This document shows positions 1 through 64,000 of a DNA stretch of 64,000 bases, piece by piece. A program made the position numbers and the translations under genes. Numbering within the stretch: position 1 is the first letter of the stretch; the number at the start of each line of letters is the position of its first letter. The notes beneath the pieces were generated by a model that worked only from the letters and a program-made list of their open reading frames with translations, searched no databases and was not told where the DNA came from. The stretch comes from Dimorphilus gyrociliatus (taxonomy: Eukaryota > Animalia > Annelida): NCBI GenBank assembly GCA_904063045.1, contig CAJFCJ010000044.1, positions 62,001 through 126,000 on the forward strand, given 5' to 3'.

Positions 1-99
1 TTCATCACATTTATATTAATATTTTTGAATAAGAAATATTGAAATAATGTGCAAAACATCTTTTTAATTGTTATTATTTTTTTCTGCCAATAATTTTGG

Positions 100-145
100 T
101 TCAAATTTGATTAAAATCGGTCAAGTAGTTGCTGAGATATGCATT
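100..145 (+). repeat. ~46-bp motif of a non-autonomous repeat, directly repeated at 5625-5670
   Basis: ttcaaatttgattaaaatcggtcaagtagttgctgagatatgcatt vs ttcaaatttcttcaaaatcggcccagtagttgctgagatatgcatt (5625-5670). It resembles motifs of Helentron/DINE-like non-autonomous elements (family assignment is inference). Confidence 0.65.
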
Positions 146-254
146 ATAAGAAACATTATATATAAACTCGGTTAAAAGTCTATATAAACAATAATAGGGA
201 CCGGTCGAAAACGGCCATAAATGAAATATTTGAAAGTTAGATTTCAGCCTGGGA

Positions 255-372
255 AATGGTTAGGAGGAATAAGATAACTGTTGATATGTTCTTAGGAGGG
301 TCCCATCTAAGGGTTAGGGGTATTCAAAAAGGTTAGGCAAAAACAAGGGCTGGGTTAGGGTTAGGGTAAAAC
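255..372 (+). repeat. TTAGG(G)-rich dispersed repeat segment
   Basis: ggttaggagg...cccatctaagggttaggggtatt...gggctgggttagggttagggtaaaa. Related segments occur at ~31265-31315, ~43540-43565 (rc), ~46115-46146, ~47840-47905, ~54745-54782 and ~56328-56400 (rc). Confidence 0.65.
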
Positions 373-689
373 CATACATTTATGGCTGTTTTCTACCACA
401 TCCACAATAATATTCAATATCCAAAAAAACTAAATTTGTTAATATTAAAGTTAGAGCTCTGAAATTTTGTACAGATACTAATATTGATACACCGATTACA
501 AATCTTTTTACAGAATTCAATTATCTTTTATAGTTTGGGAGCTACATTGCGTTAAAGTTTATAATACAAGACTTTTAAAAAAAAAAAAATTGTCTGTTGC
601 TTTTTAATTATTTTATTCAATTACTTTACTTTAAATCCCATTAATTTCTGCCAAAAGACATAAGTTACTTTTGAACAGTACATTGTCAG

Positions 690-3324
690 AGGGATTGGGA
701 GAAAACGGCCTTGGGAGAAAATGACCTACTTTTGGGAGATAAATATATTAACCTGTGATTATTACAAACATTACATATCTTCTACATTTACCAGTTTTCT
801 CTGATATTACATAATATGAGCAGCCATGACACAGGAAGTTATTAGTATTTCCTGTTTATTTAATTAAGGAGGATAATAGAAAAATTGAAAGATTATCTTT
901 GTGTCATTTTATTGAAGGTAATGTTTCTTTATGTGAATCATTAATAATTGGTATTAAAGGTCATTAAAGTTTTTCTTTCTTTATCAAAATTTCAAAAATA
1001 TTTCTTTCCATAACTTTTACTTCAACTTTCTAATCTTTAATACTTATTATTAGAAGATAACCAACATGCCATTGATTTGTTCAAACTGTGAAGGAAGATT
1101 TTTTGGAAGACAAAAAAGATTAAAATGTACAAATTGTAAAAATTTTCTCCATCAGAAATGTTTAAAAGGTAAACTTTCATTCATTCATGTTACATTTTCA
1201 AGTGAATATTTTTTTTCCTATTTTTAGGTGCTGATAATATATGTAAAGCTTGTAAAACTTCTGAACAAAAAACATCAATTGTTGAGAAATGTCAATGTTG
1301 CAATAAAATACTTTTGGGTAATCATTTGACTTTTTTTTATCTTTTTGTGATAATTATTTTTCAGATATCAAAGAGGGAAAATGTACAAATTGTGCAATCA
1401 TCTCTCAGAGAAAATGCTTTGTTCAGCTAAAGAGAATTCCTCAAATTTCCAAAAATACAATTTTTGACAGAGCAGCATCTGACATTGAAAGAGAAAATAT
1501 CAGTGAAATCATTGACATTGATATTGAAAGTGAAGAAATAGACACTGATAATAACAATGCAAATTCTAGTCATATTGAAGACTGCAGAAGTCATGCAAAT
1601 AATATTGAAGAGGATTCTTTTGAAATAAATGACAGCATCATTCCAACAGAATCAGAGAAGACATTTGAACTTATTATTGGAGGCAGTCAAAAAGGAAATG
1701 ATATTTTACTTCATGATGGCTTTGCTTTCAATAAAAAGGTGAAGAGTGTTAGTATAATAGTGTGGAGATGTTCAGTTAGAAATAAGAAAGTTCAGTGTCC
1801 AGTAATAATTAAACAGAAAGGAAATATTTTCATTTCTGATGAAAAGCCTCATGTTCATGAAAAAAGAAAAAGTTTAGTCTCAAATATTAAAGCTAAGAAA
1901 AGTTTGAGAGATATCTGTGAAACTGATAACAAGTCATCAGGGAGAGTTATTGCAGAGATTGTTCTGCTAAAACATGTTGAAGAAGCAAATAGTTTGCCAA
2001 ACATAGAAAACATTAGAAGAATGGCAAATTTCAACAGACAAAAGAAAAGACTTATAATTTTTGCTTCTAATCATCAACTAGCACTTTTAGGCAAAAGCAA
2101 GATATGTTGCATGGATGGAACATTTAAAATTGTTAAACCACCATTCATCCAACTTTTTTCTTTGCATTCATTTTTAAAATATGAAGGAGAAATGAAACAA
2201 GTGCCTTTAGCATTTGTATTAATGACATCAAAGAAAGAGAAAGCATATAAGATTGTATTTAAGGTACACCTTTTTTAAATAAAAAACTTCATAAAACTTT
2301 AAAATATTTTTCAACAGGAAATTCAAAGTCTAATGAATGGATGGACACCAAAGAAATTTGTTGTTGATTTTGAAATGGGATTGTGGACAGCTCTAGATGC
2401 TATATTCCCTCAAGTTTTCATTCAAGGGTGTGTTTTTCATTGGACACAAGCAGTTTTTCATCAAATTAAAGTAGTATTAGTAGAATTGTTAAAAAAGATA
2501 TTTTCTGTACAAATTTCTGATTTAGATGCTTGGGTATTCTTTGGACTATAATGACAATATGCCAAATAGGAAACTACTAACACATTTATTGGCCTTACCC
2601 TTTCTTCCTTTTGATGTTATTCCTCATACATTCTCGATGTTGAGAAATGAAGCAATAGAGAAAAATGTGTATTTGGATTTATATAATTGGAAAAAAATAA
2701 ATAAGAAATAAATGAAAAAAATTGGATAATAAGCTCAACTTGGAAACCAGAAAATTGGTCTACTTTTGGTTTGGCTATTTGTACAAATAATGATGTGGAG
2801 GGATGGCATAGAAGAATGGATGAAAAGACAGCTTCTAAGGGCTCTTTTTATAAATTAATAGATACCCTGAAACAGCTCTAGTTCCAGTTGTACAAAAGTT
2901 GATGTCTGAGAGGAAAATGAAAAAGTATCAAAAGAAGAGCTTCTTAATAGTTCAGAACAAAATATTCAATATCTGGAAGGAATATAAACTAGGAGAGATA
3001 ACAGCATTACAGCTTTTGGAAAAATCTGCAACCACTTATACTCATTAGTAACTTTTCTATTTTTAGTTGTTTTATCTTATGTTATGTACAAAGATGAAGG
3101 TAGAATATTTTTTAGACATTCAGTAAACTTCTTTTTATGCAACATTATTTAAAGAAAATACATACTTGGATTGAAAATTAGGCTTACATTTTATATTTAC
3201 TTAAAAAGAGTACCTAGGCCATTTTCTCCCAAACTTGGGCCGTTTTCTCCTAAGGTCGTTTTCTCCCAAGCCTGGGCCGTTTTCTCCCAGGCCGTTTTCT
3301 CCTAAGGTTGTTTTCTCCCATACT
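690..3324 (+). mobile_element. Mutator-like (Phantom-type) DNA transposon, non-autonomous copy with 9-bp TSD
   Basis: Termini are built of gggagaaaacggcc subrepeats (690-740) and their inverse gccgttttctccc (~3220-3324). A perfect 9-bp target-site duplication cattgtcag lies at 681-689 and 3325-3333. Internal FLYWCH-MULE transposase. Confidence 0.93.
1066..3048 (+). pseudogene. PHD-finger + FLYWCH + MULE transposase, spliced and disrupted
   Basis: Exons 1066-1168, 1228-1317 and 1365 onward give MPLICSNC...CTNC..HQKC..CKAC, then FLYWCH (DGFAFNKK..WRCSVRNK..CP) and MULE motifs MDGTF, DFE, GCVFHWTQA, TNNDVEGWH. It has stops/frameshifts near 2711 and an in-frame deletion near 2045 relative to the copy at 32.6 kb. 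Confidence 0.88.
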
Positions 3325-4099
3325 CATTGTCAGCCTATAATCATATTTTCGTCACAAAATTTTAACTTTGTTATTAATTAAGTTACAGCTTTGAAATTTG
3401 GTACATAGACTAATAATATTATGCCGATTTCAAATCCGTTTACAGAACTCAATTATCTTTTACAGTTCAAAAGATATGGCACCGTTAATTTCTTTGTACT
3501 TATTCTTTATATGAGCCTATATGAAATATTCGTCAGGGTTAAACTAACTCTGTTATTAATAATCATAAAGCTTTCAAAGTTTGCACATAGACTAATATTA
3601 ATGCTCCGATCCTAAATCCTTTTACAGAATTCCATTAACTTGTATGGTTCAAAAGTTATGGCGCCGTTAAATTCTGTTGCTATTTCTTCACCATAGGTCT
3701 ACATAAAATGTTCGTTAAAAGTTAGTTAATATGTACAATAGAGCTTTGAAATTCAGTTCATAAAGTAATATTGGTATGCCGATTTCAAATCCGTTTACAG
3801 AATTCAATTATCTCTTTTGGTTCAAAAGTTATGCCAACTTTTACAGTTTGCCATTATAAATATTTTTATTGTTATGATGTAGTTGTATTAAAAAGCTAAT
3901 TGTTAAAAATCTCTGTTTGTATATGTATTTTTTTGGTGAATTTTATTTCCTATATTGGAGTTTCAGTGTCTTTTCTAATAATTACATGATTCTTTTTTAA
4001 ATCCTACAGTGTAAAATGGATAATACATTCACAGATGTGAGTTTAAAATTTATCTTAATCTTTTGAATAAGTTTTAAAACATTTTCCTTACTTTACAGA

Positions 4100-5429
4100 T
4101 TTCTATAGGTGGGTCAACCCCACTGAGAGAGAAGTGTATGAAAAACTTGTCATTCAATATTCAAGAGCCAACTTAATTCATCAACTCAAATATATTTTCA
4201 AGGTGCTTAAAAACAGTATTAGCAATGACTATTGTAAAACTTTTAGACCAAGATTGTACAAATAATTTCTAAACGTGCAATTAGTTGGAGATGAAAAAGT
4301 AACTGATGATAAGGAGATGTTTGATGAATTTGAAGAAATGGTACAAAATTTTGAACAAAAGTTTAAAAATTCCATTAAAAAGAGGTATAAAAAAAGAATT
4401 GACTTAAAAGATTACTTCTTTCTTGAGCCTCTATTAAAATCATGTGAAAGTTGGTGTGAAGTAAATAAAATACTAATGTTTTTAAAAGGAAAAATTTTTG
4501 GAAATGAATCCTGTATAGAAGTTGAGTACTTATTCAGAAATATACAAGAAATATATCATAAACAACCAGAAGAACCACAGCAAGAATTAGAACAACCAGA
4601 GGAAGTTCAAGAAGAAGAAGAAGAAGAAAGAGAACAACTTGATGAACAACATGAAAAAGAATCAGAACAACCAGAGGAACAACAGCAACAGCAAGAATCA
4701 GAACAAGAGGAAGAACCAGAAGAACAATTAGAACCAGAAGAGGAAGAAGAGCAAGAAGTCTTATATTTTGAAAATCAACAAGATGAGCTAGGGGAAGAAA
4801 TGGAGGTTGAGGAAGATGATATTGATCAAGCTGAATCAGAAAAAATTAACACTAGCAATGAAATTTATGTTAAGCTTAAAGATCACAATGAAGAGTTATT
4901 CTTTCTGAGAAATTGCTGCTATCTGACTAAAATAAATTACAGAATGATAAATGAAGAAAACCAAAAAGAAGAGAAAAATTTTTTAAAATATCTCATTCCA
5001 ACAATAAGGCAGAATTGTCAAATTATTTTTATCACAAACTACTTTTTCAATCTAACTAAGACAGAATTTAATAATATTCTGAAAAATCTTGACATAGAAA
5101 ATGTTCAATTTGTTGTAATTAGAAAAATATGCTTCAAAAGAATTGAAAATGTTTTATGTGATTGGGGGATTAAAAACAAAGTAATAGTATTCCTTTGTAA
5201 AAAATAACCCAAAAATGGTGGATTAATTCCATGTAATTTTCTTAAGAAAATTGAAAACAATTCCAATAAAGTTTTCTTACCAAAGAACTTTCTACCACCA
5301 AGAGTTGAAAGTACATTTAGGATTGCAAAAATTCAGTTTATAGACTTCATATTCAAAGATTATAAAAAAGAACAAACTTGTCTATTGAAACTTATGAAAC
5401 AATTTTTGAAACAATTATATAGACAATAA
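4100..5429 (+). pseudogene. Orphan ORF with Glu/Gln-rich central tract, interrupted by in-frame stops
   Basis: Track ORF 4275-5207 continues in frame past TAA 5205-5207 (PKNGGLIPC...LYRQ*, ending 5429) and upstream past a TAA near 4262 (FYRWVNPTEREVYEKLV...). No recognisable domain. Confidence 0.55.
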
Positions 5430-5679
5430 CTCTATCATTTTTTTCCATTTAATATGTTTTTAATTCTAGATTATAGAGATTTATTTGTTTTTCATTTTTA
5501 TATACCTTTTTCTTTTTAAATAAAACAACTTTTTAAAACAAATATTAATACTTTTCTTTCAATTAACTTTTACAATTTCAATTCATTGTAATTTAATATG
5601 GTCTCATTTTGTCATTAATTTTACTTCAAATTTCTTCAAAATCGGCCCAGTAGTTGCTGAGATATGCATTCTTTTGAAC

Positions 5680-6060
5680 ATTTGTACTTTAACACTATTA
5701 CAGGCTAATATAAATAAAAAAATATTCGTCATAAAAAAATACTAACTTTCTTATTATTTAAGCTACAGATTTGAAATTTGGCACATAGACTAAGTTTGGT
5801 ATGCCGATTCCAAATCTTTTTACAGAATTCAATTATCTTTTATTGTTCCAGAGTTATGGAGTCGTCAACTTTTCTTGCTACATAGTATATATAAGCCTAT
5901 GTGCAATATTTGTTAGGGCTAAACTATCTTTCTTAATATTCAGAATAGAGCTCTGAAATGATTTGGCTATAGTAATTTGGGTATGCCGATTTCAAATCTG
6001 CAAACAAAATTCAATTATCTTTTACAGTTCCAGAGTTATGGCACTGTCAACATTCGTTGC
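5680..6060 (+). repeat. Further copies of the ~180-bp unit array
   Basis: Same gaaatttggcacatagac...atgccgattc(c/t)aaatc...cagaattcaattatctttt core at ~5765 and ~5950. Confidence 0.75.
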
Positions 6061-6467
6061 TATTGTATCATTCTGATGGATTTGCAGACTTCCCACAGAA
6101 CTTTTATCAATGTTTATCCTTATCTCTTTTGACAAGTTTGTAGAAAGTTCTCATAAACAAGTTAGTTAGGTTACTAGTTTTTTTCAAATTTGATTTTCCC
6201 ACATGTGTTGGTATGATCTTATCTTAGCTATAACTGATTAATTTGTAGTGTGTTCCCACATAGTTTTCCATATGTCTTATATATATTTTAAAGATATTTT
6301 GACACAATTCATTTGTGGTTTGAAGATTAAGGAGTCAACACCACATTCAAAGCAGCCAGTTAAAGTTACAACTTCTATAACTACTTTCCAAACATGCATT
6401 CTTCAATAATCAATTAGTATGTATATATTTTGTATTCATTACAAGTAGTACTTTAAATATGATATAT

Positions 6468-6763
6468 AATGATTTAAACCTGAAGAAGAAAATTCTCTAT
6501 TGGAAATCTTCAACCTCTCTGTAGGTATAGTTAGTAGACCCTGATGAGTCCTTGGTATTCAATATAGAGAGGAGGACGAAACTGTGGTAGGTCTTGTAGG
6601 TAGGAAAAATATTTTGAAAAAATCTTTTCTTTTGGAAATTGTTTTAAACGTCAATTTTTGTGTATTTTTTCTTTGACTGCTTCCCAAATTCCATTGGGAC
6701 TCTTGAAATGTGAGAATTCTGTTTCTCTTTTTTGATTTAATCAAAAAAAACCTTTGCAAACCC
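6468..6763 (+). mobile_element. ~300-nt hammerhead-ribozyme-containing non-autonomous repeat, copy 1 (retrozyme/Penelope-terminal-repeat-like)
   Basis: Alignable by eye with 34784-35089 (whole length) and 23255-23453 (3' part). It contains the HHR core and has no credible ORF. Confidence 0.75.
6536..6594 (+). ncRNA. Minimal type I hammerhead ribozyme
   Basis: Stem I agacc 6536-40/ggtct 6590-94; core CUGAUGA 6541-47; stem II gtcct 6548-52/aggac 6573-77; GAAAC 6578-82; loop tgtg; cleavage triplet GUA 6587-89. Confidence 0.85.
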
Positions 6764-7496
6764 CAACAACTAAAGAGAATGTGGGGTGAGAGGAACTAAT
6801 ACATAAGATTTAATCAATGACTAAAAAACAGAACTTTTTCCATAAGATTGACTTTTTTCATTTTAAAATTAAAATTTTTGACAATAGCTTTCAAAATTTT
6901 TTCATTTATTTTTAAAAGGATAAAGAGTCTTGAATATGTGACTGTGATGTAATTAACATTTTGATAGTTTGTTGTGTTGATAATGTCTTGCTGTTAAAAC
7001 CAAATGATGAAATTTTATGGTGTCAGTATACACTTATGGTGATTTAAGATTTCTGATGGAAGAGTTTGCATATTTTTGTATATTTTTGTATATTTTTGAT
7101 AGCTTTTGGTAGATTTTGGGGTTTTTTTTGTAAGAGACTAACAATTAGTAAGTTATAAAGCATTATGATTAAACTGTAAATATTCAACTCCCACCAATAT
7201 ATATGGACTGCCCAAAAACAGATCAAGTATTGAACATTCTATTTATCTAAATTTCTCCATGCACATTTGTCTAGCAGCACCAAGATACATATAGTATTTA
7301 ACACACACCAACTAGGCTAGAATTATTTTCCAATCCATTCATTAGCCAAAACCAACCTTACATCCTGGACTAACTAAATGAATGTTGGAAATGATTTTGT
7401 TTATACAATATAGTATAAACTCATCTCATACAATAACAGGAGTACACTCCTCCTAATAACAAACACCAAGCAAACACCACAACAAACAAAAAATTT

Positions 7497-7603
7497 AACA
7501 ATGACAATATACAAGATTCTCTATTTTGGTTATATTTTACACCTTTCCAGTTGTAATATTGTTATTTCAGAGGAATGCGACATTACTGTTGATAAACGAA
7601 TCC
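7497..7603 (+). repeat. 107-bp near-identical duplicate of the 5' coding end of the PAN/apple ORF (43765-43871)
   Basis: aacaatgacaatatacaag...gataaacgaatcc is identical to 43765-43871 except tcag/tcgg. It opens a 56-codon chimeric ORF 7501-7671. Confidence 0.9.
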
Positions 7604-8453
7604 TTATGTATCATACCACAGTTATCATTATTGGAATCAAAAAGAAAAGATGGTTGGTTAGGATAAAGTAAAAATGCCAAAAGAGAAAAAAATAAATCTT
7701 AAAACTAATTCTCTTTGGACTATGTATAACTTTTATAAAATTTTTCTATTTTTTCATACATTTTTTAACTTTTTATTCAAAATTCAAGAAAGTCATTTAA
7801 ATATTTGCCATATAAAAAGATATCATTAGATTTTAATTCCAATGAGTCAAAGGTTAAATCTTGATAATTTAAATAATATAGATATCTCTTATTATCTTCC
7901 TGTAGAGAAAGAGAAGCATATTTAATATATTTATTTCCATTTGAAATAATAAAAAAAAGAATTGAAGATTAACCCTGAAATAGACATTTAAAGAATGAAA
8001 ATTGGGTTTATAGGCTAACTTTCTTGATTGGAAAAAAAAAATAATTTGTATTAATTGTTTTGACAATGAAAATATTTTGAAATATTTCTTCTGTTTGTAT
8101 ATTAAATATTCTTTTTTCATTTCTTTAAAATCGCAATCAAAATATAAATAGATGTTACTCGACCACCAATTCAATAATATAGTATAAACTAGGGAAAAAT
8201 GAAAGAAATAAGATATTTTACATTGAATTTTTCCCAAGATGAATGTTTGACAAAATATCCTCAAATTTTGGGATGAAATTATATAATCATCAATTCATCT
8301 TTTTCAATAAATGGGAGGACATTTTGTCCAGACATCCATAAAGAATATATCTAACAATTTGAATAAACATTGTCCCATCTTTTATTGATTAATTTTTTCC
8401 TATAAAAACATAAAAAAACAAAATTAAAATTTTGGCTTTTTATTCATTTAATC

Positions 8454-11400
8454 TTACAGATTACTTTCATCAATAACTTTTAAATTCCTTTTATAAATTT
8501 TCACTGAATTGATACATTGCTGAACTGCTGTGATTATTGACATAATTACATGAAATAAGATTACCATTAGAGTATAATATAAATCATCAAATTTGTAGCT
8601 GTTGCTCAAATTCAAAATGGTAGCTTAAAAAAGAGCAAAAACAATCATAAAGTAAGATAAATAGGAAGAAAAAAAAGAAGATAAAAACAAACTTGTTATT
8701 GATATAAAAATTGAAAATCTAATTTTTAAAATAATTTGAAAAAATGATTTGAAAATATTGAATTTTTGAAATTTTGTAGAAAGTATATTTTTTATAGATA
8801 GGAAAATAGTTAAGTAAAATATTATTGATATTAGACAGTTGATTGTAGTAAATGAATATAAATGTTGTGTATTGTCTCCAAAACAATAAGTTATGAATAA
8901 ACATAATACTGTTTTAGAATAATACTCCTGAAAAGAATTCCAAACTATTAGGTCTGTTAGCATTATTCTAATAATCCTACCTCAAATGTTAAAAATGGCA
9001 CAAGTGAAATTGCCATTGAAACCATAAAAGAAAGGATTGATATTAAAAAAAATGATTTTTTAAATTTAAAATATTTTTCAAAAATTGCAGAATGATAAAG
9101 AAAAATATATTTATAAACTGCAAATATTAAAATCATAAAATTTGAAAATATTAATGATGTATTGGCCAGAAAGCCAAAAGTTTGGCATTGATAGCCTGTT
9201 CTCCATTCATAATCACTATCCATATAATATCCATAGTATTTTAAATTGGCATTTCCAATTATTATCAAATAACAACACAAAATTATATTGGAAAATTGAA
9301 ATGTTTGATAAAAGATTTGTGAATAATTTGCATTGATAAAATGGGAACAAAATGCAAAAAAGTTTGTAATTAATCCAACACAAGCTACAAACCAGATTGC
9401 AAGACGTAGGAAGTGACCATTCAACAACCTTGAACAACTGTAAATTACTGTTGAATTTAGTGTACACTCTGTCATGTTGAATTTTAATTTTTCTACAACA
9501 CAGCACAAGTACAGTCTATCAGAATGTAATACTTTTAATGAAGTTAAATTAATTAAAAAGTCATGTGATAAATAAGCTGGAAGTTGAGTGTGGTTTAAAT
9601 ATAAATAAGCTAATTTTGATAATTTTGCTAAAGATTTCAAGTGAAATTGTTGAATTTGAGAATCAATAATTTTCAAAGTAATAAGATTGGTTAGAAAAGA
9701 AAAATGAATGTTATTAATACTCAATAATTCAGTTTTTGATATTTCTAAATATAATAAACTTTTTGAATATTTAAAAAATTGAATAGGAAAATTGATTAAT
9801 TGATTTTCACTTAAATCTAAATATTGTAAAATTTGATAAGACCACAGAGAACTTTTTGATAATTTTATGATCTTATTCTTCTTTAATATTAATGTTACTA
9901 AATTACTAGTTTTCCAATTGGGAATTTCATTCATTTCTCCATTTGTTAATGAAAGATAATTTAAAAAATCTTTCACTTTTAATTCAATATCAACATTTTT
10001 TAACATTAGATTTACAGATAGAGTTTTTATTGGATATTGAAATTTTAAAAATACTACTGAAGTAGTAGCTTTTTCCAATTTACAATCAATTTGTATGAAA
10101 TTATAACAATTACAAAATTTTGAACAATTATAATAGATATCATCCATGCAAAATTTTTCATCATCTCCAAATTTACAATCAACAATTCCATCACAAACTT
10201 GATCAAATAGCAAGAATACTGTCTCATTTTGGCAAATAAATGTTGACTGTGGCCTAAAACTATTGCAATTTTGCTCATCATCACCATAGTGACAGTGAAT
10301 GATATTGTCACAAACATTTTTAATTGATATACAATAATTTTTATCATAGCACTGATATTCACCAATTGAACACGTGGCATTATAACAATGATCAATTTCA
10401 TAGTATGGAAAATTTGCAGCAGTTAGAATTTGATTAAATGAATTATATTTTAATTTGCAGTATGTTTGACTGTTTGTTTTTGAAATATTTAAAGTTTCTA
10501 AAACTTCATTAAAAGCAAATTGTTTGTTGTAATTGAAGGTAAAATCTTCCTTTCTAAGTTTAAAAAAAAAGTAAGATTTATAATTTGACCTTGAAAAAAA
10601 GCTAAAGGTTATGTTAATGTTTATTTTTTATTCTTTTAAAATTATTTAAAGCATAATTTACTTTTTAGATTCTGAAGTCATTTTTTTCAATCTGTATAAA
10701 GAAATTATGACTAAGGCAATAACATTAAATGAATTTTACATACAATCCAGATGTCAAACAATTTTTCAGATAAACCATAGTTTTATACCTAACATGACAA
10801 TCACTTCTGAAAAAGCATTTATCATTTTCCTCTAAACAGTTTTTCTCACAAAAATGAGTTTTGCATTTATCTGAAAATATATTTGAATAGTAATTTTGCA
10901 CTTGAAAATTGAAATGAAAAAACACCTCTACAAATTTCTCCTTCATCACTTCCATCAATGCAGTTTTTTTCATTATTGCATACTTTATCTTTTGAGATAC
11001 ATTCACCATTTTTACATTGAAAACTTCAAAAATAATATTTATTTGCTTTGTGGTGTTTTATCCTAAAACTGACCTTGTTATTGGACATTCAAAATCTGTA
11101 ATTTATTTAAAAAGATAGAATTGTCTATGTTTGAAAGAATTTATTTACAGCAATAGATTTCATCACTTCCATCTTGACAATTATTGACATAATTGCAAAG
11201 AAAATTTAAAGACAACTGCTTTCCATTTAAACAAATATATTTATTGTTTATTGTTGACAAACAGTTCACTTCATCTGATTTATCAAAACAATCATATAAT
11301 CCATCACAAACATTGACAATGCTTATGCAATGCATGGAATTTTTACACTGAAATAATCCTTTTGGGCAGTTTTCTATTGGTTTGATTAACAATTTTGAAT

Positions 11401-14400
11401 AAATAAATTCCTCATAATTTTCAATATTTGCTATTTTGAGAGATTTGTCAATTATTTAGGTCAAAGAAATAGAATTTAAAATTATTATACTTAGTTTATA
11501 TTGACATAGAAAAGCTGAATATACAACGCTTGTACATTCTTTTGGCTTTAATGTTTCATAATGAATTTGAGTGCATGAGAATTTATCAGAGAACTGTACG
11601 AGTCCTGTCATTGCTTTTTGCATATCTGTTATAGTATACTTTTTTGAATACAGTTCAAAGCTTGTAAAGGGATGATAAAAGAATGTCAGCATTTTAAGGG
11701 TATTAACTATATTTTTTGTTGCTTTTACTTTTGCAAATTGGATTCCCGAGATAGAGCTTCAAGAGCAGTTTCTCTTGTGTAAGATTCTTTAAGAGAGAGA
11801 TTAAGAATAAGTGGATTTTTTATGTTAAGAATCCATGTTTTTATTTAAATGAAATAAGGTAACTTTCATAAATTCTTACTTATTGGAAGAAATGTCAAGC
11901 TTTGTGGAAATTGTTTAGAAGCTTTCAATAAACTGTTTTCCATTGTAATTCTACGCATGTTTGAAAATATATTGTATTCTCCAGGAGATGATATTTCCGG
12001 GAGACTCATGTTCAATCCATTGCAAATATCTTTGGCTTGTGCATGACTATACCTTTTTCTTATGTAATCAGCAATAAGATACGGAGTGATCAATTTATAA
12101 CACTTTTCATCATAGGATATATCACTTTCTTTACAGTCTAGAAAGATTTGTTTTTATAAAAAAAAAATTAAAACACACACATACTATTGATTAGAAGTTT
12201 CTGTTGAGAACATGTGATTTCTAAAGCTCTCATTGGACATAGTTTTGGTGGAGTCCTAGTACATTGTTTCAGTACTGACACATTTTTAGGGCAAGAAAGG
12301 ACAATGCAAACATCATTAAAATGAAAACCAGAAAATATATATTTAGAGTATTTGTATCCAAAATATCTGCAAATCATCTGTATGCATGTATGTATGTATG
12401 TTTATTTAGAGTTCTATGTAAAACAAATCTAACTGGTTGTCCTTTTCTGATAAAGAATGGAAGAGAAACTTGTTTTGTTGCAAAATCAATAAGAGCTCCA
12501 GCATTTTCTAAGAAATCACAACCAAGTATTATAGCCATATCTAGTTTTTCCATAATAAAGAATTCTTGTTCCATAATTCTTCCATTAAATTGAATATTCA
12601 GTTTTGTTTTTCCTTTTGTCTTTAAAGCATTTCCCTCTGCTGAAGTGATGATTGGTAAGCCAGTAGTTTCTTTCTTGATGAATTTAGAATCCATTAACCT
12701 GATTTCTTTTTCTGTAATAAATGACAAAAGTGCTCCTGAATCACATAAAGCAATAACCTCTCTTCCATTATGATTTTTCATTCGAAATTGGAAATCTTTT
12801 CTGCCTTTTACCAAAGAAGTACACTTAAAATGTGCGATTTTCTCTTCTTTGAGATTAAATATTGCCATTCTTCCTTTAGAAATTTCAGTTTCATTAGGTT
12901 CATCAGGTCCAACATGTATTAGTCTGTTAAAGCTGCCTTTTTCATTATTTCCTGCATTTCCATTTCTTTGTTGTTGAAATCTATTTTGAGAAAAAGGTTT
13001 AAATGTATGTTCATTTTGATTTGAGTTACTCTGATTGTTGTCAAATCTCCTTTTGTACTGTTTGAATTCATTTTCGCTTTCTTTTCTTGCATTATCAAAA
13101 AATATTTCTGCTCTTTTTGCCAATTTAATATACTGATTAACTGAGTTAATCTTTCCATCTTTTTCCACATGATTAACAATTTTTCCTTTAAGACCATTCC
13201 TGAATACAGTTAACAGTTGAAGTTCTCTAACTCTTTCAGTAACACAAGCCATTTCAGTAGTATTGAATGGTAGGAATTTTTCCACAAGTTCTTTACTTCT
13301 TCTAACAAAACTTTGGACAGTTTCATCATTGAACTGTCTCAATCTATCAATTTCTTTTTTGTAAGCCATAGGATCTGGATTAAATTCTTCATCCAATGCA
13401 TCCCAAATTTCATTTTCATTTGCCATGGAGGGTAAACTTTCAATAACATCTCTGGCTCTTCCAGTAGTGTATTTTCTCAGCATTCGAACTCTTTTCTCTT
13501 CTGTATCCCAAAGGTTTAATTCACAAGCTGTTTGAAAGTTCCTCTTAAAGGCCCAAGTATCTTTGCTACCAGAATAGGGTCTCAGCAAAGTAGTATTAGG
13601 TTTCTCATTAGCATCAATTAGAAGACTTGCAATTGTCTTTTCCAAAGCATTATCTTGAATGCCATCATAACTGAATTTTGGTTGAGTAGGATCAGGATTA
13701 ACCATACCTTCAGGAATTGTAGCTGCCCCAGTCATCAAATGGTACTTTAAAAAGCTATTACCATCAACTTTGGCTCCACTACTTTTAATTCTCAACATTA
13801 ATTCATTAATTTTTGAAAGATACTCATCTACTTCCTTGGCTCTGGCTTTGTCATTCTCATAAACCAAAATAACATTCATTGAAGTAGCATTGTGGGCTGT
13901 CGACTGCGCCATATTTGTACTTTGTTGTATTGTAATTGTAGGAATTTCTGGTTCGTCACAACTGTAATCGTCCTTTCCAATCATTTACCAACTTGCCAAA
14001 GTACTGGTCCAAATAGAACCTTTAAAGTTCGTCCACAAATAGTCTAACAAAGGCAATTTCGGTAGAAATTGATTAACAAAACACCAGTATTTCGTCCAAA
14101 GAATATGTATTGAGTAAAATGAGCTTCTAGTTCTAAACAAGCTAGTTTAAACAACTAGCTGACGGTTAGAAAACTGAACTATCAACTGTTAATTTCGTAG
14201 GGTTTATATACTCTTTTAAGGGTTGATAGTTCACAAATTTCAATGTTCACAAAAACAAAAGTAACATTTGAAGACAAAGAAAAGTTCTAAATATGGTCAT
14301 GTTTTTATTGTTTTCCTCTTCTAAATAATAGTTGAATTTCGAAGGTTGGAGAGTTGCATAAGATGTAACAATTTTAGTAGGACAAGTCCAACAATCAAGA

Positions 14401-15912
14401 AAACATGTAGATTGTATATTTGACCGTTTTTATATTCTACCTTAATAATGATATTCAATTGATTGAGTTAGTAAATTTAGCATCAGCATATAAGGAGGAA
14501 GTATATCTGATTAATGCATGTTAAAAAGAACAGTATTGTGTATACAATACTGTTGAATAGTGAATATAATCTAACCTTAGAATTTAAGCATAATTGATAA
14601 TTAATTGAACTAGTTTTAGTTCGAAATCATAAATTTATGGATTAATAAATTGTAATATTAATGCTAGGTTGCAAATAGCAAATATTCTTTATATAATTCA
14701 ATAGGTTTTATTACTGCATAATGTGTATGCACTGCCCTATGCGAAACTAGGTCACTACTGCTTATCTTTATCAGTGCTATCTGCATAGTACAATACTGGT
14801 TCAATACTACTTCTCTATTGTAGAATATAGCTGACGAATGTATGTGTACAGATGTTAACCTGGGGAAAATGGTACTAGCATTTTTTCCCATTGGATTTCT
14901 TATTCCAGAAATTTCAAATTCAAATTGTTTGTCTATTTCAAAAAAAATTCAAAATCTCTCTCACTCTCTCTTAGTGATGAATATTAAAATTTTACCAAAA
15001 CAATAAAAGTTTTTGAATTTATAATCAGTTGAATTGAATATTTTAAATTGAGTTAAATCTCCATAGAATATTTCTCTTTCTATCTTTTTCTTATGATATG
15101 GTATGTTTAAATGATATACTTTATTACAAGTTTCATATTTGAATTATTCTAAATCAGATGGAATATAAATGTAGCTTTTATCTTTATATCTAACTTTTGT
15201 TTGCAAATTTTGTTCATATTTTGTAAATTGAATAAGAACTTTATCAAAAAGAAAGAAAATTATCTTTTTTTTAAAAGAAAAACAAAAAAAAGCAGTTTAT
15301 ACATGGAATATTTCTCTTAAAACAGACAACTCTAAATATGTTGAATTTTTCCCAAGTTTTATTGCATAGGCAAAGACAACTTTAGAAAAACAAAAGAAAA
15401 ATATTCTTGTTAAAGAAATATATCATTTTTGCTTATATTTTAAAATAATGTATACATCACTACTGTTTCACTTGTATGTTTATAATAGAGATGTGCCATT
15501 AATGACTCTAAAATATATAATAGAAGAGAATTTATAGAAAATAGGAAAATTTCTTTGTTTTTTCTTCATTTTTACTTTTATATGTTGTAAATAGAAATGG
15601 GATACTCAAATGTTCATCAAAAATTGAATTCCTTGAACATAGCATTGCTCCAATATTAAAATAATATTCATGAGCTTCCTTATTAGAAATAGTATATGGT
15701 ATAACTGTTAAAATTCTTTCATCAGAAAAAAGAACATTGTATGTAGCAGAATTTTCATTTTCGTCAACAGGATCACTAAGAGATAATCTTGAATAATTTC
15801 TATCAAATTTTTTGACAAAATGTGAATTGCAGAATGTAAACTCTTTCTCATTTGATAAAACGTCATTAATTGATAATGTAAAAATTGAAAATAATTTTAA
15901 AAAGTGAAGCAT
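8454..15912 (-). CDS. Multi-exon LDLa-LRR-7TM receptor A (GRL101/RXFP-like) with N-terminal SRCR-like and C-type-lectin-like segments; gypsy insertion in an intron
   Basis: Signal peptide [20 protein letters not shown] (15912); ICRYFGY exon (12377); CTL-like [19 protein letters not shown]; about six LDLa repeats (e.g. [26 protein letters not shown]); LRRs ([11 protein letters not shown]); TM helices in 8963-9400; last exon ends IDESNL* at 8454. Exon chain approximate; 3' part may be frameshifted. Confidence 0.75.
12374..13912 (-). CDS. Ty3/gypsy Gag + aspartic protease ORF (pol truncated after protease)
   Basis: Retrotransposon Gag-like region ([23 protein letters not shown]...[12 protein letters not shown]), protease motif ALCDSGA and IILGCDFL. 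No RT/RNaseH/integrase follows. Likely ATG overlaps the PBS at 13912; the track ORF starts in the LTR at 13984. Confidence 0.88.
   Translation of the reverse strand: MAQSTAHNATSMNVILVYENDKARAKEVDEYLSKINELMLRIKSSGAKVDGNSFLKYHLMTGAATIPEGMVNPDPTQPKFSYDGIQDNALEKTIASLLIDANEKPNTTLLRPYSGSKDTWAFKRNFQTACELNLWDTEEKRVRMLRKYTTGRARDVIESLPSMANENEIWDALDEEFNPDPMAYKKEIDRLRQFNDETVQSFVRRSKELVEKFLPFNTTEMACVTERVRELQLLTVFRNGLKGKIVNHVEKDGKINSVNQYIKLAKRAEIFFDNARKESENEFKQYKRRFDNNQSNSNQNEHTFKPFSQNRFQQQRNGNAGNNEKGSFNRLIHVGPDEPNETEISKGRMAIFNLKEEKIAHFKCTSLVKGRKDFQFRMKNHNGREVIALCDSGALLSFITEKEIRLMDSKFIKKETTGLPIITSAEGNALKTKGKTKLNIQFNGRIMEQEFFIMEKLDMAIILGCDFLENAGALIDFATKQVSLPFFIRKGQPVRFVLHRTLNKHTYIHAYR
13897..13911 (-). promoter_or_regulatory. 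Primer-binding site TGGCGCAGTCGACAG
   Basis: Begins 4 nt downstream of the LTR end. TGGCGCAGTCG matches the tRNA-Ser-type PBS known from 17.6/297-like gypsy elements (tRNA identity from recall, not searched). Confidence 0.75.
13916..14850 (-). mobile_element. 5' LTR of the gypsy element (~935 bp, TGTAC...GTACA)
   Basis: Reverse complement of 48550-49452. Shared homology starts at tgtacacat and ends at caacaaagtaca, immediately before the PBS. Confidence 0.9.
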
Positions 15913-16043
15913 TCCGCTCTTGAAAAAATTGAATAAAACAATTCAAAAAACACATGATTATATTAAGTTTTTGTTATTTTATATCATTTAAATTGTACTT
16001 TCTTTCAAATTTCCTTTTCTGTTAGAATTACAATTTGATATGA

Positions 16044-16067
16044 TCTCTCTCTCTCTCTCTCTCTCTC
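16044..16067 (+). repeat. (TC)n microsatellite in the 181-bp gap between divergent receptor ATGs
   Basis: tctctctctctctctctctctctc between ATG 15912 (-) and ATG 16094 (+). Confidence 0.9.
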
Positions 16068-16093
16068 ACTCCTTCTCTTTTCAACTTTTAAAA

Positions 16094-19000
16094 ATGATTT
16101 TGAAATATACAGTTTCTTTTATCTTCAATTCTTTTATAGTATTTTATCAAGTTGATTGTAGAATTTTAGAATTTACACCTTGCCAACATGTTGTATATTC
16201 CAGAGGTTATAGAAATAAGGAATTTAAAATGGGTGAGATAATTAGGAATACTACTCATCAAATAACGGCTTTTATTGTAATAAGAAATCATAAATGGAAC
16301 ATTACATATAAATTGGCATTTATATCTTCATATTTTAAAAATAAAGACACATATTTTTCATTGGGAAATGATATTTGTAAACAAAATGGCTACGATCCTT
16401 TGTATAATATTATAGAGAAGGATTTTGAAACATCCAGTATAAGATAAAAAACACACCTTTTATTTTTAACCTATTTTTGTGTCTGATAAATTTTTCTTAT
16501 TAAATAAAAACCAGGTGAAAACATTGCACTACTTAAAAATAGAAAAGTTGGCATTAAATTTTCCAAAATGATGATATGAATAATAAATTAATTGATAATT
16601 TTCTTTGGTATGCAGAGAAAATATCGTGTAGTGTTCCAAAAATCAAGAAAATGTTCTCCTAATGGTCCTTTTAAACATGTTTTACTAATTACTTGCTGGA
16701 AAACTAATATAATATGTAAAAAAATAGAATTTTACGAATTTCCTACTTTTTGTAATTAAATATGAAAATTTTTGCTATAATTCTAGATTTTTACAGTTGG
16801 AGAAGAAAATTCAAATATGTTGACAATAGGATAATATTTGCAAGAATCAATAAAAAAAGTTATTTGATTTCAAGTGAAAATATGACTATAAAAAATTTAT
16901 GTGAGAAAAGGTACATCTTGGATTCAACAGTTTATGCGTCTGGAAATCCAAGAACAAATTGTTTCTATGGTAATGAAACACATTATCAACTGTATACATA
17001 TTCGAGAATTAAGCAATGTAAAACCTATAAAAAGTGTAATTCTGGCAAAGAAGGTCAGTAGTATTGTTAACTGTTTTATAATGGAAAAATATCTTTAAAT
17101 TTGATTCTAAAAGACATATCAGAATATAAATATAGATTTATACCATATCCAAAAGAGAATAGTTCATTTATACCTTTAATTATTTCAAAGAAATATGGCG
17201 CATTTAAAATTTACACTAAAAGTTCCAGTTACAATAGAATGATTCTCATTCTACTCTGCAAACATTTAAATTTTACATCAACAAACCATAGAAAGATTTT
17301 AAGGTGTCCTAAAGGGATGGCAGTTATAAGTTCTTCGCAAATTGCTTCTTTAGTTTGTCCTGATGAGATTAAATCGATACTTGATTGTCATTTTATGAGA
17401 TGGACCAAATTTAGTGATAGACATTTTTGTATAATAAATTGCCAAGAAAGAATAATAAATGAAAAATTTCGATTTGTTTTGGATAATTTTGCAATAATAT
17501 ACAAAAATGGCTACCAACAGTCGATGAAACAATATTCAAGTATTACTGGGCGTTTAGAAATGAATTTCTACAATGTATGGTCTAATGTTAATGTTAATCC
17601 ACTCTCATATAAAGCATTGGAGGTACTTGTCTTCTATTTTCTTCTCTTCTTTCTTTCTTCTAAAAGTATCTTTTACAGTTGATTTGTAATTACTTTAATT
17701 TTACTTATTCATCATTTGTCAATGTTTTCAAGTATCCATTTGTCAGAGCTATGCCATTTTTTGTTCAATGCGATAATTGTACTGATTTGGAATGTTGTTC
17801 TATTGAAATAAATACAAGAAAATCTTTATCTTGGAAAACACTTGGACAATTGGAAATTAATTGTAGGAAAGATTCAGTATATCCGAAGAGTTTGTAGCCT
17901 TATTCTCCATATTAGTCACGTGATAAATATGTTTTGTTCCATAGCTTGCTCAAAAGAAAATGATTTTAGATTTAATGATAAATGTTACTCTATCCATCAC
18001 CTGAAAAATGAATCGTATTTATTTGAGAGAGGAGCAAAATTTAAAATGTTTGACAATTTTCCAACAAGGCAAGAAATGAATGATATTTGCAAGTCAGAGG
18101 GAAAAATTATGTTTAGCCCTGATTATTTGGAAGAAATTGCTTTTTTTGACTATATTAAAAAAGTAATTCTTACAATAGCAAGTTTTGGACCAATTCTTAA
18201 ACTACCTTTTGGTTAGATGGTGTTGTCTTTTTTTGCAATCTGAATATTTGATTCCGTTTTCTGATTCATTTAGAATATAATACACCAAAGGAAGTAACTG
18301 GAATGTCTGGATATCTTAAGCCAAAGTTAGTTAGATTTATCATCATTTTTCATAATATTTAGTGCCATTCTTCTTCTTCTTCTCCTACACTCCTTCTATA
18401 GTCTGAATGGAAGGGACCAGATTACTACACATTATGACAATCTATATATATATCATGACAAAGGTTCATGTCTATATCTTTACAATTATATAATTTTGAA
18501 TAGAAAATGCGAAGATGAACAAGTCAAAGTTTTTATGTGTGAAGAGTCATTTGGTAATAATTAACACAATTAGTTGAAGAACAAAATTTCCCCTCAGAGT
18601 GTATAAAAGTTGTGAGTTAGAAAAAACCTTTTCAATTAGGTCAAGATCAAATATGAAGATTAGATTAAGAATTTAAAATATGTTTGGGGAATATTTTGTA
18701 GCTTCTTTTGCTATTTTGTTGTCAATTTTCTCATTAACAATCCTGTGTTAGACGAACTGGCTAGAAAAAGTTTATTTAGTGCTGATAGACTACTAATACC
18801 AACAATAGTTGAATGTCCATTAGGCTTTTTCACTTGTCAGACATATAAGTTTTGTCTTGCAATGATATATTTATGTGATGGTAAGAACAATTGTTTTGAC
18901 GGAAGTGACGAAAGAGATTGTCCTGATAAAAATGAATTTCAATGCAAAAATGGACAACATATACCTACCCAATTTGTTTGTGATTTTTTAAATAATTGCA

Positions 19001-21596
19001 AAGATAGTTCAGATGAATCAGACTGCTCATTTGAATTAATAACTGAATCAAAGAACTCAACGAATGCTGAAAGGTGTTGAAATTGTGTAGATTAAAATTT
19101 ATTTTCAACACTATTATCATTTTGTTTGTTGATTAACAGATTTCAATGCAAAAATGGACAAATAATTACACAAGAGCAGAGATGTAATAACGTTTTGAAT
19201 TGTTTTGACAGTAGTGATGAAGATAGCCAATGTCGAGGTGAACTAGTCTCACAAAATCAACTAAATGATATATATCTTTTTTAATAGAAAGATGTAAAAC
19301 TTTGATATTTTGCGATAATTTTTGTATGCCAAAAGAGTTTATTTGCGACATGGAAATTGATTGTAAAAATTATGAGGATGAGGGTAAATCCATGTGTGAA
19401 AATCCAGCTGAGAATTTAAGCTTTAAATATGAATTGGGACAACATCAAAACAAAAATAGAACTTACTTTTGCCGAGTAGTGTATAATTCTTTAGGCAAAA
19501 TACAAACGAGACCTAATTTTCCAAAATACGATTTGAGAGATTGCAAGAATTTCACATGTATGGCTGGCGAATATCAATGCGCCGAAAAGAATTATTGTAT
19601 TCCATTGAATAAACTATGTGATAATATATTTCACTGTTTTCTGGGAGATGATGAAGCAGATTGCAGTATTTCTTTCTTTCCTTCTTTCTTTCTATCAATC
19701 ATTATACTTTTATAAATAGACAATTTTCATCCACATTCAACATTCTTGTGTACATTTGACCATGTGTTTTTAAACATCTCGAAACTCTGTGATGGAATTA
19801 TTGATTGTCAAAGAGGAGAAGATGAAATATTCTGTTATGATTTCCATACATTCATTTGCCCAAAATTCTGTAATTGTAATAATTTAGCAATTATTAAATG
19901 CTCAAATGAAGAAAATAATGAAATTGATAAACTGTCATTTAGTCATGGTATAAAAACAATGATTTTAATGAGTATATCACAAAATATAATTATAGATCTT
20001 AAAAAGAGTTTAACATTAACAAATTTACAATATGAAAGTAGTAATCTATTAGAAATTCCAAAATTGTTCACACCAAATCTTATCATTTTAAGTTTAAGAA
20101 ATAATAGTATAAAAAGGATTAATGGCACAGATATTTCCAGTTTAAATATTCTTCAACACTTACATCTAAGTGAAAATCCTTTTACAAACATTCCTTCATC
20201 TTTTCTGAATGACGCAAGAAGATTATTATTTTTGAATTTAACTGAAACCAAATTAAATAGTATTAATAATAATCTTTTTAGTAATTTAACAAATTTAATT
20301 ACATTAGAAATGATAAATTGTAAATTTCAACAATTTAGTGATGATCCATTTGGTAAATTGGAAAAATTGGAATATTTATTCATGATGAATACAAAATTAC
20401 CAAAATTCTTAAATTTAAATTTAATACGTAATTTAAAATCGTTAAAAAGATTATATTCTGAAAGTTTTCTTTTATGTTGTATGACTAAAAAGTTTAAGTT
20501 AAATGTTGAAAAATGTCTGCCAGATGAATCAGTTATAAAAATTTGTGCTGATTTAATTGGTTCACAATCGCTTAGAATTGCAATCTGGATTATTGTATTT
20601 ATGGGAACAACTGGAAATCTATTGGCAATTTATACTCAGATAAAATCATTTAAATCATCTTCTGTCTTTTTTCTAGTACTTCATAGTTTTGATCTATTAT
20701 TAAGTATCTATCTAACAATAATTGCCATAGCTGATATATATTATAAAGGTGTTTACATTGAGTATGACTCACAATGGAGATTTGGTCCTATCTGTACACT
20801 ATGTGGTTTTATAGTTAATTTATCAATTATTTTATCAAATTTCTCATTACTTTTAATAACATTTGAAAGATATTGCGTAATATGCAAACCGTTAATTCAT
20901 AAGAAATACTTTTATCAAACAATTAATTATGTTTATATTGCTTCAATTCCTCTACTCTTTGGAATAATTACAACAATAACACCGTATTTTCTCTTTGAGG
21001 TTAGACATAGAATATTAAGAATGGGCGGGATGTAGGAGGGAAGGGGGATGGCACGCCTTTTGTTTTAATTTTCCTATAACGAACCTTTGTAGGACTATTT
21101 CTCAAGATCAGTTGTCTGTTTCTCTCTACACATTACATCGGAAAGGGTGGAAGGATGGCAATATTCATTTATAACATTCAATCTTTTTATCATTTTTCAA
21201 ATAATCATTCTAACCTTTTTCTATTTTCAAATAATAAGAGAAATATGGAAGTCAAAAAAAATTAATAAGAAACAATTTAAAAAGAGAATTTTAAATATAA
21301 TAAAAAGCAGTCTAATAATAGTTATAACAAATACTGTGTGCTTTTTTCCAGTTGCAATTTTAGGTATAAAGATAATAGACAAATTTAATAAATTAACATA
21401 GAGATAATCTCTTTTTGTAGGATTTATGGCACTGAATAAAAATCATTCAATAGATGAACGAGTCTATCCTTGGATTATAATACTACTTATTCCATTAAAT
21501 TCAATGTTTAATCCCTACATCTATTGCGCGACAGTGCTAATAGAGTACTTGAAAAATAAAGTCAAAGCTAGATTGCAGACGATTAATTACATGTAA
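16094..21596 (+). CDS. Multi-exon LDLa-LRR-7TM receptor B (GRL101/RXFP-like) with SRCR-like and CTL-like N-terminus
   Basis: Signal peptide MILKYTVSFIFNSFIVFYQVDC; ICKQNGY motif; CTL-like FNDKCY...ICKSEG; six LDLa repeats (18.8-19.85 kb); LRRs; 7TM with ITFERY and NPYIY; stop TAA 21594-21596. Confidence 0.85.
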
Positions 21597-21779
21597 AACA
21601 TATGAGAAAAAAATTATATATTTAAATGATTTAAATTGAATTTCCTGCCAATTTTTATTATTTTATTTTACAGACAAAAATGTCTCACTAATGCAGAATA
21701 TGAAGCAAAAAGAAAATGTGAGTTCTATTTTCAATACTTTCTCTTTCATGTAATACAAATTTGATATATTTAAAGTTCA

Positions 21780-22125
21780 AGCATTATTTACTGTCTTATA
21801 TGAAAACGGCATATTATTTGATGCTCAATATAAAAATAGTAGATTTGAGAGTTATGACAATGATGATATAGATCTAAAAAGCTTTTTGAATTTGGCAATT
21901 AACATATCCAACGGTCTAAACTCTGCTCATCTATTATCACTTGGATTAAAAGATTCAAAAAATTTGGTTGTTTTGCACTTTAAAGTGAAATGTAATTGGA
22001 AAAATTCAGTATTTGTTATACCTCTAAGCGAGTTTGAAATAAGAAGAGATAATGCCAAAAATCATGAAGATATACTGAAGTATGGAAAATTCATTCGAAA
22101 GTATCTTAATTATTATGATAAATGA
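21780..22125 (+). CDS. Possible degenerate protein-kinase-like (pseudokinase) fragment
   Basis: VLYENGILF...SFLNLAINISNGLNSAH..LKDSKNLVV...LSEFEIRRD resembles PTK subdomains V-VII (FAxQIAxGMxYL..HRDL..N.LV..DFGLARD) with catalytic residues lost. Pattern recognition only. Confidence 0.3.
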
Positions 22126-23254
22126 TAATAACAAACATTTCCTACAATTTTCATTCAAAAAACTATTTCTTTTCTTTTAATTTTAATAAATAATAAAATA
22201 AAGAATATAGATATATTTTAATAAATTATACATATTTTTGAGGGAATTTTTAAACACTAGATGGCTCTCTATACAGCTGAATTCCATTGTAAACGCAAAC
22301 ACAATACAACAAAGTACAATTAGAGTTAGGAACTGCTTCCTCAGTCAATTTTTCAATACAGACAATTCATCAAATGTATTCTCAACGGAGTTTGTCTTAT
22401 CTTCAACTGATAAAAATGTTTGAGATAAGAAAAATTTCTGTAATGTTATACAGCTTCTCAAATGCCATTGTAACTTTTGTTCTTTTGGCAATTAGATGTA
22501 CAAAATGTCAGCCACGAACGCATACTAATTCAATGTGGAGAGAGAAGATATTCGCATTTAAAATCCATTCCATTAATTTATTGCTCAGTTCAAACCCTCT
22601 ACTGCATTGAGAATTCGTTGATTTATCGACAATGTTGATTGGTCTTTTTTCTATTATTTTGAATATTGGTCAAAGAATTGAAAGATAAATGAAAAATTTG
22701 TACATAAACAAACCTGCTTTCGCCAAAAGGTACTAAGTATCATAAGAAAAAGACTTAGAGGAGCATTCCTTGTTCAACTGAAACATATGACTTTTTTTCA
22801 TAGAATAATCGTCTAACAGTTTAATTAAATACGATATTCTTAATGTCTTACTTATTGATACAAATAATCATTTTGTCAATGCAAAACCTTTTCGTTTCAT
22901 GAGAAACACTATTGGAAAAAAAATTTCACAAAAACAATGAATAATAATTACTAAAGACATTTTTCCAACTTTTGAAATGTCTAATCTCTCATAGAACCAA
23001 ATATTACAATTGTCATCAATATTTCACGCAAATTAAATACTTGAAAAAATGAGACATGATTATTTGATGATAAATGCTACATTTAATCCAAAATATTTTC
23101 AATATTATCAATACAAATACTAAGAAAGCATGAATATATTGGAAAAACAGAGAAACATACCAGCACTATTCATTGACCATTTTAAATAAAATGAACAAAA
23201 ACATTATCTATATTTCGATTATTCTATCAATTTTCATTATATATATAAATATAT

Positions 23255-23453
23255 GGTACGTCGAGTAGGTAGGAATTAAGAAAAAAATTTTTGAAAATTT
23301 TTTGAAAAATTTTTTCTGTTGGAAATTGTTTTAAACGTCGATTTTGGTGTATTTTTTCTTTGACTGCTTCCCAAAATCAACTGGGACTCTTGAAATGTGA
23401 GAATCCTGTTTCTCTTTTTTGATTTAATCAAAAAAAAAACCCTTTGCAAACCC
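23255..23453 (+). mobile_element. 5'-truncated copy of the hammerhead-containing repeat (ribozyme core absent)
   Basis: ggtacgtcgagtaggtagg...ggaaattgttttaaacgtc...gactgcttccca...tgggactcttgaaatgtgagaa...ctttgcaaaccc matches 6586-6763. Confidence 0.8.
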
Positions 23454-24105
23454 TAAATACTGTTCTAAAGAATCAGAAAAATTCCTACAATTACAATTAT
23501 GATTAATGTATTTTGTTATCTTTTATAACTGTTATAATTTTTTGTATAACTTTTCTTAAAAGTAAACCAAATGAATATATATCTTTAATTTCATTATCCT
23601 TTGTTTTATAAATTGGATGTTTCAATAAAATGTTAAATGTATTACTATCATAGTCAGCTTTCTAAAATTTAGAAACAAGAATTATTTGTTTAATGAATGA
23701 ATTATTAATGAAATTAAATAGAAAAATTTTTTTTGCTTACCTTGCAAAATATTAATTCTAATGAAATATTTCCATTAAATGAAAATTGTTTTTGGTGTAC
23801 AAATATAATGGCTTTAATGATTTGTATTGAAAATTTATAATATTGTATAGATTCAGCAAATTCTTTATCAATTTGGAATTTTTTAGTGCATTCACAACAA
23901 TTTTGTATTAAATAATTTTTATTCATATTTGAAAAAAATGAATCAACTAAAGTGAAGTGGAAATCAATTATGTTTTTTGTGGGTATTGTTTTTTTAAAAA
24001 AAAAAAATTTACAAACATTTCAAAGAAGCTTCGTATTGAATTTTTTCAATTAGGGTAATTCTACTTGTCAATAAAATTTAGGTCAATATATAAAAAGATA
24101 GAAAT

Positions 24106-27100
24106 TTACCTTTGAATTGTTTTTTTAATATGTAAACTAGACTTAAACTTGATATACCCTTTCAGTAAGAATACTATAGAGTTGTGAAGGGAAATTAAAG
24201 GTAAACTACATAAAATTATTTTATTATATATAGAATTTTGAATATATAATTGAAAAAATATAGAATAGAATCCTGTGTGAAAAAGTACAATTTGAATTTT
24301 AAAAATATTTCTCAAAGTCAATAGTTCCAGTATCATTTACCAAGAAATAAATATAATAATGATAATATAGCTTTTGTTCCCATTTCAGCAAAAGCATTTT
24401 TAACAAACTGAGCCAAGGAACTTCTATTTGAACTTGAAACAGTTTTTCTTGAACTTATCAATAAACAATACATTTTATAAAAAGTAAAGCAGGAGCTTAA
24501 ATAACAAAATGGTATCAACAATGAAAAGTATATAAATGATAATTTCCATTGATCTAATGAATTATTATTAGATCTGATATGAACATTAAAACAGATTAAT
24601 GATGATGAATGAAACTCCTTATGAAAAAAGTAACAAATTCAATAATCCTTGAGTAGTGATCAGCACATTTTGCAATTAACACACTTAGGCTTACCTTATT
24701 ATTTAGAACAGGTGAAATAGCTATTGCTAAAGAAAATGTTACTATTGAAAAAATGGTGATGAAAGGTATTTTTGTAAAAAATGGTTGTTTAAAAGGTTGT
24801 TTAATAACTTGATATCTCTCAATCATAATTAAAAATGTACATATTGCTGATAGTATGGATGAAAATGTTAAACTTATTCCCAATATTTCACAGACAATAC
24901 TAGATCTCCATGAATGATTGAATACTAATAGATTTATATCAGAAATTGCCAAATCCCGGATGATAATTATTAGTATATAAATACACGATAATAAATCACT
25001 AAGACACCTGCATATCATCAGAATTTTTAAAGGAAAGAACCAATGACATAAAAGCATAATTGAAGAAATATTTCCACATAGTCCACATATTCCAAACAAT
25101 AGAAAAATGATTAATAGTTCATCAATGAAAATATGAGATTGGCATGATTTTATCAGTGTTGTGGATTTACATTCTGTCTTAACATTCACCATTCTCCACA
25201 GAAGACAACAAATGATGTGATGTTTAGTAATGACCCTTTTAATTGATATCAATCCTTCTACTAAATGTACACCATCACTCTCTCTAAAATCAGTATGTGA
25301 TAATTCTAAATTTTCTAAATTCCTCAAATATTTAAATAAATTCTTTTCAACACTTTTCAAAAATAAATTTGACATTTTTAAATCAATTAACTTTTTTAAA
25401 TTTTCAAATAATTCCATTTTCAATAGATTTATATTATTTAATGAAATATCTAAATATTCTAGTTCAGTACAATTCCATATTTGTATTATATCCAATGAAA
25501 ATAAAGTATTGTTGGATAAATTTAAATATTTTAAAAGTTTCATTGTATAAGGAAATATAAGATAGTTGTCTAATTTGTTGTCATGGAGATTTAAATACAC
25601 AATATTTGGAAATTTTGTTGTAAAGAATGAATAATTGCTTGGTGAACTATTCATTACTTCTAAATGGATGAGATTATTTGAAGGTTCAATTGAAACTTGC
25701 TCTATTAAGTTTCCAATTAGAATAATTGTCTTATATATTTTGGTCATAAAACTCAGTGCAGTCTTGTCATTCTCTGACAATAATTCATTTGGCTCTAATT
25801 CACAAGCAATTGCCAGAGAATGTACTCTACAACTGGAAATATTATTCAAGGAACTGTATGAGCAAAACAGTTCATCACTCCCATAAAGACAGTCAATAAT
25901 ACCATCACAAACATGATTGAGTGGAAAGAATTTCTTTCTCTCATTTCTACAATTGAAATATCCCTGAGGCATGAAATTCTCTAAAATAAGATTGTTCATT
26001 GAAATGTTTGTAATTTTTAGTAATTTCTGTTTACCACAGCCATATTCATCATCGCCTTTGTAACAATGATTGATACCATCACAGACCAGATCAACTGATA
26101 TACAATAATACTCTTCAATGCATAGATACTGTCCAATGGAACAACTGTCAACCTCTTCACAGTCTTGCTTAAAGACGTTTGTTATGGCAACACCCATTGA
26201 TGAATGTGTGAAATAACATGGTTCAAAAAAGTCATACTTTTCAAATAATGAACTTTCATCATTGTTTACAATACAATCAACTTTCCCATCATCCACTGAC
26301 AACTCATGAAGACAATAATTACTGCATTTGAATTGATATTCATGATGACAATCTGAAAAAAATTGTATTATTATCTTTTTCAATAGAAATTTCAACACTT
26401 TTGAATACCTTTTGTAAAATTGTTCATAATTGCCTTGGGATGTGAACATAATTCATCACTTTTATCAAAGCAATTGTATTCATTATTACAAACATCATTT
26501 TCATTGACACATTGTCCATTGTGACATTTACTAAATGTGGAAATTTAGTTTTAGATGCTTTTGATGAGCTATATCTTTTTAAAAGTTGCATATAAACTGG
26601 TAAATATAATTACATTTCTCCATCAAGGCATTCATCTCGCTCTTTTAACAAAAAAGAAAATAATACAAGTGATTGTATTTTTGTTAAATCTAATGACAAA
26701 CCACAAAATAGTTCATCTGATCTATCTGAACAGTCATTATTTAAATTACAAACATAATTTAATTCTATAGAGACATTTGTTGACAAACATTTGAATTTGT
26801 ATTTAATAATTTCATCACATTCCCATTCATCTTCACCAGATTTACAATCTCTATTTTTATCACAAACATATAAAATATTAATGAATATTCCATCTTCTTT
26901 ACATAAGAATGTATTCTTCTTTGCTTTAAAATGTTGAAAATTTGAGAAGTAGTTGACAATTTCCATATCAAAATCTTTTTAGTTTTTTTTTTTAAAAGAA
27001 AATGTTTAATTATTATTATTATTATTTTTAAATCAAACATTTTTGTGCTTACTTAGTCGTTTTTGGCATATAACATAGCCAAAGTTATTTTTGTATTTAC

Positions 27101-30100
27101 ACCTATGAAATGACATTGAAGACAAATAAGGCATTTGGTACTAATAGGCAAAAGAAAAAAGAAAACTTTTTAAGATTTAAAGTATGTTGAAAAAAAATTA
27201 CTTCAAAATCTGGAACATGATGGAAACAGCTATTTTCAAGTAATGAGTAAGTTTTTTCTCTATTTGTAGCTTCTTTTTTTAAATGGCGAATGTATGTTGG
27301 TAAATTCAATGATATATTACTGCTAGTTGTAAATACAGTAACATTTCTTGAATTTTTCATTATTTTCACAACTGTTTTTTTCAAAATTTTGTAAAAAGAT
27401 TTATAATGGAAAAAAAATATTTTCTTTTTTACTGTTCAAATCTTTAAATATATTTTCAAAATCATTTTTTAAAATTTGAATAAATTGATTAAAAAAAATA
27501 TAAAGAAAATTTTTTTCTTTCAATACAGGAAAATCAGCCAACACTAAATTTTTTTTCCCACAAAGTTCACTACTTTCATGAATTGTTAAACTAGTAGTAG
27601 AAGAAAATAGATAATAACAGACATCATATATTACAAATACTGTATCACCATCACAAACTTTGCTTTGTTTTTTAGAACATTTTATTGTTGTCGGAACAAA
27701 AGGTTTTGACATAAATAAACTGAGAATTTGTTTTAAAAAATGATAATTAACAATTATTTTACTGAATATAAAATGCCTACAATTTTGAAGGTCATTAAAA
27801 GGTGATATTTTGATTGTTAACTAAAATGTAATTAAGTATTTTTCAGACAAGATTTCAAGATAATAAAAACTGCAAAATTGATGGCATTTTTTTTAAACAA
27901 TATCATTTACCTATCATACAAGTTACAATCATTGATATCTTTTGAATCATTTCGACAATTCAAAGTCTCTATTAATTCAAAAGCCATTTTGGTACTTGAA
28001 TAAATTTTCTTTATACCAGAAGTTTCAATAATATTTCCGTATGAAAAATTGAAATGTGAACAAAACTTTTGAATTTCATAGAATTTTAAATAAACAAAAT
28101 AGACTTTAAAATTATTAATCTGGACTATTGGGAACCCCTTGAAACTTTTATAATCATGTTTTTTATCTGACAATAATGTAGTTTTACTCTGAAATTTATA
28201 TTCTGTAAAATGATCAATTTGGATTAAAATCCATATGGATCCAAAATTATTGTGATTTAGTTTAAAAAGATTGATTACCTAAATGTTGTATTGTATAGCA
28301 CTGAGCTGATACTGTTATGAAGAATATCAATTTATTTCTTTCATTCTCATTAATACTGATTGTTTGATTGGGTGATTTATTGATTCAATGATTGGCTTGT
28401 ACATATATTGATATATTTATTCTTACTTTTCACTCAATTTGCAGCCTACTAGGTTTTGTTTTCTCATTTTACAATGTGCAATAAATAATGATGACTGTGT
28501 TTAAAAATATTTTACAATAATCTTAATCTTTAATAGTTTCACACCTTTAGCAAAATCTGTCTTTTGTTGCAAGTGCTCTTTAACAGTTTCATTGAACGAC
28601 TCTTGCACAAAAGTAGACAGGCAACAATTTTATCAGTATTATAGTTAAAAATTAATGGAAGGACACCATAAGATTTGGATACAAAGTAATCATCAACTTT
28701 TAATTTGTACAGAAAATCAATTATAAAATGATTTTGTTGTTTGGATTCATTTTTTGCTATTTCAATATCTAACAACAGATTTTAAAGGATAAATATGATT
28801 AATATTGCACAATAGTAACTGGACTCTGTTGAAAACTCCCAATAATAACTAACCATTCAATTCCAAAAGTGAACAGTTAACATTATAATAACCAAGTGCA
28901 ATTGTGTCATTTACAGGTAGAAAGCTCATCTCTTTACCATCATTCAAAATTGAAACAAAAACACTTCCATTTATATTCAGATATGTTTTGGAAATTTTGA
29001 TAATATATTCATTTTTCTCACACAATTCAATCCTTTTAGTTTGATTGTCATTCAGAACATAATAATACAATTCATTCCATTTTAAATATAAATTATATAA
29101 TCCATCCTTTTCAAAATTACTAACTAAATCTTTTTGAAAATTTCAAATATTTAAATAAAAAATTTATCATTTCAAATTTTTTAAATGAATGCATACATTT
29201 TCCTTGTTTTTTATAACAATTCAACAATATTCCATATTTTATACTTCCATTTTGTAAACTCATTTTTAAATTTTTATTTTTATTAAATAGATGAATTTGA
29301 ATATATTTTAAATTATTACTCAATGATTTTGATAATTTTAAAGGATTTGCTAATGAATGTAAATTATCATAATTCATCATTGAACAAATTTTATTGTATA
29401 TTATTGTTGGAATATTCTTATATTTAAAAAAATATGTTGAATTTTCATTGGTTTTCATAACTTTTAAAGACAAAACACCGTTTGAAAATTTTTCAAATAT
29501 TTCAAGATTTTCCAAAAACAAATTTGTAGAATTAAATTTTAAATAGTAATCTATAAGATTTTTAATGCAAAAATTTTGGTAAGCCTATTTTTTTGAAAAC
29601 ATACCATCATTTATTGGTTGTTGACACTCAGTTTCAATTAATAGGGCATTCATATCAATGGACTTTACTTCTACAACATGACAATTCTTGAATGATTCAT
29701 TGTAGAGTTTACAGCCCTTAATGTAATAACTCTTTAAACAAAAATGTCTGATTATAAAGGTGTGATTTTCTATTGTGCATTACCCCTTTTTTTATTCTAT
29801 GTTTACTCCAAGAACATGTCTTTTCTTTTAAAACCATTAACAAACTTTTACAAATGAAAATACAACCATCCAAAGGTTTAGTTTCCAAATCAAAAAATGG
29901 AAGAAATGCATCATATGTTTTAGAGTTAAATATATAGCTATTGAAAGTTCTGACTAATTTCGGATATAACCATTCTACAGCTTTCCTAGGTCTTTTAAAA
30001 TATTTAACAATTTCCAAATCTATAAGAAACCATTGAGTCATTCATTCACTTATTTAAAAAAAAAAAGAAAAAAAATTTATAAACCATTTAAATCAATAAA

Positions 30101-30865
30101 TGCACATACTAATGAACTAGTCTTATTATTGACATTAAACTCTCCAACTAATTCATTTTGAAAATTAAATGTTGCCAATGAAAAATTGTAACCAATTTTT
30201 AAAAAGTTATTATTATGATAATTTTGAAAAAAAAATTGATTTTGTTGACAAATTTCTCTTCTATTTCTAATTTTATGTTTGTTTATAAAATAATTCGACT
30301 GGTTTATTCTGATAAACATTTGATGTTGAATTCCATTAATTGAAATACTAAAAATGTCTAATAAAAAAAAATTTTTTTTTTAAATTGTTTAAAATTTAAG
30401 GTTTTCACCAACATTTTGAATTTTTTTTGAAACATTTCAATACCAGAACATTTCTAGTTATTTTATGGTATATATATCTAAAGTCATATGATCAATTGAT
30501 TGATTGATTGATGAACCTTATCGAAAATAAAATTCATACCCATAGACTATTGATTCTGGCTTATAGACAATTTTAGCTGATTGTGCAATATATTTATTTC
30601 CATAGTAAATGATTGAATGGAATGAATCATAACCCATTTTTTTACATAAATAATTAGTAGTCATTGGATGATAATTTTCATAAGAGAAATAATAGATTTC
30701 GTTACTAACATTCATAAACACATATCCTTCATTGAAAACATCATTTTTCTTTATTATATCCATTGAAAATTGTGATTCTAATGAAAAATATTTTCTACAA
30801 ACAACTCGATTATCTAAAAGTAAAATGTTTAATATTGAAATGGCTAGTGAATACATTGTACTCAA
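24106..30865 (-). CDS. Multi-exon LDLa-LRR-7TM receptor C (GRL101/RXFP-like) with long SRCR/CTL-like N-terminal region
   Basis: Signal peptide at 30865 with LCKKMGY motif; LDLa repeats (CDKNRDCKSGEDE, CDGINHCYKGDDE, CDGIIDCLYGSDE); LRRs (LKYLNLSNNTL, LEYLDISLNNI); TMs with IMIERY. Whether exons 28.4-30.9 kb belong to the same transcript is inferred. Confidence 0.75.
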
Positions 30866-31691
30866 AATAATGAAAAGGAAAATAAAAGAAATTCAACATG
30901 AAGCATTTTCTATTTTTAGATTTCAATATTAGAATTTCGTTTTGAAATTTAACACTTAAAAATTTTAATTTGAATTTTTCAATTTAAATAAAAGATATTG
31001 AAATCAAATGAAATTTTATAAAATATTGAATTAAGTTATTATGGAATTTTATCACATTTTTTCAAATATTACTCAACAATTTATTGTAGTTTGAATGTCC
31101 TAAACTGGTTTAATTTTATTTGATTACTTTTGATAACAGATTTATTCAAACTAGAGAAACAGTCTTTTTGTTAAAACTGGTTCAAAAAATTTTCACTTGT
31201 TTCCTACTTTTCTAATTTAATGAAGAATTTCAAAAAAAAAAATCTTCAAGAAAGAAGGTATGAAGTGGGTTAGGGCATTCCCATCTAAAGGTTAGGCATA
31301 TTGGAAAAGGATAGAACCTCTGATATTTCCATCAGTGTGAGCAGAAAAAATTTTCTTGGCACATGGCCATCTCTAATTGTTGTCATTTCTTGTTTCATAA
31401 ACAACATTTGTTCAAAGAGAATTGTGAATTGGAGTATGATCTTGAATGGTCAAAATTTTGGACAATGAATTTACAAGAGTTAGTGATTTTGTAATTATGT
31501 TTGGTGACTGTTATAGAGACATGATGATACTCATAAATTACAATGAAATTTGGCATTTAAGAGATTTGGAAATTTGGAATTTACTTTTATGCATTTTCCA
31601 AAGTATTACTTGTATTAAATGTGACTGTCTCCTAATTCACAAGTAACAAAAATATGAAATATACTCTTCAGATTAAAGCCATATGACCAAC

Positions 31692-34424
31692 AGGGGTCCA
31701 GGAGAAAACGTCCACAAGAGAAAACATCCACAGGAGAAAACGTCCACAGGAGAAAATGTCAACAAGAGAAAATGTCCATAACTTAGGAGAAAACATCAAC
31801 AGCAATTTTTTATATGAACAATGGTTTAGAGATTAATATTTGGTATAGATAAATAGGTTTAAATATTATTATTGAGATTATAAAAATTATGCAATGATAG
31901 ATCCGCCATATTGTTGAGGAACTATTTCCTGTTTATGTTTTCCTGTTTTTGGTTCCTTTCAAAAAGAAAACAGTTTTGTTAAAATACTATCTGCAAAAGA
32001 TATTTACTAAGTTTAATTACAAAACATGGCAATAATAGAAAAATTTGAATATCTTTGGATAGATCTTTTAAATTTTTATCAACTTAAGGTAAGTTTATCA
32101 TTAACTAAATCAGGTTTTTGAAAATTTTGAGCAACCATTTTGGCTAACTTTCACTTCTTGTTGATAGATAATGGGATATTGCTACAAATGCAAGGAAAAA
32201 ATGCTTGGAAGACAGCATACAAAAAAATGTCAATTATGCCACCATTTGATAATGATTCATAAGAAATGTATTAAAGTGAGTTTTAATTCAATTTTTAACA
32301 AATGGTATTTTTCTATATGATAATTGCATTAAACAGGAAATGATCTGTTTCTTTGCAACATTTGCCAAGACATTTCCAAGAGAACATGTTTGGTCACATT
32401 ACAACATCTGTCTATCAACCAAATCAAAAGAATGGATTCTGTATTGGAAAAAGGAGTTAAGATAACAGATGAACAAGTAAGCACTGATGCTATCACTGAG
32501 AATGATGTTGTTAATAATGGTTCAGATGTTGAAAAAATGGAAAACAAAATGATGTTGTGGAAGATAATTATGTTATTGTTTAAAACAATTATACAGAAGT
32601 AATGATTGAGTGTAACATTGGGATAACAACAGAAAATCTTTCACATAATTCAAATAATGTGATGGAAACTTCTTTCCAAAATTCTCCAACATCAAAAAAA
32701 GTGGATATGGAGCCAACTTTCAAAGTTTTGAAAGGAATGAGTCAAAAAGGCAAAGATCTTTTAGCTTATGATGGTTATATATTTATAATAAAGATGAAAA
32801 GATTAACAAAAACATTCTGGACATGCAGTGTAAGAAACAAGAACAACAAATGTCCAGCAAGTGTAAATCAATTGGAAGATCAATTTTATCCTGGAAAAAA
32901 ACCTCATTCCCATAAAAGAGAAGATGGACTGGAAAAGAAAATTACAATTAGAAAAGAAATTAAAAAATTGTGTGAAACTGAAACTTTCTTTTCTGGAAAA
33001 CATTTGGCTGAAGAAGTATTAAAACATCACTGTGACTCTGAAGATGCTATTCCATCAATGGATAACTGCGGCAGATTAGCAAATTGGACAAAAAGGAGAT
33101 TTCAGCCAGCAGAGCTAACAGATGTCCACTCAAATTTTGATTTATCATTTATACCTGATAATTTTTTGGTGAAAGATATTAAAATGAAAGATGACAGGAT
33201 AATAATATTTTCAACTCCAAAACAAATTGAGCTTTTGTCAAAGGGAAAGATATGGTTTTTGGGTGGTACATTCAAATGTGTTAGAGATCCATTTTACCAA
33301 TTGTTCACTGTTCATGGATTCATTAAAAAACATGGAGAAATGAAACAAGTTCCCTTACTGTTTGCATTTATGGCCTCCAAGAAAAAGACAGCTTATAAGA
33401 AATTATTTCAGGTAAATGCTTTTCAATTTGCAAAAACAAAATATTAAAAATGTTAAAACAGTCAATAAAGGAGCTGACCAATCAACATATACCAATGAAA
33501 TTTGTTGTTGATTTTGAAAGGGGTATCTGGAGAACTTTGTCATCTGTTTATCCTGAGGTTGCAATTAAAGGATGTGTCTTTCACTGGATCCAATCAGTGT
33601 TTAGAAAAATTCAAGTAATCCTTATAATCATTTGTCATGAAAATATGAATATATATTTTAATTATAGGAATTGGGCTACTCTGGTGAATGTAAAGCAAAA
33701 GGAGAGAGCTATCATTGCATGAAAAAAATAATAGCGTTACCATTTCTACCATCAAACATCATTGAGAGTGCATTTAAAAACATGGAGCAGGCCACTTCAA
33801 CATATTTAGGACCACTTATTGATTACATGAAGAACCAGTGGTTATATGGATATTATCCATCACACACTTGGTCTATATATGGTGAAGCAATCAGAACCAA
33901 CAATGATCTGGAAGGATGGCACAACAGATTAAATAGGAATATTCATGCAAATTCCTCATTGTATGTGATCATTGATGAATTAAAGAGAGAAGCAGAGTTG
34001 ATTTCCCTTTACAAAAAATTATGAAGTGAGAGAAAGATCTGTAGACAGCAAAGAAAACCATATCAGAAAATTCAAAGTCAGATTTTTGGTATATGGGAGG
34101 AATTTGAAGTTAGATCAGTATCTGCATCAGAGTTATTAGAAAAGGCAGCAAACATTTACATTATGTCATGAACAACTTTAGCTAGTTACAAAAAACTTAG
34201 AAATTTTTTGGAATTCATATTCTGGTAGTTTATACATGTTTTGTAGTTATCTCTTTTATATTAGACATATCTTATTACATGAATAAAATATTACACATCT
34301 TTTTTTCTAATTTTTCATATTTTCATTCAAATATTAATCTCTAAACCATTGTTCATATAAAAATTTGCTGTTGATGTTTTCTCCTAAGTTATGGACATTT
34401 TCTCTTGTGGACGTTTTCTCCATA
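31692..34424 (+). mobile_element. Second Phantom-type MULE with subrepeat-built TIRs
   Basis: Left 31699-31842 (about seven ggagaaaacgtccaca-type units plus a unique segment) is inverted at 34328-34420. Internal FLYWCH-MULE transposase. No TSD found, so ends are approximate. Confidence 0.88.
32171..34171 (+). pseudogene. PHD + FLYWCH + MULE transposase, defective
   Basis: MGYCYKC..GRQ..CQLC...HKKC and CNIC; FLYWCH (YDGYIF..FWTCSVRNKNNKCP); GGTF in place of DGTF; DFE, GCVFHW, TNNDLEGWHNR; frameshifts and stops (e.g. 34022). Confidence 0.87.
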
Positions 34425-34783
34425 AACACACAATATATAGGCAGATAAACAATACTTACCCAAATTTCCTTTCCAATCCATTCATTAGCCAAAGCAACCT
34501 ACAACATGGCTCAACTAAATGAATGTTGGATAAAGTCTGTTAAAAACAAAAACAAAAACAAAAATAGAAAACAACACCTTTAAAAAGTTAAGCTTTATTC
34601 TCCTTTATTTTTTCCTCACTTCAATATTTCACACTCTAGTCCATCATCTTTCATTTTTGCTTGAATGTTTTGTTTTCTTCTATTTTTTGTCTTTTTCATT
34701 TCCAGTCTAAATTTTAATTTTCTTATTACTGTAATATAGATTTTATACACTAACATATAAGAATCTCTATCAACAAATAATAC

Positions 34784-35089
34784 AATGATTATCTGGAGAG
34801 AATTTTATTAGGAAAATTCTCAAACCTCTCAACTTTTCAACCAAACTTTCAAGACCCTGAAGAGTCCCAGATACATAAAATTAGTAGAGAGGGGGACGAA
34901 ACCACGGTAGGTCAAATAGGTAGGAAAATATAAAAAAAAGTTGAAAAAAAATGTTTTGAAAATTTTTTGAAATAGTTTTTTCTAGTGGAAATTGTTTTAA
35001 ACATTGATTTTGGTGTATTCTTTCTTTGGCTGCTTCCCATAAACACTTGGGACTCTTGAAATGTGAGAAGTTCTGTTTCTCTTTTTTGA
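34784..35089 (+). mobile_element. Hammerhead-containing repeat, copy 2
   Basis: Homologous to 6468-6750 both upstream and downstream of the ribozyme. Confidence 0.75.
34853..34913 (+). ncRNA. Minimal type I hammerhead ribozyme
   Basis: Stem I gacc 34853-56/ggtc 34910-13; CUGAAGA 34857-63; stem II gtccc 34864-68/gggac 34893-97; GAAAC 34898-902; loop cacg; GUA 34907-09. Confidence 0.85.
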
Positions 35090-35131
35090 CTTTGTCATAA
35101 GTACATAAGTATATATGTGTGCAAACGATTC

Positions 35132-38100
35132 TCAATTAGGGAGACTTTCAAAAACAATTCTCCTGGTCTCATCACACATATTTGCATTGTATAAGTTGAC
35201 TTTTTTAAGGTTTACTTGAGTTTTCAGAAATTTTCCAAAGGAGGAGCTCATTTCCATTGAAAAACAGCAACAAGAAGCATTTAATTCTTCAATATTACAG
35301 CAAGATTCAGATAGTATTTCAAAGATATTTTTGTCAATATCACCCATTAAATTTGTAGAAAATATATTTAATTTTCTTAAATTTACTTGATTTCCAATAA
35401 ATTTTCCAAATGGAAAACTCATTTCACTGGAAAATTGACAATGGTCAGCATTAAGTTCATCAATATTACAGCACTTTTGACAAATACTTTCAAAGATATT
35501 TTGACCTACATCTCCACTAACATCTGTCTGAGAGATATCTAAATGGGAGAGAATCGTTTGATTTCCAATAAAATACCCTAGTTGAAAACTCATTTCAATG
35601 GAGAAGATGCAACCTCTTAAATTCAATTCTTCAATATTTAAGCAGAATTGTGATATATATTTAAAGATATTGCTACCTATCTCACCACTAAGGTTGGCTG
35701 AAAAGAGACTAAGCTTTCTAAGGTTTCTCTGATGTCTAATAAATATGCCAAGTGGAATACTCATTTCAATTATAAAATTGCAGGAGTCTAATTCCAATTC
35801 TTCTATATTACAGCAAAAATCTGAAATATGTTCAAACATTTCCTTTCTAATTTTGCCACCAATAGTTGCCTCGCTTAGATTGAGGTATCTCAGATTTTGC
35901 TGATTTCCAATAAATTCTCCCAGTAGAGCAGCCATTTCTATTGAGAAAGTACAAGAATCCAATTGCAATTCTTCGATATTGCAGCAAGAATTGGGGATAG
36001 TTTTGAATATATTGTTACCTATTTCATTACTGATATTTGTAGCATAATGACTTAGGTGCTTCATATTCGTTTGATTTCCTATAAATCTACCCAAAGGAGT
36101 ACTCATCTCAAGAGAAAACTTGCAACAGTCTAGTTGTAATTTTTCAATGCTTGTGCAAGATTTTGGTAAATTGCCAAATATACTCTTTCCAATTTCACCA
36201 CTAATATCCGTTTCGTTCAGGTTGAGGTGTCTAAGATTTGTTTGATATCCAATAAATTTTCCTAGTGGATTACCCATTTCTATTGAGAAGTTGAATGACT
36301 TTAATTCTTCAATGTTAGAAGATGACTGTGGAATATTCTCGAAAATATTCTTCCCAATTTCACAATTAACCTTTGTTTCGTATAGGTTTAATTTTCTAAG
36401 ATTCTTTTGAAATCCAACAAATCTTCCCAACAAAATGCTCATATCACTTGAAAGAGTGCCCGAATCTAAATTTAAATCTTCAATATTGCAACAGGTAGGT
36501 GAAATATTTTCAAACATAGTCTTTCCTATTTGGTGACTAATGTCGGTCTGGAAGAGATTAAGGAGTTTCAGATTTGTCTGATTCCCCAGGAATATTCCCA
36601 ATGAAGCACTCATGTCACTTGAGAAAATACAACATCCCAGATTAATATCCTGAAGAGTACTGCAAGATTTTTGGAATATTTTCAAAAAGTCTACTTCCTG
36701 TCTCATATCTGAGATCTGTCTCGAAGAGATTTAATGTTTTTAGATTACTTTGATATCCTATAAATCTCCCTAATGGAATATTGATTTCAACTGAAAATTT
36801 ACAAGCATCCAAGTGTAATTCTTCAAGAGTTGAACAACATGAAGGAATATTTTCAAAAATTTTCTTTCCCACCAACCTTGCCATGTTTGTTTTGCTGAAG
36901 TAGATTTTCTTGATATATATTTGATTGCCTAGAAATATTCCCAAGGGAATACTTATTTCTATTGAAAAACTACACGAACTTAAATTTATAGCCTCAAAAT
37001 TGCAACAGGATTTGGGAATATTTTCAAAAATATTCTTACCTTTACTTTCACAAAGATTTGTTGCAAAGAGACTCATATATTTCAGATTTCTTTGCTTTCC
37101 AAGAAATCTACCTAATACAGCACTCATGTTGGCCGTTAGATCTAAGGCTACCAACTTTATCTGTTCAATACTACAGTTATTGTTAAGGGCATTTTCAAAT
37201 ATGTTTTTTCCTATTTGACTACTGATGTAGCAAGATGTATTGTGAAAACTCAATTTTCGAAGTCTTGTTTGCAAACCAATGAAAACTCCTAGCTGGATGC
37301 TCATTTCGCTTGAAAAATTACAACAGCTCAAATTCAACTCTTCAATTTTACAACACAAAACAGTGCTATTTTCAAAAATATTCATACCAATTTCACCTGT
37401 TAAATTCGTAAATGATAGATTTAGCTTTGTTAACTTTTGCTGATTCCGAATATATCTTCCTAATGACTTGCTCATTCTGTCTGAAAAACTACAAGAATCC
37501 AACATCAATTCTTCAATATTACAACATGAATTCAAATTCATGTTTTCAAAGATGTTTTTTCCAATATCTTCGGTGATGTTTGTATCTTGAAGGTTTAGAA
37601 TTCTAAGTTTAGTTTGTCTTCCAATAGCAATTCCCAATGGTCCACTCATTTCACTTGAAAAATGGCAAGAGCCCAAATTCAATTGTTCTATATTGCAGCA
37701 AGGATAAAGGATATTTTGAAATATATTTACACCTATACGGCCAGTGAGATTTGTATTGTTTAGACTTAATTTTCTAAGATTCCTCTAACTGCTAATGAAT
37801 TTTCCAAGTGGAATACTCATTTCTTCGGAAAAACTACAATAGTCCAACAGCAATTCTTGTACATTGCAGCAACATGATAGAGGAATGTTTTCAAATATAT
37901 TTTTACCTATGTTCAATTTGAGGCAAGTTGAGGATAAGTTTAATTTCCTGAGATTTCTTTGAAATCCAATGAATTTGCCCAGTGAACTACTCATTTCAAT
38001 TGAGAAATAGCAAGAATCAAGAATCAATTCTTTAATACTGCAATTTACATATTGAAAATTCTCAAATATATTTTTACCAATTTCGTCGTTAAGGTTTGTA

Positions 38101-41100
38101 TTATGAAGATTCAATTTTTTAAGATTGATTTGATTTGCTAGAAAATTTCCTAGACAAATGCTCATTTCATTAGAGAAGCTGCAGAAGCTTAGATTGATTT
38201 CTTCGATATTGGAACAGAGATTGAGGCCATTCTCGAAAATTTCTCTTCCCCTATCCCCAATAACATTTCCTCTTGTCATAATAAATTTAGTTAGACGCAT
38301 TTGCTTCTGAAAAAATATTCCAATTGATTTCGCAATATCTTTTGTAATGTGGCAATTGTTGATGTTTAGTTCTATTGGAGTAATTATTTGATTCAAAGAA
38401 ATTTGGTAAGAAACCATAAGTATAGTTTGTCCATGTTGGATCCAGAGTTCCAATTGAAATATGGGTAAGATTGTGTTGGTGGCTAAAAAAAATGACTTAA
38501 AAAATTGGAAAATTCTGAATTGGTTATTGTATCAATCTTAAAATGGGTTAAGTTTGAAAAATGAGCTAGAAATTGTTCAACAGCCTTTAAAGAAACTTTT
38601 TGCAAGCATTTATTTTTCATACTTAAATTTTTTATTTCAATTTGTTTAATTTCCCTTAGAATATCCATTTTGTCTTTTGTTATTGTTGTATCCAACTCTA
38701 AAGTTTGATAATTTATTTCCTGGGCAAAATGACATTGAATTCTTCTCAATGAAGATAAATTGAATAGTTGACTATTAATGAAATCATCCGCCATTAACAT
38801 ATTGGAAATTTTGCAGTTTTTTGTATCAATTATTGAGTTCATAACGAACAACTGCTTATAGTTTTCCAGGATAATTGCAATATCCAAAATGACGTGTCTT
38901 GTCAGTTTTTGCTTATAAAAGTATAGTTGTCTCAATCCAATTTGTGAGTCCGTAATTTTTTTCATTAAATTTAAAATGGCCGAATTGTCAAATAGGTTAT
39001 CGGAAATGGTGAGATGTTGTAGAGCAATCAAATGTTCAATAATTTCAGAGAAAATGTGTAAAAAGTTGGGTAAAAGGTGACAATATGATAAGATTATTGC
39101 CCTTAGGAACTGATTTGGATAGATTTCTATTTCATATTTCAAGGGAACATCATCTAAAAAATTCATAGATGCAAAATCAATACAATCAATTCTAAATTGT
39201 TTTAAGAATGTAGTAGAATAATTTAGTTTCAATTGATCCAAGATTATTAATGAGCATTAGTTGATAAGAAGAATGAGATGAAGTAGTTGGTTGTTTGCCA
39301 AAATATAACAATTCATAAAATGACTTTGTAATTGAATAATTTGAAGAAATATTTAATTTTCTAAGGCAGTCAAAGCTATTTGAAAGGAAAGATTCTATGG
39401 AATTTGAATTATTTTCCCATTGAATATTGCAACAAGATAAATCTAAATCTTTTAATTTCGGCGAGGATTTTAATAAAATTTTCAAAATTTTTTGATTGAA
39501 TACGAAACTTAAATCATTTTTACCAAAATTGAAATGAGATAGAGAAAATTCTACTTTTAAATCAATATTTATGCAAGCATACTCCTCTTCTTCCTCCTTG
39601 TTCACAATGAATACTGGAAGTTTTAATGTGTCCAATTTTCTAACTGTAATAATGACGTTAAAAAATTCATTCTCAACTCTTTACTTAATGAATTCCCAAA
39701 TAATTCAAAAACTTGAAGATTTTTATGTTTCACTAAGAATGTATAAAATATTTTGTCGTCAATGCATATGTTACAATCATTTAATTTTAAGACAGTCGTG
39801 TCTTTAATACTTGTGGTAAGAAAATTTAGGAATTTTTTAAAACAGTCATTAGAGAAAGAAAAATCTGATAGGCCAATTTCTGTTACTTGTTGTTTATCCA
39901 GTAGAATATCAATTATATCAGAAATGTTTATACAATTCAGATTAGCATAACAGAAGAGAAACGAAGTTAAAAAGTTTAGTTGTTTTTAAGTTAATAAAAC
40001 AGTTGTCTATCTGAAACAGAAAGGTACTGTCAGTGAATATTAAATCACACCAATGATACATTTATCTTCTCCCTAACACTAATCCTAAGAACAAGGTTGG
40101 TTACTTCTAAGTGAACAAAAGTAATTTTAAAACTACTATACCAATTTGTCTGGAATAGGAGAAATCCAAAGTTTGTAAATTTGTAAAATTCAGCAATGCA
40201 TTTTGCTCCAAAACCCTAATCCGTTCCAATGAAATGCAAATGGCAAAGTTTGTCAACAAAAATTAGGTGATTGTCATTATGTTTTATTACAACATTTTCC
40301 AGGTAAAGAGTAGTAAGTTTTGGTAAACTTGAGAATATTAATTGAAAATTTTCAATTGACATAATGTAGCCGTTAATTCGATTGATTATTTGAAGGTGAT
40401 GTAAACTTTGCGGTCGATATTTGGAGAGAGTTTCAAAGAAAAAATTCAACTCCAATTCAACATTTTCAATAGTTAATTTTGTTAGATTAGAATTTCTGTT
40501 GAAATTTTCAACAAAAGGTGCTGTCTACTTTTCTGTTCGTTAAGAAGGTCGTAGATCAAATACTTTGCCGCGAAATATTCCTGAAAGAGATGATGAATAA
40601 ATCTAAATGATATCTCTTCTTCGCATCGCGAATAAGAGTAGCTGGTTGTTGTAATTAGACCTGCTAGATTGTTTGTAGAATGGAGGAATTGTTGAGTTGT
40701 TGTCATTGGTTCGCCGTTCGATAGATTGTTGAAAGATTTCAATCCGAATTCTTTGTAGAATATTTCGTAGTTTGGATTATCTTTTGAAATGTTTATCTTT
40801 TGGAAGAGAATATCAACAACGTCTTCAGAAATATTGTAAAAGTCTTTTATAGATTTTCCTCTCCTCTCCCAAACGGCTGCCGTTAGGACAGCGATTAGAG
40901 GATATTGACAGAATTCCAATAAATCTTGCCTATCCACTTTCAAAAAGTTGAACAACTCAACACTTTGTAGTGTTTGTTGTTTGTCATCGCCAGAATAGAT
41001 ATCGACATCGTCTCGTCTGTTGGCAAATCACTGGCTCATTGTTGATGTTAACCTCGTTAAAGAATTTTTGAAAGAATGTAAACTTTTGTTCATTGCCAAA

Positions 41101-41979
41101 TCCAATGATCTCTAGAAGAGTATCATAGGTTTTCCTAACCTCTTCCAGTTTGTAAGTTCTCGACCAAACAACGACTGCGTGGGGAGTATAATGAATTTTA
41201 TGTATAATTTTATAAAATCTAGACTCTTTTATTCCTAATTCATCAGCTCCATCTAGTAGAAAGACTATCTTCCTGGCCTTATCTTCGCACTCTTCGGACA
41301 GGTAGTAATCTAGGATATCTCTTTGAATATTTATATTGTCTACAAGATTGTGATTGAAGATGACGTCTGTAAATGTTTCGGATTTAGAAATTTGTCCCAG
41401 TTTAATGGACAACAGCAAACTATCCTGACATATCAAACCGCAAGCCCAATCGTTTAAAATCTTGTAACAATGATAAGTTTTTCCAATTCCAGCTTCACCA
41501 AAGATAAAAACTCTATTGGAATTTTCCAATCCTTCCATAAATTCATTTCCACAGGTTAGGATACATTTCTCCCTACTACATTGTTTACTTTCGTAGACAA
41601 TCTTTATTGGAGTCATGATATTGTCAATGCTATCAAGATTTGTTTTATCATTAATAAATGGAATTTTTGGAAGAGTAGATATCCTCTGAAGAGTTAACTT
41701 TTTCATTTCTTCAACTAAATTCTTCCAAGTTGATTTTATATTCCAAAAAAGTCTCTGATAGCCAGGTGATTGGAAATCTAATAAAACATTTAGAATATCT
41801 ACCAGTTTACATTTTATTAAATGATTATTGACCAGATTTGTAGAGTTATAATTATGATTAGATAGTATGATTTCCTTTGAAATGAGGTTATTTACGAATT
41901 CTGGTTCATTTAAAAGCTCCTCAAATGAATTTCTATATTGATTAAGTATGGGATTTGTCTCAAATTTCATTCCTTCCAT
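35132..41979 (-). pseudogene. NACHT-LRR (NLR-like) gene, apparently intronless, with multiple frameshifts and a nonsense codon
   Basis: N-terminal death-fold-like segment; Walker A GEAGIGKT; Walker B FLLDGADE; YPL motif; FIHHLFQEYFAAKY; then LRRs with ~57-aa doublets (LxxLNLxxTNL..EIGKNIFENI..CC.IEELNLDSC.FS.EMS..LG.FIG.Q.N). In-frame TAG at 37785-37787; frameshifts near 41000, 40480, 39200, 38480 and 36670. Confidence 0.85.
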
Positions 41980-42370
41980 AATTTAATCATCTGCTAAGGA
42001 AGAAAAATATTAATAATTGTATGGAAACAAACAAGTATGGTTATCGTTCTCAACTGAAAAACATATACAAATTTTTCATTGAGATTATAATTATAAACTA
42101 AAACCAGCTGTTGCACAGCAGTAGCAAGCAGTTTAGGTCTATTAACAATCAATCAATAGTTGAATGAGTCACAACATTCTATTTTTCAATAAGACTTTAT
42201 GAAGCCTAAAAGTTTATATTGGGGGATTATAGCAGTATAATTGGAAAAAAAAGTGACAATTCTTTCCTCAAACTAATTGGCATGTCAGATTTTGAAAAAG
42301 AAAATTTTGTTTTTTTAAATATTTATTAAAAAGGTTTAGATAAATAAGCTGGGGGAAATGCATTTCCTTT

Positions 42371-42530
42371 TCTACATTTCCCAAAGCTTGGTTTCAATTG
42401 GTTAAAGGATTACAAAGTTGAAATCTGATGGTCTCATAATTCTCATGTAACAAAAATATGAAGGACTTGTTATATCACACATATAAAATATAATCCTAAG
42501 ATTAGTGCCACATGCTAAACATGTGCCACA
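42371..42530 (+). repeat. Dispersed repeat also at ~59535-59690 and partly at ~31620-31665
   Basis: Shared acatttcc.aaagcttgg.tt.aattggt.aaaggatt...gtaacaaaaatatgaa.gact..tatatcacac...gtgccac. Confidence 0.7.
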
Positions 42531-42728
42531 GCAAACGGCCCTGCCTCATCAGCAAAAATAAGTCTCATTTTTCTTCTGGAAAAGTCCTCACTCAACCAAT
42601 TGAACTTGAGAAGATATTTCTGCCAAACAATTTCTTTACAAGTTATATTGAAAGAAATATGAAGAGAGCTGGTTTGAACTTTATTCCAATCCCTAAACAA
42701 TTGGAGAACAAATTAAGTTCTGGAGAAG

Positions 42729-42763
42729 CAGAAATTCCTACAATTACAATACAACAAAGTACA
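42729..42763 (+). repeat. 35-bp fragment of the gypsy LTR 3' end
   Basis: cagaaattcctacaattacaatacaacaaagtaca is identical to the last 35 nt of the LTR (49418-49452). Confidence 0.8.
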
Positions 42764-42855
42764 GTATTCTTTGGCAGTTTACAACTCAGTTTAATATAGA
42801 AGCGGTAGGCCTATATTCATTATTTAAATATATCGTTTGTGTTGAGTTCTTTTTT

Positions 42856-42963
42856 CTTACTCAACATTGGACACTAGTTCTGGCAACCTACTGTTACCCA
42901 GGGTACTACCTACTCTGCTATTAAACTTTCCTATTGTTGAACTACTGTTCAATGTTGAGTAAG
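42856..42963. repeat. Small element with 14-bp perfect inverted ends (MITE-like)
   Basis: cttactcaacattg (42856-69) / caatgttgagtaag (42950-63). Confidence 0.45.
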
Positions 42964-43768
42964 TAGAAAGGTCTCTAGTGGATGTTGGTTCCAGTTGATC
43001 CTCCCAGGTGGAGTGGAACAGTAAGGGTTTATATAATTGTAGACATTTCTCTACTGTCCAATCATCACTTTACAGTCGTGAACTCACCTAGCTCATGTTT
43101 GTTTGTCCTTAGAACAATAAGAAACAGACAAGTGTGTAGCAATTGATTCAAAACTGCTGACATCTCAAATAATTACTAGAAATGGGGTCAAGTGTTGGTT
43201 TCTCAATATAGATGATGCTCTATTTCCTTTTTCCGTTGACGATTATCTGTCCAAAAGTAGGAAAAGTTGAAAGAAAGCTTAGAGTTTAGTTTGTACTCAA
43301 ATTAAAATCTTTCAGCCTTCAAATTTAACTTGATCCATCATCAATAAAATGTTTTACTATGTGCCAATTTACTATTGTTTATCAAAATCTTGAACAGTTC
43401 ACTCTTATCAAGACAAACAAACAGTTAATCTTCTAATAGAAGCTGGACCTAATCCCCTTGCCAACTGTCATCTATTGTAAAGAGTATATAAGAATTTAAT
43501 GGATGGATGTTTTTGATCAAACGCCCACAATTGTAACATTTTACCCTAACCCCAGCCCTTGATCTAGCTTTCTAGGTGTGAGCAAAATTTCAAATAGTAG
43601 GGTAACCAGTTCCGAATTATAAAAAAATTCTATCTACAGTAATCGTCAATAAATTTCAATGATTTATTGAAAGAGATTTAGCAGAGTGTATTGGTAAGGC
43701 AACCAATATGAGTTTCTATGTAGAATTTATTAATCATTGATCAAATGAGCAGGGTCTCAACACGAACA

Positions 43769-44524
43769 ATGACAATATACAAGATTCTCTATTTTGGTTA
43801 TATTTTACACCTTTCCAGTTGTAATATTGTTATTTCGGAGGAATGCGACATTACTGTTGATAAACGAATCCGGATAGGAAATAGTGCTATAACCCTAGAT
43901 GAATGTACTGCTGGAAATAGTGAACATTTTTGTTGTTTTGAAGCTGGATATGGCTGCTACAGACCAAAGTTAAGTGTACCTGGTTTCACTTACAGACACA
44001 AAATGTTGCAAAATTTTGATCTAGCTATTGTGCCAAGCAGTATAACACACCCTAAAGATTGTGCAAAACACTGTTTAGAAAGGCCGAACTGTATGGGATT
44101 CACAATGACAGAAACAATCTATGCTGGAAGATACTGCTTTCCAAAAAGTAAATCATTCTTTACAACAACTGCCCCTAGCAATTTTCCAAATATGCTATCC
44201 TACGATAGATTTGCTTTTAGCCATACCACCTGTGAACAAGGAGAATGTACCGAGAGTCCTCTGTATACCGGAAATGAACATTTTAAAGATTGCCTTCAAA
44301 AATGTAAAGAAAATAGCAACTGCGAATATTTCATTCTTGGTTCAATTGACCAGAATATTGATTTCTGCATTTGCATTCCTGCATTGAATTTTGTGTTTCA
44401 TAACAACTTCCTCCATTTAAACATGGATTTGATTTACATTCTCTTCTTTCGCAATTTTCACCAAACCAGCCAGAATGGCATAATTTCTTACCAGTTTTTT
44501 TATCACATTCAAAATTACTTTTAA
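43769..44524 (+). CDS. Secreted PAN/apple-domain ORF; the last ~60 codons are antisense read-through of the DSL-EGF gene
   Basis: Hydrophobic N-terminus; PAN motifs CAKHCLERPNCMGF and CLQKCKENSNCEYF. After ~44342 the sequence is the reverse strand of an EGF repeat. Confidence 0.7.
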   Translation: MTIYKILYFGYILHLSSCNIVISEECDITVDKRIRIGNSAITLDECTAGNSEHFCCFEAGYGCYRPKLSVPGFTYRHKMLQNFDLAIVPSSITHPKDCAKHCLERPNCMGFTMTETIYAGRYCFPKSKSFFTTTAPSNFPNMLSYDRFAFSHTTCEQGECTESPLYTGNEHFKDCLQKCKENSNCEYFILGSIDQNIDFCICIPALNFVFHNNFLHLNMDLIYILFFRNFHQTSQNGIISYQFFYHIQNYF

Positions 44525-45054
44525 ATTCTTTTAGGCAAAAGATGGAACAATCTGAATTATAAATATTTCTTCGGCATTTAGCCCAAAATTCTAATGTAAT
44601 TACATTTTCCGTATTATAATAATATTTCCCCTGAACTGATAATTTCCTCTTTTCTCCATTTATTGTTGTTTTTAAATCAAAGTGAAATTCATCAATTGAA
44701 TCATCATCACTGAAATCATCATGATCATAAACAAATATATCTACAAAAATTCCACCCTGTTTTTTAATTTAGAATTTTTGTTTTGTTTTAGTTAAAATGT
44801 TAAAATTTCAAAAATTAACTATTTTACCTTCCAGGTAGTTTAGAGAAGCAAACTTGAAACATAGGATCACACATTTTCTTTTTACCAAATGCAAATGGTC
44901 CATCACAAATATTTCCTTGTGAATTATAAAAATTTCCACTCCATTTAATAAAATTGACATAAAAATCACCTACAACTTTCCCTTGAGTTTTGTATATTAG
45001 TAGTTTTATTAAAAGAATACTGTTGGTAACAAAATAGATAGAAAAAACCTTCAT
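44331..45054 (-). pseudogene. Truncated Delta/Serrate-like gene: signal peptide, C2/MNNL-like, DSL, partial EGF
   Basis: Exon 45054-44828 NSQGNICDG..CDPMFQVCF. Segment 44756-44331 translates VYDHDDFSDDD...CRRNIYNSDCSIFC..FECDKKTGKKLCHSGWFGENC (DSL), then CKSNPCLNGGSC..CKCRNQYSGQLNQE* (EGF lacking its last Cys). Splice phases between the two parts do not obviously match. Confidence 0.78.
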
Positions 45055-46473
45055 CTCACTCCAAATGAGTCTGATATATTCAGAAAAAGTAAGAGATTAT
45101 TCTTGTCATGGCCTAGCAATCCTGAAAACTGTAATTAGCAGACAATTATTGCACTCTTGCTAACCCACTTTTATTATTTCAACTCTTAGAAACTAAGCCT
45201 ATGCTGTAGGCTTAATCATGTAAAACAATTGCCACAATTACCTAATTAATCTTGGCCTGTAATTCAGATTATTACAGTCATTAGCAAATTATTTATGATG
45301 CATTATTGTTGTTAGAACAACATGTTGCTACAGGAAACACCCTTTTTGATGGGGAACAGATGGTGGTAGTTGATTGTGAACAAAGGTTCTCCAACAGAAG
45401 ATCACCTCTGGTTCTTTTAAAATCCTAACCCTAAGATGTAGTCCAAATTGATAAAATGACGGCGAATCTAACAACAACCACAACTCAAACCTGATATAGA
45501 ACCTATACCTTCAACAAGCAGAGACAATTGGGGAGTGTTGATGAACATAAACTGTTCATAAGAAAAGTCAATAAAATAAGGGAATTTGTGGCGAGACATC
45601 TCTTTGCTGAGAACGGGTGATTGACAGTTGGTTGTGAGCAAGTGTTCCCCAGCAGAAGGTTCCATCTGGTTTCGCAATCATCACAAGTATAACCTATTGA
45701 CAAAATAAGGAGACCAGTACAAGTGCTTGACACACTACAAAGATCTTTCATATAGGAAGCTAGTGGTTTGACATAGGCCTACAGACCTTATCTTACACAC
45801 TATCCAAAGAATATATAAATATATATATATCATTGAGTTGCTATTTGTCTAGAGAAAACAATGATATGGCAAAATTGTCTAGAATCTGCACTGTTTAGAA
45901 GTTTCGTTATGCATCACCCCAGACAGTTCATTTCAATTGGAGGTAATAAGGCTAGAAAAGAGCTTTTCAATGATATGCTACATGATCATGTAGCTCTTTT
46001 GATTGAGTAAGTGGCTGAGCTTGAAAAATTGAAAATTACCCAATTTCCGGTAGAAAAATGAAATTATTTTTTTCTTACTATCCTTCATAAGGGTTTTAAG
46101 TATACAAGTGTGTGGGTTTGGGGTTGGGGTTAGGGTTAGGGTTAGAAGCATAATTATAAGTAGGAATGAAAGAAATTTATTTTTAAAAGACTGCAATATG
46201 AAAACAAATTACATTTTCATTCTTATTGAACATAGAAAAACAAACAAAAATTGTAATTCTTTACAAGTTTAATTGTCAATTGGAAACTTTAATGCCAAAA
46301 AATAGTCTTTTCATTCTATCTGCACAAGATATTCTTCAACTCCTTTATTGTCAAATCTTTAATTTGTTATGATTGATTGATTGATTATGGTATTTTTATT
46401 ATAGAAGTAATTAATTAATATGTGATTATATAGGGAAAGGTGTATTATAACAATAATAATAGTACTAATCTTT

Positions 46474-47521
46474 TCAACAAGAAGAATCTGCAATTGTATT
46501 GTTATTGCTGCTTTGAGGGTTGCTTTTTTTATAAAGAATTTTCAATGATAAAATGTTGACAAGTTTTCTCCTAAAACTAGGAAATATAAAAATATAAAGC
46601 AAAGAATTGAAAAAACTGTTGAGAACTGCAAACCATAATAAATAAAATCTATAAATAAAAGTTTTATTTTTAAATTCATCACTAAATATACTTCCAACCG
46701 TGGAAATACTAAATGGAATCCAGAAAAGGTAAAATAGTAAAATTGTTAGAATTAATAGTTTAAGTATTCTTAAATTCCTTTTTGAAGTTGTTCTTACCAG
46801 TTTTTGATTTTCAGCATTGATTTGCGAATTTTTCTTCTTTAAATAGAATATTGTTTTAAATGTTGAAAAGAATAGAATTATTGATGTAAATATTGGTCCA
46901 GTAAAAACATACCAAAATATATGTAAACTTAATACTAGATTTTGGGAACATACTAGTTCCGGTAGTAAAAGTACGTAAACTTCAAATTGAGGTTGATCTA
47001 GAAAAGGTAAAGAAGAAAAACTAATAAAGAATATCCATGAAAATATAACTAAAATTATAATTCTTTTTCCCGTTATCAGTCTTTTATACCTGGGAAAAAA
47101 AAGGGGGTTTTGAAAGGCCTACTATATAGTTTGTAATCAAATATATTTACTTATCGAAATATATTACTGCGACGTATCTATCAAAAGCAATAATTGTCAC
47201 ACTCCATAAAGACATCATTCCACTTGTTGCTAAAATTGCTCCACTAATTTGACAAAAGATATATCCAAGTATGTACTTTCCAAACAATGATGATACAAAT
47301 GAAGATAGTATTGATACAATTGACATAAAAAAGTCAGCAATTGATACATTGATTAACAAGATTTTTGTTATCTGAGGTATCTTTTCAACAACTGGTAAAA
47401 TTGTTAAAGCCACTGTAGTTGAAAGGAATGATAAAATTGCTGGAATGCCAACTATGATTGACCTAAATGGATTTGAAACTGGATGATTTAATACCGGATT
47501 CCAGATAATTGTATTATTCAT
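46474..47521 (-). CDS. Orphan class A (rhodopsin-family) GPCR, about three exons
   Basis: NVSIADF (TM2), FCQISG, AFDRY (TM3), FWIPF (TM6), WFAVLNSFFNSLLY (TM7); introns near 47100-47150 and 46740-46800; stop at 46474-46476. Confidence 0.8.
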
Positions 47522-48549
47522 GTTGATCCTTCAATGGGTGGATAGTTGAATGAATGACTTAATGAATGATTTATGCATAAATACACATTTTTTCTTCGAC
47601 CTTGTTTACCTGTAGCTAAGTACCATTGTGTTTTAATGTGCATTATTGATCGAATGACGATGCTAAGGATATTTTTAGCCTAAGAACAAATATACATTTC
47701 ATACTAAAGGAAAAAAAATCATCAACAGAGATTATAATGTAATTTTTTGTTTCCTTTTTTTTCCCATTACTTTTCTTCAATAATTTTTTACATTAAAGTT
47801 TACAGGAAAAAGGTTTAGTTTGGAAATTTGTGATGGATTTAGGGTTAGAAGGCCTACCAATTTTGGGGTTAGGAAATATAAATAATGCAGATTGCACCCT
47901 AACCCAAAAATAAAAAGTTGTCAGAAATCTATCATATTCGACAGACTACTAAGCTATTTATTGTTATGAGAAGGATTAGGATCAATTCTCCTCCTCTTAG
48001 TCTTCTTCTTCTTCTTTCAACTTATTCACTTTTGACAACTGATTATGTTACAAATTTCCATTATTACAACCGTTCAATGAAGTATATAAAGTGGTGATAA
48101 TGAGCCTGACACTTAAAATATGTATGAGAAAAGTCTGCTACATTTTAAGCTATATGTCATCATTGTGTTCAAACTCAAATATTAACTCTGGTGTTTTTGC
48201 CCTTAGAACTCAGTGAGTGTCTATTAATAAAATAAAACCTACAAAATTAAGATCTATTAGAATGTAACGGTAAAAAGAACCACTTTATCAATGTTTGAAG
48301 TAGTTGAGATAGACAGTATTTTTTTGTAAGTATGTTGGTATAATATAGGCCTAATGATATCCTTTGATTGATTTCAAATATCTATTGCAGATTGAGAGTT
48401 ATATGATGTAAGATATTTTTTAAAAAAAGCAAAAATTGACAAGGAATTAAATTAGTTGAAACATGAGATTAAAACAGACCTAAAATTAGTTGAGTAAGAG
48501 CTGAGAACTGTTAACTTAGAGTTGAAGTTGATGTTTAGGTAAAGACTGT

Positions 48550-49452
48550 TGTACACATATATTCGTCAGCTATACTCTACTCTACAATAGAGAAGTAGTA
48601 TTGAACCAGTATTGTACTATGCAGATAGCACTGATAAAGATAAGCAGTAGTGACCTAGTTTCGCGTAGGGCAGTGCATACACATTAACCAGCAATAAAAC
48701 CTATTAAATTATATAAAGAATATTGTTATTTGCAACCTAGCATTAATATTACAATTTATTAATCCATACATTTATGATTTTCAACTAAAACTAGTTCAAT
48801 TAATTATCAATTATGCTTCAATTCTAAGTTTAGATTATATTCATTAACATGGGTTAATCAGATATGCTTCCTCCCTATATGCTGATGCTAAATTTACTAA
48901 CTCAATCAATTGAATATCATTTTTAAGGTAGAATATAAAAATGGTCAAATATACAATCTACATGTTTTCTTCATTGTTGGAGTTGTCCTATTAAAATTGT
49001 TACATCTTATGCAACTCTCCAACCTTCAAAATTCAACTATTATTTAGAAGAGGAAAACAATAAAAACATGACCATATTTACAACTTTTCTTTGTCTTCAA
49101 ATGTTACTTTTGTTTTTATAAACATTGAAATTTGTGAACTATCAACCCTTAAAAGAGTATATAAACCCTTTGAAATTAACAGTTGATAGTTCAGTTTTCT
49201 AACCGTCAGCTAGTTGTTTAAACTAGCTTGTTTAGAACTAGAAACTCATTTTACTCAATACATATTCTTTGCACGAAATACTCGTGTTTTGTTGATTCAT
49301 TTCTACCAAAATTGCATTTGTTAGACTATTTGTGGACGAACTTTAAAGGTTCTATTTGTTTGAGTACTTTGGCAAATTGGTAAATGATTGGAAAGGACGA
49401 TTACAGTTGTGACGAACCAGAAATTCCTACAATTACAATACAACAAAGTACA
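48550..49452 (+). mobile_element. Solo LTR of the gypsy family (903 bp)
   Basis: Highly similar reverse complement of 13916-14850 with TGTAC...GTACA ends. No PBS or gag follows and no TSD is evident. Confidence 0.9.
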
Positions 49453-49749
49453 AAAATATAAAACCGAACGAAAATAGGAATAATTTATTTTATATTTCAA
49501 AAAAAAATTTTTTTTATATGTATTGCAAATTGGTAGATATCTTCTCTTTCACCTTCTTTGTTTAAAACAACTGCTAATTGAAATAAACTGGTATCATCTT
49601 TACCAATTAACTAATAGACTTTCTCCTTCTATTTGTGTGATTATGAATAAAATTTGTGAATATTGAAACAATTTTGAAAACTCAATTTTGTTATGTGAAT
49701 TAGTTGAGTTTGTCATGAAAAATAAAAAAGAAATAATTGAATATTAAGA

Positions 49750-51101
49750 ATAACAATTGAATATTTTGAATAGTTTCTTTTTTATACAATTCATCATTTT
49801 CACTTTTTGGCTTGAATGAGTGATAATTGAATTTTCTGCCAAATGAATATATAAATGGATTTAGTAGGGAGTTTAACTGTAAATCTCTTTTTTTATTTGG
49901 AAATTAGTCATCATTGTAGCTGCCTACAAAAGAAATGAAACATTTTTGTCTCTCTATTGACTTTGACCTTTTGTCCCTAGACTATTGAACCTAAATTATA
50001 AAGGAAAGAGGAAACCAAGAGAGAAAGTTAGTAGCAATGATAATAGAAGAATTTAGAGCCAGTTTAGTTTTTCTAGCTTTGAATTGTTTTTTATCTAAAA
50101 ATTGTCTTGATTCATAAACTTTAAAGAATATTTATATATATAAAACTAGAACAAGACAGGATGAATTTCCAATAAAATTCCCTCTATAGTGTAAATCCAC
50201 CAATCCAATGACGATTAAATATAGATTAATAAGTAGGTCAGCTATTGATAAATAGATAAAGGAAATATTTCATAACGTCCTCACAGAGCATAGTCTCTTG
50301 ACTAGTTTAAAAATATTACTGAAAAATCCTACAAAACCAAAAATCCATAGGAAAACCCTTTGGAATGATGACGAAAGAAGATCACTACAAGAACTGAATA
50401 ATGATTTATTCGGAACTCATTCACTAATATTTCCCAATTGCCAAAATATGCAACAGAATTTATAACAACTGGTAAACGATTTTTCAACTTTTCTCAAAAA
50501 ATCTAGATAGATTACAGCAGTTTTTTTCGGTAGAATTGAATGATTAAAATGGAATTCTTTTAGGCTCTTTAATGGTTTAAACGAAAAATTATGAATTGAT
50601 TTCCAGTGGCAATTCGCCATAATTAAAATCTCCAAATTATTTAAGCCAATCAGTGAAGAGGAAGAGATTTTATCAATTTTCGTACCGGACACGTCCAGAA
50701 AAAGTAGTATGTGAAATATTCGAAAAATTCAAATCATCCAATTGACTAAATGAACTTTTAGACAAAATGAAATATTGCAATAATTGAAAGTTTCCATAAA
50801 TTATATAATCTATTTTTGATACTAATTCTGTTCTAGTTAAATTTGAAAGGACGATATTAGGGAAATTTTGATTAATTGATAATTAAGTAAAATGGACTAG
50901 TTTGATTGCAGTCTTTAAACAATTCATTGCAGTTGGTAAAAAAACAAAAAAATAGTAAGAAAAATAGCAATTCTCTTCATCTTCCTTTGATAGACAATCA
51001 TATTTTCCATCGCAAATGTGAATCTCATTAATACAAATTTGATCTTTTGAGCATAAAAATTCAATTGTACCACAAAAATTGATAAATAGACATAATGACA
51101 T
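49750..51101 (-). pseudogene. Decayed, internally deleted LDLa-LRR-7TM receptor D
   Basis: LDLa CDGKYDCLSKEDE; LRRs (50417-50692); TM2-like YLSIADLLINLYLIVIG; TM7-like LNSLLNPFIY near 49850; stops and missing TM3-5. Confidence 0.62.
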
Positions 51102-51578
51102 ATTGATATCTAGACTTTAGATATAAATGAACTTTAGAATAACTTTTGTGGCAACTATAATGGAAGAACTTTATAAAGTCTTTTATAAGTGAACATTATG
51201 AAAAATGTTTTATATAAACAATTCATTCTAATGTGAATTTCAAACACATAATGAATAAACTGGAAAATTTATAATTCCAGTTTCAATGAAAAATTGATAT
51301 GCTGACTATAGTTTTCCATTGTAAAGTAGTGTATTAAATTGTTCAGTATTTCCTATTCAGCGTAGAAATTAATATTTAAACTGGAAATAAGTGGAAAACA
51401 TTTAAAATATTTACAGTAGCCTTTTTAATGATAAAGAGAAAAGGACCTTTCAAAGAATTGTTATGAATGTAATTAGCAACTGTATAATATTTGTTAAATG
51501 TAATATAAAGTGAATATCTCTGTGACATAATTCACTTCTCCTTTGTAATAATATCAGGGTTATCTTTCTATTCAAACT

Positions 51579-53770
51579 ATGATGAACATTATTCAAATTA
51601 TCACTCTTTTTATATTATTTCGTTAGTTTGTCAAGTTCGTCATTTGTTCTATTTTTTTAACATTTCTTCTTTAATTAGATATTCAAATTAGAAGCACAAT
51701 TTCAAATTTGGCCAGAAATAAACCAGCTTTCCAGAGTTCTACTGCAGTGTCGCTGTTTGGTACTGCATTTGTACCGGAATATGCAAATGATGATCATATT
51801 GAGATTTCCAATACAGCTGCCAGTATTTTACATATTTTGAAAATGTATTTAATAAGAAATGTTTTGTTTGTTAAAATAGGATGAAAAATGCTCAAAAACT
51901 GACATTAGTGTCACTTCAAAACAATGGTGGATGGTTGACCTTGAAAATGTATATACAATTGAGAAAGTTTGCCTTCTAAACATTAATTCTCCATCTTGTT
52001 TGTAAATTTAAATAAATAATTTTTAAATTCAAAAGATATTTTTCAGATTATCTTTTGAACAATCTGGAAATTACTGTTCATGATTCGATAGATGGTCCTC
52101 TAAAACTCTGCCAAACTGTTTCTTTAGCCGTAAAACAGCCAACTACTACTGATTTTTCGCAGTATAATTGTTATAATTGCCCAGAGAATTTAAATGGCTA
52201 TTTAGTTCGGATTTCACATCAAACTTCAAATATATCATTAACAATTTGTGATGTGTATATTGAGGGAAAATTTTTTGATGAAAAAGGTAAAGTGTTTGGT
52301 TGCCATGGTATTTATTTAAATATCATTATCTCTTTTAAATAGTTGAACATTTACTGCAAAGTGAGCATTTAGAATTAAGATACGGTGTTAACGACAACAA
52401 TGATGTTGATAATGGTGGCAAGAATGCAATTGATAAGAATTATACAACTATATTCCATTCAAAGACGCTACCTTATTCATATTCTACACCATATTTACTC
52501 ATTGATACAAAAGGTTTTCATACAGTTGTCGGGTTATTTGTCATTTTGTTGGAGAAAAATAAAGTTGAATGTTTTATCTGAGATAGTATCTATACGAAAA
52601 GGAAATCATTTATTTTGCAGATATTATACCCCGAGATAAATTCGAAGATATCTACGTTGCAGTCAGTCTTATACCGGAAACGATGTTTCATCAAAATCTG
52701 AAATTTTGTATTCGAAACTATCGTAATGAAGATATTTTGCAGTATCAATTGGCTGGGATATTATGTAATGAAACTCACACCGGAAGATATATAAATATAC
52801 TAAAATATAATTTCACTAATAATGAAAATGCATTCAAACTAAACGAAATTTTCATTTACACTGCTCAACGTAAAGATTTCAATTTAGCAGGTAATCAATT
52901 TTTAGTTTGATCTTTACATTCATTTTTTAAAAAGAGCATATCATATCTTTCCTTTATTCCAGAGTTCAACAGCAAAAGTAATATTGAATCAATGACACTC
53001 AATGGTGTTAGCAAAATTGTTCAATACATGAATGATGATGTATATCATCCATCAAATGGGCCTGGTTTACAATTACTAAGGCAAGCTGAACGTCTAGAAA
53101 TTGCAATGGAGACTTCCACTTTAAATTCAATCTGTTTAACAGGTTAAAATAATAATTCTATTATTAATTTATTGTAATGTATATTTTTCTACCAGTTTAC
53201 CATGCTCACCAATTGACCAACGATATCCTAATAGAAGTCGAAAATTTTGTAACAAAAACTCTTGTTTCTACTTCAACAAATGGCAATTTTAAATATGTTC
53301 ATACAGTTTGTTGTAGGTTTGAGTTTGTAATAACAAAACTGGTAAGACTTATTGGGCAAAATAGTCAAACAATTTCTGAAATTGACTTACAAGCTGTTCC
53401 AAAGTTATCTTATAGTGGTAACAATAGATTTTAACCAACGGAAAGAGTCTAATTAAATAATTTTAATTTTTCAATATTTGCAGTGGGAAATTTAAAGTGT
53501 CGCCACAATTTTTATAGAATAGAACTTGACCTAATTAATATTGAAAAGGATGAGAATGAACAATATCATGTAGTCATTATTGGATCCACGCATCATAAAG
53601 ATATAATTGTTATCTCAAGACATAGTAATCAAAATAACAATTTCAATACATGTATCAACAATCCAATAGATATTGGTGTCTTGATATTTCAGTGTAAAAA
53701 ATTGAGTACTACCCTTGAAGTTTACAGTTCTTTTCTATACAAATCTGCATTATCTATTCATATATTTTAA
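51579..53770 (+). CDS. Secreted multi-exon protein with tandem F-type lectin (fucolectin/FTP, galactose-binding-like) domains
   Basis: Signal peptide MMNIIQIITLFILF; NLARNKPAFQSST, CSKT..QWWMVDLENVYTIEKV, LTICDVYIEG; further repeats (NAIDKN..FHS..PYLLID; CNETHTGRYINI..LNEIFIY). Confidence 0.65.
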
Positions 53771-54430
53771 ATCTTTGTTCTTTCTTGATATTTGCTGATG
53801 TGAAGTTTTTTTTTTCATTTCTTTATGGACACTGTAAAAGTTTTTGAAACAATTTTCAATTTATTGAAAATATACTATTATTAAAAGACAAACTAGAGAA
53901 GTAATTGTAGAATTTCTTGACTTTTATTTAGTATGTTATACAAATTCAATAGGCCTATATACTTAAAAGAAAATAGTAGGGAGACTTTAAGTGTTTCCTA
54001 GCAGTTATAAATGATCAAAAAGAAATAGGCCTGCTTTGCAAGAGTCCATGGAAATTTCCAAGCTATACTATTACATGAAATACTCTCCCCTTCTCTGCTC
54101 ATTACTTTTCTTAGTTATAAGATATCTAGTATGACTATATAGAATAAGAGAAATACATATAAATGAATGAAAACTATTAGGTAATCATTTGACTAATTTG
54201 TCTTGATTTGTTTTCCTTTAATCAATAGCTTCTCCTCAACTATTGTATGTTTCTTTTAGGTGGAAAAACATCAAGCAATAACGGATAAAAGACTGAGAAA
54301 CGATATATTAATTTTCGGAATATTTGTTAGAAAATCTCTTCAGAAAAGAATTTCTATTTTGAAACAATTGTCAAAGAATTAGTCTGTTTTTTTTATCTCT
54401 TAAATCTTCATAAATACACTATTTTTACTT

Positions 54431-54837
54431 TTACTTTTTTGAATAAACATTCAAATTTAAAATTATAACTGTACAATCGGCATTGTTGTAACTTGCAGTA
54501 TGATGGTTTTTATTGAGTCTACTAATTCTTCTAGTCCAAAACGTATCTATCTCCAAGGAAACTAAATGTCGCTGTTTGTAAAATAGTACTGTAATATTAT
54601 TGTTTACCCACTCCATGGAGAATTTATTGACATGAAATAATAGTTGCTCCCTTTATTATATTTTGTTATGTTTCTGACATATGAGTTAGACAATTTATCA
54701 GCAGTCATTAAATTTTCAATAAAATCGTAAAGGTCTCCTCCTAGAGTTAGGGGTATTGGAAAGGCTATGTACAGGGTTAGCAAAAGCAGGAATTTGTGGA
54801 CGTTTTCTGTCGCAGACTTGATTTTGTATTCTGACAT
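54431..54837 (-). pseudogene. Frameshifted secreted-protein fragment, possibly discoidin/F5-8C-like
   Basis: Hydrophobic leader (FLLLLTLYIAFPIPLTLG), then SPW / WVNNNITVLF..LVSLEIDTFW in a shifted frame. Confidence 0.28.
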
Positions 54838-55059
54838 TAGTCCTGTTAGAATGTTTTTTATCCAGCTGGCTATGTATTTTTGAAGTAGGGAGAAAGGCTT
54901 TCTATTTATTTGGATTGGGTGTTGCTTTATGGCCAGGTAAACATGTCTAAAGCATATCTCTTCCCAATTCTTACAGAATTTCTTGAATTATTAAATGGTA
55001 GTGTTTCCTTGACCTAATATTACCTTATTTTTGCAATAATTTCTTTTGCAGAAAAAAGA

Positions 55060-55642
55060 ATGGAACAATCAACAAGTGAAGTAAAGGATCTACCACCTCC
55101 TTATAAGTCTATAAATGAGCAACAACCCCGGGAGCATATATTTTCTAATGCATATGATAGCGTAAAATTGGAAAATTATTATTTTAATATACAAAAACTA
55201 ATGAGAATAATTTATTATAGATAATTCCAAACTCTCAGCCCGATTCTCATATAGTTGGAATATCTTTATTTCAACCAACATCGAATGCGCCGGCAACGCA
55301 ACTTTATGTCCAGCATCCTAGTCATTTGATTGTTCAGAGACCATATTTGCCAGATACAATGGAAACAATATACAATATAACTTCTTTTTTGTATGCATTT
55401 TTTCTTCGTATCATAAGGTTCTAAGTATCATTGCGCTGGTATTCTGTTTTTGCCTTGGAATAGCGTCACTTGTAAAGAGTATTGCAAGCAGAAGAGCAAG
55501 AGACTTTGGCTATCTTGAAGAAGCGAGAATGAAAGCACAAGTGGCAAAGTACCTGGCGATTGCTGCTATTATTGTGGGAATAGCTTTGGGAACGATAGGC
55601 TTGTTCGTAAGGGTTATTATGACAGTTATCAAGCATAGATGA
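55060..55642 (+). CDS. CD225/dispanin-family (IFITM/PRRT-like) membrane protein
   Basis: PPPY N-terminus; exons 55060-~55161, ~55219-55361 and 55418-55642 give PDTMVLSIIALVFCFCLGIASLVKSIASRRA...EEARMKAQVAKYLAIAAIIVG, matching the CD225 pattern. The second intron lacks GT. Confidence 0.75.
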
Positions 55643-56707
55643 TAATAAAGAAAAGTATATATGAAATCTATGCTCTATAGCTAAAATATCAAATCAGATG
55701 CCACTTTCTCGATAGAGGAAAGTATTGTGAAAAAATTGTTCAGTTTATATTTATGAATAGTAGTCAATAAATAAATAAAGTGTATTAACAAGCAATGCAG
55801 ATATATCTAAGCGCATAATAAGCATAACTTCCTAAAGGAATATGTATTTTTCTAATACTTTTTACTAGAAATCCTATGGCCAATTTCTGTCTCTGGTTTG
55901 GGCAACTTCTGTCCCAGTTGGGGATGTTTTCTGTTATATTCTATTTGGTTCCTGTGCTTTCAGATCATTTTTCATTTCCTGATTTCATACAACTATTTGA
56001 AATGTCTCAAAAAGATTGATATGAACATGTTCCATCTTAATGAGCTATAGGCATAAAATCTTGTTTTGAAATTTGATATTAAATATTACATTAAGCAGTG
56101 TTTTCTATAAAAATGCAAATGTAATAAAAATATAATAATATATAAAATACTTTTAATGACTGATTCATGAAATTCGTGACAACAGAATTGATATTTTTTT
56201 TCTTTTCTTTTCTTCAGTTTATAAACACAACGATCGTACTAATACTGTAATAATTTCAAAATTGTTCATACATAAACCCAGCAGCAATATCATCTGATTA
56301 TTTCCAGGTCACCAAATGCATGGTTTAACCCTAACCCTATCCTAGGCCCTATCTTTCCCTGACCTCTTTAATTACCCCTAACCCTTAGATAGAACTCCCC
56401 TAACTACAAATCAATAGTCATTTTACTTGTTCTAGCCATTTTTCAATCCGAAATGTTGCTTTCAAAAATCTTACTTGGGGACGTTTACTGTCGGCCCCTT
56501 ATTTTCGGAATATATTCTGTCAAAGTAGTTTTCGTATTTTTCTCTAAGTAGCCTTTTGATGAATTTTCAATAAAATTTCATTTACTAAGACAGTTTGTGT
56601 ATTTACACAAATTAAATTATTTTAGCTTGACTGTCAGAAAGCCACTGATAACTTACAACTGGCGCCTTGGGGAAAAAATGACAAATGCTCTGTGATTAAA
56701 ATTATAT

Positions 56708-58021
56708 AAATAAAGTAGACGACATGTATATAGGCACACCCCGAATTCTGATAGGCCAATTTGTAATTAACGGTTAAAAATGTTTGTTCGCAGTAAAGTA
56801 TTTTTTTTTGTCTAAATTTATATAGAAAAAGAGTTATATTTACATAATATTACAGAAAATTTGACAAAATCATCATATTTTGTAAATATTATTAGCCAAA
56901 TATTTCTAGGAATTTTCATAAGTTCTTTCCTTATTTGGCCAAATGACACGATTATTGGCACACTTCCTTGACATCAGGTTTGGCATTCAAATAGACATCT
57001 CAAACAGCTTTTTTTCAACTTATTTGCTTTTTTAAGTTAAGTTTCTTAGTTATAGACTTTTTCAATTACTGTATATTATAGTTATAGTACTTTTTTTAAT
57101 AATGGTGTGGAGTAAAGATATTAGAGAGCTCGTAGTCAGAAAATATGCAGAAATAGGGAAATTAAGGGCCACGGCAAGGGTTTTAGGAATGGCATCATCA
57201 TCAGTAAGAAACATCATCAACTATAAAGAGCCAGAGCAAGACAATAGGGGCGGTCCAAAGAAGCTTTCAGACAGAGAGATAGCCAGGATGAAAAGGATCA
57301 TCAAGAAGCTGAAAGATAATAATGAAAGGGTGGCAGCAGCAAAGGTTTTGAAAGAATTAGAAGTAGATGTAAGCGTTAGAACCATTCAGAGGGAGCTAAA
57401 AAGGCAAAATTTCAAATACCAAAGAATCAGGCAAAGAACAGGTCTCACCTCTAAAGATTGTAACTGGCGAAAAGAATATTGCCTCAAAATGATTAGTGAT
57501 AATCTAGACTGGTCTAGAGTAATTTTCACAGACGAGGCTAGATTCTCACTAAGTGGACCTGATGACTTTAGGACCTGGACCAACAATAGCCAAGAGGACT
57601 TTAGGGTGACGAAAAATATGGGAAGAGGCGGAGTATTGGTCTGGGGGTTGATCACATCTGACAGCATATTCGAAGTATGGAGGATAAAGAAAAGATTAAA
57701 TGCAGAAATTTATAGCTCCTTCATTGTGGAAGATGTTCTTCCTGTTATAGAAGAACTCAAAAGATTATGTGCCAATAAACATGTCGTTTGGCCAAATAAG
57801 AAAAAAAAATTGTAAAATAATAGTAATTTTTATAAAAAAAAAAATATGTAAAAACTTACCTAAATGCTTTCTGAAAGAAACTTATATAATATTTCAGGTT
57901 TAATCTATAATTTAAGACTGAGAAAATAAAAATAATAATCTTTTTTCATAATGAAAAAGATTATTAATATTTCGCCTATCAAAATTCGAGGTGTGCCAAC
58001 ATACCTGTCGTTGACTTTATA
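56708..58021 (+). mobile_element. Tc1/mariner element with ~255-bp IR/DR-type terminal repeats, internally deleted
   Basis: Outer repeat 56708-56758 is inverted at 57972-58021, and inner repeat ~56928-56963 is inverted at ~57767-57802. Outer and inner share a.gaca.g..tat.ggcacac as a direct repeat. Confidence 0.8.
57102..57815 (+). pseudogene. Tc1-like transposase truncated after the first catalytic Asp
   Basis: HTH/paired-like N-terminus, G.PKKLS, VIFTDEARF and GGVLVWG. The ORF runs into the right TIR before the second D / D34E. Confidence 0.88.
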
Positions 58022-58809
58022 AAAAACCCAAAAGAATACAATGTTAATTCATACTCGCAAAAAGAAAATTTATCACAAAATTCTTTGCATTCATCTAAAT
58101 TTAAACCATATCTTATCAAGAGATGACCAATTCCTGTTATAAAAGGAGAACAAATATCGAAATTGATTTAACTTACCCAACTCTGATTCTTTGACAAAGA
58201 ATAAGAAAAATACTGCCAAAAGCGGACACTTTTTATCAAACAAGATATCAAATTTCTCTTTAGAGGTTTCAAGCTATATAATGACAGCTTTCAACTTCTC
58301 ATTTCCATTTATAGGTGAATAAAGAAGCTTTCTATAGGCTTTCTCAAGCTTTAGATCTGTTTCTGATTGCACATTAGAAATAATTCAAAACACATTTTAT
58401 TGAAAACATAAATATTTCATTGTATTCTTGTGAACTATTCTGTCAATAAAAATTGAACATTTGAAATTAGACTTGATAATTGTTAAATAAATTTTTAACG
58501 AAAAAGAGAATGGCTCTGATAATTAGAGATAAAAATTAGATGAGAATATAAAAAGTAGCACGGACGCAAATCATGGAGAATTTGCTGAACTTTTAGAATT
58601 AGCAGAAAGGAAGCTACTAAGACAATTAACTGTTTTGCAAAACTTATCCAGCGGATCAAATTTTCCGTATATTCCAATATTAGATTTCTCTCCAAATTCA
58701 CATGAAAGTTCCGTAATGGAATATCATTTTGTCTTTCTTTGCGAACACAATCAGGTAAGGTAGATTCAGTGAAAGTTAATTTAAAATACACCATTAAAAC
58801 TTTGTTCAG

Positions 58810-59373
58810 GGTTAGCATCTACCTGAAAATCACCTAGTTAAATGGAATATTCCACTTAAAAGCAAAGAAGCTGAAGAACATATAAGAGAATGGTCTGCTT
58901 ATTTGGTTAGAATTTATGCCATTCTCCAGTACAATAATATTCCATTAAATGTTCTGAGGAGTAAAGAAGGTCAAAGTTTTATTGAACATTTGCAGATGGC
59001 CGTTTCAAAGAAAAGCTTCAGAGATAGCTATGTGTCCCTGTTGGAATCAATAGCTAATAAAATGGATAATCAATATACTACTAGTCTACCAAATACTCTA
59101 TCTAAATGCCAGATATACAATGGAAAACTTCTATGGCTATGTAACTATCACCAGAAACAACCAAGGGTAACCATCCTTCAGTCTGATGAAACAAATTTCA
59201 CTCCAGGTTCTAACATAAATAATGAAGAAGTACTACTTGAAAAAATTAAAGGACAGAATAAACAGAAAATTGTAGAAGATAAAAATTTTCAACATTTAGA
59301 AAATAATCTTTTAGATAAAGCGGAAAAGAAAGAAGATAAAATGATTACAAATGATACTAAAAAAACTAAATAG
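58810..59373 (+). CDS. Hypothetical coding fragment of unknown function
   Basis: Open frame of ~185 codons with protein-like composition; no start context or domain recognised. Confidence 0.3.
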
Positions 59374-59430
59374 TAGGAATTTCTGCTTTTTCAGAACAGT
59401 GTTCATCCTTTTGAATAATTGATGAACTGA

Positions 59431-59513
59431 CCAAAGTACTGGTCCTCTTAGAACCCTTTAAGTTCGTCCACAATCAGTATCAACAAATGTAATTTTGGTA
59501 GAACTGAACTGAC
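59431..59513 (-). repeat. Diverged internal fragment of the gypsy LTR
   Basis: ccaaagtactggtcc..tagaacc.ttaagttcgtccaca...caacaaa.g.aattt.ggtagaa matches 13996-14080. Confidence 0.7.
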
Positions 59514-60900
59514 AAGTTGGGGTAATGTATTTCGTTTTATACATTTCCAAAAGCTTGGGTTGAATTGGTGAAAGGATTAGGAGGGCAAAATGTAGCAGTC
59601 TTATAATCTACAAGTAACAAAAATATGAAAGACTATTATATCACACACATAGAATACAATGATGTGCCACTGCAGCACAGACCTGCTTGGGTAGCATCTG
59701 GTATTGCCTAAGATGTAACAAATTTGACATGCATCTTTTCTATGTTCTTTGTTCCTTTGTTAACTGCATAGTGGCTCCATCTAATATGGGCAAACAATCT
59801 ATTTCTGAAGTTCATTTATATCTAAAGTCTTGATATCAATATGTCATTATGTCTAAGTGTACATACATTTTGATAGAATTGATGAGAAATCAGGCAATAA
59901 TCCATCAGTTTTCCGATTCCCTGCTGCCTTCAATGTATCTACTAGAAACCAGTCTATCTTAAACTCCTAATATCAGAAATAGATACTAAAGAGCAACTTG
60001 GAGAAGTAGAGTAATATTTGACATCTTTGAATACTTTTCCTTATCTTTCTAAGTGATGTCGCTGACTGAATTTATCCAATTACTGCTTTAACTCTTATCT
60101 TTGCAGTCAACAACAAAATCACACGTACGATGAACTGCAATTTCTCCTCACCCAGCTAAACATTGAAATTTATAACCAATTGTACAATTCATCTCGTTGC
60201 TTTTATCATTGCAGTCATAGAATGTATCACAAACATACATTTAATATTCATGCAATCAGATTGGTATGTACAAATGTTAGTTCCATTGCAGTTGGGTGTG
60301 TCTGTGAAGTACTTTATGTAATTGTTTCTCTCTCTCTTTCTCACTCTTTCTCTCTACCAAGCTGTCTCATATGTAAGATAATGATAAGCTTTTATTAGCC
60401 GCTCCCCAATCTTTTTAATAACAGGAACCAATGCCTTTTAATTTTATGAAATATGTTTTGAATCATTTTAAAAAGTTCAAGTAAATCATTGAATTTGTTG
60501 AATATTCAAGAAAAATCAAATTTGATACAAACCACAAATCGCCGTCAACTAATAAATTTAAGGGCTAGGGTTAGGTTTGTCTGTTAGCAATGATCTGCTA
60601 CTTTCTCTTGAAAAGAGTAATCTATTCTCTTTCAGTACTCTTTGTTCATTGGCTACTTATCATAAACTCTACACGTTTCATTCAAATGTGTTATATTGAA
60701 GGTTAATTAGCTAAGTTTGTCATTCTTTTTCAGTGAACAAACAAGTCAATCGTCGTCTTTCAAAGGATTATGCTGAACAACTGACAGATGGCAAGCTTTT
60801 TATCTGTTTTAAAGAAATTACAGAGTAAATCTTAAAATTATAAGATAAAGAAGGCCAAGGCCTGAACTTTCGGATAGGCTTACCTATGAGCAATACCGAA

Positions 60901-60908
60901 TGACGTCA
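60901..60908. promoter_or_regulatory. Consensus CRE palindrome TGACGTCA upstream of the GMDS copy
   Basis: Exact 8-bp CRE/ATF motif ~165 bp upstream of ATG 61073; function unproven. Confidence 0.3.
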
Positions 60909-61072
60909 TATTGCTTTATAGTAAGTAGCTATAAACTTGTAGTCAATAGTAGATCATCTATATAATATGACCTACACATGCGGTCCATGCGACAGACTGC
61001 TATATGAGAAGCAATCTATACTGAGTTCACTACACAGACATTCGGTTTAAAATTGTCATTCTTCTTCTTAAC

Positions 61073-62357
<1,285 letters not shown>

Positions 62358-64000
62358 AGTCTCCTTTAGCTCTATCATTTCTTCAAGAAAATCTTTACGA
62401 ACTTTTCAAAATTCTTCTATGAAACATTTCCATTTGGAACAGAATAGGCAAATCATTGTCTATGTCTGTTCTTCGCTTATCCTATCATTCAGGTGTCAAC
62501 CCTGGGGTTTAGTTTTTTGTCAATAGTGTCTACTCTCTATTTTGTACTCTTTCGGATAAGAATTGGTCTATTCAATACAAATTGTTCTTATGAAATATGA
62601 AAATAAATGGCGCCATCTAAAAGGTACAAGTACCAAATACATTTGATCCTAATTCACTCTAACCACTTCTCTTAGAAATTTTCATAATTTCTAAATCTAA
62701 GAAGATAGGAGATGTAGATTGTTCTTTCTATCTATCCAACAATCAGGTAATAATTTGGAATGATAAATTCATCATTAAATGTAAATTTCAAGAAGATATG
62801 GGTTGTATACTCTAGTCATACCTAGTCAAATTGGAATTCAGTACAAGAATTCACATTCATAGATGGAGATTTACAGAAGAATGATAAACTATTCAATTTG
62901 TTTGAATTCAATTTTATAAGAGAAGTTGTAGGGTTGTAAGTCTAACCAAAAAGAGAAAAGAGAGAGGAAAAATGAAATTGTAATACAAACTTTCTTTCTT
63001 AAAGATTACTTGTAATATGTTTTTTATTCATAATCATGTCCATTGAAGCTTTCTACTACCGAAATAGGTAAAATTTAATCAATTAAATAATTCAAATTAT
63101 AGATGACCTATTTCTTTGTTACAGGCAAACACAGGCTAAAACTTGGAACTACTAGTAATAAGTATTAGTATCATCTCCAAATTTTACATTTATACTTTTA
63201 AAATCAGATTTTACAACTATGTGTCCTTGAATAGCACTTCTGCAAGTTGGACATTTAAATTTTGGCAGATTCTGCAGACACTTTTCACAGCAGACAAGAT
63301 GATTACAAGGCATCAGTAATATATTAGCCAAATTATTAAATCTAAAAGGGATTACTCAATGTTTTACATAAGCAAAGAGCGATAGGTATTGCTTATATTC
63401 ACAAGAGAAATAAGTCAGACAGCTAATTCTACCATTTGGTACGTTTCCATTCAAAATGCAAACTTTGTCAACAGTATCTACTTTTTCTAAGTCATAGGTC
63501 CACCTAGTTAATCAATTTCTGTCTCGTTTATTTAAATATACCAAAAAACAACATTATCATTCAGTTTACATTGATAAACCTTACAATTGTCATGTGATAT
63601 AGAGTTCAATTAGTGAAAGAGTGAAAGGAAACCAGTCAAGAAAATCCTTGAACCATCTGTTTGAATTTATTCACAATTCAATGCTTTTGTAGTATCTTTG
63701 ACAAATACCTTTTACCCTTTTTAAACAGGAATAGCCATTTAATATTAAGGGTGAAGGTGATAGGAAGCAACACAAATTTCTGTATGGATAATTCTACAAT
63801 CTGTGTATTTCGTATTCGCATATTTGCATATTTTCATCAGTTAATCCAAATCCCTTAATATAAACAGCTTGGCAATGTTGAGAATTACAACTGCAAATAT
63901 AATTACAATACGTATCATCTCCAGTAGTCACGTGACACGTATTAAAAATGCCAAAAAATTCGGGGTTAACTTGTAAATCGTGGGGAACGTAGGCAAAAAC

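Follow-up and report, generated by a model that had tools for sequence, protein, structure and literature searches.

Type I hammerhead ribozymes with a minimal, palindromic helix III are a hallmark of the pseudo-LTRs of Penelope-like elements (PLEs) and of non-LTR retrozymes (PMC4209133), and a helix III of 2 bp with a tetraloop is their normal form in invertebrates (PMC7229834). PLE-type hammerheads are mostly found singly, in dispersed positions (Cervera & de la Pena 2014, PMC4209133), and retrozyme monomers are evenly spread along chromosomes (Li, Clavereau & Pollet 2026 preprint, bioRxiv 10.64898/2026.07.22.740005). Metazoan non-LTR retrozymes are ~170 to 400 nt long and low in GC, and their occurrence in annelids has been noted in a general way (Cervera & de la Pena 2020, PMC7229834). 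PLEs carry the hammerhead close to the 3′ end of the element (Craig et al. 2021, PMC8557442). Metazoan type I hammerheads are thought to work as dimers or to rely on helper factors (PMC4209133, PMC7229834); the Penelope hammerhead of the anole cleaves only in the presence of the element's protein, and reverse transcription of this element begins internally, at a structured, AC-rich site that lies ~90 nt past the cut (PMC11167929). In ~40% of natural hammerheads, stems I and II are joined by a pseudoknot on which rapid cleavage depends (Perreault et al. 2011, PMC3088659).

Here we describe a family of hammerhead-bearing repeats in a 64-kb window of the genome of the annelid Dimorphilus gyrociliatus (positions 62001 to 126000 of CAJFCJ010000044.1, assembly GCA_904063045.1; all coordinates below are those of the window). 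The family probably belongs among the hammerhead-bearing elements of animals, alongside PLE termini, non-LTR retrozymes, and Sm-alpha-like repeats, and would as such be a known kind of element. We found no mention of ribozymes in Dimorphilus in the papers that we searched, and the D. gyrociliatus genome paper does not mention Penelope elements.

The repeat shares with metazoan non-LTR retrozymes a type I hammerhead with a 2-bp helix III and a tetraloop, a non-coding, low-GC unit of ~300 nt that lacks an LTR, PBS, and PPT, and the occurrence of monomers dispersed in intergenic DNA near gene ends. It differs from them in that no tandem units are present in the window, in that the permuted unit is not unusually self-paired, and in that stem II carries a loop of 20 to 24 nt, whereas theirs is short and conserved and contacts loop 1. 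The original prediction regarded both the dispersed copies and the long stem II loop as unusual. The first point does not hold, since dispersed single motifs are the usual arrangement in the literature (PMC4209133; Li et al. 2026). The loop is atypical when set against canonical metazoan motifs, but relaxed descriptors that allow longer loops have already been applied to PLE and Terminon hammerheads (PMC8557442).

With the hammerheads of PLE pseudo-LTRs, including those of Athena and Terminon (PMC4209133, PMC8557442, PMC11167929), the motif has in common the minimal helix III, the G10.1-C11.1 pair, and, in copy 1, a fully palindromic loop. The ribozyme lies a short distance from the 3′ end of the element and the insertion sites are AT rich, which resembles the arrangement in PLEs, and a short 3′ tail, which consists of a single unit and is absent from one of the copies (copy 2), recalls the reverse-telomere repeats of EN-deficient PLEs. 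Unlike PLEs, the repeat has no adjoining reverse transcriptase (RT) or GIY-YIG open reading frame (ORF) in the window, has a fixed 5′ end of its own, and combines a helix II of 5 to 6 bp with a long loop. A third resemblance is to the SINE-like Sm-alpha and Sj-alpha elements of schistosomes, which (as cited in PMC2770079) are likewise short interspersed retroposons (~330 nt) with a type I hammerhead and a weak helix III.

Copies, boundaries, and surroundings of the repeat

Three copies of the repeat are present in the window, every one on the + strand. Copy 1 (6468 to 6766; 299 nt) and copy 2 (34784 to ~35103; 320 nt) are full-length units with a GC content of 32%, the second belonging to a diverged subfamily, and copy 3 (23254 to 23456) is truncated at its 5′ end and has no hammerhead. 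The recurrence of the sequence had been claimed in the original prediction and is confirmed, with the boundaries refined to these positions. The 5′ boundary of copy 1 is common to copy 2: its leader (6468 to 6511) is homologous to 34784 to 34822, with 68% identity and a score equalled by 1 of 2,000 shuffles, and no homology was found between the two copies in the 60 and 120 nt upstream of the leaders. The 3′ boundary of copy 1 is shared with copy 3 (6766 and 23456), beyond which the DNA is unrelated. In the 3′ part, copies 1 and 3 are 92 to 93% identical and copy 2 is 86 to 89% identical to either; in the hammerhead region, copies 1 and 2 are ~78% identical (~22% of positions differ). Random truncation of a longer element would not be expected to leave two diverged copies with the same 5′ end, which speaks instead for a unit whose 5′ end is fixed.

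The repeat is a defined non-coding unit of ~300 nt, in which a leader of ~70 nt is followed by the type I hammerhead, a spacer that is rich in A/T and varies in length, and a conserved 3′ part of ~160 nt, at the end of which are a hairpin and a short, C-rich tail resembling a reverse telomere repeat. There is no + strand ORF of at least 30 amino acids inside the unit, and coding potential at the ATG within CUGAUGA was rejected, as this ATG opens just 7 codons. Nor does the window supply a candidate enzyme: none of the 37 ORFs of at least 95 amino acids that were scanned contains an RT (RVT) or GIY-YIG domain (four further ORFs of this length, which were left unscanned, lie inside or overlap scanned gene ORFs), and the absence of a Penelope RT or GIY-YIG ORF stated in the original prediction is thus borne out. 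Sm-alpha has Pol III promoter boxes. Unlike Sm-alpha, the repeat shows no tRNA relation and no conserved A or B box in its copies, and its ribozyme strand contains many internal T runs (seven or eight runs of at least four per copy); a Pol III SINE model is rejected on these grounds.

The three copies are monomers spaced 16.7 and 11.7 kb apart, no adjacent second unit is present in the window, and neither a circular junction nor a tandem dimer was found in its 64 kb. When the units were permuted from cut to cut and folded as circles, their folds were no better than chance (z = 0.02 and 0.52 versus shuffles), whereas the circles of retrozymes are highly self-paired. No target-site duplication could be discerned by eye at any of the three copies.

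All of the copies lie in short AT-rich intergenic stretches near gene 3′ ends. Copy 1 is downstream of a minus-strand gene encoding an LDLa-LRR-7TM receptor, copy 3 is between two convergent genes of this type, and copy 2, on the strand opposite to its neighbour, begins 29 nt after the stop codon of a minus-strand LRR ORF (35132 to 36706) that is part of a NACHT-LRR gene. The LDLa-LRR-7TM (LGR-type) genes form a paralogue cluster (8963 to 11392 [−], 18745 to 21035 [+], 24596 to 26966 [−], and 47147 to 47521 [−]), and two of the three copies of the family are just downstream of such genes. Segmental duplication together with these neighbours was rejected as the origin of the copies, because the coding repeats are ~70% identical versus 92% for the element copies and the flanks are unrelated.

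The surroundings contain other repeated sequences. The NACHT-LRR (NLR-like) gene (35132 to 41979 [−]) has an LRR part made of at least 17 tandem units of 171 nt (35204 to 38177) with 61 to 77% mutual identity. An inverted repeat of 94 nt, 97% complementary (31749 to 31842 and 34328 to 34421), flanks an ORF for a FLYWCH zinc finger protein (32602 to 33447), and the region from 31749 to 34421, which ends 360 nt before copy 2, looks like a DNA transposon of ~2.7 kb. A gag-protease ORF (12374 to 13984 [−]) within the region 12374 to 14830 adjoins ~900 nt that recur in inverted orientation, with 95% identity, at 48575 to 49457, and the two regions are probably pieces of an LTR retroelement. A direct repeat of 107 nt with 99% identity is found at 7497 to 7603 and 43765 to 43871, 36 kb apart. 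Two isolated (TTAGGG)2 dimers are present (355 to 366 and 46130 to 46141), and the window has no longer run of telomere repeats.

The hammerhead motif and its conservation

Copy 1 contains a complete type I hammerhead at 6536 to 6594 (+), with a predicted cut at 6589/6590. The motif reads AGACC-CUGAUGA-GUCCU-[20 nt]-AGGAC-GAA-A-C-UGUG-G-U-A-GGUCU, and the intact core is exactly as described in the original prediction. The 5′ strand of stem I (AGACC, 6536 to 6540), which is the same in copy 2, pairs with the 3′ strand (GGUCU, 6590 to 6594) and is followed by the core box C3 to A9 (CUGAUGA, 6541 to 6547). Stem II, GUCCU (6548 to 6552) with AGGAC (6573 to 6577), encloses the 20-nt loop II within the span 6548 to 6577 and leads into the core nucleotides G12 A13 A14 (6578 to 6580). 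The minimal helix III and A17 take up 6581 to 6589, with the pairs A6581-U6588 and C6582-G6587 around UGUG and with A17 at 6589. Stem I is open and stem II is closed.

A second hammerhead of the same architecture is found in copy 2 (34852 to 34913 [+]), with its cut predicted at 34909/34910. Its core box is CUGAAGA, a change at the free position N7 alone; the fifth pair of stem II, U-A in copy 1, is C-G; and the 3′ strand of stem I is GGUCA, so that the outermost pair is lost and stem I has 4 bp instead of the 5 bp of copy 1. Stem II is 5 bp and helix III is 2 bp in both. All positions of the core of the type I hammerhead family (Rfam RF00163, clan CL00010; C3 U4 G5 A6 N7 G8 A9 / G12 A13 A14 / A15.1-U16.1 / H17) are present in the two copies, along with the G10.1-C11.1 pair, and no nucleotide is bulged after A9.

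With a type I descriptor of our own, which demands the full core, at least 4 bp in stems I and II, and at least 2 bp in helix III, the only matches on both strands of the 64 kb are these two sites. Across 1,000 dinucleotide-preserving shuffles, the descriptor found 0.018 sites per window, and 18 of the shuffles had any match. Against Rfam, to whose models the original prediction had pointed, neither copy reached a gathering threshold. In local scans, copy 1 scored 29.8 bits with Hammerhead_3 (threshold, 48.5) and copy 2 scored 18.8 bits with Hammerhead_1 (threshold, 34). Most of the long loop II is left unaligned in both cases, as is the helix III loop with the type I model; we attribute the low scores to these two features, the long loop II and the minimal helix III.

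The best Rfam alignment for copy 1 is in a type III register (6516 to 6587, with a cut after 6523), which was rejected, as helix III would then contain two U-U mismatches and stem I one mismatch, and as copy 2 is unable to form it. Rfam chooses this register because the upstream CUGUAGGUA resembles the CUGUGGUAGGU at the predicted cut site. A third GUAGGUAGG, kept in all three copies, is present at 6596 to 6604.

The divergence between copies 1 and 2 is unevenly distributed. The 5′ strand of stem I, GAAA, and U16.1-A17 are identical, as are all eight positions of an upstream island (AACCTCTC) and all eight on the 3′ side of loop II (UAGAGAGG; island TAGAGAGG). Identity is 33% in the linker before stem I, 50% in the 5′ half of loop II, 50% in the region of loop III, and 33% in the A/T spacer after the motif. 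Within the ribozyme, the differences are the U7→A change, the compensatory replacement of U-A by C-G at the fifth pair of stem II, changes in loops II and III, and the outermost pair of stem I. Disruptive changes are absent from the ~30 positions that we counted as constrained (core and inner helix), which by our calculation has a probability of ~0.008 to 0.0002 at a per-site divergence of 0.15 to 0.25.

This pattern of substitution (N7, one compensatory pair, and loops) indicates, at the level of sequence comparison, that selection has acted on the fold. Since only two copies in the window bear a hammerhead, the covariation rests on single events, and, as these are copies of a transposon, the constraint would have operated on the source elements rather than on the inserted copies where they now lie. 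The architecture of the motif, its rarity in shuffled DNA, and the distribution of changes support the view that copies 1 and 2 carry a real-looking type I hammerhead with a minimal helix III within a mobile non-coding repeat.

Helix III, a candidate pseudoknot, and the 3′ part

The helix III hairpin of copy 1 is predicted to be unstable (+0.9 kcal/mol), and the motif has a predicted energy of −8.7 kcal/mol with this hairpin and −9.6 kcal/mol without it. Because helix III is just 2 bp long, the ribozyme probably requires an aid, for which there are three candidates. The first is a second copy of the RNA, with which a double hammerhead could form via self-pairing of ACUGUGGU; the self-complementarity of this sequence, noted in the original prediction, amounts to a duplex of 8 bp (−3.6 kcal/mol) in copy 1, and the ACCACGGU of copy 2 self-pairs at 6 of 8 positions. 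The second is a protein or a chaperone, the anole PLE being a case in which this has been shown. The third is a candidate pseudoknot within the unit.

The putative 5′ strand of this pseudoknot is a CCUCUC island in front of the motif (6514 to 6519, extended to CCUCUCUGUA at 6514 to 6523 in copy 1), and the 3′ strand is GAGAGG in loop II (6567 to 6572), directly next to the 3′ strand of stem II. The complementarity extends to 10 bp in copy 1 (6514 to 6523 with 6563 to 6572) and there dominates the predicted fold of 6500 to 6610. Copy 2 carries the same complementary pair (34825 to 34830 with 34887 to 34892), and complementarity as observed in both copies was reached by 7 of 5,000 leader shuffles. 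Topologically an H-type pseudoknot, the pairing might stack on stem II and could tether the 5′ strand that leaves stem I. As neither strand varies, the pair offers no covariation, and the helix could instead be an inhibitory alternative fold. Like the contacts in pseudoknot-stabilized hammerheads (PMC3088659), it would join the strand that leads out of stem I to loop II by 6 Watson-Crick bp, holding stems I and II parallel; unlike those, it is predicted from conservation islands and complementarity in two copies.

The part of the unit downstream of the ribozyme is the best conserved. The 3′ module (6606 to 6727) is 86% identical to copy 2 and ~93% identical to copy 3. It is followed by a hairpin, U6-GAU-UUA-AUC-A8 (6728 to 6750), whose innermost pair shows a compensatory change, from U-A in copies 1 and 3 to C-G in copy 2. 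The hairpin is followed in copies 1 and 3 by a tail, CCTTTGCAAACCC(C/T)AA (CCTTTGCAAACCCCAA at 6751 to 6766 in copy 1), that copy 2 lacks or has in diverged form. The tail of copy 3 ends in AACCCTAA, one reverse-telomere unit CCCTAA (23451 to 23456); that of copy 1 ends in AACCCCAA. From the cut site to the 3′ end of copy 1 is 177 nt. In the anole PLE, initiation ~90 nt past the cut sets the end of each insertion, just past the ribozyme, and its optional “tail” (PMC11167929). By analogy, we infer that the conserved 3′ module and hairpin may be the region at which the mobilizing RT recognizes the RNA and initiates.

Copy 3 bears on the same question from its other end. Its homology starts at TGGTA|CGTCGAG, which aligns with TGGTA|GGTCTTG of copy 1, 0 to 5 nt upstream of the position equivalent to the cut, and the sequence upstream of this start is unrelated to the hammerhead of copy 1. 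We estimate that random truncation would fall so near the cut in ~3% of cases (~10 of 300 positions). This start is compatible, as a single case, with the copying of a cleaved RNA, although the five extra matching bases disagree with a template starting exactly at the cut.

One metagenome contig (L001; Ga0209208_10000907) was matched by a 21-mer from the 3′ module. The contig has, at 2328 to 2359 (−), a block of 24 nt identical to 6693 to 6716 (ATTGGGACTCTTGAAATGTGAGAA), with 29 of 32 aligned bases shared with copy 3; a broken ORF for a pogo-like DDE_1 transposase lies ~250 nt upstream of the block, and the contig shows neither a hammerhead core nor any further similarity. It was set aside as a relative, the similarity being limited to a block of 24 to 32 nt that probably reflects chance or a shared short motif. 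A hammerhead pattern specific to the family had no match in the metagenome contigs.

Origin of the family and alternative explanations

The three repeats are best explained as insertions of a non-autonomous, Penelope-associated, retrozyme-like family of ~300-nt non-coding units that is present as monomers, a reading that we consider likely. It is supported by the two complete hammerheads, the defined non-coding unit, a distance of the cut from the 3′ end like that in PLEs, and the compensatory change in the 3′ hairpin; the length and GC content of the units also fit metazoan non-LTR retrozymes (PMC7229834). Against it stand the lack of a PLE ORF, tandem dimer, or circular junction in the window, the Rfam scores below gathering, a circular fold at the level of shuffles, and the lack of a target-site duplication. 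Of the retrozyme- or PLE-derived family proposed in the original prediction, the type I hammerhead in a mobile repeat stands, but the window offers no PLE ORF or tandem unit to go with it.

In the proposed cycle, transcription of the unit, by Pol II or as read-through, would be followed by cleavage of the RNA after A6589 by the hammerhead. A Penelope-type RT, presumably encoded elsewhere in the genome, would recognize the conserved 3′ part and copy the RNA into AT-rich DNA.

The main rival holds that the copies are 5′-truncated ends or pseudo-LTR pieces of an autonomous PLE whose ORF lies outside the window. A hammerhead near the 3′ end and the clear 5′ truncation of copy 3 are what such pieces would look like. 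However, random truncation would not produce the shared 5′ end of two copies that come from diverged subfamilies and are preceded by unrelated DNA, and no ORF remnant adjoins any of the copies, so that we regard this explanation as rather improbable.

Less likely still is that the hammerhead is a decayed or never-active relic, with the motif surviving via young copies and the repeat moving or persisting without RNA cleavage. Several observations would agree with this, from the instability of helix III in a monomer and the sub-threshold Rfam scores to the poor cleavage in vitro of the minimal hammerheads of metazoans (PMC4209133). In the anole, the PLE insertion reaction did not need cleavage and no reads ended at the cut site (PMC11167929), and Naiad PLEs thrive without hammerheads (PMC8557442). 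However, the divergence of copies 1 and 2 from each other is not recent, given the identity of ~78% in the motif region and of 33 to 50% in the linker and loops, and over this divergence the essential positions and inner pairs have stayed intact, with one pair changed in a compensatory way, an outcome of low probability by the calculation above.

Finally, it is very unlikely that the copies are 3′-untranslated region (UTR) ribozymes recruited by the host to control the receptor and NLR genes nearby, in the manner of the discontinuous hammerheads of some mammalian 3′ UTRs: the position of all three near gene 3′ ends (copy 2 at 29 nt past a stop codon, copies 1 and 3 downstream of LGR-type genes) would suit such a role, but copy 2 is antisense to the adjoining gene, copy 3 has no ribozyme, the whole repeat is conserved and not the ribozyme alone, retrozymes that overlap exons are known to favour 3′ UTRs (Li et al. 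2026 preprint), and in a compact genome most intergenic DNA is near a gene end.

Within the preferred reading of a non-autonomous, retrozyme-like family, a more specific and doubtful proposal is that the pseudoknot permits cleavage of the monomer despite the minimal helix III and would thereby account for the long loop II as well as for the dispersed single units, and that copy 3 is a retrotransposed 3′ cleavage product. If this is true, copy 3 would be a genomic footprint of cleavage in vivo.

Hammerhead retroelements are well documented in animals. The family described here adds an annelid example from a very compact genome and leaves the current picture unchanged. As a small and well-delimited unit, it is suited to asking whether a hammerhead with a minimal helix III needs dimerization, whether a pseudoknot from the tail to loop II may replace it, and whether the cleaved RNA is the template that is copied.
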